The notes beneath the pieces were generated by a model, which searched no databases, had not been told where the DNA came from, and was given only the letters and a program-made list of their open reading frames with translations. Shown piece after piece: positions 1 through 64,000 of a stretch of 64,000 nt of DNA. Every line of letters begins with the position of its first letter. Within the stretch, counting starts at the first letter, position 1. Where the stretch lies: positions 1 to 64,000 of IMG/VR virus record IMGVR_UViG_3300045988_143605; one strand, written 5' to 3'. The translations under genes and the position numbers were made by a program. The DNA is from a virus.

Positions 1-231
1 CAGGCAACAGGAGGCGCAAAGGTGGCGCGCTGGCAATACTCCATACCTGGCACCACAGGGCGCCCTACTTCATCACATTACACACATTATATAATATCAC
101 AGATATTAGAGATTTATAAACAAATGTAAATATTTGCTGTTGTGTATATGTTTATTACTTTATGAATGTTAAAAGCAAATGGAAATATAAATTTTTTAAT
201 GATTTTATTTGTGCAAAACAAATAGATATAT

Positions 232-239
232 TACCTTTG
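232..239 (+). promoter_or_regulatory. Bacteroidota-type -7 promoter box TAccTTTG
   Basis: Matches the TAnnTTTG consensus and is followed by CA. Lies ~40 nt upstream of ATG 278. Confidence 0.4.
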
Positions 240-277
240 CAAGCGTAAACAAGAAACATATAAAATACTTTATAATT

Positions 278-469
278 ATGAGAACAATGTATTTAATAGA
301 GCATTACGCTATCAACCGTAAGAACGGAGTCCGAACTTATATAGGTTCGGCATGTGTTGACTATCGCGAGAAAAACCTTGTTATGAAGTCCGTGAAAAAT
401 CATGGCTACAGCACAGCGGGCAAGCGTCTCTGGCAAGAAGTGGAAGAACAGAATAAGAAAACCGCTTAA
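278..469 (+). CDS. hypothetical small protein (63 aa)
   Basis: Internal ATG of ORF 209..469, chosen because the -7 box at 232 lies inside the longer ORF. No recognisable motif. Confidence 0.3.
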   Translation: MRTMYLIEHYAINRKNGVRTYIGSACVDYREKNLVMKSVKNHGYSTAGKRLWQEVEEQNKKTA

Positions 470-482
470 ACAATACATCATC

Positions 483-740
483 ATGGCACAGAACATCACA
501 ATATCGCGCACAGCGAGCGCTCGCGCCCTTCTGACGGCATTATTCACCGTCGCCGTATTACTCGTCACTCGCATGGCCAAGAACGCCCTGGCGGCCTTTA
601 AAACGGCCAGCCAGTGGCTCCGGGCTCAGCACAGCTTTTATGACCAAGATGGCGACCCTATCCTGTGCACCGGCTGGCAGTTCGTCGGCTACAACATCAT
701 GGCAGCAGTAGCGGCACTGTTACTTTGCATCGAGTATTAA
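483..740 (+). CDS. small membrane protein (two hydrophobic helices)
   Basis: Internal ATG of ORF 402..740, just after the stop of the previous ORF. Hydrophobic stretches ALLTALFTVAVLLV and YNIMAAVAALLLCI. Confidence 0.45.
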   Translation: MAQNITISRTASARALLTALFTVAVLLVTRMAKNALAAFKTASQWLRAQHSFYDQDGDPILCTGWQFVGYNIMAAVAALLLCIEY

Positions 741-793
741 CCCGCCTATTATAGGCATATAAAAACATCACCAACTTTTAAAAGTTACAGATT

Positions 794-1186
794 ATGGCAC
801 AGATAGTATTATTCAACGTTACTAACGATACACAGTATTTACCGCAGCGTCGCGACATGTTCAACGAGGCACGATGGAAGGAGGCGAAACGCCTCATGGC
901 ACAGGCCTTGAAACTGACAAGCAAGGAGGCAGGCAGATATACGTCGCGCTTCCTCCAGGATAGAATGGTCGGTGCGGACTTTCCGGCACCAGCCGGAGGC
1001 TGTCACAACGGCATCACGTGTATAGCCAACGGCGGCGAGCACAGCCAGCAGAGAGGCGAGTTTACGGTGTACGATATTATAGGCAGCTCGTATATTTACG
1101 AGGCTCCGACAGGCGATTTGTGTATTGCCAATATTCCAGAGGATGGCCAAACGGAATACTACCGTATAGTCGTATTGTCTTACTAA
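794..1186 (+). CDS. hypothetical protein (130 aa)
   Basis: Longest ORF in register with its neighbours. Preceded by the palindromic GCCTATTATAGGC element. Confidence 0.5.
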   Translation: MAQIVLFNVTNDTQYLPQRRDMFNEARWKEAKRLMAQALKLTSKEAGRYTSRFLQDRMVGADFPAPAGGCHNGITCIANGGEHSQQRGEFTVYDIIGSSYIYEAPTGDLCIANIPEDGQTEYYRIVVLSY

Positions 1187-1197
1187 TTATCATTCAC

Positions 1198-1237
1198 GGG
1201 CTGCGCCTGGCAGCAGGGCAGCCCTATTATAGAACAT
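1198..1237 (+). promoter_or_regulatory. GC hairpin + TATTATAGAAC early-gene cassette (copy 1)
   Basis: Stem GGGCTGC/GCAGCCC with inner CCTG/CAGG, directly followed by TATTATAGAACAT, 31 nt before ATG 1256. Confidence 0.5.
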
Positions 1238-1255
1238 CTAAAAAATTGAGAAATT

Positions 1256-2062
1256 ATGAACCAGATATTTGTAGAAGCAAAAAAACTAATTTGCAAAGAT
1301 GGCGAGCTATGGTTGTGGAAGGCTGATAACACGGAGTTCGTACACTTCTTCGCCACAAAGGAGGATGCACAGAAGTATATAGATCTGCATCATCAGTTTT
1401 GCCGTGAGCGCGGCATGAAGGAAGAAGCCTACAGCATCGGCACGGAGGCGGACTTTATAGCGGCTGCAAAAAAGCATGAAGCCGACAAGAAGGCCAACGA
1501 GGTGAAGAAGTATTGCAAGCACGTTGACGCATTGATAGAGCGCCGACAGCTTGAAATAAAAGCTCTGGACGGACTGGCACAGGTATGCCGAAAGTTTGAC
1601 GGCAAGGTTCTGAATAAGCGTTTCCGTGACGCTGTAACAGAGGCTACCGACTTTGGGTGCCAATTTGGGCTTTATAGTTTTGATTTTTTTCATACAGAAC
1701 AACGTAATGGTGTTTGGGATAATTTTAATTTTTCTATTTCGGCAGACTGGAGCCACGGCATCAACCGCTACACCGGCAAGAAGAAAGATATGAATCCGAA
1801 CGACTGGCAGTGGAACACGGGCGACCGACTGGAGGCTGAAAAAGCTATTGCCGTTATAGAACACTATAAAAACAACCGTCTGGCGAAGATTGAGAACCTC
1901 AAGGCATCAAAAAAGAAGTATGCAGCCTATATACGGCTGGCACGAAAAGCAGAGGCTATTATGAAAGAGATGGAAGGTTACGACTACGAGATCCGCGAGT
2001 TTGCAAAAGAGAAAGCATTAAGCCAGTATAGCCACCACTCCTACTTCTGGAATGGCTATTAA
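1256..2062 (+). CDS. hypothetical protein (268 aa)
   Basis: Long ORF with protein-like composition. The antisense ORF 1307..1864 is a shadow. Confidence 0.6.
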   Translation: MNQIFVEAKKLICKDGELWLWKADNTEFVHFFATKEDAQKYIDLHHQFCRERGMKEEAYSIGTEADFIAAAKKHEADKKANEVKKYCKHVDALIERRQLEIKALDGLAQVCRKFDGKVLNKRFRDAVTEATDFGCQFGLYSFDFFHTEQRNGVWDNFNFSISADWSHGINRYTGKKKDMNPNDWQWNTGDRLEAEKAIAVIEHYKNNRLAKIENLKASKKKYAAYIRLARKAEAIMKEMEGYDYEIREFAKEKALSQYSHHSYFWNGY

Positions 2063-2073
2063 TCATCATTCAT

Positions 2074-2116
2074 GGAGCTGCGCCTGGCAGCAGGGCAGCT
2101 CCCTATTATAGAACAT
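2074..2116 (+). promoter_or_regulatory. GC hairpin + TATTATAGAAC early-gene cassette (copy 2)
   Basis: Stem GGAGCTGC/GCAGCTCC (compensatory changes relative to copy 1) followed by CTATTATAGAACAT, 32 nt before ATG 2136. Confidence 0.5.
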
Positions 2117-2135
2117 ATAAAACTTTGAGAAAATC

Positions 2136-2819
2136 ATGGATAAAAAGAAGTATATCGACGTATTGACCGAACAGGCCGACAAACACGGCAGACCGCAGGA
2201 AATGGCCCTGAAAGACTTCTGCGACTACCTTATAGAGTTCTTTAGCATTGACGCTTTTAAGGCTGGCACCGCTGAATATAGCCAGCATATTTTGAGCTGC
2301 ACGAAGAAGAATCCTGACTTTGCAGGACTCACTTTTCAGTGGCTCGACGATGTGGCAACAGCAATGGAGCGTGGCGAGTGGCTGGACGTGTTCGGTATTC
2401 TGTATGAAGAAATGTTTTTGAGCCGCGGCAAGGCATCAAAGACGGGGCAGTTCTTCACGCCTCAGAGCGTTTCAGACCTCATGGCACAGATAAGCGTCCT
2501 GGGAGGCGAAGACCACGGCAAGGTGAACGACTGCGCAGCAGGCAGCGGACGCTTGCTCCTGGCTCATTACATGGAGAAGAGCAAACAGGACCATGCAGCC
2601 GGAAGACGCTTTGAATATGTGGCACAAGACAGCGATCCTATTGTCTGCAAGATGTGCGCCTTGAACTTTATGGTACACGGAATGTATGGACGTGTGGAGT
2701 GTCGCGACACATTGCGCATGACAGAGCCGACGGTGGTGTATATTGTCAACGAGGTGAAATATCCGTTCAACACGCCTTATTATAGCGTGAGAACGGTTTT
2801 AGCGAAAAATCAGAAATAA
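2136..2819 (+). CDS. HsdM/N6_Mtase-like SAM-binding protein lacking the NPPY/F catalytic motif
   Basis: Contains GQFFTPQSVSDLM and the motif I-like VNDCAAGSGRLLLA. The alignment to N6-MTases runs to ...NFMVHGMYGRVECRDTL, then the ORF ends without an (N/D)PP(Y/F) motif. Confidence 0.6.
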   Translation: MDKKKYIDVLTEQADKHGRPQEMALKDFCDYLIEFFSIDAFKAGTAEYSQHILSCTKKNPDFAGLTFQWLDDVATAMERGEWLDVFGILYEEMFLSRGKASKTGQFFTPQSVSDLMAQISVLGGEDHGKVNDCAAGSGRLLLAHYMEKSKQDHAAGRRFEYVAQDSDPIVCKMCALNFMVHGMYGRVECRDTLRMTEPTVVYIVNEVKYPFNTPYYSVRTVLAKNQK

Positions 2820-2828
2820 GGTATCACG

Positions 2829-2856
2829 GGGGCGATGTGCCCCTATTATAGAACAT
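2829..2856 (+). promoter_or_regulatory. GC hairpin + TATTATAGAAC early-gene cassette (copy 3)
   Basis: GGGGC-GATGT-GCCCC hairpin followed by TATTATAGAACAT, 30 nt before ATG 2874. Confidence 0.45.
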
Positions 2857-2873
2857 TAAAAATACTAAGGATT

Positions 2874-3287
2874 ATGACTTTGCAGGATTTTAAGTGCGAG
2901 GCGCAAAGAAGAGGAAATTATTACGACAATAGCGCAAATGCAGCTGAGCATTGGGCTAAAACGTGGGGCTTGACTTATCACAGTCTGTTGTGGTATTACA
3001 AGAGCTACACCATCGGCAATTTGACGTGGAAAGGTGGCAAGGTGCGCCTTCGTCACGGATCTTATCAAAGTGTGGACTGCTTTATTGGCGACGAGTCGGT
3101 AAGCGAGTATCGCTTCAAAAAAGCCCTTGAGTCTTTTGTACTACCTCCGTTGACTGACGAGGAGAAACAGCACATCGAGGCAGAACAGCAACGTCTGGAT
3201 GCCATTATGAGAATTAAGGCGAGCAGAAGAAAAAATCGTCGTCAAGAAGTCAATATCCGTCAACTTTCGCTTAATTTTGCAGTATGA
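2874..3287 (+). CDS. hypothetical protein (137 aa)
   Basis: Internal ATG of ORF 2835..3287, chosen so the cassette at 2829-2856 stays non-coding. Confidence 0.55.
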   Translation: MTLQDFKCEAQRRGNYYDNSANAAEHWAKTWGLTYHSLLWYYKSYTIGNLTWKGGKVRLRHGSYQSVDCFIGDESVSEYRFKKALESFVLPPLTDEEKQHIEAEQQRLDAIMRIKASRRKNRRQEVNIRQLSLNFAV

Positions 3288-3649
3288 AAACATCAAGCAC
3301 AATTCACTCCTTCCTGCTTAGTGAGCAGGAAGGACAAACACTACTCACGGCTCAGGAATACCCCTGGAGCGTGCTGCAGGTGATACCGACCACTCCGGCA
3401 GACTTCGACCGTACGGTGGCAGTTCTCAAGCAGCAAGGCATGGTAGCCTATCACGACACCGACCGCACATTCTGCATCATCCATTTGACAAGCGGCGACC
3501 ATGACGGACAACATCCGGAACGGCATATCACCATCACTCAGAACAACTACATGCAGTTCATCGAGGCATTGAAGGACACGATGGCGCAGGCAGCGGTGTG
3601 GTATGAAACGAATATTATAGAACTCTTAAAAAACGACAGAAAATTATGA
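3284..3649 (+). CDS. hypothetical protein (121 aa)
   Basis: ATGA start/stop overlap with the upstream ORF suggests translational coupling. Confidence 0.55.
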   Translation: MKTSSTIHSFLLSEQEGQTLLTAQEYPWSVLQVIPTTPADFDRTVAVLKQQGMVAYHDTDRTFCIIHLTSGDHDGQHPERHITITQNNYMQFIEALKDTMAQAAVWYETNIIELLKNDRKL

Positions 3650-3897
3650 GAGTACCGAAAGATATACCTAACGAACTGAAGCGTCTAATCAATGCTATTG
3701 TAAAACGTTCAGGCGATTGCGAAAATTGGCTTAATGGATATAATCGAAATCCATGGGGGTTCACCTGGTATGGCTCCAGTATGATTTGTGGGCCTCTTTT
3801 TTGTAGCTATGGCTGCATTGGCTATAACATCAATTATAAGGGGTACACAATTCATGTGGATAATGAACTGTCACGAATAAAGTTTTTTGACGAATAG
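3646..3897 (+). CDS. hypothetical Cys-rich small protein (83 aa)
   Basis: ATGA overlap with the upstream ORF. TATTATAGAAC motif lies 33 nt upstream. Confidence 0.5.
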   Translation: MRVPKDIPNELKRLINAIVKRSGDCENWLNGYNRNPWGFTWYGSSMICGPLFCSYGCIGYNINYKGYTIHVDNELSRIKFFDE

Positions 3898-3929
3898 TAT
3901 ATTATGGAATCTATAAAACATGTTGATTT

Positions 3930-4202
3930 ATGGCAAGAATAGATTATTATAAGTTTGACGTTTATGATCCGTATAGATGCGGCGGCGAATGTCACAGAAC
4001 ACTGCGAGAGGCGAAGGCAGCCTATATAAAGCACTTGCAGCAAGGACACCGCGTCAGTTGTGATATACTCGGTTGCACCCTGAAGGATGATAGCATATTT
4101 CTGACTTTTACCCCGTGGTATAGCGACAAGCAAGCCTTCGGACGTACAGAGCTGACAAACATCGGCTACGCCGTGAAAATAGGCGAATATCTTTTTCCGT
4201 AA
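3930..4202 (+). CDS. hypothetical protein (90 aa)
   Basis: ORF in the same orientation as its neighbours. No recognisable motif. Confidence 0.5.
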   Translation: MARIDYYKFDVYDPYRCGGECHRTLREAKAAYIKHLQQGHRVSCDILGCTLKDDSIFLTFTPWYSDKQAFGRTELTNIGYAVKIGEYLFP

Positions 4203-4237
4203 ACCCTATTATAGACCCTGTAAAAATCGACAGTATT

Positions 4238-4402
4238 ATGAAATTACAAAAAGAAACGATTACTATTGAAATATTTCATAACAATATACATGCCTACAAT
4301 GCTATCTATAAAGCTATTTCTGATGCAGCTTTACGACAGGCTGATAACTATCACGTTAAGATAAGGGTTATTACGGCGGTGGAGAGCTGCAAGGCTAAAT
4401 AA
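4238..4402 (+). CDS. hypothetical small protein (54 aa, below the ORF-track cutoff)
   Basis: Hand-translated as MKLQKETITIEIFHNNIHAYNAIYKAISDAALRQADNYHVKIRVITAVESCKAK. TATTATAGACC motif lies 31 nt upstream. Confidence 0.35.
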   Translation: MKLQKETITIEIFHNNIHAYNAIYKAISDAALRQADNYHVKIRVITAVESCKAK

Positions 4403-4422
4403 ATATCCCCTAACCCCCCATC

Positions 4423-4470
4423 TCCCGCCCGGCATGGTCCTTTTTTGTGGTTCGACTCCACAGGCGGGAA
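4423..4470 (+). ncRNA. tRNA-like minihelix (acceptor stem + T-arm only)
   Basis: TCCCGCC (4423-4429) pairs with GGCGGGA (4463-4469). T-arm is TGTGG-TTCGACT-CCACA (4446-4462) with a canonical TTCGAnT loop. No D-arm or anticodon arm. Confidence 0.4.
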
Positions 4471-4527
4471 CGTTCAGTAGTTATTAATTGGCATTAGATC
4501 ACAATCAATAAAGTATTTTGTTTTCCG

Positions 4528-4584
4528 GCTGCTGCGGTCTGCGAGAGATAGCAGCAGCGCAACGCCCACCACGGCAAGGCGTGG
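4528..4584. other. GC-rich twin hairpins in a non-coding island
   Basis: GCTGCTGC (4528-4535) pairs with GCAGCAGC (4551-4558). CCACG (4569-4573) pairs with CGTGG (4580-4584). The only ORFs here are poor overlapping 60-aa ones. Confidence 0.25.
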
Positions 4585-4740
4585 CACCAGTTTCGAACTC
4601 TTGGATGGGCGACAGCGTAAGAAAAGCTACAGAGGACACATAGGACACGGAAAATTCGGAGTGAAAAGGCGGAAAACAATAAAAGCGCATTTTATTACAA
4701 ATAAAATGGCTTTTTATTTGGCGATTTCAAAAATCACCAC

Positions 4741-4748
4741 TATCTTTG
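4741..4748 (+). promoter_or_regulatory. -7 box TAtcTTTG with -33 TTTG
   Basis: TTTG at 4717-4720 lies 20 nt upstream of the box. The box is followed by CA. ATG at 4818. Confidence 0.5.
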
Positions 4749-4817
4749 CAACAGATACAGAAAAAAACATTATAAACCATTAGAACAGGGCGGCAACCTA
4801 TAAGCGGCATTTAGACT

Positions 4818-5333
4818 ATGAATAGAGATTTAGTAGAGATCGCAAGCGAGAATGGATTGCAGGTGATTGAAACAACATCGAGCATTACAGGTTATCCCGA
4901 GGCGTTACAGAAGGCCATTATTGGCTTCGACACGTTCGAGCAGGCCGAGGAGCTGGCGAAGGAGAATGGCCTGAGCATCGAGGCTTTCAAAAAGCACGAC
5001 GGATGGAATCTCTGGTATCGCACCGGGTGCCAGATGTGGGAGGCTTTCCTTCGTTCGGCTGAGGACTTTGGCGACGATTACCGAGGCTACACCAAGGAGG
5101 ACTTGGAGGACTTCTATTTGAACGAGGTGCAGCCTATGGTGTCTGAGTTCGAGGATTTCGACGACCTGCGTTGTTTCCTTGACAAGATGGAAAAGATAAA
5201 GGACGAGATTGAGGATGCCGAAGATGACGAGCTCGTTATTGATCGTTGCGGCGAATATTACGCCACAATCAAGGCGCGCACCATGTCGTATTGTTACGAC
5301 GCGCATAGCTACGCCATCGGCCTGATTGATTAA
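4818..5333 (+). CDS. acidic hypothetical protein (171 aa)
   Basis: D/E-rich runs (EDFGDD, FEDFDD, EIEDAEDDE). The antisense ORF is a shadow. Confidence 0.6.
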   Translation: MNRDLVEIASENGLQVIETTSSITGYPEALQKAIIGFDTFEQAEELAKENGLSIEAFKKHDGWNLWYRTGCQMWEAFLRSAEDFGDDYRGYTKEDLEDFYLNEVQPMVSEFEDFDDLRCFLDKMEKIKDEIEDAEDDELVIDRCGEYYATIKARTMSYCYDAHSYAIGLID

Positions 5334-5395
5334 TTACGATGTTGGTTGATTATTGACCCACCAGTCCTACCGCATCACGGTGAAGCGGAATCATT

Positions 5396-5650
5396 ATGAA
5401 GAATACTATTTTTGACGAGTTGAATAACACAGGTTATGTTTATCGTGACAACGAAGATGGCACATTCGACGTGTGCTATGACCACGACCAGGACGCGAAT
5501 TTTACCGGGGTCAACATGTATCATGTGGCGACGGTTAAGGAGGAAGGCGACCTCTGGTGTGTCAACGGAAACACGGGCGCAGGTTGGGGCGAGTACCCCA
5601 AGGAGGATTGGCCCTTAGAGAGAGCCATCTACGACCAGTGTATTGACTAA
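5396..5650 (+). CDS. hypothetical acidic protein (84 aa)
   Basis: ORF in the same orientation as its neighbours. Confidence 0.5.
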   Translation: MKNTIFDELNNTGYVYRDNEDGTFDVCYDHDQDANFTGVNMYHVATVKEEGDLWCVNGNTGAGWGEYPKEDWPLERAIYDQCID

Positions 5651-5679
5651 CATATTAACTAACAGTAAAGCGAAACGAG

Positions 5680-6036
5680 ATGAAAATTTATGAAGTAGAA
5701 ATAAACACTCATGATTTGGCAGCCGCGAATTACTCTGTCAAGAACGGCAGGCGTTATATGTTTGTAACAAAAGAACTTGCAGCCGAGTTCGTTTTTAAAA
5801 ACATGAAGGCGCAATACTTCCTCGGTGGTGGTAACATCGTGGCTACACGTCAGATGTTGCTCGACAATGTTAACGACTCGTCATGGTATAGCATACGACA
5901 GTATATCAAGGCAGAGCCTAACGAGCCTGGCGATTGCTTCGACCTGCTCGGCTATGAGCCAGAGGACGAAACACAATACTATCACGTTATAGAACGTGAA
6001 GTGTTTGAGGCTGGGTCTTATCACAAAAAAATATAG
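5680..6036 (+). CDS. hypothetical protein (118 aa)
   Basis: ORF in the same orientation as its neighbours. Confidence 0.55.
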   Translation: MKIYEVEINTHDLAAANYSVKNGRRYMFVTKELAAEFVFKNMKAQYFLGGGNIVATRQMLLDNVNDSSWYSIRQYIKAEPNEPGDCFDLLGYEPEDETQYYHVIEREVFEAGSYHKKI

Positions 6037-6041
6037 ACAAC

Positions 6042-6266
6042 ATGGAAAAAGACCAAATAATTTACGATAAGCGTAAGGTCATGGGCGAGAACATCCGCAG
6101 GTTGCGCACCGCCCAGGGCTGGGAGCAGGAGCAGCTCGCACAGATTGTGGGCATCACCACTTCAAACGTCCGCAGCGTGGAAGCCGGCAAGTATGCCGTG
6201 AACATCGACGTGCTCAACAAGATTGCAGGAGCACTGGGCGCGGAACTGAGAATGATTGAAAAATAA
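6042..6266 (+). CDS. XRE-family helix-turn-helix regulator (74 aa)
   Basis: GENIRRLRTAQGWEQEQLAQIVGITTSNVRSVEAGKYAVNIDVLNKIAGALG matches the HTH_3/XRE pattern. Confidence 0.75.
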   Translation: MEKDQIIYDKRKVMGENIRRLRTAQGWEQEQLAQIVGITTSNVRSVEAGKYAVNIDVLNKIAGALGAELRMIEK

Positions 6267-6285
6267 AAAGTAAAAATGAAGGATT

Positions 6286-6906
6286 ATGGCAAATGAAAGA
6301 TTTGTGTTGGCATCGGGCAAGGATCTGATGTGGACAGTGACGGACAACGAGAACGGCATCGCGATTGACTTCCGCGAGGGATTGTTTAATGAGAGCCAGG
6401 AGGTAAAGCTGATTGCTGAGTTCACTTCTGGCGACACTCCGAGAATGGCACGTATCATGCGCGAGATAGGCGACTGGATGGCTGAGAACCATGTGGAGGT
6501 GGCTCTCAGCGACTGGAAGACTCGACGCTCGGCTATCTGGAAACTAAGCAACGAAAAATATTGGCTGGCCCTGGCAGCAGCAACCAACAGCCTTCTGTTG
6601 TCGGACATGGACGCAGAACACGCGGCTTGTATGTTGTACGCCGAGGTATGCGATTGGGCAGAGTTCGAGAAGAGTGTAGACCTGACGAAAGCCGAGGAGG
6701 AGAATCTGAAGGGCGTATTGTCGGAGTTGACGGACGCAGAGGCCTGGGAGGTGTTCAAGATTTTGCACGTCTTCTGGAATTATCGCACGGAAGATATAGA
6801 CATGTTTCAATGGGCGATGGATGTGACCTGGTGGCCGGCATTGTTGCCCAACAAACTGAAGATGCAAGACGAGTGTGAGGAAGACGATATTATAGACGAG
6901 GGATAA
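6286..6906 (+). CDS. acidic hypothetical protein (206 aa)
   Basis: Long ORF with an acidic C-terminus, DECEEDDIIDEG. Confidence 0.6.
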   Translation: MANERFVLASGKDLMWTVTDNENGIAIDFREGLFNESQEVKLIAEFTSGDTPRMARIMREIGDWMAENHVEVALSDWKTRRSAIWKLSNEKYWLALAAATNSLLLSDMDAEHAACMLYAEVCDWAEFEKSVDLTKAEEENLKGVLSELTDAEAWEVFKILHVFWNYRTEDIDMFQWAMDVTWWPALLPNKLKMQDECEEDDIIDEG

Positions 6907-6918
6907 AACGAAGGAAAT

Positions 6919-7092
6919 ATGGAAATTATCAAGACGGAAAATACAAGAGCGGGTCGCCCTGCTATGGAAGGCAAGACACGGCGATATGTCGTAGCCGACG
7001 ATGTGCATGAATGGATAATTCAGCACGGCGGCGGGAAGTATATAACAGATATCATGCGCACCATTATGGCGGTGCAGCGGGAAAATGAATAA
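6919..7092 (+). CDS. hypothetical small protein (57 aa, below the ORF-track cutoff)
   Basis: Hand-translated as MEIIKTENTRAGRPAMEGKTRRYVVADDVHEWIIQHGGGKYITDIMRTIMAVQRENE. It fills the gap between neighbouring ORFs. Confidence 0.35.
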   Translation: MEIIKTENTRAGRPAMEGKTRRYVVADDVHEWIIQHGGGKYITDIMRTIMAVQRENE

Positions 7093-7116
7093 CAATAACA
7101 ATAAAAACACAGTATT

Positions 7117-7422
7117 ATGGTAACTAAGAAAGTTTATCCTTTTATACATGCGAGAATAGCAGAAGACAATGAAGCACTTGAAGGTCATGTAATTACATTT
7201 GATGCTCGTGAGGTGGCCTATTACCACCGTCATGAGGAATCGGACGACAACGCGGACATTGTGACAGTTGGCTTCAAGTCGGGCAAGGAGATTGATATGT
7301 ATTTCGGGCTTGACGAGGAGTGTTATCCTGATGACAATCTGATAACAGCCATCGATATGGTGCTGTACTCACATTTTTGGCACGACAACGAGGATTCCAC
7401 TCCGGACGAGGACGAGGATTAA
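7117..7422 (+). CDS. acidic hypothetical protein (101 aa)
   Basis: Ends DNEDSTPDEDED. Confidence 0.5.
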   Translation: MVTKKVYPFIHARIAEDNEALEGHVITFDAREVAYYHRHEESDDNADIVTVGFKSGKEIDMYFGLDEECYPDDNLITAIDMVLYSHFWHDNEDSTPDEDED

Positions 7423-7459
7423 CATGGACGAGAATAACATTTTAGATACTTTATAGAAT

Positions 7460-9025
7460 ATGAGAAAAATTGAGAACTTTGAGGATTACCGTGCGTTGGT
7501 GGACGTAGTTAAGATGCACGATCATAGATATTTCGCGCTCAATGCTCCAATAATCAGCGACGAGGAATACGACGCTATGTACTTCGCTTTGCAGGAGTAT
7601 GAAGAGAAGCATAAGGACGAGGTGTTGCCGGACTCTCCTACTCAGCAGTGTTATAGCGAGAACGGCAACGGAAGGCGTACTGTTGCACGTCGCTCGGCTT
7701 GCCTGTCAATGAAGAAGGTGCATGATGCCAAGTCTGTGGTGAAGTATCTGAGAGCACAGCAGAGAGTCGCCGACATAGACAGCAAGGGCGCGGAGGTGTC
7801 GGTAGAGTGGAAATTTGATGGCGAGACTGTAAGTTTGGTGTATCGCCAAGGAGTTCTCACCGAAGCTACCTACGGTCACGGCAAGGACTTGTTTGGCAAC
7901 GATTGTCTGGACCATATCAAGCACGTTCAGGGCGTGCCCGCCCAAGTGGACACATGGAGCCAACACGACAGAGTAGAGGTGAGAGGTGAGGTGATTATAT
8001 CGCGTGAAGAGTTTGCCCGTTATAGCAAGGCTGGAAAATCGCCCCGTTCTACGAGTAACGGCATCATGGCCAAGAAAGTGGCTGTAAAGGACGAGTGCAA
8101 GCGCCTGGAGTTTCATCCGTTCCGCCTTATTATGGATGGCGTGACAAGACACATGCCGGCGATGCGAGCCTTGGAATGTAACGGCTTCAAAACTTCGGGC
8201 TTTGTGTCGGCTCTCGATCTTGAAAAGACGGATGCCGAGCTTGAGCAGGACATCGAGAGCATCGTGTGCTCTGCCGAGGTGGAGCGTGAGTCGCTGCTTT
8301 ACCCTACCGACGGACTTGTATTTAAGTTCGACAACTACGACTATTACGGCCGCATCGGACAGACCGACCATGACGCAAAGTATAACTGCGCTTTCAAGTT
8401 CCGCCCCGTATTCAAGGCAGTAACCACATATCGCGGTCATCATACCACTATAGGCGAGAAGACTGGCAAGGTTACGTATGTTGCCGACTTTGACGAGGTG
8501 GAAATGAACGGACACCGTTTTGCCCATGCCAACTGCGGAAGCGAGAAAACCTTCAACCAGAAGGGTCTTGTGGCAGGTTGCAAGATAGAGGTTAGTCTGC
8601 ATGGCGATGTTATCACGTGCGTGGATGGTAAAGTAGAGGATGAACCTATCATTGAGGACGAACCTATTGTTATTGACGAGGAACTTCTTGTTATAGACGA
8701 ATTGGGAATTGTTCATCAGCCAAAGCCTCACGTTATAGAGCAGGATATTAATCAGAGCCAGGAGCCGAAAGTAGAGCCGAAACCTATCCCCCAGTCGAAG
8801 CCGAAGCGCCAACGTAACCATCCGCAGGTAGGTGAGCCGACGCTGCGAGCAAACAATGATGGCACCATGTTGTTAATGCCGGTAAGCTCTCCTTTCAGCG
8901 CTCAGAAAATTTTGACCTATGCGTTGGCAGTAATACTGATTGCAGCCGTATGTGTATTGCTTTTCTCACTGCTTGGTGCAGGAGTATTCTTGCTACCGCT
9001 TCTTTGCGGTGCCTTCAGCAAATAA
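7460..9025 (+). CDS. NAD-dependent DNA ligase-like protein (adenylation + OB region) with C-terminal transmembrane helix
   Basis: LigA domain Ia-like N-terminus (SDEEYDAMY...LPDSPTQ) and KxDG adenylation motif (EWKFDG). No Zn-finger, HhH or BRCT recognisable. An acidic then Pro/Lys/Gln-rich linker leads to ILTYALAVILIAAVCVLLFSLLGAGVFLLPLLCGAF at the C-terminus. Confidence 0.7.
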   Translation: MRKIENFEDYRALVDVVKMHDHRYFALNAPIISDEEYDAMYFALQEYEEKHKDEVLPDSPTQQCYSENGNGRRTVARRSACLSMKKVHDAKSVVKYLRAQQRVADIDSKGAEVSVEWKFDGETVSLVYRQGVLTEATYGHGKDLFGNDCLDHIKHVQGVPAQVDTWSQHDRVEVRGEVIISREEFARYSKAGKSPRSTSNGIMAKKVAVKDECKRLEFHPFRLIMDGVTRHMPAMRALECNGFKTSGFVSALDLEKTDAELEQDIESIVCSAEVERESLLYPTDGLVFKFDNYDYYGRIGQTDHDAKYNCAFKFRPVFKAVTTYRGHHTTIGEKTGKVTYVADFDEVEMNGHRFAHANCGSEKTFNQKGLVAGCKIEVSLHGDVITCVDGKVEDEPIIEDEPIVIDEELLVIDELGIVHQPKPHVIEQDINQSQEPKVEPKPIPQSKPKRQRNHPQVGEPTLRANNDGTMLLMPVSSPFSAQKILTYALAVILIAAVCVLLFSLLGAGVFLLPLLCGAFSK

Positions 9026-9045
9026 CCGCAGAATACGCAAAATGC

Positions 9046-9369
9046 GTAGATTTGTACGTTGATATTTTTATACGTTAATATTTCCGTACTTTTGTATTTC
9101 TATACTTTAGTAGATACGTTTGAACTTACATACTTATATATCTATTTACTTATTTATCTACTTACATAACTACTTATTTATCTATATATGTAGATAAGTA
9201 GGTAGATATGTAAATACGTAAATAAATATCAATTTTGCAGAAAAACATTTGGCGGAATGAATTATAATTCTTAAATTTGCAACAGAATGCAAAAGTATTG
9301 ACGCACTTTAGTATTTTCGTACTAACACACGTTCGTATGCAGGTACATTGGTAAGTAGATACGTTGATA
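9046..9369. repeat. centromere-like (parS/parC-type) AT-rich repeat field upstream of parA
   Basis: GTAGATACGTT occurs at 9110-9120 and 9355-9365, with a variant GTAGATTTGTACGTTGATA at 9046-9064. TACTTATTTATCTA occurs at 9147-9160 and 9171-9184, with an inverted TAGATAAGTA at 9191. There are multiple TACGT cores. Confidence 0.45.
9272..9279 (+). promoter_or_regulatory. -7 box TAaaTTTG with -33 TTTG (parA promoter)
   Basis: TTTG at 9248-9251 lies 20 nt upstream. The extended core AATTCTTAAATTTGCAAC is shared with the promoters at 15228 and 39218. Confidence 0.55.
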
Positions 9370-9414
9370 CGTATATATAAACGTAAGTAGTAACATTTTA
9401 AAACTTAAAAGAAT

Positions 9415-10281
9415 ATGGAAAGACTCAGAGAAGTGCTCGCCTTTGTTAATCACAAAGGTGGAGTAGGTAAGACAACAACAGTACAGAGCTTGGCAGCAGG
9501 TTTGCGCCTTTTTGGTAAGGGAAAATTTGGCACGGATGCCGACGGACACAAGCGTTTGCCTCGTGTGCTTATCATCGACATTGACCCGCAGGCATGTGCA
9601 TCGTTCCTCTACGGATGGAGCGAGACTCAGAACGTCGGCAAGCCTACCGTCTACGACGCATTGGTACAGCAGAGCAATCTGCCCGTCTATCAGGTACGCG
9701 ATGGCATTTACCTTGCTCCGGCAGCTTCACAACTTATATCCATCGAACCATTCTTGAATCAGAGAGCAATGCCTCGCAAGGCACTTTATAAGTTGCTCGC
9801 AAAACCACTGAACGAGTTGAGCGGTACGGAACTGGCAGATGAAGGCGTAACGACCGTTACGGAAGCCTTCGACTACGTGCTGATAGACTGTCCCCCTGCA
9901 ATGTCGTTGCTTACGTACAACGCCCTGACAGCGGCCACAAGCGTAGTATTGCCGGTGCAACTCGAAGTGCTGGCGACAAAAGGTATTGCCGAGATTATCA
10001 ATGCCATCGAGGAAACACGCGAAGATCTGAATCCGGAGCTTGACATCCGCGGCTTGCTGATGGTCATGAGCAATGACCAGACCAATGCCACCAAGGAGTT
10101 TAAGGCATACCTGGGAGGGAAGTACCAAGACTATATGTTCGACGCATATACCCGCCGTGACACTAAGATGGTGGAAGCCCAAGCGATGCGCAAGGACATT
10201 TTCGAGTATGCCAGATACTGTAGGGTAGGGCAGGACTACGAAAGGTTTACGAAAGAGATAATCAATAGTTTTAACGCATAA
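9415..10281 (+). CDS. parA: ParA/Soj-family partition ATPase
   Basis: Deviant Walker A NHKGGVGKTTT, and LIDCPPA and later ParA-like motifs. 288 aa. Confidence 0.85.
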   Translation: MERLREVLAFVNHKGGVGKTTTVQSLAAGLRLFGKGKFGTDADGHKRLPRVLIIDIDPQACASFLYGWSETQNVGKPTVYDALVQQSNLPVYQVRDGIYLAPAASQLISIEPFLNQRAMPRKALYKLLAKPLNELSGTELADEGVTTVTEAFDYVLIDCPPAMSLLTYNALTAATSVVLPVQLEVLATKGIAEIINAIEETREDLNPELDIRGLLMVMSNDQTNATKEFKAYLGGKYQDYMFDAYTRRDTKMVEAQAMRKDIFEYARYCRVGQDYERFTKEIINSFNA

Positions 10282-10292
10282 AAATATAGGGT

Positions 10293-10640
10293 ATGGCAAG
10301 AGAAATGACGAAGAAGACTAAGCGCTTCAGTCTTGAGGAGTCTGACGCTATCGAGGAGAACGAGCGCATATTGGAATCCGGTAGTCTGCAGCGCAAGGAA
10401 AACAGAGAAAAAAACAAGGAGGAGAATATGGAGCAAGTACCTGTGTCAGGCGAGGACAAGCCTATGACGAGCACGACTACTTCCGTTGCTCAGCCTGTAG
10501 CGAAAGCCACAAACGGCATAGTCGTTGATGTGCCCATCGACGATTATATGGCGCTGATACAGATGAAGATAATGACTCGTAGAACATTGAAAGACCTTGC
10601 CCTGCAAGCGATACATGAGTTTGTGGAGCGGAATAAGTAA
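10293..10640 (+). CDS. candidate centromere-binding partner of ParA (C-terminal ribbon-helix-helix-like)
   Basis: Lies immediately downstream of parA. Charged disordered N-terminus. The C-terminus VDVPIDDYMALIQMKIMTRRTLKDLALQAIHEFVERN resembles RHH (ParG/omega-type) folds. Confidence 0.5.
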   Translation: MAREMTKKTKRFSLEESDAIEENERILESGSLQRKENREKNKEENMEQVPVSGEDKPMTSTTTSVAQPVAKATNGIVVDVPIDDYMALIQMKIMTRRTLKDLALQAIHEFVERNK

Positions 10641-10656
10641 AACAAAATAACCTATT

Positions 10657-11220
10657 ATGAAAAAGATTATATCAATATTTTTTGCTCTTTGTGTGTGTTT
10701 GTCTATAAGCGCTCAGGAGCACATGAAGTTCATGGGAATACCCTTGAATGGATCGATTGATAACTTTACCTTGAAGCTGAAGACAAATGGTGTTACATAC
10801 GATGATGAGAGATCGAAAGCTGCGGGACCTGGTGGCAGAATCTTTAATGGTACGTTCATGGGAGAGAATGCTACATTTATGGTTTTTTATAATACCAAAA
10901 GTAAAATAGTGTATAGCGTGGCAGTAGAACTGCTTTATAGGGACGTTGAATCTACGCACATGCCTTTCGTGAACATTGCGAACCAGTTGCAGAATAAATA
11001 CCCTACTGCGACACGTGACGTAAGTAAAGATAACGATGGCGATGCTAATGGATTGGCTTTCAACATTCTTGGTAAAACTGGGACGGAGAGAATAGGTTTC
11101 ATTCTTCAAACCTTGAAAGTATCAGAATCCTATACAAATAGGGGTTGTTCCATTTACTTGATGTACACTGATATGGATAACTTCCAGAAGAGTGAGGTAA
11201 TCAACAACGAGGATTTATAA
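10657..11220 (+). CDS. secreted hypothetical protein (signal peptide)
   Basis: N-terminus MKKIISIFFALCVCLSISAQE is signal-peptide-like. Confidence 0.5.
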   Translation: MKKIISIFFALCVCLSISAQEHMKFMGIPLNGSIDNFTLKLKTNGVTYDDERSKAAGPGGRIFNGTFMGENATFMVFYNTKSKIVYSVAVELLYRDVESTHMPFVNIANQLQNKYPTATRDVSKDNDGDANGLAFNILGKTGTERIGFILQTLKVSESYTNRGCSIYLMYTDMDNFQKSEVINNEDL

Positions 11221-11226
11221 CGTGTA

Positions 11227-11562
11227 AGGTAAAAGAGCTTAGTATTATTTTATCTAATGGTAAAATAAGCAGGTAAAATCTTACTAAATCTTTTTACCTT
11301 AAATGTGAGTACTAAATCACTTTACCCGAGGGTAGGCGAGCAGGTAAAATCTTACTAAATCTTTTTACCTGTCTACTAAAAGTTTTTACCCTACTATTAT
11401 AATATAGATATAAAGGAAAAATATATTTTTTATTGTTTATATTATAGGCGTTTGAAGAAAACACTGTTTTCCAACGTTTTATGAATGTGGCAGGTAAAAG
11501 GATTTAGTAAATAGGTGAAAGTAAATAGTAAATAGGTAAAAAGATTTAGTAACTTTTTACCC
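11227..11562. repeat. iteron-type replication origin (direct and inverted iterons flanking an AT-rich stretch)
   Basis: A perfect 31-nt direct repeat GCAGGTAAAATCTTACTAAATCTTTTTACCT occurs at 11269-11299 and 11340-11370. Inverted copies GGTAAAAGGATTTAGTAA (11493-11510) and GGTAAAAAGATTTAGTAA (11535-11552) follow. The AT-rich block 11395-11460 lies between them, directly upstream of the Rep-like gene. Confidence 0.6.
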
Positions 11563-11580
11563 GAAAAGGAAGGAAACGAT

Positions 11581-12750
11581 ATGGAAAACGAAAAGTATTT
11601 ACCGCAAAAATGGATAAACACGCCGTTTGCCTTCACCAGGTTGAGCAAGAACCTATCGTTGTTGCAGCAATCGGTATTGGTGAAGGTCAGCGAGCAGTTG
11701 CAGCCATTCATAAAAGAGTTTTTTGGTTCCGACTTGGCTAAATCACGCAAGGTGCCAAAAGCTCTGTTTTCTGAGGCTGTAAAAAATTCGGGTGTTACTC
11801 AGATATATATATCCTATGCTGAATTAGGTGTTCCAGAAAACAACTTCTTTGCCGTGAAGCAGGCGATGAAAGAGGTGTTGGACGTGAAGGTAGAAGGCCC
11901 AAAGAAGAACGAGGATGGTACATGGGGTATGCACATGTATAATGTGTTTCTGAGTGGCGAAACGTCTATCAAGAATACGGGCGTCGTGTTTGGGCTTAAC
12001 CCACAAGTGATAGACCCCGAAAAGCATCTTTACGTGTTGGACTATGCGTTTAATATGACCGAAGGCTATGTGTCACACCCTGATAATATCGCACTGATTG
12101 GCGAGGTGGCGCGTATGCCGATGATGTATTATATCTTACGCGACGCAAGTGGAAACAACTGGAAAGAGCGCAAAATCCGGCTTACAGTCAGCAAGATAAA
12201 GAAGTATCTGGGCATGCTTGAGTTCAGTGGAACGGAACTGGTTAAGGAGGCATACCCGAAGTTCTCGCAGTTTAAGAAAAACGTGCTTGATAATAGTATT
12301 GCTGACATTAACCGACTGAAGCAGATGGGGCAGCTCGATGTGTGCGTGTCGTATGAACCTATCTACAACGGCAAACGCAAGATAGGCAATCCGGCATTTA
12401 TAGAGTTTACAATATATGACAATATCGGGCAAATGCAACAAGCGGTGCAACAAAGACAATCAGAACAACAGCTAACCCTCTTTGCTGATGCCGAGGAGTT
12501 GAAACCTAAACCTGGCGAAAAGGAGTGGCGACAGCTCGTATCTATGCTTGATGGCGAGATAGGAGAGCAACTACATAAGGTAGAGTTTGTTTCCTACGAC
12601 GGAAAGACAATACTCATGAAGGCGAGCCGAGCGCAATGCGAGAAGGTAGAGAGCTGCTTAACCAATGATGTTATAAAGCATGTAAAGAATTGCTCTGCTA
12701 AGGTGTTTGGCAAGATTGTAAATTGGGACTACTCCTTATCAGATAAATAA
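11581..12750 (+). CDS. candidate iteron-binding replication initiator (Rep-like)
   Basis: Position directly after the iterons. The N-terminal pattern (INTPFAFTRLSKNLSLLQQSVLVKV) is reminiscent of plasmid Rep_3-type initiators. Assignment is by context and weak motif only. Confidence 0.55.
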   Translation: MENEKYLPQKWINTPFAFTRLSKNLSLLQQSVLVKVSEQLQPFIKEFFGSDLAKSRKVPKALFSEAVKNSGVTQIYISYAELGVPENNFFAVKQAMKEVLDVKVEGPKKNEDGTWGMHMYNVFLSGETSIKNTGVVFGLNPQVIDPEKHLYVLDYAFNMTEGYVSHPDNIALIGEVARMPMMYYILRDASGNNWKERKIRLTVSKIKKYLGMLEFSGTELVKEAYPKFSQFKKNVLDNSIADINRLKQMGQLDVCVSYEPIYNGKRKIGNPAFIEFTIYDNIGQMQQAVQQRQSEQQLTLFADAEELKPKPGEKEWRQLVSMLDGEIGEQLHKVEFVSYDGKTILMKASRAQCEKVESCLTNDVIKHVKNCSAKVFGKIVNWDYSLSDK

Positions 12751-12756
12751 ATTTTC

Positions 12757-12797
12757 ACACCGCTTACCAATTCCCATAGGGTAGGCGGTGTTTTAGT
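12757..12797 (+). terminator. rho-independent terminator
   Basis: CACCGCTTACC pairs with GGGTAGGCGGTG, followed by TTTT. Confidence 0.6.
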
Positions 12798-12825
12798 GTG
12801 TCCTGTTGATGTCAGCGACTTTTTC

Positions 12826-12833
12826 TAACTTTG
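12826..12833 (+). promoter_or_regulatory. -7 box TAacTTTG
   Basis: TAnnTTTG lies 26 nt upstream of ATG 12859. Confidence 0.5.
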
Positions 12834-12858
12834 TAGGCGTAATCAACAAGACATATAT

Positions 12859-13275
12859 ATGGGAAAAACAAAATCAGTTATGTTATTGCTTCTGGCTGTA
12901 ATTACGTTTATGAGCTGCGCTGCCTCACGGAAGGTGGAGCAGGGGAGTAGTGAGCAACGGCGTGATAGTGTCTTTGCCAGCGTTAAGGACAGCGTGGTGA
13001 AATCAGAGACTTCTACGGACAGTACTGTTAGTATTTCCACTACCGAGCAGTTCACCACTGGCACCATGACCGACAAGGGCAGCAATGAGGAAACTATCAC
13101 CGAGCGAGTGACCGAGCAGACGGATGCCCAAGGCAATATGACTACCACCACCGAACGAACCATTCACCGTAAAGGCGACTATGAGCGCAATGCCACATAC
13201 GAGGCAAGACTGAAGCATCAGGAAGAGATGCTCGCGGATGCAGCATACAATAGACAGCCTGGTGTTGAGCAGTAG
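12859..13275 (+). CDS. lipoprotein (138 aa)
   Basis: Signal peptide with lipobox LLLLAVITFMSC. Ser/Thr/Glu-rich mature part. Confidence 0.6.
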   Translation: MGKTKSVMLLLLAVITFMSCAASRKVEQGSSEQRRDSVFASVKDSVVKSETSTDSTVSISTTEQFTTGTMTDKGSNEETITERVTEQTDAQGNMTTTTERTIHRKGDYERNATYEARLKHQEEMLADAAYNRQPGVEQ

Positions 13276-13447
13276 ACTTGACGCTGGCACCCACTGGGCG
13301 AAGAAAGACAGCACGAATGTGGTGAACGAAAAGGACACAAAGAACATTATACCTACGTCAGAATCATGGCGGATTGCTCTGGATGTAGCTATTATATTTG
13401 CTATGATTTTTTGCACATGGCTTTATAATAAGAAAGATAAAAAATAA
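13238..13447 (+). CDS. small protein with C-terminal TM helix (overlaps the lipoprotein ORF in another frame)
   Basis: WRIALDVAIIFAMIFCTWLY is a hydrophobic helix. This frame is open from 13214. It may be a separate gene or the shifted C-terminus of 12859..13275. Confidence 0.3.
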   Translation: MQHTIDSLVLSSRLDAGTHWAKKDSTNVVNEKDTKNIIPTSESWRIALDVAIIFAMIFCTWLYNKKDKK

Positions 13448-13453
13448 AATGTT

Positions 13454-13747
13454 ATGGGCAGAAAGAGACAAGACATAATAGAAAACACCGAGCAGCCGGA
13501 AGTAACCTTGCAAGACTTCGTTATCCCTGCCAAGATAGAGGCCTTCTGCGAGAAGTATAAATCACTCGACCATTGGCGCGAGGACTGCGATATGTTCACC
13601 GACTATCAGCTTCGCACATACTTCAAGGCAGTGGTATGTCCGCTGGGCGATCCGTTGGCTTTATACCTTCAGGAACTGGCAGCGAGAGGCTTCAAGATGA
13701 AGGACGATGAATGTGGAGAGCCGGTTATCTACGCTGCGCTAAGGTGA
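13454..13747 (+). CDS. hypothetical protein (97 aa)
   Basis: ORF in the same orientation as its neighbours. Confidence 0.5.
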   Translation: MGRKRQDIIENTEQPEVTLQDFVIPAKIEAFCEKYKSLDHWREDCDMFTDYQLRTYFKAVVCPLGDPLALYLQELAARGFKMKDDECGEPVIYAALR

Positions 13748-13808
13748 GTTTTGCGCATTTTGAATCATTCAGATTTAAATTAATAATTAACAATTAAAAA
13801 GTATAGAT

Positions 13809-14333
13809 ATGAAGAAACCTCATTATTATTACAAAATCTCGGCTACCTCTAATGTCGGTCGAGAAATTCAGGTGTTCATGCGTCGCTGTCAGGAAGCCGA
13901 AGAAAAGGCTTGTGAATGGGTAGAACGACAAGGTGCGAGCGTTTATTACGAGTCGCCCGAAGGCATGGCAGGTGGAGTGGAAGCCGTCGAGTTTGCCGAC
14001 ACCTCCGCACGCGACGGATGGGATAAAGAGATGTCGCCCGACGGACGAGTTTTCTTTTTCCCCATCGAAGGCACCGACATGGAGAAGGAAATGAACGCCC
14101 TGCCCATCGTGAGCGAGGCAGAGCTGTTCGGCATACTTAACCTTCAGCCGAATCGCACGAAAGACAATCTACCTTTGCCGATGACCTTCGGCAGCAGCAC
14201 TCCGATTGTGTTCTTGCATCAAGGCCACTGGTACGCTGACGTGCCGTATGTAAGTGCCGATTTGACGCTAACGAAGATAGAGGAAAAAGAGTTTTATCGT
14301 CGCAAGATGGCAGCGACAAATGAACAGATGTAA
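13809..14333 (+). CDS. hypothetical protein (174 aa)
   Basis: ORF in the same orientation as its neighbours. Confidence 0.5.
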   Translation: MKKPHYYYKISATSNVGREIQVFMRRCQEAEEKACEWVERQGASVYYESPEGMAGGVEAVEFADTSARDGWDKEMSPDGRVFFFPIEGTDMEKEMNALPIVSEAELFGILNLQPNRTKDNLPLPMTFGSSTPIVFLHQGHWYADVPYVSADLTLTKIEEKEFYRRKMAATNEQM

Positions 14334-14403
14334 ATAATAAGTGTTTTAGTAGGATAATATATGGTTAATAATTAAGTTAGTTTTAGGTTTTAATTTCGTT
14401 TTT

Positions 14404-14435
14404 GCGACCGCCCGTCCGTGAGGATAGACGGTCGC
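14404..14435. terminator. hairpin with conserved GTCCGTGAGGATA loop between convergent genes
   Basis: GCGACCG pairs with CGGTCGC around the loop motif at 14414-14426. Lies between 13809..14333 (+) and 14447..15133 (-). Confidence 0.5.
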
Positions 14436-14446
14436 TGTTCTATATG

Positions 14447-15133
14447 TCAGTCGTGTGCTGGATGGTCGGCGACCACGTAGCCATCGTTCATGTTCATGTT
14501 ATTGTAGCGTTTCGCTTCGTCGAGAATACGAGTAAGATTAGCTATTTGTTTCTGTTGCTCGGCAATTATTTCGAGCAGACGTATGCGCTCCTCGCTGTGA
14601 CGGTCGTCTGCCTCCATGCGTTTCGCTTCGAGTTTGAGCAAGGCTTTCATGTTCTGGTCGCTAACATTGCCTACTACTATCATATTCCTTCGCTCTGTGT
14701 CTGGCGCCTGGATGCAGATAGAGGAGACGGTTTCCGTATTTGTGAGCTTTGCTTCATCTGAATCAACAAGTCCTGGCACAACAGACGGAATCAGCGAAAC
14801 ATCCAGTGGGTCAAGAAGCGCACGACTTCCCGCCTTGCGTTCCGTAACATAGCCGCCATCAGGTGAGAATATATCTCCTTCGTTCGGTTGCACGTACATT
14901 GCAGCTTTTGTGGGGTCGTTGTCCTTGTCATAAAAGAAAGCTGAAATAGGCACTTGGAAGGTGTTGCAGAAGCGCAGAATGTTTGATACCGGCATCGGGC
15001 ATCTGCCTTGCTCCCATAAGCGCAGACTATTGTTTGACGTCGACCCTATAGCTTGCAGGATAGTGTTGATGTTTATCCTGCCGTTGGCTTTCATCCAACG
15101 GCTGAGAAAAGAGTAATTGTATTGGTACTTCAT
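14447..15133 (-). CDS. CI-like repressor (N-terminal XRE-type HTH, C-terminal coiled coil)
   Basis: Apart from the packaging block, this is the only minus-strand gene in the window, and it is divergent from 15262. HTH-like INTILQAIGSTSNNSLRLWEQGRCPMPVSNILRFCNTFQVPISAFF. Confidence 0.65.
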   Translation of the reverse strand: MKYQYNYSFLSRWMKANGRININTILQAIGSTSNNSLRLWEQGRCPMPVSNILRFCNTFQVPISAFFYDKDNDPTKAAMYVQPNEGDIFSPDGGYVTERKAGSRALLDPLDVSLIPSVVPGLVDSDEAKLTNTETVSSICIQAPDTERRNMIVVGNVSDQNMKALLKLEAKRMEADDRHSEERIRLLEIIAEQQKQIANLTRILDEAKRYNNMNMNDGYVVADHPAHD

Positions 15134-15227
15134 AACTGAATTATTAAAAATGATACTTTAACTGTTAAATAACGTAAATATTGAAAAACAAAAGGAGGTG
15201 GGCTATTGTTATTTATATTTTAATTCC

Positions 15228-15235
15228 TAAATTTG
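15228..15235 (+). promoter_or_regulatory. -7 box TAaaTTTG (rightward promoter of the switch region)
   Basis: Extended core AATTCCTAAATTTGCAAC. ATTG lies 19 nt upstream. ATG at 15262. Confidence 0.55.
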
Positions 15236-15261
15236 CAACAAATATAGTGAATAACTGAAAA

Positions 15262-15765
15262 ATGACAAAGGAAAATATTGAGAAAATAACCACACCTTTT
15301 CAATCTTTAGACGCTAAAGATATTTCGGTGGAAGAAAAGAAGTCGTTGTCTGATTTTATGCAGGCAAAAGGTTTCTCTGCCGCCACTTTTTATCTGCGTT
15401 TCTTTAAAAACGGCTTTTCCGCATGGGAAATAGTCGGCATTAATGAATGTAAAAAACAATTCTTAGCTATGCCAGAAATAGCTGAGCTATTTTTGCAGTA
15501 TGCTGGAGACGAAGCGCAGGGAAATCTTAAGGGTGACAAGGGTTATCTATACATCTTGTCCAAGAGCGACAAGGCAGGCGTTTTCTACGAATGCCTGAAA
15601 CGTGCCAACACGGGACTTTGCAAAAAGTTCTTCGACTTTATGAACGAACGTGGCATGAGCACCGGCACGGTTATCAAGCGTTTTACTACTGACAACTGGA
15701 AAGCCTGGGAGGCTAACGGCATTAAAAATTATCTTAATCAGTTCAACCTAAAACATAATAAATAA
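15262..15765 (+). CDS. Cro/antirepressor-like protein with internal duplication
   Basis: Divergent from the repressor. Two similar segments: GFSAATFYLRFFKNGFSAWEIVGI and GMSTGTVIKRFTTDNWKAWEANGI. Confidence 0.5.
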   Translation: MTKENIEKITTPFQSLDAKDISVEEKKSLSDFMQAKGFSAATFYLRFFKNGFSAWEIVGINECKKQFLAMPEIAELFLQYAGDEAQGNLKGDKGYLYILSKSDKAGVFYECLKRANTGLCKKFFDFMNERGMSTGTVIKRFTTDNWKAWEANGIKNYLNQFNLKHNK

Positions 15766-15768
15766 AAA

Positions 15769-16449
15769 ATGATAGATATTACATTAGATTTAGAGACCTG
15801 TGCGCTCGCCCCTACAGCTGCTGTGATGAGTGTCGGAGCTGTATTATGGAAGCGTGACGGAGAAAAATCACCTTTCTATATCTATAGTGGCAGCGAAGCT
15901 GTTAAATATCCTACGTTCTCTGCTCACGTTGATTTGCGAGGAATGTTTGTGGATGGTTTTACTTTCGACAAGCAGACTGCTGATTGGTGGCAACATGAGA
16001 GCGAAGAAGCCAGAGCTTCCGTTCTCGAAAGTGATGACGATGCTACACTGTGTTCACCCATTCAGACTATCGTGCGCAACCTTTTTGAATGGATTAAAGA
16101 AATCAAGGACACATTGCACGACAAGGATGTATGCCTTTGGTCGCAAGGTTCAGATTTCGACATCGCCATCTTGCGGAATATATGTTATAAGTATCAGTTG
16201 GACATAAACGTCCTCGTACATTACACCTACTTCCGTGACCACCGCACATTTGTTTATGAGGCTGCTCAACTGTTATGCAATGCACGCGGCGTGCCTTATA
16301 GTCCTAAAATGGCATACGACATTGTGGAGGATTATAAGAACGTGGAGAGAGGTGCAGAGCATGACCCTGTGTTCGACTGTAAGCGCAGCATCTATTCAAC
16401 CTGGCAGATGATGAAGCAACTGAATCATCTGAAATATTTGGAACAATAA
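15769..16449 (+). CDS. DEDDh 3'-5' exonuclease (DnaQ-like fold)
   Basis: Exo I DLET, Exo II WSQGSDFD, Exo III HDPVFD (H-x4-D). Confidence 0.75.
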   Translation: MIDITLDLETCALAPTAAVMSVGAVLWKRDGEKSPFYIYSGSEAVKYPTFSAHVDLRGMFVDGFTFDKQTADWWQHESEEARASVLESDDDATLCSPIQTIVRNLFEWIKEIKDTLHDKDVCLWSQGSDFDIAILRNICYKYQLDINVLVHYTYFRDHRTFVYEAAQLLCNARGVPYSPKMAYDIVEDYKNVERGAEHDPVFDCKRSIYSTWQMMKQLNHLKYLEQ

Positions 16450-16802
16450 TGCCTACGCATCGGAAGAATCTGCACCGAATAGCCTATACCGAGGTGTTGC
16501 GTGACGATGAGGGCGACTCTCGTGTTTTGCTTTTCCATGCTCCATTTGCCTTAGTGAGGGACGTGTGCCAGAAATTGTTTACGATGATGCATGGTAATGT
16601 GGGGAATATAATAGTACTAAACGAGCATTCCTGCCGAGTGAAAAACGGCAAATGTTATTGGCGTGTGGCTGTGGAGATAATCGGTCTTAACGAGAGCTTT
16701 ATTTCGTTCAAGGAGTTCGTGCTGATGCTGATTAACTGCATGAAGAACTTGGCTAACTGCACCATCCGGCACTTCCGCACGGAGACGTTTCTGAACTTAT
16801 AA
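16449..16802 (+). CDS. hypothetical protein (117 aa)
   Basis: TAATG stop/start overlap with the upstream gene. Confidence 0.45.
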   Translation: MPTHRKNLHRIAYTEVLRDDEGDSRVLLFHAPFALVRDVCQKLFTMMHGNVGNIIVLNEHSCRVKNGKCYWRVAVEIIGLNESFISFKEFVLMLINCMKNLANCTIRHFRTETFLNL

Positions 16803-16832
16803 ATAACAAATGTAAAAAACAAAAAGAATAAA

Positions 16833-16956
16833 GGACAGCACGACGATGGAGGTAGCGGTAACGCCTTCCTATAAGTAAGCCTCGCCAGTAATAAGGAACT
16901 GAGGACCTCGGAGACTGGGCAAGACTGAAAGAAGTTAGGTGCATCGTCGGCTGTTC
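16833..16956 (+). ncRNA. candidate structured RNA / 5' leader upstream of the primase-helicase
   Basis: A 15-bp closing helix (16833-16848 with 16942-16956, one bulge) encloses ~93 nt. The enclosed region contains a GNRA-capped hairpin GCG-GTAA-CGC (16855-16864) flanked by GGAGG/CTTCC. It is followed by a T-rich tract and then ATG 16982. Confidence 0.3.
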
Positions 16957-16981
16957 TTTCTTTTAATCATAAATAGACACT

Positions 16982-19900
16982 ATGTTCTTTCATCCTATCA
17001 TAAACCGCCTTGCGAACATCGACCTGCACCTTCTAATGAAGTCTGCCACGGAGCAGCGCATCGAAGGCCAGACAGCGTGTTTCTGCCCTATCTGCAAGAG
17101 GTGGCAGGATGCCGATGTCAAGCAGACACCCCACTTCATTATCTATGAAAATGAGCGAGGTGGTCTGTATTCGGGCGTTGGAGCCGATAACCGTCAGGCT
17201 GAGCAGGGTGCTGTAAAATGGAAATGCACCAAGACGGGAAAGACCGGTTACGGAGCGATAGAACTATGTGCGGCAATAATGAATCTTCCTATGCACGGGG
17301 CGAGTTTGCAACGTATCTGCCAACGACTTGTCAAGAATGTGTATGGCGACAGCGAAGAGGTGAAGTCAGCCTTTCCCGAAGTGTTTGCTAAGATGGACTA
17401 CCGCACCATTGCGCAACAGACCATTGAGACGTTTTCGTTCATGCCGAAGACCGATTTCTCGCCCCAAGAGTTGGCGGCTTTAGGTTGTGAGGTGACGCTT
17501 GACAAAGGATTGCCACGCTTCGGCTTTGGCAAGACCTTCACACCAGACTTGCTGAATAAGGACTTCCGCATCTATTCGTTGCTGAGTGTGACGCTGCCCG
17601 ACGTGATACGCGACGGTCAGCATGTGAGTGAGATTATCCACGGCACACCCTGGAATCCTCTTTTCGTATGCTTCGCCTCGCAAGAGATTGGACCGCAAAA
17701 CTCCTACGGCTGCTTCTTCCGTCCGGCGATGGCAGGGAGTGAACCGATAGTGTTCTCTACAGCCGAGGAGCACAGCGTGAGGAAGGTGAGCAAGTGGTTG
17801 ATGGGTGACAACGTATTTGTATATGCAATGGATCAGCGTAAAAGCGACAATACAGCCGTACATGCTGCCATCGCCAAGTACGACCCCGAAGAGAAATATA
17901 CCGAGACTAAGGAGGTATGGGAGGAGAATGAGACCAAGGACGGAGAACCGAGAGGTACGTTCAAAAGAGTGGACGCAAAAATTCCCACCGCCGAGATAAA
18001 AGCCCGCAACATCGTTTTTTGCCGTACACCCGAAGACGCATTGAGCGTGTATTATGCCATGCGTTCCCTGCGTCTTGACAAGACGGAAGACCAGCATTTC
18101 CAAAACTTCTGTTGGTATCATGTGGCGTTTTCTATTGGTCGCAGAAACTTCTGGTATATCGAGCGTGGCGAGTGGAAACGGGAGAATCTTGATTTCAGTG
18201 CCGTGCAATACCAGAAGATGAACCGCTTTGCCGAGCACGTCATCATCCTATACCCCAACGATATTGCATCACAGCGCGACTGTGGAGCTATATGCGCCAA
18301 GTTCAGCTCATTGTACTATGCAATGCTGCCCGAAGGTTTCCGCTCACGTTATTGCCGACGCTGGCAATGGCTATATGGCTGCTCTCCCCGAAGTGTGCGC
18401 GACTATCTGCTGACATACACCATGAACGCAGAAGAAAACTTCCAGTTCGACCATGACCTTCGCCTTCCACTCTACTCCCGATTGCGTGGAGCCAGGAATA
18501 CGGAACCTTTCGAGATAGAATATCCGCGTGACCCTCGAAGTGGAAAACCAAAGCCACCTACCTGCAAGGTATCGCCTACGCGATTGTGGCTTTTTATGAC
18601 CGCTCACGGATATTACCGCATGATAGACCCAGAGAGCACCGACCTCGTGGGGCAGTATATCCACCTGAACAAATGTTTTGTGGAGTATATCGATGCTAAG
18701 AGTATCATCCAGGCAGCAAAGACAATACTTTTGGAATATATAGAACAGGCATGGCGCCATAGCGACAACGAGCGACGTTTGATGTCCGACTGTGCCAATA
18801 TGGTGGACAAGACCTTCACGGAGAAGTCTGCCGGAGGTTTGCAGAGTATGGTGATTAACTTTGCCGACGCCTTCGATGCAAAGACGGAGTATTTTTACTT
18901 CAACAATGTGGCATTGAAGATAACGCCCGAGAGCATCCACACGGTGTCTTACGATGACATCAACTTTTTCATTCCATCGCTTGCCAAGAAGCCGTATGAC
19001 TTCACGATGCGGGTGTTCAAGATACCGTTCACCATCACTGAGAGACAGGAATACCGCGACCGACTGGAAGCGATAGACAAGAAGGAGAAGATGCAGAACC
19101 AGGACGGGTCGCCTGTGTACACCTACGACGAGATAAAACAAATGCGTGGCGACCTTATGGAATGGGCGCAGACATATCGTTGGGATGTCAACTGGCAAGG
19201 ACAGCAAGAAAAAGATCTTTGGCCTATCCTGCGTATCGTGCGCGGATTCTCAAATACCCTCTGGGAACGAGAAAAAGACGCACAGCGCAACAAAGAACAA
19301 CTCTCCGAGGACGAAAAAGCCGTAATGAACGCACATTTCGCCAATATGCTTTCGTGCATCGGACGTTTGTGCTTCCGTTCATGGGAAGGGATGAAGAACA
19401 TTGCTCCCTATCTTTTGGAAGACAATATTCCCGACGAGAAACAGGCGGCAGGTGGCTCGGGTAAATCGGTGTTAGTGAACACAGTGGTAGGCTCGGCTGT
19501 AAACGTGCTGCCAGTGGACATGAAGGATTTCATGATAGTCACCGATGCTAAATTTGCCCTCACCGATTTGCTTCTATATCCAGGCAAGTATCGTGTGGTG
19601 CATTGGGAGGACAAACAGAAGAGTTTCCCTATGAAGTACTTCTACAACAAGGTTACTCAAGGCACAAAGGTAGAGAAGAAGTTTGGCGACCCTGTAGGTC
19701 TGAAGATGGACGACTCGCCCATTCACGTTATCACGAGCAATAGCCCTTTGAGTGACGACGACCCCTCGACAATCGGCCGTTTTCCTTTGGTTAGTTTCTC
19801 TGACCGCTTTGCGCGAGAGAATCAGCAAAAACACCAGCCGGAACGATCACCGTCGGAACTGATGAAAAACTTCGACCCAACCCCGGAGAAGCTCACCGAC

Positions 19901-20641
19901 ACCGACCGCAACCAAGCCATTTATATCTGCGCCTTAGCAGTGCAGTTCCTGATGCGCTATCACACTTTTGCCATTGCACCTCAAGGCAATGTGCGTCGCC
20001 GTCAGATGGTACAGAAGCTCACCGAGAGCATCGTGCGCTACTTCGAGTGGTTCTTCTCTCGCAATGAGGTGTATGGTGTGCCGATATGCACGGATGATAT
20101 GTTCAATGAGTTTATGCGCGATTGGGCTGACGCTTCCGAGGGTAAGAGCAAGGAGTATAGTCGAGCTACATTCAAGAAGAAGATATACGACTATTGCGAT
20201 AATATGTCGATAACATGCAACCCGAAGCATCTCTTCGAGAATGAGAGCGACAAGCAGCGGAAATGCTTCAAGCTCCAGGCGTGGGTAACGCAGGAATACT
20301 TTACTGGTCGTGAATGGGAGAATGACAACACCATTGAGCCGAAGTTCATCCGCTATCTGCAAACCTCCAAGCATGTGTTCTTCTTCTTCCGTCCTGGCAA
20401 GGACGCAATGCCGAAGGATTACCGAGAGCTCAAACGCATAGCTAAGCAATATTCCGAGCAGCCTGACCCGCTGCCATTCCGAGACGATGACGGCAATATT
20501 GTACAGCTCACCGATGAAGAGAAAGAACGCTGGGAGAACAACAAGACACGCAAACAGGGTAGGCGAATGGCGGCACCTGCGGCAACGAATAACACAATGG
20601 CAAGTGTTTCGGATATAAAAGATGAAGACTTGCCGTTCTAA
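16982..20641 (+). CDS. DNA primase-helicase (Zn-finger primase N-terminus, SF3/D5-like P-loop C-terminus)
   Basis: CHC2-like Zn finger (CFCPICKRW ... WKCTKTG), possible Toprim acidic motifs, and Walker A AAGGSGKS. 1219 aa. Ends DEDLPF. Confidence 0.85.
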   Translation: MFFHPIINRLANIDLHLLMKSATEQRIEGQTACFCPICKRWQDADVKQTPHFIIYENERGGLYSGVGADNRQAEQGAVKWKCTKTGKTGYGAIELCAAIMNLPMHGASLQRICQRLVKNVYGDSEEVKSAFPEVFAKMDYRTIAQQTIETFSFMPKTDFSPQELAALGCEVTLDKGLPRFGFGKTFTPDLLNKDFRIYSLLSVTLPDVIRDGQHVSEIIHGTPWNPLFVCFASQEIGPQNSYGCFFRPAMAGSEPIVFSTAEEHSVRKVSKWLMGDNVFVYAMDQRKSDNTAVHAAIAKYDPEEKYTETKEVWEENETKDGEPRGTFKRVDAKIPTAEIKARNIVFCRTPEDALSVYYAMRSLRLDKTEDQHFQNFCWYHVAFSIGRRNFWYIERGEWKRENLDFSAVQYQKMNRFAEHVIILYPNDIASQRDCGAICAKFSSLYYAMLPEGFRSRYCRRWQWLYGCSPRSVRDYLLTYTMNAEENFQFDHDLRLPLYSRLRGARNTEPFEIEYPRDPRSGKPKPPTCKVSPTRLWLFMTAHGYYRMIDPESTDLVGQYIHLNKCFVEYIDAKSIIQAAKTILLEYIEQAWRHSDNERRLMSDCANMVDKTFTEKSAGGLQSMVINFADAFDAKTEYFYFNNVALKITPESIHTVSYDDINFFIPSLAKKPYDFTMRVFKIPFTITERQEYRDRLEAIDKKEKMQNQDGSPVYTYDEIKQMRGDLMEWAQTYRWDVNWQGQQEKDLWPILRIVRGFSNTLWEREKDAQRNKEQLSEDEKAVMNAHFANMLSCIGRLCFRSWEGMKNIAPYLLEDNIPDEKQAAGGSGKSVLVNTVVGSAVNVLPVDMKDFMIVTDAKFALTDLLLYPGKYRVVHWEDKQKSFPMKYFYNKVTQGTKVEKKFGDPVGLKMDDSPIHVITSNSPLSDDDPSTIGRFPLVSFSDRFARENQQKHQPERSPSELMKNFDPTPEKLTDTDRNQAIYICALAVQFLMRYHTFAIAPQGNVRRRQMVQKLTESIVRYFEWFFSRNEVYGVPICTDDMFNEFMRDWADASEGKSKEYSRATFKKKIYDYCDNMSITCNPKHLFENESDKQRKCFKLQAWVTQEYFTGREWENDNTIEPKFIRYLQTSKHVFFFFRPGKDAMPKDYRELKRIAKQYSEQPDPLPFRDDDGNIVQLTDEEKERWENNKTRKQGRRMAAPAATNNTMASVSDIKDEDLPF

Positions 20642-20704
20642 TGAGCAGAAAAATTTTTGTCGGTGTTTTTATAGAAATATGTATAACATTTAAAAATATA
20701 GAGT

Positions 20705-21202
20705 ATGAAATTATATCGTTTTATGTCAATCGCCGAGTGCTATAAACTTCTTAAAGGTGAGACGTTAGTAAACAGTACCGACCACAGCGTAAAGTGCGGT
20801 CCTGCAAGTACAGCAAAAGGCTTTTGCTTCGGCATTGGCGACGAGGAACAGGCAAAGAAAGCCTTACGCCGGTTGCGTGGAATCGTAAGTACTGACATCC
20901 TTATGGTGTTCGAGCCGAAGGACATTGGAAAGTTTACTTCTTGCCAGGGTCGCTATATCGACTACGACAAGATAGACGCAGAGGGAAAGACCATTTATGA
21001 TTATCCTATAAAGTCTACGCCTACCAAATACTTTGATGAGTATTGCATTAGCAGTTATTCTCGCGATGACATTGATATTGATGTCTTGGAGAAAGATATA
21101 TTACCAACTTTTGTAGTTGATTTTCATAAACATAATGCGAACATTTACCCCCCCACAATGCAAAAGTTGCATTTCCTTCGACCACATAAAAAGCAGCTGT
21201 AG
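20705..21202 (+). CDS. hypothetical protein (165 aa)
   Basis: Start context AAATATAGAGTATGAAA is shared with other accessory genes. Confidence 0.5.
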   Translation: MKLYRFMSIAECYKLLKGETLVNSTDHSVKCGPASTAKGFCFGIGDEEQAKKALRRLRGIVSTDILMVFEPKDIGKFTSCQGRYIDYDKIDAEGKTIYDYPIKSTPTKYFDEYCISSYSRDDIDIDVLEKDILPTFVVDFHKHNANIYPPTMQKLHFLRPHKKQL

Positions 21203-21413
21203 AGAAGAGAGCTCATCGCTGTTCGGCGGAAGCATCAGTCCGCTGCACCTTGCTTGTGACAAGTTTATCAGCCTGAGCAAGGTGTATGCACCTAAGAACC
21301 GAGTAAAGAAATGGTATAAGGTGCGCACGATGGACGATATGAGCGACAGTAGAGCGAGACTCTATTAGACAGAAAGTAATAATTAAATTAACAATCAAAA
21401 AACAACAAACAAG

Positions 21414-22019
21414 ATGGCAAGTTACAACGGCAACATCGACCTGCTTTCCTTAAACGGAGCGCAGGTGTTCAAGGGTATCGACACGAATAACCCAGAACGA
21501 GTGTATGTCTGCATACCGGCAGACTTGAACGAAATCAAAGTAGAGCAGGCTCCTAAAGATCCTACTCGCACATTAGCAAAGATGCGTGTGAACATCTGGC
21601 CACTCAACGAGCAGTACAAGGCGAAGGTGCGCCAGGCGGCTTTGGAGCGAGGCGACAGCAACGTGACAGTACCCACGCACGAAATGCAGATGTCTTATTC
21701 GGTTGACTATATCAAGGCAGTCGCACTGAAATTCCCGAAGCTCGTTGAACAGGTAAAGGAATCCAACAAGGGACGTGACCCCGAGATTGTCAATCAAGAC
21801 TTTACCGACGAGAACACCCACCTTTTTAAGGCTATCCGTCAGCGCATGAACAAGCGTCTGGCTATGCTCTATCAACCGCAGACCACACAGCAGCCTTCAC
21901 CATACGCCACATCGAATGTAGGCGTAGCAGGAGCAGCCACTGGATATGTAGCCCCTGCAGAGAATACCGATCCTCTCGCTGGCTATACCGATGTCAACGA
22001 AGACGACCTGCCGTTTTAA
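21414..22019 (+). CDS. SSB-like protein (acidic SSB-type C-terminal tail)
   Basis: Gln/Pro/Gly-rich linker followed by ...DVNEDDLPF (compare bacterial SSB DDDIPF). Sits in the replication block. The N-terminal fold was not verified. Confidence 0.5.
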   Translation: MASYNGNIDLLSLNGAQVFKGIDTNNPERVYVCIPADLNEIKVEQAPKDPTRTLAKMRVNIWPLNEQYKAKVRQAALERGDSNVTVPTHEMQMSYSVDYIKAVALKFPKLVEQVKESNKGRDPEIVNQDFTDENTHLFKAIRQRMNKRLAMLYQPQTTQQPSPYATSNVGVAGAATGYVAPAENTDPLAGYTDVNEDDLPF

Positions 22020-22132
22020 GAATTAGGAGTTTTGGGTTTTGAATTTTGAATTGTTCATTTTTGATTTGACGTTTCACCATTCAATAATCCAAAACTCAAC
22101 AACTAAAAACTAATAAATAACAAATAATAATT

Positions 22133-23317
22133 ATGAAACTTCAAACCCAATCATCCAAGGCCCTACACGCAGCCCTTAGCAAGTCGGCAAAGTGTATCGG
22201 CTCCAAGAACACCATAGTTATTCTCGATAATGTGTTGTTGACACGCAAGGGGGAGCAGTTCTTCCTAACTTCGTCAACCACCGAGGCGCAGCTTACCATT
22301 CCAGCACCGCTCACCATTTGTAGCGGCAAGTTCGACCGGGATATTGTACTGCCCATCAAGATGCTTAGTGCGCTGTTAAGCACTCTGCCCGATTGCGTGG
22401 TCACATTCGATATACCCGATAATGGTCAGTCATTTACCGTAGAATATTGCACCAGCCGTGAGGATAAGGTGAAGCCTGGCAAGGCGCAGATGTATTTCTT
22501 TCCTGGAGATGATTTTCCACAGATGGTGCAGCCGAAAGCCGAGCAGTCTACAATAGTCACGCTGCCCATGTCGCTGTTCCGCTCCGTTGTAGACACCACC
22601 GATAAGTTTGTCTTCCCCAATGAGCTTCGCCCTATACTCTCAAGTCTGTGTATCGACGTAGCCGAAGACCGTTCCGAAATAGTGTTTGTTGGCACCAACG
22701 GTCATACTCTTGTTAAGGTGAGACATAGTAATGACCCAGCAAAGGGAGGCAGCGACTTTTTCCGTAGTGGTACCCCCTGCAAGACGCTTATCCATCGCAA
22801 CTATTTCCGCACGCTTTCTGCCTTTGATGGCAGCGAGGACATAACCATTGAGAACTACGGTCATACCATCCGATTCACTTCGGGCGACACCGAACTGATA
22901 TGCAAGCATCTGGAGGGCAAATATCCCAACTATAACGCTGTCATTCCCAAGTCCAACCCATTCTATGTAGTTTTCGACAAAAAGGAGATGCTCGACATTC
23001 TGCGCCGTGTCAGTCTGTTCTCAAATAACGCAAGCAATCTCGTAGAGATGAAGAAAAGCGACATGTTCCTCACCGTGTCTGCCAGCGATGCCGACTTTGC
23101 AATATCGGGCGAAGATCAGGTGTGTATAGCCCGCGCCCAGTGTGACGATAACTTCCGCATCGGAATAAAGTCAACAATATTTCAAACTTGCATCAACTCT
23201 ATTCCATCGGACACGATACGTATGCAGTTGCTCGACGCTTCTCACGCAGTCGTTCTCACAGCCGACGAGCCTGCGCCAAAGGTATTATCGCTGTGCATGC
23301 CGATGCTGATTGATTAA
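22133..23317 (+). CDS. dnaN: DNA polymerase III beta sliding clamp homologue
   Basis: 394 aa. The N-terminus (...KNTIVILDNVLLTRKGEQFFLTSSTTEAQLTI...) follows the DnaN pattern. Confidence 0.8.
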   Translation: MKLQTQSSKALHAALSKSAKCIGSKNTIVILDNVLLTRKGEQFFLTSSTTEAQLTIPAPLTICSGKFDRDIVLPIKMLSALLSTLPDCVVTFDIPDNGQSFTVEYCTSREDKVKPGKAQMYFFPGDDFPQMVQPKAEQSTIVTLPMSLFRSVVDTTDKFVFPNELRPILSSLCIDVAEDRSEIVFVGTNGHTLVKVRHSNDPAKGGSDFFRSGTPCKTLIHRNYFRTLSAFDGSEDITIENYGHTIRFTSGDTELICKHLEGKYPNYNAVIPKSNPFYVVFDKKEMLDILRRVSLFSNNASNLVEMKKSDMFLTVSASDADFAISGEDQVCIARAQCDDNFRIGIKSTIFQTCINSIPSDTIRMQLLDASHAVVLTADEPAPKVLSLCMPMLID

Positions 23318-23341
23318 ATTCATAATTAAAATTTACAGAAT

Positions 23342-23977
23342 ATGGACGATACTCTCCTCTTCATTCCGCCTTGTTGCGTAGACCAAAAGCTGCCCAAGGC
23401 CGTTATTCAGGCACCTCACTGCCAGCTCACGTTCTACACACATGGCGACGTGACGGCGGAGAAGTTCTATAAGGCATTGAGTCACCTCATGATAGACGCT
23501 CATATCATGGCGCTCACTATGACTTCACCTAAGCAAGAGACATTTATGTTTCTTGAGCAGTGCTTCGAGCGAGGTTGGATAACACGTCTCGTGCTGTCCA
23601 CCTACCGCTCGTGCGACACGCTCATGGAAAAATACCTCAGCGATTATGCCGATCGCATCATCTATGCGCAAAGCGACGATGTGAGCGAGCTAAGTAGCCA
23701 TTTGGTGCTCTATAATAAGGATAGGGCGTTAACCCTTAGCGGACCGATGTACGACCGGCCGCAGACAGATGTGCGTCTCGCCTCATATACACTCGTGTTT
23801 CACCCATCGCATCTCCTTAACTCTACATCCGACTGGGGTAATTCGCTACGCAACATCCTATTCCCCGACGTTCTGCGTCATCGTAAGAAGATTTTCTCTG
23901 GAGGCATAAAACGAATAAAAGACAGGGAAATAGATAGGTTTATACACCTTGAATTTCCACCATTAAAAGAACTCTAA
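23342..23977 (+). CDS. hypothetical protein (211 aa)
   Basis: ORF in the same orientation, directly after dnaN. Confidence 0.5.
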   Translation: MDDTLLFIPPCCVDQKLPKAVIQAPHCQLTFYTHGDVTAEKFYKALSHLMIDAHIMALTMTSPKQETFMFLEQCFERGWITRLVLSTYRSCDTLMEKYLSDYADRIIYAQSDDVSELSSHLVLYNKDRALTLSGPMYDRPQTDVRLASYTLVFHPSHLLNSTSDWGNSLRNILFPDVLRHRKKIFSGGIKRIKDREIDRFIHLEFPPLKEL

Positions 23978-23978
23978 T

Positions 23979-24290
23979 ATGAGAACAATCACACAATCCT
24001 ATACCGAGCTTCGCCGCTATATGGAAAAGTGGCAATGGAACGACCCTCGCACGGGGCAACGTGTCACTGGTTTCAATCCCCCGCAGACAGCACGCAACGT
24101 GGCACGTATGCCGTTCTACATACGTTTCCTTACCAAGACGGGACATGTAGACACCGGCACCTGCGTCTGTCTCTCGGTTGACACCATACGCCACCAGCGC
24201 AAGGTGCAGTTTGTAGAGAGTGGCGAGATAAGGGTTGTCAACGATATACTCGTGCTGGAAGTAGACGGTACGAGATTTATAACGCATTAA
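23979..24290 (+). CDS. hypothetical protein (103 aa)
   Basis: Tightly packed after the previous ORF. Confidence 0.5.
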   Translation: MRTITQSYTELRRYMEKWQWNDPRTGQRVTGFNPPQTARNVARMPFYIRFLTKTGHVDTGTCVCLSVDTIRHQRKVQFVESGEIRVVNDILVLEVDGTRFITH

Positions 24291-24373
24291 AGATTTGTTC
24301 TAAGTATATAAGTACATAGTTAATTAGACTATTCATTTTCGATTGTTAAGCGTACCAATGTTAATTCCAGATC

Positions 24374-24405
24374 AATTCTTCGGTTCGTGAGAATAGAAGA
24401 ATTTT
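24374..24405 (+). terminator. terminator hairpin with GTTCGTGAGAATA loop
   Basis: AATTCTTC pairs with GAAGAATT (8 bp) around the loop at 24382-24395, followed by TTTT. Confidence 0.55.
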
Positions 24406-24438
24406 GCTCATTGATTATTCACTTAAAATCCAAATATT

Positions 24439-24993
24439 ATGTGGAATCCATTTAAACGAGAAAATAAGCATTTGAAGGAATTGCAAGACGTTAGTCAGAT
24501 GACTGCAATCCTTGAAAAGTTAAGTCGCCGAGGTGTTATCTTCTGGCGCGAGAAAGATAAGATTCTTCTTATAGAGGAATATTTCGTTAGGTTGAAGTTG
24601 GCAGAGGGCCGTGAGGGATTTCTAAAATTTCTCAACCAGGTTGTCGCATGGCAAAACCTTAAACTCTTTGCCGAAGCCTATGAAGCACGCCGTATCAATG
24701 TCGAGGCAGCTGCTGTACGTAAGGCACGCAAGCAGTTTGCCAACTTGACCAAAGCCGATATCATGCGCATCCGTCAGGAGGCAAGAGAGAATATGCCGAT
24801 GTTGCCCATCGAGCAACTCGATTGCGTCAAAGAGTTCGATATCTTTGTGGTGCGTGCCAGTACACCGGCTGTTATGGAGGCTACGGAAGAGAATGGGCAG
24901 TTGCTCGCCCTTGGCCACTATGACGGAGAGAAGGTAGAGATGTCCATGTACGACGATATAAAGTATAACCTTCAGCGTAATGACGATGATTAA
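24439..24993 (+). CDS. hypothetical protein (184 aa)
   Basis: ORF in the same orientation as its neighbours. Confidence 0.5.
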   Translation: MWNPFKRENKHLKELQDVSQMTAILEKLSRRGVIFWREKDKILLIEEYFVRLKLAEGREGFLKFLNQVVAWQNLKLFAEAYEARRINVEAAAVRKARKQFANLTKADIMRIRQEARENMPMLPIEQLDCVKEFDIFVVRASTPAVMEATEENGQLLALGHYDGEKVEMSMYDDIKYNLQRNDDD

Positions 24994-25212
24994 AGTTGCC
25001 TTCAAGGACGGAACATACGTCATTTGCCCAGAATGCAATGAAAAGATATACATTATTGAATGAGTATAAATAGCATCAAACATAAAACATGAAAATATTC
25101 GATTGCAACAAACAATGCAAATACTGCACGGCGATATTCTGCGAGGAAATGGAAAAAGGAAAGTATATCAAAACTGAACAGACAAACAAAGCAAAATAAA
25201 AACAATAAGACT

Positions 25213-25597
25213 ATGACAAAAGAAGAAACTGAAAAGCGCATTGAGGTGATGTAGGATTACGTGGACGGGAAGGAAATCCAAGTAATATGTAGGGATATGA
25301 AAACATGGGAAGATGTGGTCGACCCAAACTGGGAATGGGGACATTTAGACTATCGTGTTAAACCAGCCCTAAGTTCCGACCATTTGATAATGTCGTGGAG
25401 TGCATCAACGAAATGAAAAAGCACATACCATTTGGTTGTGTAAAAGATGATTTCTTTTTTCCCCCATTGAAAAAGTTAGTTATGTATATGATGAATTTAT
25501 AAGATGTCTTGGAGTGTGGACTGCTCCAGATGAAATGTTTGAAAAATTCACATTCCTTGATGGTTCGCCATTTGGAATAAAAGAAGAGGAGGAATAA
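25213..25597 (+). pseudogene. disrupted small ORF (in-frame TAG plus two frameshifts)
   Basis: MTKEETEKRIEVM-TAG(25252)-DYVDGKEIQV...DYRVKPA. Protein-like sequence then continues in a second frame (RPFDNVVECINEMKKHIPFGCVKDD) and a third (IEKVSYVYDEFIRCLGVWTAPDEMFEKFTFLDGSPFGIKEEEE). The shifts fall at CCC 25367-25369 and T6 25455-25460. Confidence 0.5.
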
Positions 25598-25599
25598 CT

Positions 25600-26397
25600 A
25601 TGAATAAAAAAGCACAAGACGCGGTAAAGAAATACAATGATGCGTGCAATCTGCTCGCATCCATGGTCAATGAACAGCTCTTCGACGGTTGTCGCAAGTG
25701 GTATTGGATAGGCGATGAAGTAGGTGGAGTGTGTGATTTCGAGGAAACCGACGTGCTGAATCCGGAAGACATGGTTCGCATCATCGAGAATGGTATGTCC
25801 TACGATGAATACGCCGAGTGGCGCGATGCCAACCTCGACAACAACCGTTACATCAATCTCAAGTCGTGGCTCATGGGGCTGCGGCATGATATGCTGAAGG
25901 AAGAAGTTAAGGAGAATATGAAGCCAATCCTTGATTGTTGTTGTGGTTCTCGTATGTTTTATTTTGACAAGAAAGACCCGAATGTGTTGTTTGCAGACAT
26001 TAGAGAAGTGCATGAAGAACTTTGCGATGGCAGATTACTCGATGTGAATCCTGATGTCTTTGCCGACTGTACTAATATGCCGTTCACTGATGGGTCCTTT
26101 CGTGTGGTTGTCTTCGACCCTCCTCATTTAAAGAATGTTGGATTAAATTCTTGGCTCTGTAAGAAATATGGAATTTTACCAGATAATTGGCAAGAGTTTA
26201 TTAACGACTCTATACACGAGTGTATGAGAGTGTTGGCTGATTACGGTGTCTTGATATTCAAGTGGAACGAACAACAGATTAAGGTTAGTGAAATTCTTGG
26301 CGCAATAAAAGATTATAAACCTATTTTCGGACATCGCACAACATCAAAAAACGCCACTATATGGATGGCTTTTATGAAACATCCAAAATATAAATAA
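25600..26397 (+). CDS. SAM-dependent methyltransferase (DPPH motif)
   Basis: Motif I-like ILDCCCGSRMF and motif IV-like VVVFDPPH. DNA versus RNA target is unresolved. Confidence 0.6.
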   Translation: MNKKAQDAVKKYNDACNLLASMVNEQLFDGCRKWYWIGDEVGGVCDFEETDVLNPEDMVRIIENGMSYDEYAEWRDANLDNNRYINLKSWLMGLRHDMLKEEVKENMKPILDCCCGSRMFYFDKKDPNVLFADIREVHEELCDGRLLDVNPDVFADCTNMPFTDGSFRVVVFDPPHLKNVGLNSWLCKKYGILPDNWQEFINDSIHECMRVLADYGVLIFKWNEQQIKVSEILGAIKDYKPIFGHRTTSKNATIWMAFMKHPKYK

Positions 26398-26493
26398 ACT
26401 ATTAAATGTAGCTTCTTTTGAATAAATTATTGGATAATACAATTTGTTTCAAATTCATTGGTATTTTTCCTTGGCGAAAGAAATGATTTGAAA

Positions 26494-26527
26494 GCAGGGG
26501 TAGTCGTTGTGAAACGGCTGCTTTTTT
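26494..26527. terminator. bidirectional terminator between convergent genes
   Basis: GCAG...CGTT-GTGA-AACG...CTGC hairpin followed by T6. Lies between 25600..26397 (+) and terL (-). Confidence 0.5.
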
Positions 26528-26532
26528 GTTTT

Positions 26533-28527
26533 TTATCTTCCACTCGGCAGTACAAACCAACCGCCACCGCCACGGAAGAACTTGCAACCTAAGTACAGCG
26601 TATCGAAGGCATCCGTGAAGTCGGTACGTTGCTGTAGGGGTAGTGTGTCCTCGCTCTCGGGCTTCTTCTCCTGGCTCTTGTCTTTGTGAAATCCCTTGTA
26701 CGAAATCTGCACCTCGCACAGCTGCATGGCGATGATAAGGTCGGGATTGTTCACCTGGTTGATGCGAATGGCGGGGTAGGAGAGGTGAGCCAAGCCGTCG
26801 TTGATGATCTTGTGCTTTACCTCGTGCTTTTCTGGAGCACCCATATCAATGGCCGTCACGTTCCAGCCTCGCTTCTCCAACTCTGCAATCACGGTCATAT
26901 AGAATCGCTCGTCCGACGAAGCATACGAGGCGCCCTGCTTTGCCGTGGAATCATAGAAATACGTCAAGTCGCGGTTGATGGCCCGCTTCGGTGCGTAATA
27001 GTCGGAGAAATCGGCTATCACTTCACGCAGCTTGCGCTCGTTCTTCACATAGAAGCTCTTGATGACGTTCAGACATTCCATGCCGTCGCGCTCATACATC
27101 TGTCCGACCACCAACGTATTGATGTTGGCATTGTAATCCAAGGCTATATACAGAGGAAGAGAGTTGATGCAGTCGGAATCCATGCGTGAGTCGTTGCGCT
27201 CGCCCAATTCCTTGAAGTCGGGTTGATAGCTCTCGCTTGTAACTTTCCTTCCACCGATGATGCCCGACACCTTTTGCGTGGAAAATTTGGCAGTCGATAA
27301 AGGGTCTATTTCATCTGGGATATATCCGTGAACATGGTCGATGTCGAGGTTGGAGTAAAAACCGTCATTACTTTTCTGTATCTTTACATTCAGAATTGAC
27401 ACGGCGAAGGTATATGGCGGAAGATCTCGCTTCATCTGACGGATATAGTCTTCACCCAAAATATCCACATTGTCGAGCGATGACGCACGACGCACGCAGA
27501 AAGCCACACGGCGCAGCTCACGCAAATAGTCTTCAGAGAATTTCTTTGACCGCTGGAACATCTGCATCTCAAAATCCTCTTCCGGCGTGATAAGATACTC
27601 GTAATCGTAAATCAGTTCGGCATCGTCCTGCGGAATGAGTTTATAGTTGACAGCCATCTCCACCATACCCTTAGTGACGTGTTGGCCATGGTTGGGCATT
27701 ATCTTGAATTGTCCCTCATGCTTCATCATCTTCAGAGCCACGGCACGGATCATCGTGCGCAACTCCTTCGGCACCACACGCACCGAGTGGTTGGTCTTCT
27801 TGGCGTTATACAGCAGGTCGTTGTAGCGTATCACCTTGTTGGCGTAATCCTCCAACTGCTCCTGCACCCATCGGTAGGTATTGCCCTTGAATGGCCCCGT
27901 CTCAACGGTCATGTCCAACTTCTCCTCCTCCTTCTCCAACCACGAGCCTTTGGCAGTGAGCGAGGCATCCGAGAGGAAGCGTGTACTTTTATACATCGGG
28001 TTGTGGTCGGAGAAGTTGATGTCGCCCAACGGATGTGTCTGGCCTGAAAGAGCTGGCATCAACTCGTCCGTTACTTTCTTATAAGGAAAGAATCTCGCCT
28101 CGTCGCCTACCATGGCCGAGAACGTGTAAGAGTTGGCAGAGGCGGTCTGTGAGAGCGAGATAAGAACCCATCCGGCGCCATTGGCCAACCAGATGTAGTT
28201 GTCGTAGTTCTTAGGTTTGAAGATACTCTCGCGAGCATGTTTCGGCGGTCGTCCCCAACCGAAGTGAATGCCCTGCGTAAAACCGAACATACGTTCCATG
28301 GCAGCCATCGTACTCGGTATGGTCTTGCCGAAGCCCTGCTGACGCGACACAGCCACCCATGCGCCGAGCATACCAGGCATGGAGTTGCTTGCCGTCCAGA
28401 CGTAAGGAGCCACCAAACCATCGGTCTTACCCACACGGCGGGCAGCAATCACTCGCTCGTCTTTGGCTCCCATATATAGCGACTGCTGCTGAAACTTCGT
28501 TAAGTATATATTATGTGCTTGCTGCAT
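26533..28527 (-). CDS. terL: terminase large subunit
   Basis: Walker A AARRVGKTDG, Walker B-like AMVGDEA, and a C-terminal nuclease-like LYIALDYNANINT. 664 aa. Confidence 0.85.
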   Translation of the reverse strand: MQQAHNIYLTKFQQQSLYMGAKDERVIAARRVGKTDGLVAPYVWTASNSMPGMLGAWVAVSRQQGFGKTIPSTMAAMERMFGFTQGIHFGWGRPPKHARESIFKPKNYDNYIWLANGAGWVLISLSQTASANSYTFSAMVGDEARFFPYKKVTDELMPALSGQTHPLGDINFSDHNPMYKSTRFLSDASLTAKGSWLEKEEEKLDMTVETGPFKGNTYRWVQEQLEDYANKVIRYNDLLYNAKKTNHSVRVVPKELRTMIRAVALKMMKHEGQFKIMPNHGQHVTKGMVEMAVNYKLIPQDDAELIYDYEYLITPEEDFEMQMFQRSKKFSEDYLRELRRVAFCVRRASSLDNVDILGEDYIRQMKRDLPPYTFAVSILNVKIQKSNDGFYSNLDIDHVHGYIPDEIDPLSTAKFSTQKVSGIIGGRKVTSESYQPDFKELGERNDSRMDSDCINSLPLYIALDYNANINTLVVGQMYERDGMECLNVIKSFYVKNERKLREVIADFSDYYAPKRAINRDLTYFYDSTAKQGASYASSDERFYMTVIAELEKRGWNVTAIDMGAPEKHEVKHKIINDGLAHLSYPAIRINQVNNPDLIIAMQLCEVQISYKGFHKDKSQEKKPESEDTLPLQQRTDFTDAFDTLYLGCKFFRGGGGWFVLPSGR

Positions 28528-28529
28528 TG

Positions 28530-28757
28530 TTATTCTGATGTCTTATGTCCTACATGCCATTTGCTGCATGTCCTGCACCGATACACCGTCATGCCATGCG
28601 CTCGTAGCTTCGGGTTCTGTTTTAGATATTCCCAAGCATCATCCTCTGTCTCGTATGTCTCCTTCGCCTTCCAAGAGTGCTGTTTGCGTGTGTAGTGCTC
28701 AGAGTCCGGCTTAAATGGCGGAACCTTGTTGAAGTATTTATGTCTGTTGTTGCGCAT
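28530..28757 (-). CDS. small basic protein with CxxC (75 aa)
   Basis: YRCRTCSKWHVGH. Lies directly upstream of terL with a CA-rich leader. Confidence 0.45.
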   Translation of the reverse strand: MRNNRHKYFNKVPPFKPDSEHYTRKQHSWKAKETYETEDDAWEYLKQNPKLRAHGMTVYRCRTCSKWHVGHKTSE

Positions 28758-28802
28758 GTGTTGTTTTGTGTGGTTTTGTGTTTTCTGTTGTTCTGGCCCC
28801 CG

Positions 28803-29396
28803 TCAGTTAAACCATTTCACCGTTGTTTCGCCTTTATACCCCTTCTCCCACACGAACCATGCGTAAGCCGCTGCGCTGCTGCCGTACTTATCGAAGTCGC
28901 CATTCATAGCGCATTTCAGTCGTGATGAACTTACCCAAACACGAACGGGAGGGGTAGAGCGGAAGAGAGCGCGTCGAGCCTTGCCTTCGAGGAAAGTCAG
29001 CTTCAGAAACATCGCCACTTTCTTTCCTACGGGGATGATGCTGAGAGCCTTCTCCACAAACTGCTGCGCATATTTGTAGGGTGGATTGGTGACGATGTTA
29101 CCGTCCCATTCCAAATTGTCTATTGCGAGGAAGTCGGCCACTTCGCCGTACCCTCTATCCACAAGGTCGCGGCTTACCACCTCATACCCTGCTGCCTCCA
29201 ACATCCTACTCATGTGACCCTCGCCACACGAAGGCTCAAGAATCCTGCCCTCAAACCGTTCCAGTTTGCACAGCCATTCCGTCGCCTTCGGTTCTGTGGC
29301 ATAGTAATCCTCACGCTGTCTATCCGCGTCTGTATGGTTGCTTGCGCCTAACGTCTTGAACACAGCAGCAGAGCCGCCTACCCAGTCTTTAGCCAT
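28803..29396 (-). CDS. N6-adenine DNA methyltransferase
   Basis: Motif I EPSCGEGH and motif IV NPPY. Preceded by a perfect AAGGAGGT Shine-Dalgarno 5 nt from the ATG, which is unusual in this window. Confidence 0.8.
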   Translation of the reverse strand: MAKDWVGGSAAVFKTLGASNHTDADRQREDYYATEPKATEWLCKLERFEGRILEPSCGEGHMSRMLEAAGYEVVSRDLVDRGYGEVADFLAIDNLEWDGNIVTNPPYKYAQQFVEKALSIIPVGKKVAMFLKLTFLEGKARRALFRSTPPVRVWVSSSRLKCAMNGDFDKYGSSAAAYAWFVWEKGYKGETTVKWFN

Positions 29397-29452
29397 TGCG
29401 AACCTCCTTTTCGTTTAGTTTGTTGTTCTTATTGTGTATTGTTTTGTGTTAT

Positions 29453-30619
29453 TTATAATTCCTCCCCAAAGTCAAATTTCATCTGTTGGAACTTCTCTGC
29501 ATACCATTTTTTGTATGCTTTTCCCGAAATCCACCAGTCGTAGATATTCTCCGCTATTTCGTTTTCTTGCTCCTCTGTCAAGCGGTCAGAAGAGGAGCTG
29601 TCTGAAAACCCTCGTTCGGCAAGTTTCCATATTCCTCGGTTCTGTCTCCCATCCAATGTTTCTGGTCGGGATGCTTGATGTAGCCGCCTGCGTCCTGAGC
29701 AATCCTCTGACGGTTCTGAGAGGCATACAGTCCTTGCGGATGTTCCACCAGATATATTCTCTTTTGAATCCCCCCCCCCGTTTCGGATGGCTTTAATCGT
29801 TTTTATCCAGTTGCGCTTGATATGCGGATAGCGTTCATTCTCGATGCGCTTCTGCTTTGCAGACGACATTGGGCAGCCGATGCAGCCGATGCGATGCCAT
29901 CCCTCGTCGTAGAGCGAGCAATGCGGAACTTTCACTACGTTATTTAAGAACTCCCACACGTCCTTTTCCGTCCAATAGATAATGGGCGATATTAGCAGGC
30001 TCTCTTTGCCGTGGATGCAGCCTAACGTCTGTTCTTCATCAGCATTAGTGATATTCACGCCTTGCTCCTTAGATTTACGGCGAGCACGTTTAGCCTTCTG
30101 TTCCTGTCGGTATTCGTCCAGACCGTCAAGATTACCGCTAAACTTTCGGTTGTTTATCTCCACCTCGTTGCGCTTGGCTCTTCGAGAACTCTCTGCCTTG
30201 CGTATGCCGATTAGCGTCACCTTGCCAGCACCTGCCATTTCCTTATATTCAGTACAACACCAACGCACACGCTTAGTGGGCAGAATCTGCTTTTCTACGG
30301 CAATCTGAAAGATGGATTTGCCCGGCTTTATCAGTTCCACCTCGGGATAGTTCTTCTTTACGAAACGTATCACTTCGGGAGGATCAACGCTCGTAAGATT
30401 CATGTGACCGCGAAATTTCCCCTCAGCCAACTGAGTCATGTGGAAAAGAGCTTGAGAATCCTTTCCACCACTAAACGCCAAGTAATATCCGTTCTCGGCA
30501 TCATAGTTCAGAGCTATCTTCTCTGCTTTTTGCAGCAGCTCCACTGAGTGAAGCATTTTTTTTCGCAGTCTTTCCGAAGCTCGCTCCAATGCTTCGGCAA
30601 GTGTAATGTTTAACTCCAT
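29453..30619 (-). CDS. PAPS-reductase-family PP-loop protein (DndC/phage PAPS-reductase-like)
   Basis: PP-loop AFSGGKDSQ and Cys cluster HRIGCIGCP. Contains a G10 tract (plus-strand C10 at 29770-29779), after which ~54 codons look out of frame. Confidence 0.75.
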   Translation of the reverse strand: MELNITLAEALERASERLRKKMLHSVELLQKAEKIALNYDAENGYYLAFSGGKDSQALFHMTQLAEGKFRGHMNLTSVDPPEVIRFVKKNYPEVELIKPGKSIFQIAVEKQILPTKRVRWCCTEYKEMAGAGKVTLIGIRKAESSRRAKRNEVEINNRKFSGNLDGLDEYRQEQKAKRARRKSKEQGVNITNADEEQTLGCIHGKESLLISPIIYWTEKDVWEFLNNVVKVPHCSLYDEGWHRIGCIGCPMSSAKQKRIENERYPHIKRNWIKTIKAIRNGGGDSKENISGGTSARTVCLSEPSEDCSGRRRLHQASRPETLDGRQNRGIWKLAERGFSDSSSSDRLTEEQENEIAENIYDWWISGKAYKKWYAEKFQQMKFDFGEEL

Positions 30620-30737
30620 ATTTTTACTGTCTTTATATAGAACGTGTTAAGTAAATCGCGCTTTCATTAACACGTCGAGTGCGATATGTTAAGAATTTAG
30701 CGTTTCGTTAACATGATTTTTATGCTATATGCAAACG

Positions 30738-30807
30738 ATGCCTATTGTTGTATGTAAACAATGCCTATTACCTTCATAAGGTTATGCCTATTACCTACAG
30801 GCAATAG
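30738..30807. repeat. direct repeats ATGCCTATT(ACCT) x3 plus one inverted copy
   Basis: Copies at 30738-30746, 30761-30769 and 30784-30792, with an inverted AGGCAATAG at 30799-30807. Lies in the intergenic region between the TerS candidate and the PAPS-reductase gene. Confidence 0.5.
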
Positions 30808-30851
30808 ATACTTCTATTTGCATCATATAGATAATTCTATCTTGTTTCCGC

Positions 30852-31664
30852 TCATTCCTTCTCGTCCGTTGGCTTGCCTTCGTGCTGCATCGGCATTTCC
30901 TTACTATTGGATTCTTCATTCTTCCCCTTTCCCTTTTCACTTTCACCTTCCATATACTCGAAGTAGTCCGGCTCCTCCTCTCGCTTGTCGCTAAACATTT
31001 CCTCGTCCTCTATCTCCTGCAGGTCCTTGGTAGTAAGACCATACTTGCGAGCCATGCGTAGCTTCTCCTCCTCGGTGTAGTTGATGCGGTCGCGCTTTAC
31101 GATGCTCACGTCCTGCGTGATGGCGATGCGACTCATGTCCGGCATCTCGTCCGTAGCGTCCTTCTCCTCCTGGAAGTTGCCATACACATTAGCTAAGGCT
31201 TGCATACCCTTATCCACTGCACGATCGTTATTCTGCTGTTTGCCCGTGCGTATCAACCATTCGGCACTGCTCAGATACATCGCCTTGTGGCGCGGACTTT
31301 CGTCGGTCTGGAAGAAACGTATCAGATGGTTGCACACCAACACGTCGTTGTTGAGCTCCGTAACTGTACGCGGACAGATATTGCCCTCATCGTCGAGGGT
31401 AATCTTCAGCGCAAGCACATACTCCTGCGCATCCTTGTTGCCCTGTGCTGCCTGGTTGAAGAACATTTCATAGTCGCGTCGGGCAATATTACGGCACACC
31501 GTCCGAGGGTCGATGTCCTTGTTTTGCACCCATCGCTTGTAGAACTCCGAGCATATCTGCATACGGTAGCGTTGCTCCAGCTTCGGGAACGCCGTCTGCA
31601 TACTTGTGCCGTAGGATAGCCACTTGTCGATGCGAGTTAATGTATTTTGCGTAATTCCTGACAT
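30852..31664 (-). CDS. candidate terminase small subunit / DNA-binding packaging protein
   Basis: First gene of the minus-strand packaging block. Start moved to the internal MSGITQNTL so the promoter at 31685-31720 is upstream. Acidic C-terminus. Assignment is by position only. Confidence 0.35.
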   Translation of the reverse strand: MSGITQNTLTRIDKWLSYGTSMQTAFPKLEQRYRMQICSEFYKRWVQNKDIDPRTVCRNIARRDYEMFFNQAAQGNKDAQEYVLALKITLDDEGNICPRTVTELNNDVLVCNHLIRFFQTDESPRHKAMYLSSAEWLIRTGKQQNNDRAVDKGMQALANVYGNFQEEKDATDEMPDMSRIAITQDVSIVKRDRINYTEEEKLRMARKYGLTTKDLQEIEDEEMFSDKREEEPDYFEYMEGESEKGKGKNEESNSKEMPMQHEGKPTDEKE

Positions 31665-31684
31665 AGTGTTGTGTTTTATGTTGC

Positions 31685-31720
31685 CAAAGTTACGATATTT
31701 CCTGTCCCCCGTGCGGACAT
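31685..31720 (-). promoter_or_regulatory. late-class promoter ATGTCCGC-N20-TAacTTTG (minus strand)
   Basis: On the plus strand: CAAAGTTA at 31685-31692 and GCGGACAT at 31713-31720, with a gap of exactly 20 nt. Confidence 0.55.
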
Positions 31721-31743
31721 ACTCAACCTCCCCATACCCCACC

Positions 31744-31779
31744 ATGTCCGCATTGCGTAGCAGCTTATCAGTAACTTTG
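31744..31779 (+). promoter_or_regulatory. late-class promoter ATGTCCGC-N20-TAacTTTG
   Basis: ATGTCCGC at 31744-31751 and TAACTTTG at 31772-31779, gap 20 nt. Divergent from the minus-strand copy. Confidence 0.55.
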
Positions 31780-31821
31780 TTGTATAAAATTCAGGACAAC
31801 AACACAAAACACAACACAAAC

Positions 31822-32337
31822 ATGAACAATCCATTCTACGTTTCGCGAGCCATTGCCGCAGTGCTCGGCTTGCTGTGGGTTCACATAGAGCCCTCTATCA
31901 ATTTTATCACCGTGTGTTTCTTCGCCCTCATCATCGACTGCTACACGGCATGGAGGTGCAACCGTCGCATCTACCAACGATACCGTGAAGCCATCAAGCG
32001 CAACCCGAAGTGCAAGATGGACGGTAAGCTGCGCTCCAAGAAGATGGCAAAGATGGTGTGGACATTCTCGGTCTTAATCATGTGCATCTGCCTTGCCTCG
32101 TATCTCGACCGCAACATTCTCGGCTATATGAACACCCACCTCGCCAACCAACTCACGGCCATGTACTGCTTGGTGCAGTTTGTGAGCATACTGGAAAACG
32201 AGAGCACCTGCAACGGAGCAGCCTGGGCAAGAGTGCTTCAAAAGATTGTGGCAGATAAAACCGAGCGACACTTCAACGTAAAGTTGAAAGAGCTGATGAA
32301 GGATAAGGAGGAAGCGGACGAAGCCGCTAAAGAATAA
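31822..32337 (+). CDS. holin-like membrane protein
   Basis: Internal ATG of ORF 31624..32337, after a CA-rich leader. Three hydrophobic segments, the FVSILENES motif typical of a phage holin family, and a charged C-terminus. Confidence 0.5.
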   Translation: MNNPFYVSRAIAAVLGLLWVHIEPSINFITVCFFALIIDCYTAWRCNRRIYQRYREAIKRNPKCKMDGKLRSKKMAKMVWTFSVLIMCICLASYLDRNILGYMNTHLANQLTAMYCLVQFVSILENESTCNGAAWARVLQKIVADKTERHFNVKLKELMKDKEEADEAAKE

Positions 32338-32425
32338 ATATTAACATCGGATTTCACGGATTCCGCGAATTATTGAACGTTCGTGTAATTCGTGAAATTC
32401 GTAGTTCTTAAAGTTTAGCAGCATT

Positions 32426-33007
32426 ATGACAATAAGCAATATCCTTGAGCATTGGGCTTCCATCTACAAGCCCCTTTCTCATAACCCCGAGAGCGAACGC
32501 CTCGAAGACCAGAGTTTCTTCCGCATCCGCTACATCGACCTTGAGAACATTTTTTCCCGAAACGCCAACATTGTCCACTCGCCGTGTATGCTATACAGCG
32601 TACTGACCACCGGAGAACTCGTTGACGCAAAGAAGGTATCTGTCTCTCACCAGGTGTGGTTTCTCGCCAAGGTAAAGGACACACCGCAGACTCTTGGCCG
32701 TTACGACGGTAACAAGATAGAGCGCACGGCCAACGACCTCACCGACTACTGCAAGGACCTCATAGCCTGGCTTATCGAGGTGAAGCGCACAGGTCGCTGT
32801 CCCGTTACCCATCGCAGTTTTGCAGATGATGCCGTGGTGATGGCAGAGCTGCAAGGCATCTGCACCAGTTCAATCTCCTTCGGCATGGTGGGCGACATCT
32901 ATGCCGGACAATGGCTCGTCGTTGGCATGGATTGGAAGAGCCTGCAACCGCTCTACAACTTCGCGTGTGGCAGTAACGGCAAGTATATCGTGCCGAAAGA
33001 ACCCTAA
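32426..33007 (+). CDS. hypothetical structural-module protein (193 aa)
   Basis: ORF upstream of the tape measure gene. Confidence 0.5.
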   Translation: MTISNILEHWASIYKPLSHNPESERLEDQSFFRIRYIDLENIFSRNANIVHSPCMLYSVLTTGELVDAKKVSVSHQVWFLAKVKDTPQTLGRYDGNKIERTANDLTDYCKDLIAWLIEVKRTGRCPVTHRSFADDAVVMAELQGICTSSISFGMVGDIYAGQWLVVGMDWKSLQPLYNFACGSNGKYIVPKEP

Positions 33008-33028
33008 CCTTTTAATAATATATGCGAT

Positions 33029-33556
33029 ATGGGTAAACCAATCAAAAACCCGATGTTTCCCTTCAATAGGGTAGCGGCTCGCTTTTTTCAGCAGACCATC
33101 AATCAGCTTGAGGTGAACACCATGACGCAGTGTATCTATCCCAAGGAGGTGTATAACGGATATGCTGTCGTCAACCAGAAGCGTAAGGAGATGGGTCAGT
33201 GGTACTCAACTGGCGAGGGTGCAAATTCGTTTGCCGGAAGGATCATCGAAGCCGGAGAAGGAGGCAAGGTGACGATGGCTTTCCAGTTCAACGACTACAT
33301 GCGCTTTGTGGATATGGGTGTCGGTCAAGGAACGACATACGAGGACGTAGAGTCGGGCAAGAAGGCTCGTTTCCAGACGCGATACGTCAGCAAGTGGGAC
33401 CGCAAGTCGGGTAAGTCGCAACGTCCTGCCATTATGATGGAGCTTCGCCACCTTCAGCAGCGCATAGCCAACTACCTTGTTGACTTCTACGGCTACGATG
33501 GCGAGGTAAAACTTATAAACACCTTCGAGGAAGCAAGTCCGATAAAGATTATGTAA
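33029..33556 (+). CDS. hypothetical structural-module protein (175 aa)
   Basis: ORF immediately upstream of the tape measure gene. Confidence 0.5.
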   Translation: MGKPIKNPMFPFNRVAARFFQQTINQLEVNTMTQCIYPKEVYNGYAVVNQKRKEMGQWYSTGEGANSFAGRIIEAGEGGKVTMAFQFNDYMRFVDMGVGQGTTYEDVESGKKARFQTRYVSKWDRKSGKSQRPAIMMELRHLQQRIANYLVDFYGYDGEVKLINTFEEASPIKIM

Positions 33557-33580
33557 CAACACAACACAAACATACTAAAT

Positions 33581-36500
33581 ATGGCTGCAGCAAAGAAAAC
33601 TCAAATCGTCATAACTGCCAATGCCGCCGTTGCCAAAAAGGTGATGGATGAGCTTCAGCAGCGCATTGACGGTATAAAACAGAAGATGGCTGCGCTCGAC
33701 GTGACGACAAAGCAGGGACAGCGCGAGTTTAAGAAACTGGAGAAAGAATTGGTTTCGTACAACTCGGCTGTGACGCAGAATATCACGAATACGGAGCGTA
33801 TAGACAAGGCTATGAAAAATTTGTCGGGCACGTCGCTTAACGAACTAAAGCGCGCGTTGTCCGCTGCCAAGAGTGAGCTTGGCAAGATGTCGGCAAGCGA
33901 CAAGGGACTGAAGCAGATGCAAGGTAACGTAAATGCGCTGCAGGCGCAAATCGACAAACTCACCGGCTCGGTGCATAAGCAGGGCAACGCATGGCAGACA
34001 GCGCTCAAAAACTTAACGGCGTATGTAGGGCTGTTTGGGGCGTTTAATATGATAAAATCAAAGCTGACAGACATATTGAAGTTGAATTTCCAGTATTCTG
34101 ACTCATTGGCTAATGTGCGTAAGGTGAGTAATCTTTCGATGGAGTCTGTTAATGATTTGTCACGCCAGTTGGCGAAGATAGACAGCCGTACCAGTCTTGA
34201 GGGACTTACACAATTGGCTTATGTGGGTAGTCGTATGGGTATGGGCAAGTATGGGGCGTCAGGTCTGGCAGAATTTGCAGCAGCCAGCGATCGTGTGAAT
34301 GTGGCATTGAAAGAGGATTTGGGTGATGATGCGATGCTTACTTTGTCTAAGTTCGTGGAAACGATGGGAGAGGTAGAAAAGCACGGTGGTAACATCAGCG
34401 ATGCTTTTGATTCTGTTTCAAGTTCCATCTTTAAATTGGCTTCTACATCTACGGCCAATGGTGGTAATATCCTTGAATTTGCGAAGCGACTTACGGGTTT
34501 GTCTAAGGTGTCGCACATTACAAGCGACCAACTTTTAGGTCTTGCCTCTGCCAGCGACTCTCTTATGCTTATGCCGGAAGTAGCCAGTACCGCTTTTGGT
34601 AAGTTAATAAGCAGTTTATGGACTAACTACCACGACATAGAGAAGATGTTGGGTATGCAAGAGGACTCCCTAAAAGACATGATGAGCAAGGGAGAAACCA
34701 TGCAGGCACTTGTAACCGTGCTTCAGAACGTGAGCGATAAAAACCTCAACTCTATGGACGAGTACTTCAAAGAGTTTGGCTCAGATGGTCAACGTTTGAA
34801 AAGCGTAGTCGTTACTATGGCTCAGAATGTAGATGTTCTGAAATCCCATCTTGACGAGTCAAGTAAGGCTTACAAAGATGCCACGGCCGTATCAAAGGAA
34901 TATGCCATACAGCAAGAGACCGCACAGGCTATAATTGAGAGAGCCAATAACATGTGGAATAAGGCTTTTGTTAATCCTGAAGGCATTGATTCCGTCAAGG
35001 AAATAGCAAAGGTATGGTACGATTTCTCGAAAACGCTTACGCAATCTACTCCATTTATGAGGTCTGCAAAGATATTGATGTGGGAGATAAAGACATCCGT
35101 TGAAATGTTGCTCAAAATATTACCAGGATTGGTAGCATATATGGGTACTCGCGGTTTGGTGTGGGCTTTTTCTAAGTTATTGCCGTTGATGATAGGTGTG
35201 TCTGGTAGCGGTGTTGTAAAATTCTTCACATTGCTAACTATGGCGGTACATGGCAATGCCGTTGCGGTTCGCTTGTTGCATATACGCTGGACAGCCATGA
35301 CTCTCGCAATGAAAGCGAATGTTATTGGTTTTGCAATATCTGCTATTGCTACACTTGGCACATGGATATATAGCCTTGTAAAAAATACTGATAATGCCAC
35401 AAAATCAGTCGAACAATTTGACAGGTCGCTAACTGGTGTTCGCAACAAGGCAAATCAGGCTGTCGGGGAACTTGATGCTTATTATCGTGCTATCAAGCGG
35501 GCAAAGAAAGGGTCTTTTGAATATCAGGCTGCAATTAAGGTCTATAATGACAAATTCGGAGTCTATTTCAAAAAGCTCGAAAGAGAGAATGGAATGGTAA
35601 AGGATTTGGCGGCCTCTTATCGCGAAGCTGCAAAGGCTATTCGTGCTAAGATGTACGTACAGATGGAGCAAGATGATAGGGATAAGTTCGTAAAGCCTCG
35701 TGCTGGCAGGTCTTTGGATAGGTTGGGCGAGTATGGGCAAATTGCACCTGAAGGCTTTGAGCAGGAAATGTTGGAAGCCTACACCAAAGACTCCTACGGA
35801 AAACAAATGAATGTTGTTGTAAAAGAACTTGCCCAGAGATTTGGAGTAAAAGATGTTAGCAATGTTCTTGCATCTGAAAACAGAGGTTTGACAAAGGCTG
35901 TTAGGCGTGAGAAAGTGCGAAAGCGTTCTTTATTTGGAGATCCGTATTATGTATATGAGGATAAGGATGTAAGTGCTAACGAGCAACAACTTTTTAGAGC
36001 CTTGCGTTATGTTCGTCAGGAACGAGCAACGCATAATACAGAATTAGGCATAGATAAAAAGTATGAGCCTGTCAGAAAACAGATGGATAACTACATTCTT
36101 TCTACGACAGGAGGTAACGAGGATTTGAATGTTCCTGATGAGAGTGGCAAAAATGGAAAGACAGGCTCAGGAAGAAACGGTAATGAGAACAAAAAAGAGG
36201 AGCAGCAGACAAAGGCTCGCGCAAATGCTCTTATTGCTAATATCAAGGCTTTCTATGAGGAACAAATGCGCAAATACCTGGAATGGGTGGCTCAGATGAA
36301 CGCCGATGGCGAAAAGGTTAGCGAAGGACAACAGAAGGAACAGTTGGATTATCTGCAATCGCAAATGGATCGTGCTCTTGGTACGGCTCGCCAGTCTATC
36401 ACTAATCTTGGCGATGGCTGGAAAGAGTTCTATTCCCACATGGATGAGGATGTGATGGTTTACGATGAGGAAACTTCTAAGCAACTGCTTGATTCGATTG

Positions 36501-38407
36501 GCAAAACGGATGTTGGCGAACTTCACAAGTTGTTCACCAAACTGTCCGGCGACCTCTCTCGTGAAAACAATAAGTCTCTTGCAGAAAACCTCGGCGCATT
36601 GCTCGACCAGATATTTGCCAATGGCTCTAAGGAATTGCGCGAGGCTGCAGAGAAGTTGCTTGCCCGTCAGCGCGAGATACAGAAGATTTTGAATGAGCAC
36701 GACTATACAGGTGCTGTTGACCGCAACACTCGTGGCAATTTCGACCGCTTAGGTTTCCTACAGCCAGCCAAGGATATTCGTGCTGACTCTCCCGAAGGTC
36801 TTGAAAAGATGAATGCTGCTTTTGATAAGCTGACCACTAAGGCACGCGAGTCTATTACCGTATTATATAGTCTTAATCCGGAGAGTGAGAATTTTCAGAA
36901 TCGGTTCCTTCAGTTCTTGTCTGTAGCCGACGAAGGGTTTGATTTCTCGGCTCTTAAGGCACAAGACCTCAAAGCTCTTTATCTCGAACTGATAAAATAC
37001 AACGACGAATACGAGTCGGCAAGCAAGAAGCGTGACGATGAGCGCAAGAAACTGAACGATTACGCTTGGTCTAACACTGATTATTATAAGGAATACCAGA
37101 AGGCACTGCCTGGTGCCGAGCAAGAGGTGGCAGTCAAGGGTAGCTATCGTAATGCCGGTCAGCGTATGGGCATGGAGTCAGTGTCGGCTTTAGACCCTGA
37201 ACTCGAACTGATGAAGGCTCGTATGGAGTTCGCCCAGCAGTATTACACGTTCCTGGAAGAGCACAATGCCACCGAGCAGCAGCTTGCTGATGCCCGAAAG
37301 TCAATAATGATGGAACAGGCTAACTATGCCAAAAAACTCACGGGAGATATGTTTGAGCAATATAACTCACTCCTTACTTTCATGGGTCCGTTGCAAACCT
37401 TTGGCGAGTCGGTAGGTGATGCCTTCGTTACTATGACCGAGAACGCAGCCGAAGGACGCAAGGCTTTGAAGACAGCCTTGAAGCAAATGATAAAATCGTT
37501 CGCTACCAACACCCTTCAGATGATTAGTCAACAGCAAATAGACCGCGCGCAAACCACTGCGCACTATACGCAGTTACTTCTCATGCAGCAGGCATTTGGT
37601 ACGGCAAAGGTAGCAGGTGAAGCAGCCACTGGAGTGGCTTTACTTACGACAAAGACGGTAAATAACCAGACAGAGGAACAGCTTGAGGTTGCCCATCAAC
37701 AGGCAATGGCAGCTCTTCGCTCTGCAGGTATCTTCGGTTGGTGTGTTAGCACTCTCGGACCTGTTGCTGGTCCAATCGCTTACGCTGCAATGATGGCAAT
37801 CCTCATGGGGTTACTAAACTTTGCAATTAGCAAGGTTGGAGGAAGTGATAACTCTAATAATAGCAACGCAAAATCCTCGAACACAAAAATCGTGTCCGGT
37901 ATGCTTACCTACGACTCCGGTAACGTGCAAGACCTCCGTCCGTTTGTCGGCAACGATGGCAGCCTCTATTGGGCGACCGAGGATGACAAACCCCACAATG
38001 GTGTATCACTCCTCACGCAGCCCACTGCCACTTCTATTAACGGTCAACCATCTCTTGTAGCCGAGAACGGCCCAGAACTGGTAATCGGACGCGAGACAAC
38101 CCAGGCGATGATGATGAACAACCCGCAACTATTGAAAGCCCTCGTAAACTACGACCGCAACTATTCCGGTCGCCGTGCTTACGACACTGGCAATATAGCC
38201 GAGACAAGCCCCACAGTAGCCGCAGGGTCGACCGTAAGCGACGAAATGGTGTCTTACCAAGCTAAAACCAACGTAGCCCTTCTACAAGCCGTAAACACGC
38301 TCCTGCAACGCTTAGAGCAACCTATCGAGGCAAAGATTGATATGTACGGCCGTGGCAAACTCTATGACAGCATGACAAAGGCTAATCAGTTTATGAAAAA
38401 CAAATAA
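33581..38407 (+). CDS. tail tape measure protein (1608 aa)
   Basis: Long coiled-coil N-terminus, a TP901-type core-like segment (...SDQLLGLASASDSLMLMPEVASTAFGKLI...), internal hydrophobic segments, and C-terminal ...VAENGPELVIGRE. Confidence 0.85.
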   Translation: MAAAKKTQIVITANAAVAKKVMDELQQRIDGIKQKMAALDVTTKQGQREFKKLEKELVSYNSAVTQNITNTERIDKAMKNLSGTSLNELKRALSAAKSELGKMSASDKGLKQMQGNVNALQAQIDKLTGSVHKQGNAWQTALKNLTAYVGLFGAFNMIKSKLTDILKLNFQYSDSLANVRKVSNLSMESVNDLSRQLAKIDSRTSLEGLTQLAYVGSRMGMGKYGASGLAEFAAASDRVNVALKEDLGDDAMLTLSKFVETMGEVEKHGGNISDAFDSVSSSIFKLASTSTANGGNILEFAKRLTGLSKVSHITSDQLLGLASASDSLMLMPEVASTAFGKLISSLWTNYHDIEKMLGMQEDSLKDMMSKGETMQALVTVLQNVSDKNLNSMDEYFKEFGSDGQRLKSVVVTMAQNVDVLKSHLDESSKAYKDATAVSKEYAIQQETAQAIIERANNMWNKAFVNPEGIDSVKEIAKVWYDFSKTLTQSTPFMRSAKILMWEIKTSVEMLLKILPGLVAYMGTRGLVWAFSKLLPLMIGVSGSGVVKFFTLLTMAVHGNAVAVRLLHIRWTAMTLAMKANVIGFAISAIATLGTWIYSLVKNTDNATKSVEQFDRSLTGVRNKANQAVGELDAYYRAIKRAKKGSFEYQAAIKVYNDKFGVYFKKLERENGMVKDLAASYREAAKAIRAKMYVQMEQDDRDKFVKPRAGRSLDRLGEYGQIAPEGFEQEMLEAYTKDSYGKQMNVVVKELAQRFGVKDVSNVLASENRGLTKAVRREKVRKRSLFGDPYYVYEDKDVSANEQQLFRALRYVRQERATHNTELGIDKKYEPVRKQMDNYILSTTGGNEDLNVPDESGKNGKTGSGRNGNENKKEEQQTKARANALIANIKAFYEEQMRKYLEWVAQMNADGEKVSEGQQKEQLDYLQSQMDRALGTARQSITNLGDGWKEFYSHMDEDVMVYDEETSKQLLDSIGKTDVGELHKLFTKLSGDLSRENNKSLAENLGALLDQIFANGSKELREAAEKLLARQREIQKILNEHDYTGAVDRNTRGNFDRLGFLQPAKDIRADSPEGLEKMNAAFDKLTTKARESITVLYSLNPESENFQNRFLQFLSVADEGFDFSALKAQDLKALYLELIKYNDEYESASKKRDDERKKLNDYAWSNTDYYKEYQKALPGAEQEVAVKGSYRNAGQRMGMESVSALDPELELMKARMEFAQQYYTFLEEHNATEQQLADARKSIMMEQANYAKKLTGDMFEQYNSLLTFMGPLQTFGESVGDAFVTMTENAAEGRKALKTALKQMIKSFATNTLQMISQQQIDRAQTTAHYTQLLLMQQAFGTAKVAGEAATGVALLTTKTVNNQTEEQLEVAHQQAMAALRSAGIFGWCVSTLGPVAGPIAYAAMMAILMGLLNFAISKVGGSDNSNNSNAKSSNTKIVSGMLTYDSGNVQDLRPFVGNDGSLYWATEDDKPHNGVSLLTQPTATSINGQPSLVAENGPELVIGRETTQAMMMNNPQLLKALVNYDRNYSGRRAYDTGNIAETSPTVAAGSTVSDEMVSYQAKTNVALLQAVNTLLQRLEQPIEAKIDMYGRGKLYDSMTKANQFMKNK

Positions 38408-38530
38408 TCCCCCGCAAGTTGCCTTTGCAGCAATCCGCGATCAGCAAAGCATCCCCCCTTGCGCTACACTCCCGCGTGCGGCAAAGCATTTATCTTGCGC
38501 TATCTTTCGCTATTAGCGAAGCATTTATCA

Positions 38531-38567
38531 GGTCGTCGCGCCGTAAGGCGTGTCGACCTTTTCTTTT
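38531..38567 (+). terminator. rho-independent terminator (GNRA loop)
   Basis: GGTCGTCGCGCC-GTAA-GGCGTGTCGACC followed by TTTTCTTTT. Confidence 0.65.
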
Positions 38568-38626
38568 GCGCAATGCTTGTATTTCCTCTCTGTTTTTCGC
38601 TTGTTCGAGAATAAACTTCTGTCCCC

Positions 38627-39161
38627 AAAAGTCCAAACTTGCAAACTCTTGCAACTCCCTAATAGCCACGGACATTACGTATTATCTACTCATCAAAAGT
38701 CCAAAAATTTACTCAATAACGCTACTACTATATATAATTTCGCCAATTTTCTTTCTCTCCTATTTTCAAAAATCCCGAACCCTAACAATATAGTTAGTAG
38801 CATTAACGCCTATGACGTAAATAATTGACATTTAACAAGTTAAATGGTGAGAAGAAAGGCAACTAAGTGAGAGAAACGCTACAAAAATGTCTTATTTCTA
38901 TTATTCTTTATAAATTTTTTGTTCTTTGCGCTCGTATAGGTATATATAAAAATACCCCTTTTTTAAACTTTTAATAGATAAATAGCAGAAAATCAAAAGG
39001 TTGAATCGCTTTTTGAAAAATTCATTATGGGGACACAGCACGGATTTCTTATGAACTTTACTCCGTTTTTTCAGATTTATAGACTTTTCATTTTTCGCTA
39101 TTATCCTGAAAAATGGACTTTAAGTCTAAAGTTTGGACTTTTGGAGGCTCAAGAGTCCAAA
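38627..39161. repeat. AAAAGTCCAAA repeat field in an 850-nt non-coding region
   Basis: AAAAGTCCAAA at 38627-38637 and 38695-38705, inverted TTTGGACTTTT at 39132-39142, and GAGTCCAAA at 39153-39161. GC(A/G)AAGCATTTATC occurs at 38481-38494 and 38516-38529. AT-rich stretches lie between them. Confidence 0.5.
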
Positions 39162-39217
39162 TATAGTTAACATAAGAAAAACATAGCCGAAATATTGTTC
39201 GTGTCAATTTTAATTAT

Positions 39218-39225
39218 TAAATTTG
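39218..39225 (+). promoter_or_regulatory. -7 box TAaaTTTG
   Basis: Extended core AATTATTAAATTTGCAAC. ATTG lies 20 nt upstream. ATG at 39264. Confidence 0.55.
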
Positions 39226-39263
39226 CAACCGTATAATAACTTACCTATTTTAACTTATAAAAT

Positions 39264-40364
39264 ATGTTTGACGAAATATGCTCCATATATGAAGATGCGC
39301 ATGATGCTTGTGGTCGCTTCGTTGACCGTGAGACAGGAGAGTGCATCCAGCAGATGACCATCCGTGAGTTTTGCTTGACGGATAGATGGAAGCCGTATGT
39401 GCAGCAACTTCGTCGTATGCGTGTGGAGTTTGGCAGTAATGCTAAAAAGATGCCGGAGTACATTGAGACAAAGAAGATGTTGCCAGGTGCTACTCTGAGC
39501 GGCTTGTTTGCGCTCTATGAGGACGACAGTCTCACGCATCCAGGACAGCGGGTAATGGTGAGCCGTCGTGAGACCCACCTGAAGCAACACACTGGATGGC
39601 TTGCCATTGACATTGACCTCGCGGACAACAAACACCTGACACAGTTTGATAATGTGCGCTTTGTGTGTCAGTATCGCCCAGAGATAGCATTACTCATGCG
39701 CTCGTGCTCTGGTAGCGGGTATTTTGGTCTTGTGCGTTTAGCTTATCCAGATAGACATAAAGATCAGTTCAAAGCATTATTGAAGGACTATGCTGCTTGC
39801 GGCATCATGCTTGATAAATCATGCGGAAATATAGGTCGTGTGCGCTTTGCGTCTTGGGACGATCCAGAACATATATATATAAATGAGAAAGCAACTGCCT
39901 ATACGGGACTAAATGACCAAGTGGTAATGCCGCTTCCCTTGTCTCGCCAACATCGTTCTTCTCATACTGAAACTTACAATGGGAATACTGGGGCAGATGG
40001 TGTTGTTATTGGCGATTGGCGCAATGATACCCCAGAAATCATATACCGCAAGGTGAAACGGCTTGTCGAGAAGGTCGAGCAACGCCATGTGGACTTGATG
40101 GAAGGTCCAGAAGCGGGATATATAGAGTGGGTGTATTGCGGAATGTCTCTCTATCACCTGGTAGGGCAGGATGGCTACGATTTTTGGAAGCGTTTATCGC
40201 AATTTCGACCATCAGATTCTACTTGCGGTCACCATGAGAGCGACTTCGCTAAAAGGTGGTCATCGTTTGCTCATTACCCCAATACAGTGAATTTCTTCTT
40301 CAAGCAGTGTAAGGATAAAAACATCACACTGACAAGGGAAGATTTGTTGGAGATATACGGTTGA
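39264..40364 (+). CDS. archaeo-eukaryotic-type primase (VirE_N/BT4734-like N-terminus, PriCT-like C-terminus)
   Basis: GWLAIDIDLADNKHL ... LMRSCSGSGYFGLVRL, and C-terminal WVYCGMSLYHLVGQDGYDFWKRLSQF. Confidence 0.65.
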   Translation: MFDEICSIYEDAHDACGRFVDRETGECIQQMTIREFCLTDRWKPYVQQLRRMRVEFGSNAKKMPEYIETKKMLPGATLSGLFALYEDDSLTHPGQRVMVSRRETHLKQHTGWLAIDIDLADNKHLTQFDNVRFVCQYRPEIALLMRSCSGSGYFGLVRLAYPDRHKDQFKALLKDYAACGIMLDKSCGNIGRVRFASWDDPEHIYINEKATAYTGLNDQVVMPLPLSRQHRSSHTETYNGNTGADGVVIGDWRNDTPEIIYRKVKRLVEKVEQRHVDLMEGPEAGYIEWVYCGMSLYHLVGQDGYDFWKRLSQFRPSDSTCGHHESDFAKRWSSFAHYPNTVNFFFKQCKDKNITLTREDLLEIYG

Positions 40365-40374
40365 AGGTGTCAAA

Positions 40375-40833
40375 ATGTCATTAGATATGAAAATATTATT
40401 TAAAAAATTTGAAGAAAAGGCTCAAATGCCGGTAAAGGCAGTTGGGCATGAAGAGGACTTTTGTTATGATTGTTTTGCTGTGAGCGAAGAAGAGGTTGCT
40501 CCTAACGTATGGAAATATGGTCTTGGCTTTGCCTTACAGCCAGTGAATGAGTTTGACGGAGTTAACATTCGTGGTATCAATATCCGTTCCCGGTCGTCGG
40601 TGTGGAAGACTGGCATGGTGCTCTCCAACTCGCAGGTTACGATTAACGAAATTTTCACTGGAGAGATTTCGGCTGTATTTTATCATGTCATGCTCAATAT
40701 GCCGCGCTATAAAGTTGGCGACAAGGTGTGTCAGCTTTGCCTGGAACGTACCGAGTCGTTAGAGTTTGTTGAAGTGACAGAACTGCGCAAAACTTCACGC
40801 GGCGAACTCGGATATTGCTCTACTGGAAAGTAA
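40375..40833 (+). CDS. dUTPase-fold protein with degenerate catalytic motifs
   Basis: Motif II IRSRSS, motif IV GDKVCQL, motif V RGELGYCSTG. Motif III reads TINEIFTGE instead of G(V/I)IDxxYRGE. Confidence 0.55.
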   Translation: MSLDMKILFKKFEEKAQMPVKAVGHEEDFCYDCFAVSEEEVAPNVWKYGLGFALQPVNEFDGVNIRGINIRSRSSVWKTGMVLSNSQVTINEIFTGEISAVFYHVMLNMPRYKVGDKVCQLCLERTESLEFVEVTELRKTSRGELGYCSTGK

Positions 40834-40867
40834 AATATAATCAACCTTATGATAAATAGACGAATTT

Positions 40868-41818
40868 ATGGCTAAATCGAACCCTATCCGAACACGCGAG
40901 GAACTTGTGCGCAACCAACCCACAATTTACTCATTCCATTTCAAGGATGTGCCGCCCAGCAAGTATGCCGAAACACTTGATGTACTTTTCCACAATCCCG
41001 ACTACAATGAAGATGTTGAGAAGCGCAACCGACTCGTCAAATCGGCACAGCGTTTGCGCCCCGGTTCAAGCGAGATGGCAAACCTTGTGCGCACCATCCA
41101 GCAGTACGACCGTAAGTTGGCTGACATTCTGTATGCCTCCATTGTGCAGACAAATCTTCATAGTGAGGTTGGCTATGATTTTCTTTCATTCTCCACCTTG
41201 CTCAAGTATTACGTTGACTATAGCAAGGATGGTAACAAGAAACGTGTAGACCGTATGGCTGCCAATCTCGACAAGGTGACGTTTCTTGCCGATATGCTTG
41301 AAAGTATCGTGACTGACGTGAAAGCAGATATGCGTGAGATTTTCAACGGAAGTGTCGAGTTTAATCAGTTTGATTCTGTACTGAATGTTCTCACACAATT
41401 AAGAGGCTTTTTTAAGTCTGCCCGTAGTAATGATGCCGACTCGCCAGAAGCGCTGCTCTATTTTGATTATTCCGACTCTATCAACGATTATCTTGAGAAG
41501 CGACTGAAAACATATACCGACAAGTATCGCAAGCTGCATCCTGCCGCACCCGTATATATCGAAGCAGACCTGATAGAAGGTCTTAACCAGTTCTTTGGCC
41601 GTAGTGATAAATTCAACGAGAGTTTTATCAAGCATACCGAGTCTGGCGGATGTTATATAGATGTGGTTCATCTTTGCTTCAATCTCGACCGCCAGCAGAC
41701 AGAGAAGATCGAATCATTGAAGATAAATCCGACCACTCACACCGACGAAACGCTGCGCTACAGCTTCAAGGTAACCGACCTTATAATGAGCCAATACAAA
41801 CGTCCCACCCAAAAGTAA
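40868..41818 (+). CDS. hypothetical protein (316 aa)
   Basis: Long ORF in the same orientation as its neighbours. Confidence 0.55.
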   Translation: MAKSNPIRTREELVRNQPTIYSFHFKDVPPSKYAETLDVLFHNPDYNEDVEKRNRLVKSAQRLRPGSSEMANLVRTIQQYDRKLADILYASIVQTNLHSEVGYDFLSFSTLLKYYVDYSKDGNKKRVDRMAANLDKVTFLADMLESIVTDVKADMREIFNGSVEFNQFDSVLNVLTQLRGFFKSARSNDADSPEALLYFDYSDSINDYLEKRLKTYTDKYRKLHPAAPVYIEADLIEGLNQFFGRSDKFNESFIKHTESGGCYIDVVHLCFNLDRQQTEKIESLKINPTTHTDETLRYSFKVTDLIMSQYKRPTQK

Positions 41819-41823
41819 CTATT

Positions 41824-42558
41824 ATGCCAAACATTTACCTTCGCTTACCTACGAGTCGTTGCCAGTTCTTTCGCAACCGCGACCCAAAGCACACGCTTGC
41901 TCAGGACGAGCCGTTGATATTCAATATGTACATGCCAGAGCATTTCGTGATGCGCAACTATCTGTCTAATGCTGCTGCAGTTACCCAACGTGTCAATATG
42001 CAGTGTTTCTCTCATCAGCAATGGCGTAATATGATGCAGGGAAGGTCGCCACAGGGAGGAAGCGTCATACTGATGCGCAATCCGCACGAATATCTTTCCT
42101 TTGAAGAGGTGCAGCAGCTCAATGGCAAACAGGAATATTCCAAGAGCGACAACGAGGACTACCTATGTATAAAACTACCCTCGGAAGTTGAGGTGGTGGA
42201 CGTGGTGAGACAGGTCACTCCTTCCTGGAACTTGAGTTCGCGCGGCATCCGTCAACTGCTCGTCATGCTCAACAATGACTTCAAGCGTAGCGTGGTGGAA
42301 TGGGCTATGTCTACTTTCGACTTCTGTACGTCCAACAACCGCATCATCTGTCGTCGCCAGACAGCTATGCTTGAGCGTTTTCTGATGCGTTACGGCATCG
42401 AACCTAACGAGAACGAGAAAGACTGCTTGCGACGCATCATCAACCGATGGCTAACGTCAGAGAATAACAACTTCAAGGCCTATTCGTGTATCGATATGCA
42501 GTATGTTGATACTAATGAAAAGTCATTCTTGGTTGACGATATAGTGTATGTAGATTAA
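41824..42558 (+). CDS. hypothetical protein (244 aa)
   Basis: Internal ATG of ORF 41650..42558, just after the stop of the previous gene. Confidence 0.5.
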   Translation: MPNIYLRLPTSRCQFFRNRDPKHTLAQDEPLIFNMYMPEHFVMRNYLSNAAAVTQRVNMQCFSHQQWRNMMQGRSPQGGSVILMRNPHEYLSFEEVQQLNGKQEYSKSDNEDYLCIKLPSEVEVVDVVRQVTPSWNLSSRGIRQLLVMLNNDFKRSVVEWAMSTFDFCTSNNRIICRRQTAMLERFLMRYGIEPNENEKDCLRRIINRWLTSENNNFKAYSCIDMQYVDTNEKSFLVDDIVYVD

Positions 42559-42627
42559 TTTATTGTAAAGAATTGTTAATCATAATCATAAAATAAGTTA
42601 AGAATTATCACTTTTAGGTGTACAAAA

Positions 42628-43122
42628 ATGCAACTACCCGATAAATGTATGGAATTATTCCTTGATGGCATTACCGATGTGATGTTTTATCAGAAGGAAG
42701 AGTGTGTTATCCCCGTGCCGTTCAGTATGGCACAAGTGTTGTGTATTAATAAATGCCAGTTGCCAGCCGAGCCGACGCTTCGCCTTGCAATGAGTGGTGA
42801 AAACTTCGTCATTGCGGAAAATATAGGTGTAAAGGTGACGCAGGCCAAACAGGGCAATAGTACTATATATACATATAATATTAGTGCAAATATAGACTTT
42901 GGAGGCGAAAATGTGCGTAAAGCATATAAAATTATGCGCGATAAGACCTATTATGTAGTATTGCGCAAACAAGATGGTTCGCTCCAGTTGTGTTACACTT
43001 TGCCCGGCACATTTGCCATTGAAGGCAATATCACATGCAGTGAGAAGTCACAAGACCGCTCTTTTACTGCATCCCTTAAAGCCCTATCGGAGCCGATACC
43101 TATCACGCTTCGAGAGGCTTAG
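42628..43122 (+). CDS. hypothetical protein (164 aa)
   Basis: ORF in the same orientation, followed by a T-run and a terminator. Confidence 0.5.
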   Translation: MQLPDKCMELFLDGITDVMFYQKEECVIPVPFSMAQVLCINKCQLPAEPTLRLAMSGENFVIAENIGVKVTQAKQGNSTIYTYNISANIDFGGENVRKAYKIMRDKTYYVVLRKQDGSLQLCYTLPGTFAIEGNITCSEKSQDRSFTASLKALSEPIPITLREA

Positions 43123-43148
43123 TTCTTGAGTCTTTTTTTTTAATTTTT

Positions 43149-43182
43149 GCGTCGTTGTCCGTGAGGATAGCGGCGTTTTTTT
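43149..43182 (+). terminator. terminator hairpin with GTCCGTGAGGATA loop
   Basis: GCGTCG pairs with CGGCGT around the loop motif 43157-43169, followed by T7. Confidence 0.65.
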
Positions 43183-43208
43183 GTCCTAAACAATACTGAA
43201 GTAACCTT

Positions 43209-43216
43209 TAATTTTG
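43209..43216 (+). promoter_or_regulatory. -7 box TAatTTTG (tRNA promoter)
   Basis: TAnnTTTG followed by CA, 18 nt upstream of the tRNA 5' end. Confidence 0.55.
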
Positions 43217-43233
43217 CACATGGATAACAACAC

Positions 43234-43307
43234 AGCGGAGTGGCAGCAGTTGGTAGCTCACTTGGCTCATAACCAAGAGGCCGAAGGTTCGAGTCCTTCC
43301 TCCGCAA
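43234..43307 (+). tRNA. tRNA-Met (anticodon CAT; could also be a lysidine-type Ile2)
   Basis: Anticodon arm CTTGG-CTCATAA-CCAAG, T-arm GAAGG-TTCGAGT-CCTTC, and acceptor stem GCGGAG/CTCCGC with an A1-A72 mismatch. The D-stem is weak (3 bp AGC/GCT). No encoded CCA. Confidence 0.75.
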
Positions 43308-43364
43308 CTCAGTCGGTAAAAAGATTGATTTTTCAGGATTACAACACAAACACTAAATTTACTA

Positions 43365-45047
43365 ATGAAAGGTTTATTTGAAATACTAACCGAAAAGAAG
43401 AGGATGATCAGTCCCGACTTTGTGCATGGTATTCGCAAGTCGCTTGAGTATAATCTGAATACTCATACGGTTTTCAGCAAGCCAGAGAAGAACTGCGGAT
43501 ATGTTACAGCTGAGGATAAGTATGGCAACACCTATTATCCAGAGGAGTATCAGGTTTCAGAGGATGGCAAGCAGGTGAAAGGCAACTGGGTCCTAACTCT
43601 TCCTGCTGATGACGATGACGCACAGAGTTTCCCCTTCGTTTCGGTATTTTCCATTGACGGCCCTATCACACGCAACGGCGGCTATTGTTCGTATGGTTCA
43701 ATAGACCATCGCGACATGATGATGCGAGCAGCCGATCATCCTCTTTGTCGTGGTCATGTTTTCATCATCAACACTCCAGGCGGTTCTGCTTGGGCAAAGA
43801 ACGATTATGCTCTTGCCATTGACTATGCCCACTCAAAGGGTCAGAAGGTTATAGCCCTGGTTGATGGCCTTTGCGCTTCGGCTGGTATGTACCTCGCTTC
43901 GCTTTGTGACGAACGTTATTACATGAATCCGAAAGACCAGATTGGTTGCATCGGTGTGATGGCAGCGTTCTACACTTTGCCCGATGGAGCAAAAGGCAAG
44001 TACTCCGATGATACTTACCACGAGCTTTATGATCCTAAGTCGTTTGACAAGAACAAGGCATATCGCGACATTGCCAATAAGAATGATGACGAGGAGCTTA
44101 TCAAAGAGCTTGCTGAACTTGGCGTTGAGTTCCGTGCCGACGTTAAGAAGGCTTGTCCTAATGCTACTGACGAGCATCTGCATGGCAAGGTGTTCAATGC
44201 CGAGGACGTGAAGGGTATTTTGATGGACGATCAGTCAACATTCATGGGAGTAGTGCAACACGCTTTTGAGCTATATGATGGCAGAGCCGAACTTATCACC
44301 CGCGAGCAGACGGTTGATCCACAGGATGAGCCGAAGAATGAGCCGGAGCCAGAGAAACCGGAAGCAACCAACACAAACACTAATATCAATATGGAGAAAT
44401 ATCCTCTTATTTGCAACGCTTGTGGACTGCAGGCTGGCGAGATTGCCGTTACGGAAGAGGGCGCGTACATGAACGCCTCGCTTCTTGACTCTCTCGAAGC
44501 CCACATGAAGGAAGCCGAGCAGAAGGTGACTGATGCCGAGCAGAAAGCCACCACAGCGGAGAACGCTCTCGCGGAATTGCAGGGCAAGTTTGATGAACTC
44601 TCCGCTCAAGTAAACGCAGCCAACGAAGCAAAGGAAGTCGCGGAGAACGCACTTGCCCAGGCTAACGAGGCTCACAGTAAAGAACTAAGCGACCTAAACG
44701 CGCAGCACACCGAAGCCATTGCCAAAAAGGACGACGAGTTGAAAGCTCTCGTCGAGGCAAAGGACAAGGAGATTGCCCAGCTCACAGCCGACAAGACTGA
44801 TGCCGAGGCAAACTTGCAGACCGCTAAGGACGCACTTGCAACCGCCGAGCAGACCATTGCCGACAAGCAGGCTCAGATTGCCGCCCTCACCAATGAGGCT
44901 GGCGAAGAGCTGAACAGTGGAGAGTCTCCTGAAAACAATGGCGAAGGTGTGAAAACTCCGCAGCTGCGCTCGTTCGATGGTAGCAAGTACAAGACCAATG
45001 TTGAGCGTAAGGCTGCTTTCAAGCGTTTCTTGCAAGGTGAGGAATAA
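43365..45047 (+). CDS. prohead protease (S49/ClpP-fold) fused to coiled-coil scaffold
   Basis: FIINTPGGSAW ... VDGLCASAGMYLASLCD ... IGCIGVMAAF, then an Ala/Glu/Lys coiled-coil C-terminal half. Confidence 0.75.
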   Translation: MKGLFEILTEKKRMISPDFVHGIRKSLEYNLNTHTVFSKPEKNCGYVTAEDKYGNTYYPEEYQVSEDGKQVKGNWVLTLPADDDDAQSFPFVSVFSIDGPITRNGGYCSYGSIDHRDMMMRAADHPLCRGHVFIINTPGGSAWAKNDYALAIDYAHSKGQKVIALVDGLCASAGMYLASLCDERYYMNPKDQIGCIGVMAAFYTLPDGAKGKYSDDTYHELYDPKSFDKNKAYRDIANKNDDEELIKELAELGVEFRADVKKACPNATDEHLHGKVFNAEDVKGILMDDQSTFMGVVQHAFELYDGRAELITREQTVDPQDEPKNEPEPEKPEATNTNTNINMEKYPLICNACGLQAGEIAVTEEGAYMNASLLDSLEAHMKEAEQKVTDAEQKATTAENALAELQGKFDELSAQVNAANEAKEVAENALAQANEAHSKELSDLNAQHTEAIAKKDDELKALVEAKDKEIAQLTADKTDAEANLQTAKDALATAEQTIADKQAQIAALTNEAGEELNSGESPENNGEGVKTPQLRSFDGSKYKTNVERKAAFKRFLQGEE

Positions 45048-45117
45048 CTTTTGTCCGCTGCCCTCAACCAACACAAACAACACAACGATTTAACAACAAC
45101 AAAACACACAAACGATT

Positions 45118-46410
45118 ATGGCAAATTTACCTAAAGATTTTATCGGTCTTGACGCTCTTCAGCATGTAGCCGAAGAGGTGTCAAAGGAGATTGTGATGGG
45201 TCCTGGCTATTCGGATGCCGAAGAGATGGACCGCCTTGGCATCGACATCATCACTGGTGTTCAGTTCAAGCGCACTTTCCACTTGTTCATCCGCAAGGGT
45301 GGCACCACACGTCGTAAGGACGTTCATCGCGAAATCAACAGCGAATCTGGATTCTTGAAAGAGCGTACGCTTACCTCGAAGCTCTCCTGGGATAAGTTTA
45401 GTGGAAATATAGACGACTTCTGTGAGACAGTATTCGGTACAGACGCTCAGGGTCAGTTCCCTCTCTCTTCACAGGCTGTAGAGGCAATCCTCAAGGACTA
45501 TGCCGACAACCTCGCATCTCCCTTGTGGTTCGGCGACATCGCTCTTGACAATGGCGACGACTCAGTTCCTGCTCGCGATCAGCAAATGGCTCTCTACGAC
45601 GGTTTCCACACTTGCGTCAAGCACGACATCGAGGACGGTCTAATCTCAGAGGCTAACGGCAACCTCGTTCCTTGTAAGGCGATATCTGCTCCTGCTGACA
45701 ACAACGACTCTACTCCGTACGACAACTTCATCGAGTGGCACGCCAAGTGGGACGAGCGTCTGCGCAAGGTTCCAACACGTGTTTACATGAACGAGGCCTC
45801 TGCCATGAACATTGCAGCCGGTTATGCTAACAAGTTCCACGGTAACTTCCGTGTAGAGTACAACCTGGGCGACAACTTCAAGTTGCCGGGTCTCTCTAAG
45901 GTTACTATCTGTCCTATTGCCAACTTCGGCGAAGGCGACCGTATGTACGCTACCATTGACAAGAACTTTGTCTACGGTGTTGACACCAAGAGCAACCAGC
46001 AGTATGTAAGTGTCCGCCTTGGCTCCGACCGAGATCACAGAGACTTGTCTTTCCAGATTCAGTCAATCCAGGGAGCAGGTATTCGCAACTTCCTGAAATA
46101 TGCTCTCTGCGTCAGTGACGGCAATCTCGTTGCTCCTGAGTATGTAGCCGGCGACTACGACAACACTATGCTTGTGATTACTCTTGCTGGTTCTGATGGT
46201 CAGAAGCCGGACGGTACAGTGAAGGTGAACGGCACTGCTTACACCAAGCCGATTGAAACCACTCCTAATCAGATTCTCTCTCTTGAAGCAACCGATGGCA
46301 CTACCTATAAGTTTACTGGTTGGAACAACGGCAAGACCGATAAGAAGATTCAGCTCACAGCTTCCGGCATGAACATGGGTCTGATAGCCTTCTTCAAGAA
46401 GAACGGCTAA
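45118..46410 (+). CDS. major capsid protein with C-terminal Listeria-Bacteroides-repeat-like domain
   Basis: Position after the protease-scaffold gene, 430 aa, CA-rich leader. The C-terminus ...VKVNGTAYTKPIETTPNQILSLEATDGTTYKFTGWNNG resembles the Flg_new repeat. Confidence 0.7.
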   Translation: MANLPKDFIGLDALQHVAEEVSKEIVMGPGYSDAEEMDRLGIDIITGVQFKRTFHLFIRKGGTTRRKDVHREINSESGFLKERTLTSKLSWDKFSGNIDDFCETVFGTDAQGQFPLSSQAVEAILKDYADNLASPLWFGDIALDNGDDSVPARDQQMALYDGFHTCVKHDIEDGLISEANGNLVPCKAISAPADNNDSTPYDNFIEWHAKWDERLRKVPTRVYMNEASAMNIAAGYANKFHGNFRVEYNLGDNFKLPGLSKVTICPIANFGEGDRMYATIDKNFVYGVDTKSNQQYVSVRLGSDRDHRDLSFQIQSIQGAGIRNFLKYALCVSDGNLVAPEYVAGDYDNTMLVITLAGSDGQKPDGTVKVNGTAYTKPIETTPNQILSLEATDGTTYKFTGWNNGKTDKKIQLTASGMNMGLIAFFKKNG

Positions 46411-46445
46411 CCCTTAACGGAGTTTCTTTCACTCTATATTTTCAC

Positions 46446-46500
46446 GGGCGACGGTCGCGGCTGACCCGACGGAATATGCTAACCCGTCGCCCTTCTTCTC
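46446..46500 (+). terminator. hairpin after the capsid gene (attenuating terminator candidate)
   Basis: GGGCGACGG (46446-46454) pairs with CCGTCGCCC (46484-46492), followed by TTCTTCT. Confidence 0.45.
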
Positions 46501-46529
46501 CAAACAACAACACAAAAACGTTAAATATT

Positions 46530-47084
46530 ATGGGATCAGTAACATGTCCACAGCTCGTTGATGTGCTCAACGAAGACGAGTGCCTGGAGAACCTCGCAGG
46601 TCTTGGCACCGATATTTACATCGGACTGAAGAGTGAGCTTACAGCTCCTCTTGTTGCAACCGATAACAGTTATTCAACTCCTGCCTTCGCAGCAGGAAAG
46701 GGTTTGTATAAGGTGCAGTGTGCTGACGAGAAGCAGCAGATCAAGGGTTCATCGCTTGGTAAGCGCAAAGGTTTTGAGCTCACCTGTACTTTCGTGGTAG
46801 ACTCCGTAAATCCTGCAGCAGGTAAGTTGGCTCGTGCAATCAACAACAACGACATCTTCATCATCGCTAAGGATGATGATGTTTCGCAGATTATCTACGA
46901 TCCGAGCCGTAAGGTGAAGTTTGACTCAGGTGCAATCACTACCGACACTGGAGCAGCAGCAAGCGACGACCGTATCACCACTTACGAGGCTAAACTTTCT
47001 CCTGTTTATTATCCGAACCTCTACGTCACAGAGCCTACGGACGAGAAGGGCTGGGACTCGCTTCTCGCTTCAAAAAAAGAGTAA
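46530..47084 (+). CDS. structural protein, tail-tube-like (184 aa)
   Basis: Internal ATG of ORF 46476..47084, after a CA-rich leader. Abundant-structural-protein context. The family was not verified. Confidence 0.5.
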   Translation: MGSVTCPQLVDVLNEDECLENLAGLGTDIYIGLKSELTAPLVATDNSYSTPAFAAGKGLYKVQCADEKQQIKGSSLGKRKGFELTCTFVVDSVNPAAGKLARAINNNDIFIIAKDDDVSQIIYDPSRKVKFDSGAITTDTGAAASDDRITTYEAKLSPVYYPNLYVTEPTDEKGWDSLLASKKE

Positions 47085-47118
47085 GCGATATTGACACTCA
47101 GAGCGAAAGCAATATCGC
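47072..47118 (+). promoter_or_regulatory. candidate -1 programmed ribosomal frameshift cassette
   Basis: Slippery A_AAA_AAA (47072-47078) in the zero frame, 6-nt spacer GAGTAA (includes the stop), and a 9-bp hairpin GCGATATTG/CAATATCGC (47085-47093/47110-47118). Confidence 0.4.
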
Positions 47119-47244
47119 CCCCCGCAGCTCGACGATGCCGACTCTTCTTCCTTCAGCGTAAGCGACGGAGAGGAAGACACGACGGCAAAGAAGAGCAAGA
47201 AGTAATCGCTCATAACAAGGAGATGATATTATAATCATAGTGTT

Positions 47245-47296
47245 ATCCCTGCATCTATCCTTTATATACAAAAGGTATGGATGCAGGGATTTTTTA
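47245..47296 (+). terminator. rho-independent terminator
   Basis: ATCCCTGCATC pairs with GATGCAGGGAT (11 bp), followed by TTTTTTATT. Confidence 0.7.
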
Positions 47297-47381
47297 TTCT
47301 ATATATATTAGTATTCTGATAAATTTATACTAAAATTAGCGTTTTTAATTCCAAAACTAAACACAATCAGATAATTGTCAA

Positions 47382-47389
47382 TAATTTTG
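47382..47389 (+). promoter_or_regulatory. -7 box TAatTTTG upstream of the LysR gene
   Basis: TAnnTTTG followed by CA, 95 nt upstream of ATG 47484. Confidence 0.45.
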
Positions 47390-47483
47390 CAATTAGAAAA
47401 GATATTTTGATTACATTGTTGTAAATGTAGAATAACTAAAACTTATAGTTATAAACATATACTAACTAAAACTTATAGGATTT

Positions 47484-48410
47484 ATGGAACTAAGACATTT
47501 ACGCTCCTTTGTTTATGTCGCCGAAACAAAGTCGTTTAGTACGGCTGCCACACGTTGTTGCGTCACCCAGTCGGCGGTAAGCCAGCACATTCACGCCCTG
47601 GAGGACGAGTTAAGATGTAAGTTGCTTATTCGCACATCACACGGCATTATGCTCACAGAAAGCGGCGAAGCCCTGTTGCCCCGTGCCAAAGAAATACTGA
47701 AGCAGACCGAGGACTGCAAAGAGCAAATCAACGCCCTTAACAACTGCATGACCGGCGAATTGCGCATAGGCGTAGGCTCGTTTATTGCTCCGTATGTCCG
47801 CATGGCTGCATTGATATTCATGGAGAGATACCCCAACGTGCGCATCAATGCCGATTTCACCAAAGCATACCTTCTTAATCAATCGCTAAGGGCGCACATG
47901 TTAGACCTTGCTTTCACCATGAATATGGCATACCGTCACGAAGGAATAGAGTCGATACCCTGCATACCCTTTAATGTATATGCTATTATGCGCGACACCC
48001 ATCCACTTGCCTCGCTCCAAAAGGTATCGTATGAAGATATTCTGAAACACCCAATCATTATGCCAGACATAGGCGAACGTGTGATTGATACATTTCAGAA
48101 AAACATTCAGCGTGACCTATATAAGCTCAACATTAAGTGTATCATCAGCGATCCCGACGAGGCTCTTGCTTCTGTGGAAGAAACTAAATATGTAACCTTC
48201 ATGCCAAAACTCTACCTGCGCCACCACCCTACCCTTGTAGCACGTCCCATTGTCGGTCTCGAACATCAGTTGATGAGCAACGCACACTGGATGCAAGATG
48301 TACCCCAAAAGCGTGCCTCGCAACAATTTCTCGACATCATCCGTGACGAGGTAGTGCCATACATTTCCGTAGCAGAAGAGTCGCGAGGGAAATTCATGCC
48401 ACCTCGATAG
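47484..48410 (+). CDS. LysR-family transcriptional regulator
   Basis: N-terminal wHTH MELRHLRSFVYVAETKSFSTAATRCCVTQSAVSQHIHALEDEL. 308 aa with a typical LysR substrate-domain length. Confidence 0.85.
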   Translation: MELRHLRSFVYVAETKSFSTAATRCCVTQSAVSQHIHALEDELRCKLLIRTSHGIMLTESGEALLPRAKEILKQTEDCKEQINALNNCMTGELRIGVGSFIAPYVRMAALIFMERYPNVRINADFTKAYLLNQSLRAHMLDLAFTMNMAYRHEGIESIPCIPFNVYAIMRDTHPLASLQKVSYEDILKHPIIMPDIGERVIDTFQKNIQRDLYKLNIKCIISDPDEALASVEETKYVTFMPKLYLRHHPTLVARPIVGLEHQLMSNAHWMQDVPQKRASQQFLDIIRDEVVPYISVAEESRGKFMPPR

Positions 48411-48436
48411 TCATTAGAATATCTTATATCGCCACA

Positions 48437-48466
48437 AGCCTCACGTTAGCAGCGTGAGGCTTTTTA
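48437..48466 (+). terminator. rho-independent terminator
   Basis: AGCCTCACG pairs with CGTGAGGCT, followed by TTTTT. Confidence 0.7.
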
Positions 48467-48549
48467 ATTCTCGCATTAGCCGAAATTATACGTTATCTCA
48501 CCTAAAGAACACTTAATGAAAAACATTTCACTTCCACCTTTTTCTCCTT

Positions 48550-48557
48550 TATCTTTG
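48550..48557 (+). promoter_or_regulatory. -7 box TAtcTTTG
   Basis: Followed by CA, 41 nt upstream of ATG 48598. Confidence 0.5.
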
Positions 48558-48597
48558 CAGTAAGTTCAATAATGAACGAAACCAAATACAAATAATT

Positions 48598-49107
48598 ATG
48601 CATATTAAAACTAATGATGGCAATTATGATGTTGCCAGCAAGGGACTTGGCAACACCGCCTTGGGTCTCGGCATCGCAGGCTTGGCAACGAGCCTATTGG
48701 GAGGCAGCGCCTCGCTTCTGGGCATGGGTAGAAACAACGGCATGACCGCCAATCCTACCGACCCTGACGCGCGTTTCGTAACTAAGAGTGAGACTAACCT
48801 TATCCAGGAGAACAGCACTCTGAAGACCGAACTCGCCATTCAGAAGAGCGAGAACTACACCGACAAGAAGCTCGTGGAAGTGACACAGTATCTCGACACG
48901 AAGTTGCGCCGTGTGGAAGACAAGGTAGACGCTAACAAGGACGCACAGCAAGCCATCAACGCACAGCAGATGGCATACAATGCTGCAGCTAATGCCAACA
49001 TCGACGTGCTCAAGTCGCAGGTAGCCTCATTGTTGAGCGTAACCAAGCTGTTTATTCCTTCCACCAACGTATGCCAGACAGGTTGTGGTTGCGGATGCAA
49101 TCAGTAA
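48598..49107 (+). CDS. membrane-associated coiled-coil protein with C-terminal Cys cluster
   Basis: Gly-rich hydrophobic segment GLGIAGLATSLLGGSASLLG, a central coiled coil, and a C-terminus CQTGCGCGCNQ. Confidence 0.5.
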   Translation: MHIKTNDGNYDVASKGLGNTALGLGIAGLATSLLGGSASLLGMGRNNGMTANPTDPDARFVTKSETNLIQENSTLKTELAIQKSENYTDKKLVEVTQYLDTKLRRVEDKVDANKDAQQAINAQQMAYNAAANANIDVLKSQVASLLSVTKLFIPSTNVCQTGCGCGCNQ

Positions 49108-49142
49108 GAGAACGTAGTAATCCAGCTTTATATATATAAACG

Positions 49143-49565
49143 ATGGAATACAAGAACTCACAAATTTTGGCGGCAGTCGTGTCCGAGTGGGCACGACCTG
49201 CCATTTCGCAGATAGCCGCAGGCAACCTCATGCGCCTACCCATGCTTCAGTCTCTGCAAGCCACCATCGGATCATTAGGCATTGTCAGTGGCAGCTATGC
49301 CCTGCAGAGGGACATCGAGCCACTTATCCAACCCATTGTCAATTCGCTCATCACACCTATGCTTGCCCGATATTTCGGTCAGATACCCGAAGAGAGCATA
49401 CCGCAGATGGCGCACGATATAGTGGAGAAGATGCGCGAAAACGGATCGCTGTCGGTGCTCGAAGGCATGGTGACATTTGAGGAGGAAGACCTCGCCGAAC
49501 TTGCCGATCTTCTTGACAAGAACCTACCCATAGGGCAGACACAAGGCTATCAGGTGAAACACTAA
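49143..49565 (+). CDS. hypothetical protein (140 aa)
   Basis: ORF in the same orientation as its neighbours. Confidence 0.5.
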   Translation: MEYKNSQILAAVVSEWARPAISQIAAGNLMRLPMLQSLQATIGSLGIVSGSYALQRDIEPLIQPIVNSLITPMLARYFGQIPEESIPQMAHDIVEKMRENGSLSVLEGMVTFEEEDLAELADLLDKNLPIGQTQGYQVKH

Positions 49566-49622
49566 ACAGAGTAACAAATCAGCGGCGGCAAGCATCGTCG
49601 CTATAATAAAACATAAACGATT

Positions 49623-50051
49623 ATGAACAAACGTACCATTCCGGCTATCATCATAGCCACACTTGCGGCAGGTGCAACCGCCGCCGCACCCTATTATGAT
49701 GTCAACATCACACAGCAGCTCTGCACACCGGCTTGTGTAGACGAGACTCCCGTGTTCGCTCCGAAGTTCTCCGTCAAGAGCATTGCCAACGTAGGCACCT
49801 CACAGTATATCATCGTCGTTCACGTAGAGGGCGTGATTAACTACATTCCATGCAACTGCGGCTCGTGCTGCACACGCTCACAAGTGGTGTCGCAAGACTT
49901 CACCATACCTGTGTTCAGCGCCACTGCTATCAATTCGGTAAGCATAGCAGTGGGAACCGTCCAGAACGGCATTGCACGCATATCGTGCTGCAACTGCTCC
50001 AAGACATTTGTTTCCGACTGCCCAGTAACGCTCACCCTTGCAACTACATAA
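49623..50051 (+). CDS. secreted Cys-rich protein (142 aa, 10 Cys)
   Basis: Signal-peptide-like MNKRTIPAIIIATLAAGATAAA. Cys clusters CNCGSCC and CCNC. Confidence 0.55.
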   Translation: MNKRTIPAIIIATLAAGATAAAPYYDVNITQQLCTPACVDETPVFAPKFSVKSIANVGTSQYIIVVHVEGVINYIPCNCGSCCTRSQVVSQDFTIPVFSATAINSVSIAVGTVQNGIARISCCNCSKTFVSDCPVTLTLATT

Positions 50052-50055
50052 AGCC

Positions 50056-50355
50056 ATGATAGTTCTGATAGCTATAGCCACCATGATAGCTGCCACGCTT
50101 GCCCAACATCTCGGACTGGCCGAAGCCATTTCCCGTATTGTTGACAAGGTGGCATCATGCCCTCAGTGTTTCACTTTTTGGGTTACAATGTCGGCATTGC
50201 TCTACCTCGGCCACGATGTCTACACATCGACGCTGGCGGCTATTGTGGTGGCATATCTGTCAAACTGGTTTGTGTTGTTGCTGCTTATCCTTCAACGAAA
50301 ATTTACGAAGCTATATGAAAAAGAAAGACACACCACCGACCGCCTCGACCACTGA
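50056..50355 (+). CDS. small membrane protein (3 hydrophobic segments)
   Basis: Internal ATG of ORF 50038..50355, just after the previous stop. MIVLIAIATMIAATLA..., CFTFWVTMSALLYL, AAIVVAYLSNWFVLLLLIL. Confidence 0.45.
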   Translation: MIVLIAIATMIAATLAQHLGLAEAISRIVDKVASCPQCFTFWVTMSALLYLGHDVYTSTLAAIVVAYLSNWFVLLLLILQRKFTKLYEKERHTTDRLDH

Positions 50356-50487
50356 GGCAAAGGCAGAAAGCAAGCTCGAGGCGCAGACTTTCTTCCCTAT
50401 ATTGCACGTCTCTGTGCAAAAAAGCTTGATTGTCCCACATTTTCGGGGCATTTGCCCTACATGTTAAACATATAAAACTCAAACAAA

Positions 50488-50991
50488 ATGAATTACAAAC
50501 AGATGATTGAACAGGCTCGTGCCAATGGCATGGCCACTGAGAAGAAGATGTGGGCAGCAGTAGAAACTCTCTCTACCGACCTCCTTACGCTTGAGCAGAC
50601 AGACCCCAAACTCTACTGGCACATTTTACGTCGTCAGCACGCCGTTCTCTACGGACGGCACTATTCTGAGAAGATGGCCAACCACGATGTGAACGCTCTT
50701 GTCTATAGCGGAATGTACGATGAAGAGGGTACGCCTACAGACGGAGGTGCACATTGGACTCGTATCAAGGTAGACGAGCTGACCAAGGGCATGAAGTTTC
50801 ACGCTAACGTCAACGCATGGGACAAATATGTCGCCTTCAACTCTATGTATGCCGACCTTTGCGTTTGCATGAACGAAGAGGAGATAATCAAAGCCGCCTA
50901 CGCTTTCTACTTTTGTGATGACGACTGGCAGCCATGCGAAGACGACTGCACTAAGGTGTGGGACTATAATGCCCTACACGCTACGCTCTAA
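50488..50991 (+). CDS. hypothetical protein (167 aa)
   Basis: ORF in the same orientation as its neighbours. Confidence 0.5.
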   Translation: MNYKQMIEQARANGMATEKKMWAAVETLSTDLLTLEQTDPKLYWHILRRQHAVLYGRHYSEKMANHDVNALVYSGMYDEEGTPTDGGAHWTRIKVDELTKGMKFHANVNAWDKYVAFNSMYADLCVCMNEEEIIKAAYAFYFCDDDWQPCEDDCTKVWDYNALHATL

Positions 50992-51091
50992 ATTTTGGAT
51001 TTTACATTTGTTTTTTTTTAAGCCACTTTGCGCCAATTACACAAATCGCAGAGTGGCTTCATTTGTATCTTTGCCTTATACGCTCCCCACC

Positions 51092-51127
51092 ATGTCCGCC
51101 CCACCAAATTAAAAACTCCTACCTTTG
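51092..51127 (+). promoter_or_regulatory. late-class promoter ATGTCCGC-N20-TAccTTTG
   Basis: ATGTCCGC at 51092-51099 and TACCTTTG at 51120-51127, gap 20 nt. ATG at 51150. Confidence 0.55.
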
Positions 51128-51149
51128 CTCATGAAAGAAACCCGAAAAT

Positions 51150-52223
51150 ATGACACAACGAAACATCAACCTTACGTTGCCCCGCTCATGGAACGAGTGC
51201 AGCACCGAACAGTTGGAGCTTATCTCTCGCATCATGCTTGAACAGATACAGCGAGCCGACCGTTATCATCCCTTCGACATGCGCAATGTCAAGATAGCGT
51301 GCTTCTTTGTCCTGTCGGGCATAGAGATAGTGGAAGGCATAGACGAGTCGAAGCCTCTCGAAGAGCAACACTACACTTGCCGGCTCATCACCCCGAGCCG
51401 ACGCAACCGTTTCTTCCGTCGCAAACAGCAGGAAGAAGAAACCTTCCCCGTTTATCTATGGCAGCTCAACTATTGGCTCACGCCCAAGTCGAAGACCGAC
51501 GACCGCAATTCGGCTGAGTATCTTGCCTCTGGTACCGGACTGCTCGACTGGCTCGACAACGAGCGTGGTGCTCACCTCACTCGTTTTCCCTACCCCACCC
51601 TTCGCCTACGCAACAAACGTGGTCTGCTTCGTTGCAAGACCGACTATGAAGGTCCGGCGCAGGATATGGACGGTTTCTCATGGCAGCAATATCGCTTTGC
51701 CTCCGATCTCATGGGTCAATACACCTCGCTCGCCAACAACCTTGTCAAGATGAAGCAGATGGGCAAGTTCACACCTGAGCAAATAGCGCAGCAAGCCGAC
51801 AGCGTAGACCAGGCACGCTCTATGTTCCTCGCCACCATCTTTAACCGTCGTATCGACTTCATCGACACCAACATCAACTTGAAGGTGCACGATTTCCATT
51901 ACGACACCCGCCAGTTCGACACCCAATCCCCACTCTTCCGCCACTTCCTCGACCACCAATGGCAACCCATCCTCTTCTGGTGGGCCGGCATGATGCACAC
52001 CCTATCACGTCGTTATCCCCATGTGTTCAAGGTGCAGAATATCGGCCGCACGCAGCGACCCTCCACCCCACTTGAGATATATACCGCCACCATCGCCACC
52101 ATGCAGAAATACGCCTCGCTCACCGAAGACCAGGTGAACAACCAGTCGTATTCTCTCGTATTGGAGCATCTTGAGCGACTCTCGAAGGAGAATGAGGAAA
52201 TGGAGAAGATTAGGAAGAAGTAA
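51150..52223 (+). CDS. hypothetical protein (357 aa)
   Basis: Long ORF behind a late-class promoter. Confidence 0.55.
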   Translation: MTQRNINLTLPRSWNECSTEQLELISRIMLEQIQRADRYHPFDMRNVKIACFFVLSGIEIVEGIDESKPLEEQHYTCRLITPSRRNRFFRRKQQEEETFPVYLWQLNYWLTPKSKTDDRNSAEYLASGTGLLDWLDNERGAHLTRFPYPTLRLRNKRGLLRCKTDYEGPAQDMDGFSWQQYRFASDLMGQYTSLANNLVKMKQMGKFTPEQIAQQADSVDQARSMFLATIFNRRIDFIDTNINLKVHDFHYDTRQFDTQSPLFRHFLDHQWQPILFWWAGMMHTLSRRYPHVFKVQNIGRTQRPSTPLEIYTATIATMQKYASLTEDQVNNQSYSLVLEHLERLSKENEEMEKIRKK

Positions 52224-52248
52224 TAAAGTATTAACAGAAATATAGAGT

Positions 52249-52902
52249 ATGAAGAAGATTATGTTTAATGACAAGTATGGCCTGACAAAGGCGGTATTTG
52301 ATGGAAGAAAGACTCAGACAAGACGTATTCTGAATCCTACAATGCTTTTCGAGCGTTTGGAAACATACGAAGGTTGGACAAAAGAATCTATTGCTGATTG
52401 GAAGGAATCTTGTAAAGACCGACTTTACAAAGCAGATGGTGAAGAACTGAAAAAAATGCTTGATTACGCCTTGGAACATTCACTATACAAGGTTGGAGAA
52501 AATGTAGCTATTGCTCAGAAATATGAAGATCTGAAAAAGAACGATGAATTTCTCTGTCTTTGTGGAAAAAACGGAATGCCTTTTGGGCGCATCATATACG
52601 AGAAAGGATGCTTCAATAAGATGTTTGTCCGTGCGGACTTTATGCCACATCATATCTACATTACTCGCATCCGCGTAGAACGTCTGCAAGACATTAGCAA
52701 TGGAGACTGCCTGAAAGAAGGCATTTGGCGTGGCGACAACGTAGGGCTTGAAGGTACGACATATTGGTATCATGGTCTTGTTAATTCCTCGTTCCGCACC
52801 CCGCAGAAGGCCTACGCCTTCCTTATCGACCACATTTCTGGCAAAGGTACTTGGGTAAACAATCCTTATGTATTTGTTTATGATTTTGAACTAATAGATT
52901 AG
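52249..52902 (+). CDS. ASCH/PUA-like domain protein
   Basis: N-terminus MFNDKYGLTKAVFDGRKTQTRRIL fits the ASCH beta1-beta2 pattern. Confidence 0.55.
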   Translation: MKKIMFNDKYGLTKAVFDGRKTQTRRILNPTMLFERLETYEGWTKESIADWKESCKDRLYKADGEELKKMLDYALEHSLYKVGENVAIAQKYEDLKKNDEFLCLCGKNGMPFGRIIYEKGCFNKMFVRADFMPHHIYITRIRVERLQDISNGDCLKEGIWRGDNVGLEGTTYWYHGLVNSSFRTPQKAYAFLIDHISGKGTWVNNPYVFVYDFELID

Positions 52903-52905
52903 CTT

Positions 52906-53226
52906 ATGTATATAAAGATAAACCGTCGCAGCCGTCCCAACTGCATCGTAATGGTCTGTCAGGACCGCAGGACAAAGAAATGGTGTTTCGTAAACCTTTC
53001 CTCTGAGCACGTCTGCACTTGTCGCTTCGACACCATTGATGATGCTATAGCCGACCTGAACAAGAGAGCGGAAGTAGCGAGTTACTCCTTAATCGAAAAT
53101 CCCTTTGTCTATGAACAGATGGTGCCTCTTCATGGCGCGTGCTTATCTGACGTCGTAGGAAAATTCCGAAAGAATAAGGATTTTATGAAACGATTGTTAG
53201 GCACAGAAGAAGACGAGAAACAGTGA
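52906..53226 (+). CDS. hypothetical protein (106 aa)
   Basis: ORF in the same orientation as its neighbours. Confidence 0.45.
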   Translation: MYIKINRRSRPNCIVMVCQDRRTKKWCFVNLSSEHVCTCRFDTIDDAIADLNKRAEVASYSLIENPFVYEQMVPLHGACLSDVVGKFRKNKDFMKRLLGTEEDEKQ

Positions 53227-53255
53227 GTCGTAATATATTAATGAAAATATAGAGT

Positions 53256-54431
53256 ATGAAGAACGTAAATATTTTTGCAAAGATCATCGATGCGGAAGCA
53301 ATGAATCAGATAGAAAACATGGCAACGAGCGAGGCATACCGAGACTGCAAGATTTGTATCATGCCCGATTGTCATGCCGGCAAGGGATGCACCGTAGGTA
53401 CTGTGATTGAAACCCGTGGCAAGGTGGTGCCTAATACCGTAGGCGTGGATATAGGCTGTGGTATGTTGGTATTCAAGTTCGCTGAGAAGGATATAAACCT
53501 TTCGCTTCTCGACCGAATCATCAATGAGTCGGTGCCGAGCGGATTTGACGTTCATGAAAAGTCCAAGTTAAAAGATTGGAGTCCGCTTACGTCACATCTT
53601 TTGCTCGATTTGCACGAAAAGACACAAGGTTGCTTCGACCCCGACTATATCGGACGCTCGCTTGGCACCCTCGGCGGCGGCAATCACTTTATCGAGCTTG
53701 ACGAGGACGAGCAGGGTTATAAGTATCTTGTGATACATTCGGGCAGTCGTAATCTCGGAGTTAAGGTGTGCAACTTTTTCCAACACTTAGCCAAGAAGAA
53801 TGTGAATCGAAACGAGGAGCGCAAGCGCATCATCGAAGACTTAAAGAAGTACGGCTTAGAGAGGGAGATTAACAATACGTTGCGTCGTTTGGGCACCGTG
53901 CCTCCCGACCTCGCCTATCTTGAAGGCGAAGACCTCGATGCCTATATTTTCGCAGCGAACGTCTGTCGGTGTTTTGCCGACGACAACAGATGGAATATAG
54001 CAATGACTATCATCCATGGACTTCATTTACCGTTCGTGGATTTCTTTACCACCAGGCATAACTACCTCGACATACACTCAGGCATCATCCGAAAAGGAGC
54101 CGTGCGTGCCGAAAATGGCGAACAGCTTATCATCCCACTTAATATGCGCGACGGTTCGTTGATATGTCGCGGCAAGGGCAACGACGACTGGCTTCAGTCC
54201 GCTCCCCACGGTGCAGGCAGACTAATGTCGCGCTCGGCGGCCAAGAAGCTGCTCAGCATGGAGGAATACCGACAGCAGATGCAGGACATTTACTCCACAT
54301 CGGTATGCGAGTCAACAATCGACGAGTCGCCAATGGCGTACAAGCCTGCCGAAGAGATAGAATCGCTTATAGCCGACACTGTGGACGTGGTGAGGAGAAT
54401 TAAACCGATATACAACTTCAAAGCGAAATAA
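53256..54431 (+). CDS. rtcB: RtcB-family RNA 3'-phosphate ligase
   Basis: MPDCHAGKG, GGGNHFIELD, HSGSRNLG and APHGAGR motifs in canonical order. 391 aa. Confidence 0.9.
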   Translation: MKNVNIFAKIIDAEAMNQIENMATSEAYRDCKICIMPDCHAGKGCTVGTVIETRGKVVPNTVGVDIGCGMLVFKFAEKDINLSLLDRIINESVPSGFDVHEKSKLKDWSPLTSHLLLDLHEKTQGCFDPDYIGRSLGTLGGGNHFIELDEDEQGYKYLVIHSGSRNLGVKVCNFFQHLAKKNVNRNEERKRIIEDLKKYGLEREINNTLRRLGTVPPDLAYLEGEDLDAYIFAANVCRCFADDNRWNIAMTIIHGLHLPFVDFFTTRHNYLDIHSGIIRKGAVRAENGEQLIIPLNMRDGSLICRGKGNDDWLQSAPHGAGRLMSRSAAKKLLSMEEYRQQMQDIYSTSVCESTIDESPMAYKPAEEIESLIADTVDVVRRIKPIYNFKAK

Positions 54432-54481
54432 TACAACAATATACTGTGTTATCGTAAGTATTCACGAAAATATAGAGAACA

Positions 54482-54961
54482 ATGAGAACAATTAAGTTTA
54501 AGGCTAAATGCCTTGATAATCAAGAATGGACTTGTGGATTCTTCTACAAGGAGAATGGTAACACATACATTATCGAGGATAGACAAAAGGAAAGTATGTT
54601 GAATAGAAACATCCCCTACAAGGTTGACCCCGCTACCGTATGCCAGTTCACCGGCTTCCTTGACAAGAACGGCAAGGAGATTTATGAAGGCGACGTGTTG
54701 CGGTCCGACACCTATCCGTTCAGTTGTATCGAATACAACGTGTATGACAATTATTATGGCACGATAGGCTGGAGCGAGGAAGAGGCATTATTCTATATCG
54801 TGGCTATCAAGAACCCTAAGTCTTCCGTCAGAGCCATTTCCGACGGCATCAGCGATTCTTTTTCGCAAAAGATGATGCAAGACTTTGAGGTTGTGGGCAG
54901 CGTTCATGATAAGGAATGGCAGGAGAAGTTGAACTATAATCCCTACGAAGAGGAGGAATAG
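54482..54961 (+). CDS. YopX-family protein
   Basis: IKFKAKCLDN...VCQFTGFLDKNGKEIYEGDVL is the characteristic YopX pattern. Confidence 0.7.
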   Translation: MRTIKFKAKCLDNQEWTCGFFYKENGNTYIIEDRQKESMLNRNIPYKVDPATVCQFTGFLDKNGKEIYEGDVLRSDTYPFSCIEYNVYDNYYGTIGWSEEEALFYIVAIKNPKSSVRAISDGISDSFSQKMMQDFEVVGSVHDKEWQEKLNYNPYEEEE

Positions 54962-54964
54962 AGT

Positions 54965-55536
54965 ATGAAGATTAAAAACAGGGATTTGTTAAGAAAATAT
55001 GTCCTCTATGAAAGAGGCATTTGGGAGAAACCTCGCAATTTCCCTTTACTGTTGGATATGGCAAAGCGTCGCATAGGATGGAGGATCGACGTGCTTCACT
55101 GCTGCTACAACTACAAAGATATTGCTTCGTCAGACAGCAAGGTATCTCTTGAGTATTGCAACCCGAAGGTGTTCCACTTTCCGAAAAAGCGGCGTGTGCC
55201 TCCTGAAGTTTTTGACCCCGGATGGGCGCTACCTGATAAATATCGTGTTGTAAGGAAGAAAAACAATCGGTATAAGGTCGTCTTGAACAAACAAAAACCT
55301 TTTCCCACCGGAGGTAGAACCCTGACTGTGATCCCAAGAGAGGCTATATCCGTGAGATTGGCGACAAGGTGTGGTTTCATCCGGATTATATGGATCTTGG
55401 CTGTGATTACTGTGCTGATTTAGGGACTTGCCTTAATGGTCGCCACGACAAGAGCTTTTGTGCGGTGACCACAAGGAGGGAACAGGCAATATCATTCATG
55501 GCACAAGCTCAAAAATCAAAGCACCAGCAATATTGA
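54965..55536 (+). pseudogene. frameshifted ORF
   Basis: The zero frame (54965..55423) turns hydrophobic and odd after ...TVIPRE. A second frame is open from 55318 and reads protein-like from about 55342: GYIREIGDKVWFHPDYMDLGCDYCADLGTCLNGRHDKSFCAVTTRREQAISFMAQAQKSKHQQY. It has no own start. The junction is at GG 55342-55343. Confidence 0.4.
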
Positions 55537-55726
55537 TAGAATATGACTGACAAGTATTACATCGGATGGGTACGCAGCGGCAAGGAGGGCAAGGGCCTTG
55601 TAAAGTACCGACCGCGCAAGCGGATAGCCAATGCCGTGACGACAATGGTCGGGTGGGGGGATTGCCGACCCTCGCGACGGACTGGGCATCACTACACCGC
55701 ATATAGTATATAAATTTGAATAAGAT

Positions 55727-55897
55727 ATGAAACTAAGAATTATTCCAATGGAAGCCTATGACGGTTGCATCCCCGTGACCGTCTATAGGGTTCAGAGATA
55801 TGACGAAGGCTGTATCTTCGGCAAATGGGTAAACATCAAAGGGTTTTCCGACAAGAAAAAGGCAGTGGCACTAATGTCGCTGTTGTATAATATGTAA
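55727..55897 (+). CDS. hypothetical small protein (56 aa, below the ORF-track cutoff)
   Basis: Hand-translated as MKLRIIPMEAYDGCIPVTVYRVQRYDEGCIFGKWVNIKGFSDKKKAVALMSLLYNM. Confidence 0.3.
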   Translation: MKLRIIPMEAYDGCIPVTVYRVQRYDEGCIFGKWVNIKGFSDKKKAVALMSLLYNM

Positions 55898-55915
55898 TAA
55901 AAAACAATAGAGACA

Positions 55916-56716
55916 ATGAAAACAGAAGAAATCAGGCTTGGCGACATTCTTTACGACGAAGAGCGAAAGATGTTGGTAAAAAAGGCGCGAGTAGATGAAG
56001 ACGGAGTAGTGAAATATTCGGCAGACACCGACAGGCAAAGAATATTCAAGACAGTACCTCCACCTTCTCGCGTAGGCACACGCACAGCCGATGCCTCCAT
56101 CCCAGCTACTGACGAGCAGTGCAAGTATATGAAAAGAGAGTTGGCTGTGTGTGAGTATGTAAACTTACCTAAAGACAACCGCATGGAGGCACTTGCCAAC
56201 ATCATCGCCGACCTGAAGACAGAGAACGTGGAGTTGGAGCAGCGTGTGCATCAGCTCGTGGACGACTACAACGACGTGGCTCGTAAGTTGCGTGGAATGG
56301 AGAAGCGCAAGGGCGTAGACCATGCAAAGCAGACGTTCGGCGATATGATCAAGATGCGCGACCATTGCGACATATTGGAAAAGGACAATGAACAGTTAAA
56401 ACGACAATGTGCTCAGCTTCATACTGAACGTAATGAAGCAACAAAACATGCTGATGAGTGTGAGCTTCAAAAAAAAGAATTGTTTAAGCTTATAGCTCGT
56501 TTTGAAAAATCGGAGTTTTTGAAGATAGGAGACGCTTGCACCCACCGAACTTTTTCGCCAGGTGGTAATCCTGTAAAGATCGGTTCTGGGATATGCAATA
56601 GTTGTCGGCACCTTATCAAAGTGGACGTGTCCGGCAGAAAGTGTGTGTTGTGTGCGTGGTGTTATGATAACACGAAAGCCGAGGAAGCACAAGAATGTAA
56701 GAACACCGATGACTGA
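55916..56716 (+). CDS. coiled-coil protein with C-terminal Cys motifs (266 aa)
   Basis: Central heptad-rich region. C-terminal CNSCRH...CVLCAWC. Confidence 0.5.
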   Translation: MKTEEIRLGDILYDEERKMLVKKARVDEDGVVKYSADTDRQRIFKTVPPPSRVGTRTADASIPATDEQCKYMKRELAVCEYVNLPKDNRMEALANIIADLKTENVELEQRVHQLVDDYNDVARKLRGMEKRKGVDHAKQTFGDMIKMRDHCDILEKDNEQLKRQCAQLHTERNEATKHADECELQKKELFKLIARFEKSEFLKIGDACTHRTFSPGGNPVKIGSGICNSCRHLIKVDVSGRKCVLCAWCYDNTKAEEAQECKNTDD

Positions 56717-57077
56717 CACCACACGCACCTTCGTAGTCGGCATGATGCAGACACCTCCATACGACCGTATGTTTGAGCAGCACTATGGCAGCATACAGGT
56801 GTTTATTCCTCACCGTGCCGAAGACAGACCTTTGGATGGCGAGGCAGACGCTCTCATCTACTCGCTGTGGGTGGGCGAACGTCACCGTGGCCGTGAGGTG
56901 GCAAAGCACCTGATGGAGACAGCCGAAATGGAACTGAAGCGTTGCAGTATAGCGACCGTCGCAATATCGTGGGACGGACGCGACTCTCCCCCGTGGGTGT
57001 TGCAATGGTATAAAAGGTTGGGCTACGAAGAAAAGGCGTTCGACTATCGATGCTGCACGCTCCTCAAACGGCTGTAA
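56709..57077 (+). CDS. GNAT-family acetyltransferase-like protein
   Basis: Internal ATG overlapping the previous stop. LWVGERHRGREVAKHLMETAE...VLQWYKRLGYEE resembles GNAT motif A and the following helix. Confidence 0.45.
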   Translation: MTDTTRTFVVGMMQTPPYDRMFEQHYGSIQVFIPHRAEDRPLDGEADALIYSLWVGERHRGREVAKHLMETAEMELKRCSIATVAISWDGRDSPPWVLQWYKRLGYEEKAFDYRCCTLLKRL

Positions 57078-57238
57078 CCCGAAGAAACTCATCCCGAAAG
57101 CCAAGGGACCGTACTCAGTGTGCCGCATGTCGCCACTCCGTCCAACATATCTAACGGGCTCTGGTGCAGACAAGCGAGAAGAAGGAAAACTCATACCACT
57201 GCACATCTTTTTTATTAACGGATTTATAGAGTAAAAAA

Positions 57239-57898
57239 ATGGAACTATTATTATTGAGTTCGCCTGAAATATTTGTTTCGTTTCAAACACTATTGGGCGT
57301 GATAGTCTTTGTCATTTTTGTTATTTTCCTTGTGGGGATGTGGCGCGAGTGTAAACTTGCCAAGCTACTGAAGAAATCTCCAAGTGTCGAGCATACTGAG
57401 AACGATAAAAATGCCGAGTTTGTTTTTTCAAGTGACCACCTCACACCGATGGAAAGGCGTGAAGAATTGCTCAACAACATCGAGGACGGACGGTTTTATG
57501 TAGTCTCGTCGCTCCGCAACTCTGACACAACCATTGTATGCGTAAAGCGGTATGATGCCGAAGAACAAAGGCTCTATTGCTATGCTTACCTCTGGATTAG
57601 CGGACGTGGTGTGTATAATCTGCACGTCATAGACCCTCGCGGCATATTTAAGTTTCGCGATTTTCTTGGCCACAAGTTCCTGCGCATCGACTTTGACCGC
57701 AACCCTCATCTCATTATCTTTGAAGAAGAAAACATTTCACCATACCTCACAGAGAGAGATTACAACGACATCGTGCAGAGCTTGCAAAAGGCTGGGATCG
57801 ACTGGAATATTGAGAAGAGTGAAGAGAATATACTGGGCTCTTACAAATATCTCTTGAAAGTAAATAAGAACAAAATAATAAATACAACTAACAAATGA
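57239..57898 (+). CDS. N-terminally membrane-anchored protein (219 aa)
   Basis: TM segment LLGVIVFVIFVIFLVGMW. The stop overlaps the next start (ATGA). Confidence 0.5.
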   Translation: MELLLLSSPEIFVSFQTLLGVIVFVIFVIFLVGMWRECKLAKLLKKSPSVEHTENDKNAEFVFSSDHLTPMERREELLNNIEDGRFYVVSSLRNSDTTIVCVKRYDAEEQRLYCYAYLWISGRGVYNLHVIDPRGIFKFRDFLGHKFLRIDFDRNPHLIIFEEENISPYLTERDYNDIVQSLQKAGIDWNIEKSEENILGSYKYLLKVNKNKIINTTNK

Positions 57899-58446
57899 AA
57901 ACAAAAAACATTATTACGGCATCCATCCTGCTTGTGGTTGCCATTGTTATCGGCTCGCTGGTAGCCACCTACTTTAGTTACAACAACCGCGAGATTGCCC
58001 TTCGCCAACAGGCAGAAGCGCAGCGCGGAAAGATTGAGGGCGTACACGACAAGATGTGGAAAATCATTCAGCAGAAGGCTCAGGTTACGGACGAGTACAA
58101 GCAGACCTTTGAGAAGATTTATCCGCAGCTTATTGCCGGACGCTATCAGAACGACCAGGGCACGATGATGAAGTGGATAAAGGAGAGCAACCCCAACTTC
58201 GATGTATCGCTCTACCGCGACCTCATGCAGGCCATTGAGATACAGCGCACCGAGTTTCAGATCTCTCAGGAACGTATGCTTGACATCATCCGCGAACACG
58301 AAACGCTTACTCGCACCTACCCTGCCCGATGGTTTGTGTCGAACACCATGCCTATCGAGTATAAGGTTATTTCGTCGTCGCGCTCCAAGGAAGTGATGAC
58401 GGAAGGCGAGGACAACGATGTGGATCTGTTCGGCAAGAAAGAGTAA
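57895..58446 (+). CDS. LemA-family membrane protein
   Basis: N-terminal TM ASILLVVAIVIGSLVATYF followed by a LemA-like helical region (YNNREIALRQQAEAQRGKIEGVHDKMWKII...). Confidence 0.6.
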   Translation: MKTKNIITASILLVVAIVIGSLVATYFSYNNREIALRQQAEAQRGKIEGVHDKMWKIIQQKAQVTDEYKQTFEKIYPQLIAGRYQNDQGTMMKWIKESNPNFDVSLYRDLMQAIEIQRTEFQISQERMLDIIREHETLTRTYPARWFVSNTMPIEYKVISSSRSKEVMTEGEDNDVDLFGKKE

Positions 58447-58452
58447 AGGCGT

Positions 58453-59550
58453 ATGGAACTACTCGTTTTTTTCATCCCCTTCTTTGTGTCGGCTGTGTTG
58501 CTACTGTTCTTCCGCAAGCAAACAACATGGTGGGAACATGCCATACTTATCATCCCCTCGCTCCTTGTGGGCGCAGCGATGATATGGGCGTTTGAGCGCG
58601 TAGAGTCGAGCGACACAGAATATCTGGGCAGCTACGTTACGAAGATACGCTATTATGAGCCGTGGAATGAACTTCAAAGAAGGACGCAGACCTATAGGGA
58701 CTCTAAGGGGCATAGCCACACCCAAACCTACTATGTCACTGTAAACCATCCCGAACGTTGGACCTATTACGACCATTCGGGACGTGAGCGAAAGTGTTCC
58801 AATGAAGACTTTTCGGCTATGAAGCGTCGCTTGTCGGTGGCTTCGGTGTTCGTGGATATGCACCGCCACTATTACACTCGTGATGGCGATGCGTATGAAT
58901 ACCGATGGAACGGTCAACCCGCTACGCTCTATTCCGTTACCCGTGAACATGAATACGAGAACAAGGTGAAGGCTTCGCGCTCGGTGTTCAAGTTTGAGGA
59001 CATCCGCGAGAAGGAGGCTCGCCGACTTGGTTTGCACGACTATCCCAAGATACGTTTTTGCGACCAGTCGCCTATCATCGGAGCAAAGTTCTCTGCCCGT
59101 CAGGAACGATCCATCCGCGTGCTCAACGCTCGATACGGACCGAAAAAGGAGTTTCGCCTTTATCTGCTTTTCTATCGCAACAAGCCGCTATCCATTGCCG
59201 ACCGACAACGCTCCTACTGGCAGGGTGGCAACAAAAACGAGCTTGTGGTGTGCGTAGGTCTTGACAGCCGTAACCGCGTGGTGTGGAGCGATGCCTTCTC
59301 GTGGTGTGACTCGCCCGTGCTTGCCGTGAAGAGTCGCGACTGGTTTACGTCGCACCGACTTGACCTCTGCGCCTTCGCCTCGTACATCGAACCGATTGTG
59401 CAGAAAGAGTGGAAACGAAAGGAGTTTTCCGACTTCAAGTATCTTTCGGTAGAACTGAGCAATAAGGAGTATTGGGCCATCATTATCATCATGCTCTTGC
59501 TCAACATCGGATTGAGCGTATGGGTAGTAACCAACAATTATAAAAATTAG
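58453..59550 (+). CDS. multi-pass membrane protein (365 aa)
   Basis: Two N-terminal TMs and one C-terminal TM (YWAIIIIMLLLNIGLSVWVV) around a ~270-aa soluble domain. Confidence 0.55.
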   Translation: MELLVFFIPFFVSAVLLLFFRKQTTWWEHAILIIPSLLVGAAMIWAFERVESSDTEYLGSYVTKIRYYEPWNELQRRTQTYRDSKGHSHTQTYYVTVNHPERWTYYDHSGRERKCSNEDFSAMKRRLSVASVFVDMHRHYYTRDGDAYEYRWNGQPATLYSVTREHEYENKVKASRSVFKFEDIREKEARRLGLHDYPKIRFCDQSPIIGAKFSARQERSIRVLNARYGPKKEFRLYLLFYRNKPLSIADRQRSYWQGGNKNELVVCVGLDSRNRVVWSDAFSWCDSPVLAVKSRDWFTSHRLDLCAFASYIEPIVQKEWKRKEFSDFKYLSVELSNKEYWAIIIIMLLLNIGLSVWVVTNNYKN

Positions 59551-59567
59551 TATAAACAATAACAATT

Positions 59568-59963
59568 ATGATAGCAACAACTATGGATTTTCTAATCCTT
59601 ATCCTCACTCTTCTTCTTTCCGTCGTCCTCTTCATGCTTTTCGTCTGTTGGGCTAAAAAGTGCAGCGACAAGCGCAAGGAGAAGTTTTTCGATGAAATTT
59701 TTGACAAGGTTTCCGACTTCGTTACGTCTCACCTCTCTGTTTCTGTAGAGAAGTGCAAGACTGGTCCTTGGTATCTCGTGGTCTACACCATGGAGTGCAA
59801 AATCCCGATGTGGATTTCACACAGCAACATCCGAAGCGTACATCCTGACCCGAAGAACCGCAAGCTCATTATCAAGCTGTTCAACGGTGAGGACATGGTG
59901 ATAGACGACGTAGAGAGCTATGAACTCCAGGCTGGCAACGAAATGCTTCATTACCTCTTTTAG
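59568..59963 (+). CDS. N-terminally membrane-anchored protein (131 aa)
   Basis: TM segment FLILILTLLLSVVLFMLFVCW. Confidence 0.5.
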   Translation: MIATTMDFLILILTLLLSVVLFMLFVCWAKKCSDKRKEKFFDEIFDKVSDFVTSHLSVSVEKCKTGPWYLVVYTMECKIPMWISHSNIRSVHPDPKNRKLIIKLFNGEDMVIDDVESYELQAGNEMLHYLF

Positions 59964-60213
59964 TAACGATATGCTCGCTGTGGCATAATACAGCAAAAGA
60001 TTAAGTGTGAAAATGTATGTTTAGACTGCGTGGCTCGCGTGGTCTTCCCAGAACAGCCCCGGCACCCCGAACTTTCCAATTACTTGGGTGTGGGCAAATG
60101 GAAGACAGCGACCCCGCAGTCTTTTTTTGTTTTCGGCCAACGGATAACACGAAGCACACGGATTTTTATCTTCGTGAAATTCGTGTAATCTGTTGCCTCT
60201 CCCCTCCCCGAGC

Positions 60214-60249
60214 ATGTCCGCCCCTTCTCCCCGTCTTTCACTATATTTG
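60214..60249 (+). promoter_or_regulatory. late-class promoter ATGTCCGC-N20-TAtaTTTG
   Basis: ATGTCCGC at 60214-60221 and TATATTTG at 60242-60249, gap 20 nt. ATG at 60287. Confidence 0.55.
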
Positions 60250-60286
60250 CATCATAAAACATTCAACAAAACTCATATTCAACACT

Positions 60287-62005
60287 ATGACAACAGTTAG
60301 CAACATCAGCGAGCTCCAACAGCGTAGTGAGGAGCTCCAGTCGCAAGGCTACGAGGCCGTTCTGCCTGGCGCGTTCTGTACGCCCAAGCAGGGAGGCAGC
60401 AGTGTGTGTTCATGGGGCGATTACGTTCACCAGAAGCTCACGGCTTCGGCTACCATGACCGGAGCAGAAGGCAATGCTGCAAGGCGGGAGATTTCCGCTG
60501 TGTTCGGTTCGTCGGGCGGCGAGAACAAAGCCGTGCCGCAGGGTGTAGGCACGCCCGACCTCGGCTTTATGGAGTGGGGATTGGGCAACCGACTGCCTAA
60601 CCTCGTGTATCTGCTCTCCAAGATGTCGCCCTTTACGGCAGCGGGAGTTGACTTCGTGAAGAAGATACTCGTAGGTCGCGGACCATGCGCCAAGTATCAT
60701 TATACGCAGTATGTCGGTGGCAATATCACCGAGAAGTCTATTCCCTACCTCTCGGCTGGCATCCTGCTTCGCGGACAGATAGCCGACCTCAAGGCTAAGG
60801 ATGATCAACTCTCACAATTAGAAAACCCAATCTCAAAATCGAAGACCAATTCTGAGAATGGGGACAGCGAAGAGATGAAGTCGCTCAAGGCAGCATTGGC
60901 AGAATGGGAGCGCACCCAAAAAGAGCTGCAAGAGTTTATTGAGAACAACGGCCTTATGCGCACTTATCTTGAGATGGCAGGCGATATGTCGCTCATGTCG
61001 CAATGCTTCTGCGAGTTGCAGCTTAATCAACGCCAGTTGGACGAGAATGGGCGCCCGGTGCCCACTTCGCAATGGAACCCGAAGATTGTCGGCATAAAAC
61101 CACGCTCGGTGTTCACCACCCGACTGGAGCGCATGGATAGTCAGTATCGCATCAACTATGCCTACCTCTCTAACCAGTGGATCGACTCCACCCAGACACT
61201 CACCGAAACCGACCGTCGCATTGCTGCCGTGCCTTATCTTGCAGCTGACACGGCCGTCTCCGACCTCAACCGACATGTGCGTGAGGCTCGCCAACAGCGG
61301 GTGAGCCGCAAGAACCGCCCCACACGCTTCATCATGTCGCCACGCGACTTCGGAGGTCCTTACTATGCCGATGCCCTTTGGCACAGCATCTTTGCCGGAA
61401 GCATCTTTGAGTATGCTTTCACTATTGTTGACGACCGTCTCACTCGCAAGCGTAACAGCAACATCATCGGTCGCGTGATTTACATCCATCAGGAATATCT
61501 CAAGCAGCTCTACACCCAGCAGGGCGAGAACAAGAGCAAGACGATGGCACAGATACAGCAGGAGGTGTTCACCGACATCAACCGCTGGCTGTCTAATCCC
61601 GACAACGCAGGTCAGGCTCTTATCTCTGCCGTGTTCACCGGATTGGACGGCAAGGAGCACAAGGCGTGGGAGATTGTGGAGATTGAGAGTAAGGCCAACT
61701 CGCAAGCGCAAGCCGAGAAGACCGAGCTTCAGGAAATATCATCCATCATCTTCTTTGCCATGGGCTTGGACTCGAAGCTCATCGGCAACACCCCAGGCGA
61801 CGCTACATCATCGGGCGGCACCGACCTCCGCGAGCGTTTCCTCGTCAAGCAAATCCAGTTTGCCCCATTGCAGCAGCTCATGCTCCGACCATTGGAGGTG
61901 ATAAGCAAATTTAATGGTTGGGACCCGCACCTGGTGTGGCAGATAGACCGCGAAGTGCTCACCACACTGGATAACTCAAAAACGGGGGTGACGATGCAGG
62001 AATAG
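60287..62005 (+). CDS. portal protein (572 aa)
   Basis: Internal ATG of ORF 60017..62005, downstream of the late promoter. Size and the C-terminal segment (...GGTDLRERFLVKQIQFAPLQQLMLRPLEVI...) are portal-like. The family was not verified. Confidence 0.6.
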   Translation: MTTVSNISELQQRSEELQSQGYEAVLPGAFCTPKQGGSSVCSWGDYVHQKLTASATMTGAEGNAARREISAVFGSSGGENKAVPQGVGTPDLGFMEWGLGNRLPNLVYLLSKMSPFTAAGVDFVKKILVGRGPCAKYHYTQYVGGNITEKSIPYLSAGILLRGQIADLKAKDDQLSQLENPISKSKTNSENGDSEEMKSLKAALAEWERTQKELQEFIENNGLMRTYLEMAGDMSLMSQCFCELQLNQRQLDENGRPVPTSQWNPKIVGIKPRSVFTTRLERMDSQYRINYAYLSNQWIDSTQTLTETDRRIAAVPYLAADTAVSDLNRHVREARQQRVSRKNRPTRFIMSPRDFGGPYYADALWHSIFAGSIFEYAFTIVDDRLTRKRNSNIIGRVIYIHQEYLKQLYTQQGENKSKTMAQIQQEVFTDINRWLSNPDNAGQALISAVFTGLDGKEHKAWEIVEIESKANSQAQAEKTELQEISSIIFFAMGLDSKLIGNTPGDATSSGGTDLRERFLVKQIQFAPLQQLMLRPLEVISKFNGWDPHLVWQIDREVLTTLDNSKTGVTMQE

Positions 62006-62027
62006 TAACGAACAAATGATATAGAGA

Positions 62028-62798
62028 ATGATAGAACTGAATAAGATATATAATGAAGACTGTCTGGAAGGGATGAAAAGGATTCCAGACGGGAGCGTGG
62101 ATTGCATCGTGTGCGATTTGCCGTATGAAGTTCTGAACAAAGGTAATGAAAAGGCACGATGGGATAACATTATCCCGATGGAGCCTCTATTCAAGGAATA
62201 CTGGCGAATAGCAAAAACTAACGCTATTATTATTCTCTTCGGTCAAGGAATGTTCACGGCACAGCTAATGATGGCAGAACCTGACACATGGCGATATAAT
62301 CTAATTTGGCAAAAAGACCGACCAACAGGATTTCTCAATGCGAAGCGAATGCCTATGCGGAGCCATGAGGATATTGCTGTGTTCTATCGTGCGTTACCTA
62401 CATACAATCCGCAGATGAGACAAGGTTTCCCCTCTCACTCACGAGGGCATAAATACGGAAAAGCAAAGGGTAATGTCTGTTATGGCAACTATAATATTGA
62501 GACCTACTCAAAAGAAGTAACAACAGAGAAATATCCTATATCTGTATTGTTCTTCGACAAAGAAAAGAATCTTGATATGCACCCCACTCAAAAGCCCGTA
62601 GCTCTTATTCAGTACCTCATTCGCACCTACTCCAACGAGGGCGACATCATATTAGACAACTGTATGGGCAGTGGCACCACCGCCATTGCAGCCATCCGCG
62701 AGAAACGCAACTTCATCGGCTTTGAGCTCAACAAGGAGTATTACGACAAGGCTTGCAAGCGCATTAAGTTGGAGCAAGCGCAACTCACGCTATTCTGA
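62028..62798 (+). CDS. beta-class N6/N4 DNA methyltransferase
   Basis: Motif IV region VDCIVCDLPY (DLPY in place of DPPY/SPPY), then HPTQKPVALIQYLI and motif I DNCMGSGTTAIAA. Confidence 0.85.
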   Translation: MIELNKIYNEDCLEGMKRIPDGSVDCIVCDLPYEVLNKGNEKARWDNIIPMEPLFKEYWRIAKTNAIIILFGQGMFTAQLMMAEPDTWRYNLIWQKDRPTGFLNAKRMPMRSHEDIAVFYRALPTYNPQMRQGFPSHSRGHKYGKAKGNVCYGNYNIETYSKEVTTEKYPISVLFFDKEKNLDMHPTQKPVALIQYLIRTYSNEGDIILDNCMGSGTTAIAAIREKRNFIGFELNKEYYDKACKRIKLEQAQLTLF

Positions 62799-62864
62799 CA
62801 ACTCAAAAATGGATAATTCCTAATCGGCTTGCCGATAATTCAAAACTCAAAACTCAAAATTCGC

Positions 62865-63899
62865 ATGATACTATCAACCACCAAGGAGCTTCGGCTCCAC
62901 ATTCCCAGCAACGCCATTGACGACATCAGTTCGTTGCAAGGCATACTCGACAACAGCGAAAAAGATTTTCTGCGCGACAAGTTGGGCGACTCGCTCTACA
63001 ACCGTTTGTGTGAGTATTATCAGACCGTTTCGCCTGACGACTTCTATATGGCAGTCAGCAACGGCGAACACACACAGCAGCCATGGATGCAACTCCTGCT
63101 TATGGCACAGCGCATGGTAACATACGATGCCATGTCGCGCTTCGCCTACACACAGGCTCTCTCTATCAACGGCACCGGCATCAACGTGGCTTCAAGCGAC
63201 GACTACGGCACGGCATCCAAAGACCTTCTCGACAAGGGAGTGCAGGGTTATAAGCGCGAGGCTATGGTGTCGCTCAATCAGATGCTCGTAATGCTCGAAG
63301 GTTGGGCGCGTAAGATGGCTACACCCACAGCCATCGTCGATGCCGACTCCCCCGAGCCATCGCCCACCGAGCCAAGGGACGAGCAGCACAAGGCCATTGA
63401 GGAGATAAGCCTATTGTGGCAGGAAAGCCAGTACTACTACGCTCACCACGACCTCCTCATTGCCACATGTGCTGACCTTCAGCACTACCTCGACATCTAT
63501 GAGAGCCGTGAGAAGTTCATCCGTCTTCTGCCCGACCTTCACTTCATTCAAGACGAATACATCAGTGAGGCAATTGGCGAGGACACGATGCAGCGTCTGC
63601 TCCACACCGACGACCCCAACGACAAGCCACTCCTTCGCAAGGTACGTCGCCTGATGGTGGCTCACCTGGAAGAGCGCACAACAATTCTCACTATTGACAA
63701 GGCACGCCGAGCCGCTGCCCACAACGAAGCCATCGCCCTACGCACCTCGGTGCTCCGGCTCATGGAAATGCGCAAGGCAGTGGACGCTGCCAACAACACC
63801 CCAGACAAGCCCTCAACCAACACCACCGACTCAACAAGCAAAGGCTACGAAAACAACCAGCCAGACAGCAAAATATTCGTGTCGCCACTGCTGTATTAG
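62865..63899 (+). CDS. hypothetical structural-module protein (344 aa)
   Basis: Internal ATG of ORF 62829..63899. Confidence 0.5.
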   Translation: MILSTTKELRLHIPSNAIDDISSLQGILDNSEKDFLRDKLGDSLYNRLCEYYQTVSPDDFYMAVSNGEHTQQPWMQLLLMAQRMVTYDAMSRFAYTQALSINGTGINVASSDDYGTASKDLLDKGVQGYKREAMVSLNQMLVMLEGWARKMATPTAIVDADSPEPSPTEPRDEQHKAIEEISLLWQESQYYYAHHDLLIATCADLQHYLDIYESREKFIRLLPDLHFIQDEYISEAIGEDTMQRLLHTDDPNDKPLLRKVRRLMVAHLEERTTILTIDKARRAAAHNEAIALRTSVLRLMEMRKAVDAANNTPDKPSTNTTDSTSKGYENNQPDSKIFVSPLLY

Positions 63900-64000
63900 T
63901 ATTCTCAAGGCTTAGAAAAGCCCAGTAAGACCCATTGTAAAAAGCAACACTATGGAAGAAATAATCCGCATTCTTACCCCTGCCCTCTCCGCTCGCATCC

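Follow-up and report, generated by a model that had tools for sequence, protein, structure and literature searches.

The region 9030–12750 of an uncultured virus record raises the question of why a phage genome should carry partition and replication elements of the plasmid kind, and whether the phage itself is kept in its host as a plasmid. We analysed a window of 64,000 nt (positions 1–64,000 of IMGVR_UViG_3300045988_143605). A preliminary description of the same DNA had taken the region to lie in a complete phage genome and had proposed a phage-plasmid lifestyle. The window proved to be only part of a genome that has a circular map of ~86.3 kb. In contigs from a different sample the end of the window is linked to its start, with no host flank. 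The remaining 22 kb came from near-identical contigs and from a relative with 97% identity; ~2.9 kb of the exact genome is represented only by that relative.

The genome is that of an uncultured tailed phage of gut Prevotella/Segatella. Two marker genes, both on the plus strand, identify it as a tailed phage: the tape measure protein (33581–38407; PHROG 25337, 9e-23, with weak matches to Pfam TMP_3 and PhageMin_Tail) and a head-maturation protease of the S49 type (43365–45047; PHROG 53, 3e-19, and Pfam Peptidase_S49 above the cut-off). Matches to a holin and a virion structural protein, together with the membership of the genome in IMG/VR, also support phage identity. Thus, the tape measure and protease genes named in the preliminary description were verified; the terminase (26533–28527, minus strand) gave a weak match (E 9e-4), and the portal and major capsid genes were not recognised in our scans of the window. 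The 308-aa ORF at 47484–48410 is a LysR regulator. Among the phage's own proteins are several replisome components, namely a clamp, an NAD ligase, a primase-like protein and a DnaQ-like exonuclease, and there is also a dUTPase. Further genes include a reverse transcriptase, an RtcB tRNA ligase, methyltransferases and large fibre-like proteins.

The partition operon

The elements in 9030–12750 are arranged in the order phased repeat array, ParA, a 115-aa partner, a gene for a secreted protein, iterons with an AT stretch, and initiator. Every element that the preliminary description had listed (the AT-rich repeat field, the ParA ATPase, the small RHH-like partner, the iteron/AT-rich origin and the Rep-like initiator) was found in place; the list had missed the secreted-protein gene.

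The repeat field (9040–9392) is 74.6% AT, compared with 53% for the window. The outer part of this putative centromere/operator field (9040–9125) is a cluster of short boxes of the GTAGAT/TACGT type, marked by repeat family D1 and by inverted repeats. It is followed at 9127–9230 by a centromere-like array of 26 consecutive TAnn tetramers, grouped into 13 units of 8 bp; a dyad lies near 9186, and the autocorrelation of the array is 0.57–0.63 at lags of 4, 8, 12 and so on, and ~0.2 at other lags. A putative par operon promoter of the Bacteroidota type lies on the plus strand at 9248–9279, with a −33 TTTG at 9248 and a −7 box TAAATTTG at 9272–9279; a scan for the sigma-70 consensus gave nothing above shuffles. 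Repeat clusters flank this promoter on both sides, and the region of the phased array overlaps the promoter region. The second cluster of GTAGAT/TACGT-type boxes (9336–9392), between the promoter and the parA start codon, is likely to be an operator for autoregulation.

The parA gene (9415–10281, plus strand) encodes a partition ATPase of 288 aa with the deviant Walker A motif KGGVGKT (Pfam AAA_31, 9e-37; PHROG 164 ‘ParA-like partition protein’, 5e-45). The N-terminal DNA-binding domain that type Ia ParA proteins possess is missing, and the NCBIfam RepA/SopA partition-ATPase models align to the protein only from about model position 105. The candidate centromere-binding partner (115 aa; 10293–10640, plus strand) starts 11 nt past the parA stop codon. 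In an alignment, the basic N-terminal 40 aa and a C-terminal domain of ~45 aa are conserved, whereas the Ser/Thr/Pro-rich linker between them varies. In the AlphaFold2 model residues 75–113 (pLDDT 83–87) form an extended segment followed by two helices, and a ribbon-helix-helix-like topology is thus predicted for the C-terminus. The best PDB profile match, marginal at E 0.27 and covering the whole domain, is the RHH protein ORF56 of pRN1; a Foldseek search with the model gave no informative match.

Judged by these sequence features, the system resembles type Ib: the partner is small and of the predicted RHH type, and the centromere lies upstream. The ParF-ParG-parH system of TP228 (type Ib) likewise has a short Walker-type ParA, and ParG, like the phage partner, is a small protein whose N-terminal tail is flexible and whose C-terminus is an RHH fold, which here is predicted; in sequence, the phage partner is not significantly similar to any RHH protein of solved structure. 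PMC3130281 describes parH as ~100 bp of degenerate tetramer boxes with AT-rich 4-bp spacers, situated upstream of the operon and also serving as its operator. Compared with parH as described there, the array at 9127–9230 matches in format and differs in box sequence, with binding predicted here. In the proposed scheme, ParA-ATP would coat the nucleoid, while partner dimers would bind the phased tetramer boxes upstream of parA through their ribbon-helix-helix C-terminus, the array acting as centromere and operator of the par promoter at once; the conserved basic N-terminal tail of the partner would stimulate the ParA ATPase, and the copies would be separated as the cell divides.

Between the partner gene and the origin lies the 187-aa accessory gene (10657–11220, plus strand), whose product has an N-terminal signal peptide and no family match in family-profile scans. 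The gene was found in only about half of the relatives and is outside the maintenance machinery.

The iteron origin and its initiator

Seven to eight copies of a 17-bp iteron flank a 60-bp AT stretch. The pattern TACTAAANNNTTTTACC, with up to two mismatches, has seven matches in the 64 kb, all within 11228–11551, where 0.32 would be expected by chance; none of 100 shuffles reached seven. A degenerate eighth copy is found at 11514. The left cluster (11228–11390) has an inverted copy at 11228 and direct 17-bp copies at 11282, 11310, 11353 and 11374, with extra GGTAAAA half-sites that make 27-bp units with palindromic ends. The AT-rich stretch (11387–11446; 87% AT) is a candidate for the DNA-unwinding element of the origin. 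The right cluster (11493–11561) has three copies 21 bp apart, in the orientation opposite to that of the left one, and ends 20 bp before the rep start codon; from this position it is likely to be a site of rep autorepression. The only DnaA box nearby, at 11172, has one mismatch.

The rep gene (11581–12750, plus strand) encodes a 389-aa initiator of the Rep_3/pi/RepE type with an extra C-terminal domain. Pfam Rep3_C is matched at 1.7e-5 (25.4 bits with a cut-off of 21.1 bits), and a family profile matches the R6K pi protein (2nra; E 0.0053) in the second winged-helix domain. The structure model of Rep is poor (pLDDT 54). The initiators pi of R6K, RepE of F and RepA of pPS10 share this second winged-helix domain, and their systems, like the one described here, have direct iterons with 21–22-bp phasing, placed beside an AT-rich region and abutting the rep promoter region. 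The phage initiator differs from them in the extra C-terminal domain of ~80 aa and in its N-terminal Rep_3 domain, which was not detected by Pfam; the origin differs in having iteron clusters of opposite orientation on either side of the AT-rich stretch.

In the replication scheme that we propose, Rep monomers would load on the 17-bp iterons, which with a spacing of 21 or 43 bp would lie on one face of the helix, and would melt the AT stretch between the opposed clusters. A helicase and replisome would then be recruited, supplied either by the host or by the phage itself through its clamp, ligase, primase-like protein and exonuclease. The cluster beside the rep start codon would repress rep, and copy number would be limited by pairing of iteron arrays between copies.

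Relatives on Segatella replicons and among phages

The closest annotated relatives of the two main proteins are encoded on plasmids of cultured Segatella copri and S. hominis: they are plasmid ParA proteins and initiators annotated as ‘RepB family’. The best four plasmid matches of ParA are all from Segatella; identity to an S. copri plasmid ParA is 39% (E 8e-71), and the homologous ParA proteins of the S. copri-complex replicons NZ_CP085934, NZ_CP137558 and NZ_CP137560 are 35–40% identical to that of the phage. Rep aligns over its full length with the initiators of cultured Segatella plasmids and of large extrachromosomal elements, with 25–28% identity to the plasmid ‘RepB family’ initiators, and shares the motifs WINTPF and YPKFSQFKK with the plasmid proteins. 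The Bacteroidota host suggested by the preliminary description is confirmed and, by these ParA and Rep relatives, sharpened to Prevotella/Segatella.

The likeness extends to the layout of the DNA. Plasmid ‘unnamed2’ of S. copri DSM 18205 has the order ParA, small protein, iterons and Rep, and its origin has seven 22-bp iterons, an AT-rich spacer and two inverted copies. The Segatella plasmids and the phage have the same gene order, iterons with a common GGTAAA half-site, an AT-rich spacer with iteron clusters of opposed orientation on its two sides, and 8-bp-phased arrays upstream of parA. The small partner of the Segatella plasmids has no detectable sequence similarity to that of the phage. 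From these comparisons, the phage appears to carry a homologue of the partition-and-replication cassette of host plasmids; the low identities indicate that the two belong to the same family and do not reflect a recent transfer. The large extrachromosomal elements of the S. copri complex were described by Blanco-Miguez (2023; PMC10635906). Unlike the phage, the Segatella replicons carry metabolic genes, and rRNA genes too (PMC10635906). A search of the PLSDB plasmids found no homologue of the phage head protease.

Synteny of the cassette extends to more than 25 related viral contigs, including 25/25 IMG/VR relatives and those MAG contigs whose length suffices to display it. Where the Rep of a relative is 54% identical, the iteron is GGTCATAATGTTTTTTACC in place of TACTAAATCTTTTTACC, with the origin layout kept and the iteron clusters likewise separated by an AT-rich spacer. 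Thus, the iteron sequence varies with the type of Rep. The centromere-like array varies with the type of partner: the array upstream of parA is different in relatives with a different variant of the 115-aa protein, whose predicted DNA-reading strand reads GIVVDVP, GIVVNVP or GITIYVP among relatives.

Outside the cassette, on the minus strand at 14447–15133, lies a gene for a candidate immunity repressor of 228 aa, with an XRE-like helix-turn-helix N-terminus followed by a coiled coil. The preliminary description had called it CI-like; it is recognisable only marginally, and as an XRE-type helix-turn-helix protein, its N-terminal profile matching C.BclI at E 0.044. The gene is transcribed divergently from the genes downstream, and a motif scan placed −7 boxes back to back at 15228 (plus strand) and 15239 (minus strand). 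Relatives carry repressor-like proteins, 30–82% identical, at the same position. We looked for an antirepressor or an SOS-responsive domain and found neither; given this and the marginal repressor match, temperate behaviour is only presumptive. Variants of ParA, partner, Rep and repressor reassort independently among the relatives, as would be expected under selection to escape incompatibility and immunity.

Probable maintenance as a plasmid and competing explanations

The preliminary description had recognised no tyrosine or serine recombinase in the window and had named an integrase and host flanks outside it, with read pairs joining the element to a chromosome, as the finding that would speak against its proposal. 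Pfam and PHROG scans gave no match to an integrase, resolvase, transposase or protelomerase in any ORF scanned across the window and the other 22 kb. Without an integrase and with a plasmid-type partition-and-replication cassette, the phage is most likely kept in its host cells as a circular plasmid of low copy number. We therefore read 9030–12750 as a two-part plasmid maintenance cassette and the prophage as a P1-like plasmid under an XRE-type repressor, with a probability of roughly 0.7. All tests that we ran favoured the phage-plasmid interpretation, of which the extrachromosomal state and virion production are the presumed parts.

It is rather unlikely that the phage is virulent, or lives in a carrier state only, with Rep and the iterons serving as a vegetative origin in the manner of lambda O at ori-lambda and with ParA and its partner merely positioning or retaining replicating genomes. 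The replisome parts and dUTPase encoded by the phage agree with this possibility, since a phage with several such parts could use Rep and the iterons for lytic replication, as do the marginal repressor assignment, the fact that no lysogen is known and the occurrence of the head protease gene on no cultured plasmid. Closed circular assemblies, moreover, are frequent also for ‘Flandersviridae’, which may be lytic (PMC8008677). Still, a full partition operon with a centromere/operator and an iteron origin of autorepression layout are devices of low-copy stable inheritance, homologous to those of stably inherited Segatella replicons, and the diversification and reassortment of par, rep and repressor-like specificities among otherwise similar genomes fit incompatibility and immunity, not lytic replication. 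A Segatella plasmid carrying a defective prophage or a tailocin-like gene set, without infectious virions, would account for a maintenance cassette of the host-plasmid type, for the unrecognised portal and major capsid genes and for the weak terminase match; we consider it very unlikely. The family has retained the head protease, tape measure, holin and large fibre-like proteins, along with a reverse transcriptase like those of phage diversity-generating elements, its genome size is tightly conserved (86–92 kb across very many samples), its contigs are catalogued in IMG/VR and NR names its homologs Caudoviricetes. The unrecognised genes fit a very divergent phage, the nearest GenBank relatives of the protease, from Flavobacterium phages, being only 28% identical.

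Chances are slimmer still that this is an ordinary integrating prophage whose recombinase is too divergent to be seen, or lies in the small part seen indirectly, the circular contigs being excised or packaged forms. Many ORFs of 200–1300 aa have no family assignment, so that a very divergent recombinase is formally possible, and the ~2.9 kb are known only from the relative. However, these 2.9 kb of the relative encode proteins of 178, 155 (DUF5675), 139, 103 and 293 aa with no recombinase match, the last of them matching a virion structural PHROG. Tyrosine and serine recombinases have catalytic domains that are as a rule readily detected, and neither the Pfam/PHROG scans nor precomputed Pfam tables showed any. 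Among the clusters listed in three protein searches no contig has host flanks or exceeds ~107 kb, and the Rep clusters close to the query that have long contigs span 83.5–92.5 kb; a par operon, in addition, would be of little use to an integrating phage. That the prophage is a linear plasmid with hairpin telomeres, as in N15, is scarcely credible: three assemblies do break at one point (24115–24169 of the window), but their identical breakpoints indicate that they apparently come from one sample, the break consists of a 55-nt k-mer overlap that lies within a gene, and the sequence is continuous across it both in the window and in a contig from another sample. With no protelomerase match and a circular map, the N15 half of the proposed ‘P1/N15-style’ comparison falls away, and its P1 half, an iteron Rep with a par operon, is retained.

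The plasmid prophage of P1 (RepA, incC/incA iterons, ParA-ParB-parS) is, like the plasmid prophage proposed here, that of a tailed phage without integrative lysogeny; in both an iteron-binding initiator adjoins its own iterons with an active partition operon adjacent, and the overall logic is low-copy plasmid maintenance under a repressor, the plasmid state being presumed in our case. No sequence similarity to P1 emerged: searching GenBank phages with the DNA and with Rep yielded no match. The partition of P1 is type Ia, with a large HTH ParB and parS downstream, and that of N15 is also type Ia; here ParA is short, the partner is a 115-aa protein of the predicted RHH type, the centromere is upstream and the host is a member of the Bacteroidota.

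For other gut phages of Bacteroidota, episomal persistence has been proposed or reported. One case is the integrase-less branch of ‘Quimbyviridae’ (Benler 2021, PMC8008677), which encodes a RepA-like winged-helix protein; the hosts of ‘Quimbyviridae’ include Prevotella. Another is crAssphage, reported as a linear phage-plasmid (PMC10983915; Schmidtke 2025), whereas the map here is circular. The phage described here differs from the Quimby-like branch in having no DnaB helicase adjoining Rep, in its size (86 kb versus a median of 75 kb) and in its full par operon and defined iteron origin, neither of which is reported for that branch in PMC8008677. Features shared with these gut phages further include a reverse transcriptase, an RtcB tRNA ligase and methyltransferases.

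The partition operon

Four genes, all on the plus strand, and two intergenic stretches rich in repeats make up the interval 9030–12750. It had been described in the preliminary description as a plasmid-type partition and iteron replication module, and its contents bear this out: a ParA ATPase, a small partner protein, a repeat array, iterons, an AT-rich stretch and a Rep protein with a Rep3_C match. Upstream of parA lies an AT-rich repeat field (9040–9392; 74.6% AT versus 53% for the window). The core of this field is a centromere-like array at 9127–9230, made of 26 consecutive TAnn tetramers, i.e. 13 units of 8 bp (104 bp), with a symmetry centre at ∼9186; base autocorrelation in the array is 0.57–0.63 at lags of 4, 8, 12 and so on versus ∼0.2 at other lags. 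The array is followed by a predicted Bacteroidota-type promoter (−33 box TTTG at 9248, −7 box TAAATTTG at 9272) and, beyond it, by a further, smaller group of these boxes (9336–9392). The tetramer array and two flanking clusters surround the −33/−7 promoter, the overlap of repeat array and operon promoter that is a feature of type Ib partition loci. A scan of the module for sigma-70 promoters and terminators produced nothing above shuffle level; for the sigma-70 scan this is expected, since the host is a member of Bacteroidota.

The parA gene (9415–10281, plus strand) encodes a protein of 288 aa with a deviant Walker A motif, KGGVGKT, at residues 13–19 (Pfam AAA_31, 9e-37; PHROG 164 ‘ParA-like partition protein’, 5e-45). 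The RepA/SopA partition-ATPase models, ∼390 positions long, align with the phage ParA only from about position 105; thus, the DNA-binding domain found at the N-terminus of type Ia ParAs is missing from it. Short length, a deviant Walker A motif and the absence of this domain are together another mark of type Ib systems.

The gene of the 115-aa partner (10293–10640, plus strand) starts 11 nt past the parA stop codon. An alignment of 37 homologs shows a conserved basic N-terminal region of 40 residues, a variable Ser/Thr/Pro-rich linker and a conserved C-terminal domain of ∼45 residues. AlphaFold2 models the latter with pLDDT of 83–87 as an extended segment (strand) followed by two helices, the predicted topology being that of a ribbon-helix-helix (RHH) fold as seen in a monomer. 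The best PDB profile match of the C-terminal domain, ORF56 of plasmid pRN1 (an RHH copy-control protein), covers the whole domain with a marginal E-value of 0.27. A Foldseek search with the model returned no hits, Pfam scans of the C-terminal domain gave only noise, and a single-sequence PDB search with the partner yielded nothing useful. Given a predicted topology, the marginal PDB match and the empty Foldseek and Pfam searches, we consider the RHH fold likely, short of proven. The predicted DNA-reading strand differs among partner homologs (GIVVDVP, GIVVNVP, GITIYVP).

In its sequence features the phage partition system resembles ParF-ParG-parH of TP228, whose centromere is described as a run of ∼100 bp in which degenerate tetramer boxes are separated by AT-rich spacers (PMC3130281).

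Between the par operon and the origin lies a 187-aa ORF (10657–11220, plus strand) with a signal peptide and without a family match. Only about half of the relatives have this gene, so it is a variable ‘moron’-type gene at a fixed insertion point.

The replication origin and the initiator

With at most two mismatches allowed, the iteron pattern TACTAAANNNTTTTACC has seven matches in 64 kb (0.32 expected by chance), all seven in 11228–11551; none of 100 shuffles reached this number. An eighth, degenerate copy is located at 11514. The left iterons, an inverted copy at 11228 and direct copies at 11282, 11310, 11353 and 11374, are followed by a 60-bp stretch with 87% AT (11387–11446) and then by the right iterons, three oppositely oriented copies at 21-bp intervals that end 20 bp before the rep ATG. 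The iteron spacings are 21, 21, 21, 28 and 43 bp; with 21 and 43 bp, most iterons face the same side of the helix. Additional GGTAAAA half-sites give rise to 27-bp units whose ends are inverted. Initiator dimers bind sites of this kind in iteron plasmids, giving autorepression. Phased direct repeats beside an AT-rich region and a rep gene, as observed here, are typical of replicons of the Rep_3/pi/RepE kind. A DnaA-box-like 9-mer, TTATCCATA, with one mismatch is present at 11172–11180, ∼50 bp before the first iteron and inside the end of the 187-aa gene; as a single site, it could be due to chance.

The rep gene (11581–12750, plus strand; 389 aa) lies just downstream of the origin region. Its product matches Pfam PF21205 Rep3_C with 25.4 bits versus a cut-off of 21.1 bits. 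Rep3_C is the second winged-helix domain (WH2) of RepE/pi-type initiators, the one that reads the iteron, and the phage Rep thus has the C-terminal WH2 domain of this family. In a single-sequence PDB search the best match was the pi protein of R6K (E 0.12); the Rep family profile built from phage and plasmid relatives matches the same protein (2nra) with E 0.0053 at equivalent positions. No N-terminal WH1 domain (Pfam Rep_3) was detected in Rep at E<0.01. The AlphaFold2 model, computed from an alignment of sequences 85–100% identical, is poor (pLDDT 54 overall and <50 over most of residues 1–180), and its Foldseek matches are meaningless. On sequence grounds, the initiator belongs with pi and RepE.

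Co-variation among viral relatives and kinship with Segatella plasmids

Relatives of Rep were found in 25 IMG/VR viral contigs (18–106 kb) and in four MAG contigs, two of the latter labelled Prevotella or Prevotellaceae. A block made of ligase, ParA, partner, (the 187-aa gene), Rep, three small genes and a reverse-strand 228-aa gene keeps its synteny in all 25 IMG/VR relatives and in all MAG contigs of sufficient length.

The iterons track Rep. Where Rep is 48–54% identical, the iteron reads GGTCA(T/C)AATGTTTTTTACC instead of TACTAAATCTTTTTACC, while the layout of opposed clusters, AT-rich centre and spacings of ∼21, 29 and 43 bp is unchanged; such iteron specificity for the cognate Rep across relatives is another property of Rep_3/pi/RepE replicons. 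Similarly, the array in front of parA changes with the type of partner: its boxes are TAnn with the close variant, ACAA/ATAA/AGCA with a variant 44% identical and of the GTACGTAG type with a variant 27% identical, and all array variants retain the 4/8-bp phasing. Because site and protein change together, the repeats are predicted to be the binding sites of Rep and of the partner, respectively, and the co-variation is strong indirect evidence for this assignment. Variants of ParA, partner, Rep and the 228-aa protein reassort independently between genomes: one relative's contig (L040) has a ParA 92% and a Rep 54% identical to those of the phage, another (L026) a ParA 97% and a Rep 86% identical. 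Modular reassortment of this kind would be the outcome expected of selection against incompatibility and immunity.

A DNA-level search with the 3.8-kb module among GenBank phages and PLSDB plasmids gave no match, nor did the Rep protein match GenBank phages. In PLSDB, Rep has matches in three records, all three from Segatella (formerly Prevotella), with tblastn identity of 26–28% over 69–93% of the query; the matching proteins are annotated as ‘RepB family plasmid replication initiator’ or ‘replication initiation protein’. In a multiple alignment Rep and the plasmid initiators are 25–28% identical over the full length and have common motifs, including WINTPF and YPKFSQFKK. Two of the three records belong to the large extrachromosomal elements that Blanco-Miguez et al. 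(2023, PMC10635906) described for the S. copri complex; the third, ‘unnamed2’, is a 59-kb plasmid of S. copri DSM 18205. The latter has the gene order of the phage cassette (ParA, a 99-aa protein, initiator); the two ParAs share 39% identity (E 8e-71), and the plasmid origin has a similar layout, with seven 22-bp iterons starting with GGTAAA before rep and two inverted copies past an AT-rich spacer. The four best plasmid matches of the phage ParA are all from Segatella, and in an S. hominis element 8-bp-phased arrays occupy the long intergenic stretch adjoining parA. From the Segatella matches of Rep and ParA and the shared layout it follows that the cassette is the host lineage's own plasmid maintenance module. 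The Bacteroidota host proposed earlier is supported by the Segatella plasmid homologs and the Prevotella/Prevotellaceae MAG contigs, which narrow it to Prevotella/Segatella. The phage head protease was found on no cultured plasmid, so no isolate carrying the element as a plasmid could be identified.

The 99-aa protein of unnamed2 (L055:5297–5596), encoded after ParA, cannot be matched to the phage partner by BLAST. Its C-terminal end (TSVATYLNKEELLLLKMKCLSDDIPQENLLYNILMDYLKK) nevertheless has the strand-helix-turn-helix pattern seen in the phage partner, which suggests that the partner architecture is common to Segatella replicons.

The whole replicon and its probable lifestyle

Several ENA contigs match the window at 99.7–100% identity. 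Contig k119_29815, 77,168 bp long and assembled from another sample, covers window 58822–64000, passes through 22,256 bp absent from the window and then covers window 1–49733. Scaffold_159 (86,356 bp) runs from 24115 through the window end and, by coordinate mapping, back to ∼24114, its far end not having been retrieved; the window sequence itself is continuous across 24114/24115. These joins therefore give a circular map of ∼86.3 kb, every junction of which is spanned by contigs from different samples. The statement in the preliminary description that the genome was complete is therefore wrong: the window covers 64 kb, and 22 kb are absent from it. The called gene for the last ORF in the window starts at an ATG later than the TTG start.

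Among the products encoded in the missing 22 kb, of which ∼2.9 kb were seen only in a 97%-identical relative, are a DUF6712 and a DUF5675 protein, large proteins of 941, 1287 and 927 aa, a match to a virion structural PHROG and a protein similar to reverse transcriptases (PHROG 1423, 4.6e-32); an IMG/VR scan revealed no relative of the 1287-aa protein. The reverse transcriptase-like protein is 620 aa long, lies ∼5–7 kb upstream of position 1 (L051:19656–21518 and L003:1954–3816 in two contigs extending beyond the window; PHROG annotation ‘Reverse transcriptase’) and adjoins putative fibre proteins of 927–1287 aa, some relatives of which have the carbohydrate-binding domain PF02018. Together, these genes may form a diversity-generating retroelement, as in ‘Quimbyviridae’.

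Phage genes had been reported on the same contig as the module. The tape measure (PHROG 9e-23) and the S49 head-maturation protease (PHROG 3e-19, Pfam above cut-off) are confirmed, and a holin is present in the precomputed Pfam table; no portal or capsid gene was recognised, and the terminase match is weak (a 664-aa candidate, E 9e-4, for which a single-sequence PDB search gave nothing useful). Phage identity is also indicated by the virion structural PHROG match, by IMG/VR membership and by ‘Caudoviricetes’ labels in NR; the nearest GenBank proteases, from Flavobacterium phages, are only 28% identical. The genes for tape measure, head protease, holin and virion structural protein occur on the same contigs as ParA, partner and Rep in more than 25 independent assemblies, which places virion/lysis and rep/par genes on one replicon, as is required of a phage-plasmid. 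A full-length LysR-type regulator (47484–48410, plus strand; Pfam HTH_1 3e-21, LysR_substrate 1e-26) lies inside the head/tail gene block; it is unusual phage cargo and may be the ORF previously taken for a capsid gene.

No integrase, resolvase, large serine recombinase, DDE transposase or protelomerase was found in the reconstructed ∼86-kb gene set, in line with the absence of integration machinery expected of a phage-plasmid. The scans (Pfam, PHROG, NCBIfam) covered essentially all ORFs of at least 100 aa, together with the precomputed Pfam tables for the called genes of matching contigs; many of these ORFs have no family, and 2.9 kb were read from the 97%-identical relative. The longest contigs of close Rep clusters are 83.5–92.5 kb; in three large protein searches none of the listed clusters exceeded ∼107 kb, and no contig with host flanks was seen among them. 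An integrase and host flanks outside the window would have told against the phage-plasmid idea; no integrase appeared in the recovered 22 kb, and no host flanks among the listed clusters. The lack of an integrase, the circular map and the contig sizes fit a free replicon, and a strictly lytic phage would look alike. A Mu-like transposable phage was rejected as there is no DDE transposase; the sole match (E 0.0014), below cut-off and in a low-complexity 138-aa ORF, is spurious.

A contig break at 24115–24169 was considered as a cos site or telomere and rejected, being a 55-nt assembly overlap that other contigs read through; the assemblies that break there appear to derive from one sample. The overlap lies inside a 103-aa gene. 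Downstream of it, at 24300–26400, relatives have either a single gene of 265 aa or three of 130, 101 and 159 aa; rather than a genome end, this is a hypervariable or strain-mixed spot of local extent.

A CI-like repressor had also been proposed. A divergent, hypervariable gene with an XRE-type HTH match does exist (14447–15133, minus strand; 228 aa), the match being marginal: the best hit of its N-terminal profile, the XRE-type controller C.BclI, is in register with E 0.044, and a single-sequence PDB search gave nothing useful. The gene is divergent from the next operon, with back-to-back −7 boxes in the 128-bp spacer, and its relatives are 30–82% identical at a fixed position between conserved flanking genes. 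These features fit a putative immunity repressor. Elsewhere, a 74-aa XRE HTH protein (6042–6266, plus strand; NCBIfam Y4mF/HipB-type antitoxin 5e-16, RstR-type repressor 3e-8) precedes a 206-aa ORF without a family (6286–6906, plus strand); the pair could be a Cro-like regulator or a toxin-antitoxin plasmid addiction module.

We favour, with a probability of roughly 70%, a plasmid prophage: the type Ib-like ParA, the RHH partner and the centromere would keep the prophage as a plasmid, and the Rep-iteron origin would replicate it under copy-number control. The module is well supported; the lifestyle is plausible, unproven. The main rival is a virulent or carrier-state phage in which Rep and the iterons would serve as the vegetative origin. 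This is possible because the phage encodes a clamp, a ligase, a primase-like protein, an exonuclease and a dUTPase, but the full partition operon and the diversification of an incompatibility-like kind argue against it, and we give it a distinctly minor share of belief. The remaining explanations are each unlikely. An integrase hidden among the ORFs without a family would have escaped scans that covered nearly the whole gene set, and we give it a slim chance; a similarly poor prospect is a plasmid that carries a defective phage. An N15-type linear prophage, which would call for a protelomerase and a linear genome with fixed ends, is highly improbable given no protelomerase match and a circular map spanned by contigs. 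Thus, of the P1/N15-style phage-plasmid originally suggested, the P1-like part stands, as a predicted plasmid state, and the N15 part does not. The plasmid prophage would be functionally the same solution as P1, made here of Bacteroidota plasmid parts.

Episomal persistence of gut Bacteroidota phages already has precedents. For a branch of ‘Quimbyviridae’ that has no integrase, Benler et al. (2021, PMC8008677) proposed episomal replication by means of RepA, and they found ‘Flandersviridae’ without partition genes, and crAssphage was reported to be a linear phage-plasmid (PMC10983915). In a 2025 survey of gut phage-plasmids most candidates grouped with elements of Firmicutes and Actinobacteria (10.1101/2025.02.07.636470). 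Our literature search found no published description of this lineage or its cassette. With the odds about even, we propose that it represents a widespread, undescribed lineage of circular P1-like Prevotella/Segatella phage-plasmids (∼86–107 kb, in very many gut metagenomes) that use the replicon family of host plasmids and large extrachromosomal elements and swap partition, replication and immunity modules, thus forming incompatibility and immunity groups.

If so, such phages could compete or interfere with resident Segatella replicons and could supply a ready-made, host-adapted mini-replicon for genetics in a poorly tractable genus; Prevotella/Segatella dominate many non-Western gut microbiomes, yet hardly any of their phages are in culture and genetic tools are scarce. 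A common plasmid-living phage family would alter ‘virulent versus temperate’ calls in the gut, since tools keyed to integrases misclassify such phages. It would also add a circular P1-like example from Bacteroidota beside the linear crAssphage case. A replicon family in common and possible incompatibility would moreover tie phage biology to the large extrachromosomal elements of the S. copri complex. For practical use, the 3.7-kb cassette could serve as the backbone of a stable Segatella shuttle vector, with 11220–12750 as a candidate minimal replicon, and the natural iteron/Rep and centromere/partner variants are predicted to offer a ready set of orthogonal specificities.

Two further observations concern the rest of the window. 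A 1219-aa ORF (16982–20641, plus strand) between a DnaQ-like 3′-5′ exonuclease (15769–16449) and the sliding clamp (22133–23317) has no Pfam, NCBIfam or PDB match and belongs to only one PHROG, of unassigned function; it is a candidate for an unrecognised DNA polymerase or helicase-primase. Accessory genes encode an RtcB RNA ligase (53256–54431, plus strand), a tRNA-Met (43234–43308, plus strand), two DNA methyltransferases (2136–2819 and 62028–62798, both plus strand) and a PAPS-reductase-family protein (29453–30619, minus strand), whose gene lies near the terminase candidate; the set looks like counter-defence and DNA-modification genes.

Follow-up and report, generated by a model that had tools for sequence, protein, structure and literature searches.

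Bacteroidota use an unusual primary sigma factor. The '−7' element of the promoters served by this factor (σA) is TAnnTTTG, and region 4 of Bacteroidota σA normally reads a −33 element, TTTG, at about −36 to −33. To our knowledge, the temporal control of genes in Bacteroidota phages is essentially uncharted apart from the crAss-like phages. A literature search returned no description of the motif reported here, nor any of late promoters in phages of Bacteroidota or Prevotella.

In the middle promoters of phage T4, which depend on MotA and AsiA, the downstream element of the host primary sigma factor is kept and an asymmetric box specific to the phage takes the place of the −35 element, at a fixed distance; the MotA box is the 9-bp element (t/a)(t/a)(t/a)TGCTTtA, centred at −30 and about 12 bp from the −10 element. 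These promoters serve a temporal class of phage genes, and neither of the two small accessory proteins can be recognised as a sigma factor. The promoters activated by Mor and C of phage Mu, and by Ogr of P2 and Delta of P4, have a usable −10 element and no host −35 element, and their middle or late morphogenesis operons are switched on by an activator that binds on top of the −35 region or adjacent to it. These activators are dimers on dyad sites, at about −43.5 (Mor/C) or −55 (TGT-N12-ACA, Ogr/Delta). The late promoters of T4, which are served by gp55, gp33 and the sliding clamp, consist of a −10 element only (TATAAATA) and have no upstream box, and ECF sigma factors use a −10 element of their own (often CGTC-like) rather than the primary-sigma box.

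Here we analyzed a 64-kb stretch of DNA (the window) from an uncultured Prevotella gut phage of ~90–100 kb, in which the −33 element of six putative promoters is replaced by the pentamer TGTCC. We are highly confident that these sites represent a phage-specific hybrid promoter class that exists and is conserved. Of the described systems the T4 middle promoters appear closest, in architecture only: here too the host primary-sigma downstream element is kept, an asymmetric box at a fixed distance stands in for the −35 element and a temporal class of phage genes seems to be served by something not recognisable as a sigma factor. In contrast to the MotA box, however, the core is 5 bp long, is centred near −37 and lies 22 bp from the box; moreover, the sigma factor would be Bacteroidota σA (−7/−33) and the controlled genes look late, not middle. 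As the sequence and position of the box differ and no homologues of MotA or AsiA were found with Pfam and PHROGs among about 90 ORFs (functional analogues are possible), the sites do not belong to the T4 middle type. With canonical Bacteroidota σA promoters they share an identical −7 element, A-rich leaders and an upstream element in the same region; they differ in that TTTG is absent, TGTCC lies about 2–3 bp upstream of its place and the spacing is invariant instead of 19–21 nt, and since the −33 element is missing they are not standard Bacteroidota promoters. Like the Mor/C and Ogr/Delta promoters they have a usable −10-type element and no host −35 element, but unlike these and other class II promoters they have no conserved dyad of the kind centred at −41.5, −43.5 or −55, and the site is at −35 itself; the lack of a dyad sets them apart from both types. 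Finally, the T4 late and ECF systems resemble them in their divergent or unrecognisable sigma-like components and rigid geometry, and this phage, like T4, encodes its own sliding clamp (22133–23317). Yet T4 late promoters lack an upstream box, and ECF promoters have their own −10 element whereas the box here is identical to that of ordinary promoters.

Results

The phage and its genome

More than 140 IMG/VR contigs, of about 50–106 kb, share the large terminase of this phage at 77–97% identity, and the group was assigned to Prevotella from metagenome bins and one isolate. A relative that carries TGTCC-type sites is a 90-kb contig of the cultured isolate Prevotella sp. MGM1. No close cultured relative was found when 20 kb were searched at the nucleotide level against cultured-phage records, and a protein search gave only matches of <30% identity. 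According to Pfam and PHROGs, the left part of the window (about 1–25 kb) contains replication and maintenance genes: an N6 methyltransferase, a Cro/CI-type HTH protein (6042–6266), an NAD-dependent ligase, ParA, a Rep3-type initiator, an exonuclease, a 1219-aa primase/helicase-like protein and the β sliding clamp mentioned above. A CI-like gene (14447–15133) is on the minus strand. The packaging block (26.5–31.7 kb) is also on the minus strand and ends in the large terminase. The right part is on the plus strand and carries the holin-like and tape-measure-like genes, tRNA-Met, a prohead protease, a putative major capsid protein, LysR, RtcB and the portal gene. A small plus-strand operon that starts from an ordinary promoter at 39218 includes a primase-like gene and a dUTPase. 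In total, the phage encodes four DNA methyltransferases.

TGTCC is paired with the −7 box at a fixed spacing

The initial annotation of the window described four copies of ATGTCCGC-N20-TAnnTTTG. Exactly these four were found, at 31685–31720(−), 31744–31779(+), 51092–51127(+) and 60214–60249(+), and none occurred in 100 dinucleotide-preserving shuffles. ATGTCCGC by itself is present in 7 copies (4.7 expected), and TGTCC by itself in 100 copies (95 expected), which means that it is neither enriched nor avoided genome-wide. Because the 8-mer and TGTCC alone are unremarkable, the signal lies in how they are paired with the −7 box at one spacing. That TGTCC is neither enriched nor avoided is what would be expected of a low-affinity contact within a holoenzyme and not of a free-standing operator.

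The conserved core is shorter than the 8-mer and consists of wTGTCC placed exactly 22 nt upstream of TAnnTTTG. When the window was scanned for TGTCC-Nx-TAnnTTTG with x from 16 to 28, six sites had x = 22 and a single one had x = 18; the other spacings were empty. The relaxed core thereby added two sites, 12798–12833(+) and 43181–43216(+). The regulon is thus larger than the four copies first noted, comprising six sites in the window and, in relatives, one or more past its end. Of the motif first written as (CC)ATGTCCGC(CCC), the pairing with the box was borne out; the C-rich flanks are present in only part of the copies in the window and are weak across related phages, and the conserved element is wTGTCC(g/c)(c/t).

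We compared these sites with the ordinary promoters of the window. There are 29 intergenic TAnnTTTG boxes, six of which are of the TGTCC type. Four others (232, 4741, 9115 and 9272) have TTTG exactly 20 nt upstream of the box and a further five have TTG or TTTG at N19–21, so ordinary promoters carry TT(T)G at N19–21, mostly at N20, at the position where the initial annotation had placed it. The −7 element is present at 6/6 TGTCC-type sites and is indistinguishable from the box of the ordinary promoters; in the logo of the related phages it reads TA(a/t)(c)TTTG(c). In contrast, the −33 position of the six sites is occupied by CCGC, CCTG or CCTA, and neither TTTG nor TTG is found at 19–21 nt at any of them, in agreement with the proposal that these promoters form a class of their own with a substituted −33 element. 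With the T of TA set at about −12, the core is at about −39 to −35, i.e. TGTCC overlaps the place of the −33 TTTG but sits 2–3 bp further upstream.

The six sites, their genes and the preceding terminators

The first site, 12798–12833(+), reads GTGTCCTG-N20-TAACTTTG, with the core at 12799–12803 and the −7 box at 12826–12833. It is followed by a lipoprotein operon (12859–13275, 13454–13747 and 13809–14333), and a homologous site is present upstream of the homologue of gene 12859 in the relative L348. The site falls within the replication/early region of the genome.

At 31.7 kb two divergent copies form an inverted repeat with two 8-nt arms 23 nt apart, as the initial annotation had recognised. 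In the minus-strand copy, 31685–31720, ATGTCCGC occupies 31720–31713 and the −7 box TAACTTTG occupies 31692–31685. The packaging block that starts from it comprises g270 (30852–31664), a PAPS-reductase-like gene (29453–30619), a methyltransferase (28803–29396), a 75-aa ORF and the large terminase (26533–28527), which was assigned from a weak PHROG match together with tblastn matches to annotated terminases. In relatives the promoter of this block reads (a/g/c)CGGACAt or tGGGACAa at N20 from its own box. The plus-strand copy, 31744–31779, is followed by the holin-like gene (31822–32337), two further genes (32426–33007 and 33029–33556) and the tape-measure-like gene (33581–38407).

The site at 43181–43216(+), TTGTCCTA-N20-TAATTTTG, precedes tRNA-Met (43234–43308; Rfam detected tRNA only), the prohead protease/scaffold gene (43365–45047), which was assigned by phrog_53 (head maturation protease), and the 430-aa gene 45118–46410, a putative major capsid protein gene judging by where it lies and how well it is conserved. 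The site at 51092–51127(+) is upstream of gene 51150–52223, whose 357-aa product has no family match; in some relatives (L289, L297 and L304) the homologue of this gene is directly upstream of the portal gene. The last site, 60214–60249(+), is upstream of the portal gene (60287–62005), which was assigned because it matches the annotated portal of Polaribacter phage Leef_1 in tblastn (E = 2e-20), a methyltransferase (62028–62798) and a DUF6712 gene (62829–63899). Sequence searches of the database of solved structures gave no match for the portal, the capsid or the gene 51150 product. The earlier statement that morphogenesis or lysis genes lie downstream holds for packaging, head, portal and tail/lysis genes; gene 51150 is without a family match, and the site at 12798 is in the early region.

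All four unidirectional sites are located 6–93 nt downstream of stable hairpins with U-runs. These hairpins are at 12757–12791 (ΔG −20, z −4.5) before site 12798, at 43149–43176 (z −5.0) abutting site 43181, at 51020–51059 (z −4.9) before site 51092 and at 60023–60122 (100 nt, with a U-run to 60130; z −4.7) before site 60214. As the sites follow terminator hairpins, the downstream transcription units need an initiation signal of their own. The −7 boxes are 17–42 nt upstream of the first gene, which at 43216 is the tRNA gene, and the leaders downstream of the boxes are A-rich. A TGTCC within the terminator stem 43149–43176 was also considered as a functional copy and rejected: relatives keep the hairpin by compensatory changes and lose TGTCC.

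The architecture is conserved in related phages

Conservation of the motif and its spacing in related phages had been set beforehand as a test. In a pooled set of 197 late-region loci from related phage contigs (about 4.0 Mb) both were kept: N22 accounted for 399 sites, and none of the spacings N18–21 and N23–26 for more than one. When only distinct sequence contexts were counted, 262 were at N22 compared to 0–9 at other spacings, and scrambled control 5-mers gave about 0–5. The spacing is thus almost exclusively N22 in the window and in the 197 loci, which is the invariance that the initial annotation had claimed. In a logo of 296 distinct instances, information was present only in wTGTCC(g/c)(c/t) and in the −7 box, and no dyad partner of TGTCC was visible upstream or downstream. 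The architecture was found in hundreds of related phage genomes, with a density of 0.85–1.18 sites per 10 kb in late-region flanks versus 0.13 in early-region flanks.

We then looked at individual loci. The terminase/holin intergenic region, collected from 69 relatives as 62 distinct sequences, keeps the core-box register in both halves. Its core variants are ATGTCCGT, ATGTCCGA, CTGTCCGC, TTGTCCGT, ATGTCCCA, TTGTCCCT and ATGTCCTT, the spacer between the divergent copies varies from 23 to >150 nt and the remainder of the region is often unalignable. TGTCC-N22-TAnnTTTG is present in 32/32 distinct variants of the protease upstream region (from 38 relatives) and in 20/20 distinct variants of the region upstream of gene 51150. 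The region upstream of the portal gene has 70 distinct variants, of which 33 carry the exact pattern no more than 150 nt from the start; among the remaining variants some have TGTCT, some have TTGTCCCC-N20-TAACTTTA further upstream and some have no promoter. The absence of a portal promoter from some relatives is explained by the portal gene abutting the gene 51150 homologue. This adjacency also shows that the accessory block at 52–60 kb of the window was inserted, carrying a second promoter along. Past the end of the window, relatives have at least one further site, which precedes an ORF of no fewer than 744 aa located beyond the portal module. Some relatives also have a site in front of an HTH gene close to the end of the genome.

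The pattern extends to more distant phages. Contig204 of Prevotella sp. MGM1, whose large terminase is 50% identical, has three sites in 22 kb, and contig L089 has two. Contigs L326–L331, which were reached through homologues of gene 41824 (see below), have one or two sites each, sometimes with N21 or with a TAnnTTCG box. The 40.8-kb faecal scaffold MT835542 (large terminase 27% identical) carries TGTCCTTTAT at N23 twice in its late region, and Polaribacter phage Leef_1 has none. A scan of the whole collection with the exact 36-nt pattern gave about 70 matches outside the phage family. Most of them are single and within coding sequence, and so look like chance; a few on short fragments (L089, L116/L125/L158 and L191) look genuine.

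Search for the protein that reads TGTCC

The initial annotation had recognised no sigma factor among the ORFs, and our searches agree with this. No match to a sigma-70-family domain (Sigma70_r2, r3 or r4) was obtained at E ≤ 0.01 with Pfam in about 90 ORFs, and PHROGs identified none in the main ORFs of the window and of the flanks of two relatives. These ORFs came from the 64-kb window and from about 20 kb of flanks (10 kb per end) in the two relatives, which covers roughly 84 of the ~86 kb of the related phages' genome.

One gene, 41824–42558(+), which encodes 244 aa, is the sole gene to combine a non-structural annotation with universal conservation and a position next to the late genes. 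It is the last but one gene of the operon starting from the ordinary promoter 39218, with the TGTCC promoter of the head genes (43181) a short way downstream. A homologue is present in 38/38 close relatives and in the distant motif carriers L323, L089 and L326–L331, and in several distant motif carriers the homologues have an ordinary TT(T)G-type promoter of their own. The profile-based locus search with this gene retrieved the same family only and is hence not independent with respect to the co-occurrence of gene and motif. AF2 gave a pLDDT of 47 with a shallow alignment, and a pLDDT of 84 and a pTM of 0.79 with a deeper alignment built from homologues of the L089 copy. With this model, Foldseek found no match with E below 0.4 in PDB and BFVD, and a profile search of PDB sequences also gave no match; no DNA-binding or sigma-like fold was detected. 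A homologue was not detected in MT835542. The product of 41824–42558 may be considered a lead as the TGTCC reader, not a finding.

The LysR regulator encoded at 47484–48410, which is kept in 33/38 relatives, was rejected as the reader. LysR proteins bind a dyad whereas the sites are monomeric, no conserved upstream dyad of the LysR type (T-N11-A near −65, accompanied by an activation site near −35) appears in the logo, and those segments of the distant motif carriers L323 and L089 that were available yielded no LysR homologue.

Discussion

We infer that transcription initiates at the TGTCC-type sites, that σA reads their −7 box and that the reader of TGTCC is encoded by the phage. Judged by gene content alone, this phage-specific promoter class is probably late. 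In the mechanism that we propose, the host RNA polymerase with σA would recognise the −7 box, and the σA holoenzyme alone would be inefficient on these promoters because the −33 contact is missing. A factor, most likely phage-encoded and made from ordinary TTTG-type early or middle promoters, would sit on or remodel sigma region 4 or the β-flap and provide a sequence-specific contact with TGTCC. The packaging, head, portal, tail and lysis operons would then be switched on together, and transcription would restart just past the terminator in each unit.

As TGTCC overlaps the −33 place, its reader must sit on the DNA where sigma region 4 would otherwise be. It could be a factor that replaces or remodels region 4 (an appropriation-like factor or an RNAP-tethered activator), or an alternative sigma factor with a σA-like region 2. 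We favour the former because the −7 box is the same as in ordinary promoters and no sigma-family domain was found. To the combination of σA reading the −7 box and a phage-made factor supplying the TGTCC contact, which is consistent with the sequence patterns described above, we would give about an even chance. A more specific version, in which a phage protein of no known fold (e.g. the product of 41824–42558 or another small early protein) docks on the RNAP–σA complex and re-aims the −33 contact from TTTG to TGTCC, is tentative and on balance unlikely. If true, it would extend sigma-appropriation-like systems beyond the T4 group for the first time and would define the late switch of a large and abundant lineage of human-gut Prevotella phages. 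Several observations speak against the proposed mechanism: one of the sites (12798) is in the replication/early part of the genome; 41824–42558, the sole positional and phyletic candidate, has no detectable DNA-binding or sigma-like fold; and the rigid spacing and the scaffold MT835542, both taken up below, leave room for other readers.

Could a single alternative sigma factor, either a divergent phage protein or a host one, read both halves with a σA-like region 2 and a TGTCC-specific region 4? The rigid spacing (399 sites at N22 and no more than one at neighbouring spacings) is more typical of a single sigma polypeptide of the ECF type than of an accessory activator, the element is asymmetric, 5 bp long and free of a dyad, and it is located exactly where a −35/−33 element would be. 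Nevertheless, none of the about 90 ORFs matched a sigma family at E ≤ 0.01 and PHROGs likewise gave none, and known alternative sigma factors normally change the −10 element too, whereas the −7 box here is that of ordinary promoters. We regard this explanation as unlikely, although the rigid spacing keeps it in play.

A second possibility is that TGTCC is the site of a cellular activator, so that several phage lineages copied it and borrowed a factor or regulon of the host (Prevotella/Bacteroidales). The architecture is shared by phages with only 27–50% identity in the large terminase and with a GC content from 38% to 56%, and one scaffold that carries it, MT835542, has N23 sites and no homologue of the sole phage candidate, which leaves room for a host-encoded reader. 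However, every instance found is in a phage late region, a factor present before infection would by itself give no temporal control, and the literature search revealed no such motif described in the host. We consider a host factor quite unlikely.

Thirdly, TGTCC could be the operator of a repressor that keeps σA promoters devoid of a −33 element switched off until late in infection or in a plasmid-like or lysogenic carrier state. In favour of this, the phage encodes the Cro/CI-type HTH proteins at 6042–6266 and 14447–15133 (the latter CI-like and on the minus strand) and plasmid-like ParA and Rep functions that suggest a carrier state, and the site overlaps the −35 region. But a repressor does not need a single-bp register with the −7 box, and yet the spacing never varies; the site is a monomeric 5-mer without dyad symmetry; and the host −33 TTTG is missing in every case, which argues for a positive contact. 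Repression is thus improbable. A role outside transcription, as a site of packaging, recombination or methylation, as the repeat of an invertible switch or as a remnant of duplicated intergenic DNA of shared ancestry, to which the inverted repeat at 31.7 kb and the four DNA methyltransferases might point, is very improbable indeed, because each of the other four sites stands alone, the arms at 31.7 kb lie at widely differing distances from each other but always at one distance from their boxes, both elements persist at loci where the surroundings have fully diverged, and TGTCC alone is not enriched.

A factor of phage origin acting together with σA remains our preferred reading of these promoters. 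Whatever reads TGTCC, a sharply defined and deeply conserved hybrid promoter provides a handle on the late switch of the abundant ~90–100 kb Prevotella gut phages. The motif delimits the membership of a regulon, including tRNA-Met and several genes without an assigned function, and could serve as bait for a new RNAP-redirecting factor. Since the isolate Prevotella sp. MGM1 carries a 90-kb relative with the same promoters, experiments look feasible. The sites may also offer infection-dependent, orthogonal promoters for the engineering of Prevotella and Bacteroides.

Elements flanking the probable late promoters

We found that the TGTCC promoter of the head genes (a TGTCC core 22 nt upstream of TAnnTTTG) is separated from the prohead protease gene by a tRNA-Met gene with anticodon CAT (window 43234-43308), which is kept in nearly all close relatives. 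Given this position, the tRNA would share a transcript with the head genes. Nearby lies a terminator with a 12-bp stem and a GTGA tetraloop (window 43149-43176), and in relatives (loci L199-L315) the GTGA-tetraloop terminator was found again ahead of the head-gene and portal promoters. A TGTCC also occurs within the stem of the window's terminator. Because the stem shows compensatory changes among the relatives (TTGTCC/GGATAG versus TATTC/GAATGG), this copy of the motif is incidental.

The spacer between the divergent promoters of the packaging block and the holin-like gene (window 31721-31743) was compared with its homologous segments. In seven relatives (L011, L018, L025, L037, L044, L047 and L058) the two promoters are separated by palindromic inserts of GTGAAGAG/CTCTTCAC repeats, up to ∼150 nt in length, which leave each promoter's own spacing intact. 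The inserts may represent a small element that is mobile or able to expand.

The stretch that separates gene 59568-59963 from the portal promoter holds an imperfect hairpin of 100 nt followed by a U-run (window 60023-60130, dG −46.9 kcal/mol, z −4.7); this element is a small structured RNA or else a terminator of unusually large size. The region between gene 51150 (357 aa) and the portal gene is occupied by an accessory block (window 52249-60000) that encodes an RtcB RNA ligase (window 53256-54431), a YopX-domain protein (window 54482-54961), membrane proteins and others. The genes of this block have a patchy distribution among the relatives; L289, L297 and L304 are devoid of the block, and in them the portal gene lies directly 3′ of the gene 51150 homologue.

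The late region also embeds a full-length LysR-family regulator (window 47484-48410) with HTH_1 and LysR_substrate domains, which has its own ordinary promoter (47359/47382) and terminator (48436-48462). The regulator is present in 33 of the 38 relatives at ∼91% identity, and a full-length LysR protein is unusual cargo for a phage.

TGTCC-type sites in distant phages

Three TGTCC-N22 promoters were seen within 22 kb of L323, a 90,283 bp contig of the cultured isolate Prevotella sp. MGM1 (NZ_BEWV01000204.1) that is a distant relative of the window phage (large terminase 50% identical). As it comes from a cultured isolate and carries three such promoters, it is a possible experimental system. 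In L359, a 40.8 kb human-faecal phage scaffold (MT835542.1) with a large terminase 27% identical, the late region contains two TGTCCTTTAT-N18-TAnnTTTG sites on the minus strand (7535-7563 and 18356-18384), in which the core lies one base further from the box than in the window family (N23). No homologue of gene 41824, which encodes the candidate TGTCC reader, was detectable in this scaffold.

Replication, modification and maintenance genes

The products of 16982-20641 and 21414-22019 share an acidic C-terminal tail, ...(D/E)DLPF, that is similar to the DDDIPF tip with which bacterial SSB ends. For the 201-aa protein, a possible identity is a divergent SSB; the primase/helicase-like protein of 1219 aa may imitate the tail of SSB. 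Two genes downstream of the sliding clamp, a basic protein of 103 aa (pI 9.8, window 23979-24290) is encoded by the family's most conserved early-region gene, with a mean identity of 89% versus 67% for the sliding clamp; this protein had no family match.

Four separate DNA methyltransferase-like genes were present (window 2136-2819, 25600-26397, 28803-29396 and 62028-62798), one of them inside the packaging operon, where it adjoins a PAPS-reductase-like gene (29453-30619).

Finally, the window carries plasmid-like maintenance equipment (9039-9400, 9415-10281 and 11581-12750) that comprises ParA, a Rep3-type initiator with a WH2 domain and a repeat stretch, the last being 360 nt of AT-rich sequence dense in the short repeats GTAGATA and TACTTAT in both orientations. 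Many of the related contigs are whole records of ∼90-100 kb, which come from Prevotella bins and one isolate. Together with the maintenance genes, these whole records suggest a phage-plasmid or carrier-state lifestyle.

Follow-up and report, generated by a model that had tools for sequence, protein, structure and literature searches.

Introduction

The locus described here belongs to an uncultured gut virus, a long-tailed phage of Bacteroidales (Prevotella-type), and raises the question of whether one structural gene gives rise to two proteins, that is, a short form ending at the ordinary stop codon and a long form made by ribosomes that change frame just in front of it. Phages are already well known to make long forms of capsid and tail proteins by frameshifting, such as those of T7/T3 gene 10, the Listeria phages, SPP1 gp17.1* and 936 TpeX (PMC5009743, PMC8718954, PMC6669499), and the present site works alike. 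The window here means the whole stretch of DNA that was analysed, 64,000 nt in length. A sequence-only reading of it had proposed that a tail-tube-like gene ends in a -1 frameshift cassette, and from the comparison of relatives described below the element is very probably a programmed -1 ribosomal frameshift site ending the probable tail-tube gene of this Bacteroidales phage. Full-text literature searches found no description of this recoding site.

The Phage and the Gene

Relatives of the locus are found on IMG/VR contigs of 50-105 kb and in Prevotella/Bacteroidales metagenome bins. The window contains a tape-measure gene (33581-38407), 8 kb upstream of the frameshift gene, so the virus is a long-tailed one. 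Nearer to the frameshift gene lie a fusion of an S49 protease and a scaffold protein (43365-45047) and an ORF of 430 aa (45118-46410), which occupies the capsid-gene position and has no family match in Pfam or PHROG and no match among GenBank phages. On the downstream side an intrinsic terminator, kept in relatives, is followed by a LysR-type gene (47484-48410). This terminator was overlooked by a simple terminator scan because its loop is long. Searches of GenBank phages with the DNA (blastn), the 184-aa protein and the capsid protein gave no match, and Rfam gave nothing relevant on 46800-47500.

The frameshift gene begins with ATG at 46530 and its end reads GCT TCA AAA AAA GAG TAA. The homologues found number 213, nearly all of them 180-190 aa long and ending in ...GWDSLLAS plus 3-8 aa. 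The 184-aa protein has no match in Pfam or PHROGs, a profile search of PDB sequences with it gave nothing, and a PHROG scan of each of 84 homologues gave a match for one of them, a weak one, to a major tail protein. An AF2 model built with 84 homologues has a pLDDT of 91.3, and Foldseek against predicted viral structures (BFVD) gave matches with E-values of 3e-8 to 1e-5 and TM-scores of 0.62-0.71, the targets being uncharacterised siphovirus proteins and one protein annotated as 'Major tail protein'. The Foldseek matches in the PDB are weak, and almost all are of the tail-tube/Hcp type (lambda gpV, SPP1, Bxb1, GTA and 80alpha). Judged by its predicted fold only, the 184-aa protein is a probable major tail (tube) protein, and the earlier label 'tail-tube-like' agrees with the AF2 model and the Foldseek lists.

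The Frameshift Signal in the Window

The components of the cassette (Table 1) can be read directly from the sequence much as they had been described: the end of the ORF with the heptamer in the slippery register, the spacer and the hairpin with its 16-nt loop, and the -1 frame that bypasses the TAA. The arms of the hairpin S1 are GCGATATTG (47085-47093) and CAATATCGC (47110-47118), and the loop occupies 47094-47109. The third frame, which had been said to continue as ...PPQLDDADSSSFSVSDGEEDTTAKKSKK, does so, but its stop had been placed at 47212-47214, a miscount of 9 nt; the actual TAA is at 47203-47205, and AATCGCTC occupies 47204-47211.

Table 1. Coordinates of the frameshift gene and of the elements at its 3' end in the window
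Feature	Position	Strand	Remarks
0-frame gene, short form of 184 aa, probable major tail (tube) protein	46530..47084	+	from ORF, homologues and fold
Slippery heptamer A_AAA_AAA	47072..47078	+	A7 starts at codon position 3, the X_XXY_YYZ register
-1-frame extension in this genome	47078..47161	+	about 26-27 codons, RVSDIDTQSESNIAPRSSTMPTLLPSA, stop 47159-47161; predicted long form 210 aa
0-frame stop TAA	47082..47084	+	one codon past the shift site
Hairpin S1, proposed stimulator	47085..47118	+	9 bp; 6-nt spacer after the heptamer
S1 loop motif GAGCGA	47101..47106	+	in 55/64 unique sequences
Site of 1-nt deletion	47123..47124	+	relatives read CCCCCC-A-GCAG; window without the A
Out-of-phase remainder of the ancestral extension, QLDDADSSSFSVSDGEEDTTAKKSKK	47125..47205	+	stop 47203-47205; -1 frame in relatives
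Candidate stem-loop S3 (extension RNA)	47127..47196	+	putative; closing GCUC 47127-47130 with GAGC 47193-47196
TAATCGCTC, ancestral -1 stop plus UCGCUC, candidate S2 strand	47203..47211	+	TCGCTC in 58/64, TCGCTT in 1
Intrinsic terminator	47246..47295	+	TCCCTGCATC 47246-47255 / GATGCAGGGA 47280-47289, then T6; in the knot-free MFE

The hairpin alone has a folding energy of -11.7 kcal/mol, compared with -3.8 +/- 1.9 in shuffles (z = -4.15), and none of the 200 shuffles equalled it. A7 runs are not enriched across the window, 21 being found and 20.3 expected. Consequently, it is only the hairpin that stands out within the single sequence, and the significance of the cassette comes from its conservation in relatives.

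Conservation of the Cassette in Relatives

The DNA of 186 homologue loci was compared, and the loci fall into two classes, one with the cassette and the other without the extension. The cassette class comprises 106 loci (72 unique sequences), and a shift-prone run begins at codon position 3 in 105 of them, although the run is of six site types: A_AAA_AAA (68 loci), A_AAA_AAC (21), G_GGG_GAA (6), G_GGG_GGA (5), A9 (3) and A_AAA followed by the stop (2). G_GGG_GAA and A_AAA plus stop are non-classical heptamers, and L097 has the extension and lacks a recognisable slippery run. Where a run can be recognised (105 relatives), the distance from it to the 0-frame stop is 0-1 codon, and the relatives' hairpin lies 5-6 nt downstream of the run. 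Thus site, stop, hairpin and open -1 frame are co-conserved over 106 loci, as expected of the -1 cassette that had been proposed for the 3' end of the tail-tube-like gene.

The arms of the hairpin vary by subclade and stay complementary, namely, GCGATATTG/CAATATCGC, GGCGACACGG/CCGCTGTCGCC, GGCGGAAC/GCTTCCGCC and AGCGGGT/ACCCGCT. In an alignment of 20 sequences, pairing is found in 87% of cells; shuffles give 75.5%, and controls in which the partners are slid give 25-50%. Double changes occur at five hairpin pairs (0-4 of 500 shuffles as high), including pairs 22-55, 23-54 and 24-53 of alignment A3, and the compensatory states are AU/GC at one pair and UA/AU/CG/GC at the next. The covariation score of the hairpin is 0.371 compared with 0.173 in shuffles, none of 500 shuffles being as high.

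The class without the extension is represented by 41 unique 3' ends. None of these has the GAGCGA hairpin, a run of at least five bases is present in only one and does not adjoin the stop there, and the 3' motif UCGCUC is found only in L010, where the extension is deleted and the A7 is interrupted to AAAGAAA. The alignment of homologues, which the sequence-only reading had named as a check, therefore finds the slippery site and the hairpin conserved with compensatory changes where the extension exists and missing from the 41 ends where it does not.

The -1-Frame Extension

The -1 frame of the relatives is free of stop codons for 30-72 codons, and it is reduced to 26 codons only in the window and in two loci that share its deletion; in the closest relatives the extension has 41-42 codons. 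The extensions make up 58 distinct peptides, and every difference in length is a multiple of 3. Stops are found in the other two frames of the relatives and never in the -1 frame. The region also has the coding signature of the -1 frame, since pN/pS is 0.46 in that frame and 0.79 and 1.38 in the other two, although constraints of RNA structure in the extension region could inflate this signal, and the amino-acid constraint on the tail is only moderate. In several types a -1-frame stop stands just 5' of the run and no start codon follows the run, so the -1 frame is reachable only by shifting.

All types of tail carry a net negative charge (-1 to -10), with much Ser/Thr and few hydrophobic residues, and the tails of 26-72 aa have no Pfam match above the cut-off and no domain. 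They diverge widely past the first ~14 residues, and those ~14 are encoded by the hairpin. The tail is short, acidic, Ser/Thr-rich and probably disordered. By analogy with structural isoforms of other phages, we infer that a minority of the tube subunits would carry it as a flexible tail at the surface, and its likely role would be to decorate the tail tube externally, flexibly and in sub-stoichiometric amount. Gene callers annotate the 184-aa form alone, so that no database entry gives the predicted long isoform.

The One-Base Deletion Allele

The window differs from its relatives by the loss of one base just past the C6 run (47118-47123). The closest sequences read CCCCCCAGCAG and the window CCCCCCGCAG, and the interval from ATCGC to CTCGACGAT is 10 nt in relatives and 9 in the window. 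An identical 184-aa protein is encoded in ten independent assemblies, eight of which have the A and an in-phase tail of 41 codons; the window's deletion is common to the other two, L173 (SRR10692525) and L175 (ERZ28634310). Because the deletion is present in two other assemblies, it is a recurring allele and no undercall of C6. The deletion allele would give a long form of 210 aa with a different and shorter end, which suggests that the distal tail is dispensable, like gp17.1* of SPP1 (PMC8718954); as the window allele together with L173 and L175 truncates the tail, most of it can be spared at least in that lineage.

Mechanism and Rival Explanations

In the proposed mechanism the majority of ribosomes would read TCA AAA AAA GAG and halt at the TAA, yielding the short form of 184 aa. 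With two lysine tRNAs on A_AAA_AAA, the hairpin 6 nt downstream and the nearby 0-frame stop would delay the ribosome, and a fraction of ribosomes would slip back one base and continue in the -1 frame. Slipped ribosomes would add the acidic, Ser/Thr-rich tail through the junction ...LLASKK-RVSDIDTQSESNIAP..., and the predicted junction-spanning peptides include GWDSLLASKKR and VSDIDTQSESNIAPQQLDDADSSSFSVSDGEEDTTAK. From the normal allele a 42-residue tail would result, with a long form of 225 aa ending at the TAA of TAATCGCTC, and from the window allele, with its 1-nt deletion past C6, a tail of about 26-27 residues and the 210-aa long form. The conservation and co-occurrence of the signal, the covariation of its RNA and the coding signature of the -1 frame are observations; the shifting itself, its efficiency and the role of the tail are inferences.

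The same product would be obtained if RNA polymerase, not the ribosome, slipped in the homopolymer, added an A (or G) and left an edited mRNA to encode the long form. In bacteria the polymerase is prone to slip on A7 and A9 runs (reviewed in PMC5009743), and one extra base would suffice. However, sites as short as G5, G6, A6C and A4 do not allow efficient slippage and yet keep the whole arrangement, the start of the run is fixed at codon position 3, which is relevant to the ribosome alone, and a covarying hairpin at 5-6 nt together with an adjoining 0-frame stop are stimulators of ribosomal shifting. With a register that is fixed and with sites as short as G5, G6 and A4, polymerase slippage is thus disfavoured as the main route, and this explanation is improbable. 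A similarly small chance is given to the view that there is no recoding at all and that the region is a structured 3' UTR serving mRNA stability or termination, with the open -1 frame as a by-product. The region 47079-47300 is indeed strongly structured (z = -6.0), the extension RNA is a closed stem-loop in most types, the constraint on the tail sequence is weak and a frame-breaking allele circulates. Nevertheless, a structured 3' UTR has no need for a shift-prone run in a fixed register, held by six independent site types, or for length changes in multiples of 3 and a single stop-free frame throughout 58 distinct peptides, and in L010 the extension was lost together with the A7 run.

Two further explanations concern the homopolymers of the window. 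The sequence-only reading had allowed that A7 and C6 might be one-base undercalls of A8 and C7, so that the true gene would be a single longer ORF. One database protein, P0110, is an in-frame fusion, the sole one found, and might be taken as a natural gene in which every subunit has the tail, but its contig has a coverage of 2.2x, a TCA-to-TACA insertion and a split LysR gene, and this candidate was rejected as an assembly artefact. Furthermore, A7 with the 0-frame stop recurs in 68 loci and dozens of assemblies, C6 is the normal length, and the base missing from the window is the A after C6, outside the homopolymer; undercalling is refuted by these observations and practically negligible as an explanation. 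A second programmed -1 shift at C6, also put forward earlier, would restore the acidic tail in this genome. It would be helped by C_CCC, which lets the proline tRNA re-pair in the -1 frame, by the downstream frame, intact up to 47205, and by the occurrence of the deletion allele in two further assemblies. However, the arrangement is confined to the deletion allele, which has lost an A that the eight undeleted assemblies of the identical protein keep, whereas the tail is one frame in all other loci; C_CCC_CGC is not an X_XXY_YYZ site, and C6 overlaps the 3' arm of S1 and is without a spacer and structure of its own. As the tail is a single continuous frame in every relative, a second programmed shift is unnecessary, and this proposal is unsupported and very improbable. 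A single programmed -1 ribosomal shift at the run remains the preferred reading.

A Candidate Long-Range RNA Structure

In addition to the hairpin, a distant element may take part in the stimulation. The loop motif of S1 occurs in the variants GAGCGG, GGGCGA, GAGTGA and GAGCGC. The codon that precedes the serine of the loop is always G-ended, though a synonymous A is possible (CAG 54, AAG 8, CTG 1 and ACG 1), and the third position just past GAGCGA varies freely. At the other end of the extension, UCGCUC (47206-47211) is the exact complement of the loop motif; it is the only invariant motif at the tail end, and GAGCGA is the only invariant motif of the loop. UCGCUC lies past the -1 stop, and therefore coding in the -1 frame cannot account for its conservation. 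The octamer AATCGCTC has only two occurrences in the window. As a partner for the loop within 330 nt, the UCGCUC site ranks first in 12 of 24 representatives and in the top 3% in most of the others, and UCGCUC is unpaired in the knot-free MFE. All four of the single changes observed keep the pairing through G.U, three in the loop (GAGCGG, GGGCGA and GAGTGA) and one in the 3' motif (TCGCTT), these being few events that were found post hoc, and genuine double substitutions are scarce. In the one clade with the GAGCGC loop, UCGCUC is absent and GCGCU lies 14 nt past its stop; a further scan for relatives of this clade gave no new sequences.

The RNA between these two motifs is also structured. 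The stretch from the hairpin to the -1 stop is unusually stable, with z = -2.78 in the window and z < -2.3 in 12 of 17 representatives, and the extension RNA forms one closed domain in 15 of 18 representatives, where 4.4 are expected from shuffles. Since the S3 domain is closed, UCGCUC would be brought next to the hairpin. Other partners of the motifs were considered. For the loop GAGCGA these were UCGCUU, which in the window stands just 5' of the shift site, and GCUC 8 nt past S1; neither pairing is conserved beyond one subclade, and both were rejected. In type-A tails there is a local alternative, a hairpin of UCGCUC with the GAGC of AAG-AGC codons, which 4 of 26 sequences disrupt and which tail types other than A lack.

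The cassette and the gene body also have different histories. Between the window and both L115 and L123 the DNA identity is 57% in the gene body and 91% in the cassette, and between the window and L001 it is 97% in the gene body and 79% in the cassette; the identity of the capsid gene tracks neither. From these discordant identities it follows that cassette and gene body recombine independently.

It can tentatively be proposed, as a possible and still rather doubtful reading, that the stimulator is a three-stem long-range pseudoknot (S1, S3 and S2) spanning the whole trans-frame ORF and that the cassette is a mobile module, which would have passed between two alleles of the tail-tube gene that have diverged deeply. 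If this is true, a shifting ribosome melts the entire stimulator and terminates at its 3' edge, shifting could be self-limiting and so set the ratio of long to short form, and the RNA fold rather than the peptide sequence explains much of the conservation. Such a stimulator, with its own trans-frame ORF enclosed in it, would also be an example from a phage.

Comparison with Known Systems

Among phage tail genes, the lambda-type G/GT pair is situated between the genes for the tail tube and the tape measure, and its shift produces a long second domain. The present case is like it in being a -1 shift in a tail-module gene of a long-tailed phage; however, the gene here has a tail-tube-like fold, follows the capsid gene and precedes a terminator, and its extension does not exceed 72 codons. 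The region upstream of the tape-measure gene was inspected for an overlap of the G/GT type, and none was seen.

SPP1 uses a +1 shift, by which its tail protein gains a folded domain, FN3/Ig-like or carbohydrate-binding, with some 100 residues or more. The present shift, in contrast, is -1, and what it would add is an acidic, low-complexity stretch of 30-72 residues that has no domain. No folded extension of the Ig-like, FN3 or carbohydrate-binding kind is seen (the tails are 26-72 aa, net negative and without a Pfam match), and a +1 shift at a rare or proline codon beside the stop is not the case, the extension being in the -1 frame at all loci. Nevertheless, SPP1 gp17.1/gp17.1* are two forms of one tail-tube gene made by a frameshift at its 3' end, the long form being minor (3:1) and dispensable (PMC8718954), and TpeX, the MTP extension of 936-group lactococcal phages, is likewise a frameshift-made long form of the tail-tube protein (PMC6669499). 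The likeness to both would consist in two forms of a probable tail-tube protein from one gene through a programmed frameshift at the 3' end.

The cps and tsh genes of the Listeria phages A118, A500 and PSA give C-terminally extended products by recoding at the 3' end, with a stop codon or a pseudoknot beside the site as stimulator; in all three the shift in the tail gene is +1 at CCC_UGA, -1 being restricted to the capsid gene of A118 and A500 (PMC5009743). The present gene resembles them in its predicted C-terminally extended second product made by 3'-end recoding, whereas it is a tail-tube-like gene that would use -1 and its protein is without sequence similarity to theirs. In T7 gene 10A/10B, which encodes the capsid protein, a -1 shift at G_GUU_UUC near the end of the structural gene adds a short non-Ig tail, and a distal 3' element, CCCC in the terminator more than 200 nt downstream, contributes (PMC5009743). 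A -1 shift near the end of a structural gene and a short non-Ig tail are common to both cases, but here the gene is tail-tube-like, and the part of the distal element would fall to UCGCUC at the -1 stop.

As for the RNA, the candidate topology of S1, S3 and S2 is the same as that of the ALIL pseudoknots of IS3411-type insertion sequences and of the three-stem pseudoknot of SARS-CoV, in which part of loop 3 folds into a third stem (PMC5009743). Unlike in these, the candidate partner here is apparently single-stranded and not an internal loop, it is 85-190 nt away and directly past the trans-frame stop, and S3 would be the entire trans-frame ORF. RNA2 of pea enation mosaic virus has a 0-frame stop 3 nt past the heptamer, which matters for efficiency, and a long-distance RNA interaction (PMC5009743). 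The nearby 0-frame stop and, as a candidate, the long-distance interaction are found here as well, although that virus is a eukaryotic plant RNA virus with a replicase product and distances on the kilobase scale. The present site is set apart from the known cases by the -1 shift on a tail-tube-like gene, by the short, acidic and domain-less tail and by the different host group.

Significance

A well-documented recoding site from gut Bacteroidales phages is added to those described above. With shift sites of six types, four versions of the hairpin and over 50 variants of the tail, it offers a natural mutational data set for -1 frameshifting on Bacteroidota ribosomes. Moreover, an acidic and variable tail on a surface-exposed virion protein may bear on the behaviour of the phage in the gut.

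Gene Order and Neighbouring Genes

The gene order of the window is unusual, and the tail-tube-like gene, which encodes a probable major tail (tube) protein, ends its operon and is not adjacent to the tape-measure gene. The 430-aa ORF that occupies the capsid-gene position gave no match in Pfam or PHROG, and a tblastn search with it against 50,697 GenBank phage records gave zero matches; among these records there is no cultured or deposited relative of this phage group.

Positions of genes and ORFs in the window
Feature	Position	Location
Tape-measure gene	33581-38407	lies, like its neighbours, upstream of the gene group at 43365-47084
Protease/scaffold, capsid and tail-tube-like genes	43365-47084	downstream of the tape-measure gene
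430-aa ORF	45118-46410	capsid-gene position
LysR-family regulator gene	47484-48410	after the tail-protein gene's terminator and before the phage genes that follow

At the position of the LysR-family gene, relatives such as the loci L097 and L156 carry a lysozyme-like gene (…FILSFEGGFVNDPKDRGGATNRGV…), and therefore the regulator gene looks like inserted cargo which is carried by part of the clade only. The window also encodes an RtcB-type tRNA/RNA ligase (53256-54431, PHROG E = 6e-124); ligases of this type are a typical counter to host anticodon nucleases.

Exchange, Loss and Variation of the Frameshift Cassette

Two alleles of the tail-tube-like gene occur and have diverged deeply, with about 57% DNA identity and 49% protein identity when positions 46530-47060 of the window are compared with the related loci L115, L123 and L098 (3001-3530). 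These alleles have been swapped between phages with a capsid-gene identity of up to 92%, and the frameshift cassette, that is, the slippery run of seven A residues (A7), the hairpin and the -1-frame extension, has recombined independently of both the tail-tube-like gene and the capsid gene.

In some relatives the cassette is lost or incomplete. In the locus L010 (3513-3560) a natural deletion takes out the whole stretch from the hairpin's 5' arm up to AATCGCTC, leaving the junction GCGAC|AATCGCTC, and its A7 run is broken too, reading AAAGAAA; both changes are found in one sequence, and thus the slippery site and the extension were lost jointly. L097 (3528-3730) has a homologous -1 extension of 51 codons together with a hairpin and a GAGCGA loop; no recognisable slippery run was found at its gene end, which reads …AAA GCG TCG GTG TAG, and UCGCUC is absent 3' of the stop. 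The heptamer AGAGCGA occurs 18 times in the whole window versus 9.2 ± 3.3 expected (one of 100 shuffles was as high), and one copy lies in the hairpin loop, at 47100-47106.

In-Frame Tails among Homologues

Among database proteins, only the homologue P0110 (226 aa; L166, 1501-2181) has the tail as an in-frame fusion. Its source contig, at 2.2x coverage, carries one inserted nucleotide (TCA to TACA), and its LysR gene is split; this "protein" is most likely an assembly error made into a protein by a gene caller. A distant homologue of 203 aa, P0114, bears an acidic Ser/Asp-rich tail in frame (…LLASAADSSHDGDDSSHDSDDSSLDAG), and therefore some lineages may equip all subunits with such a tail and need no recoding for it.
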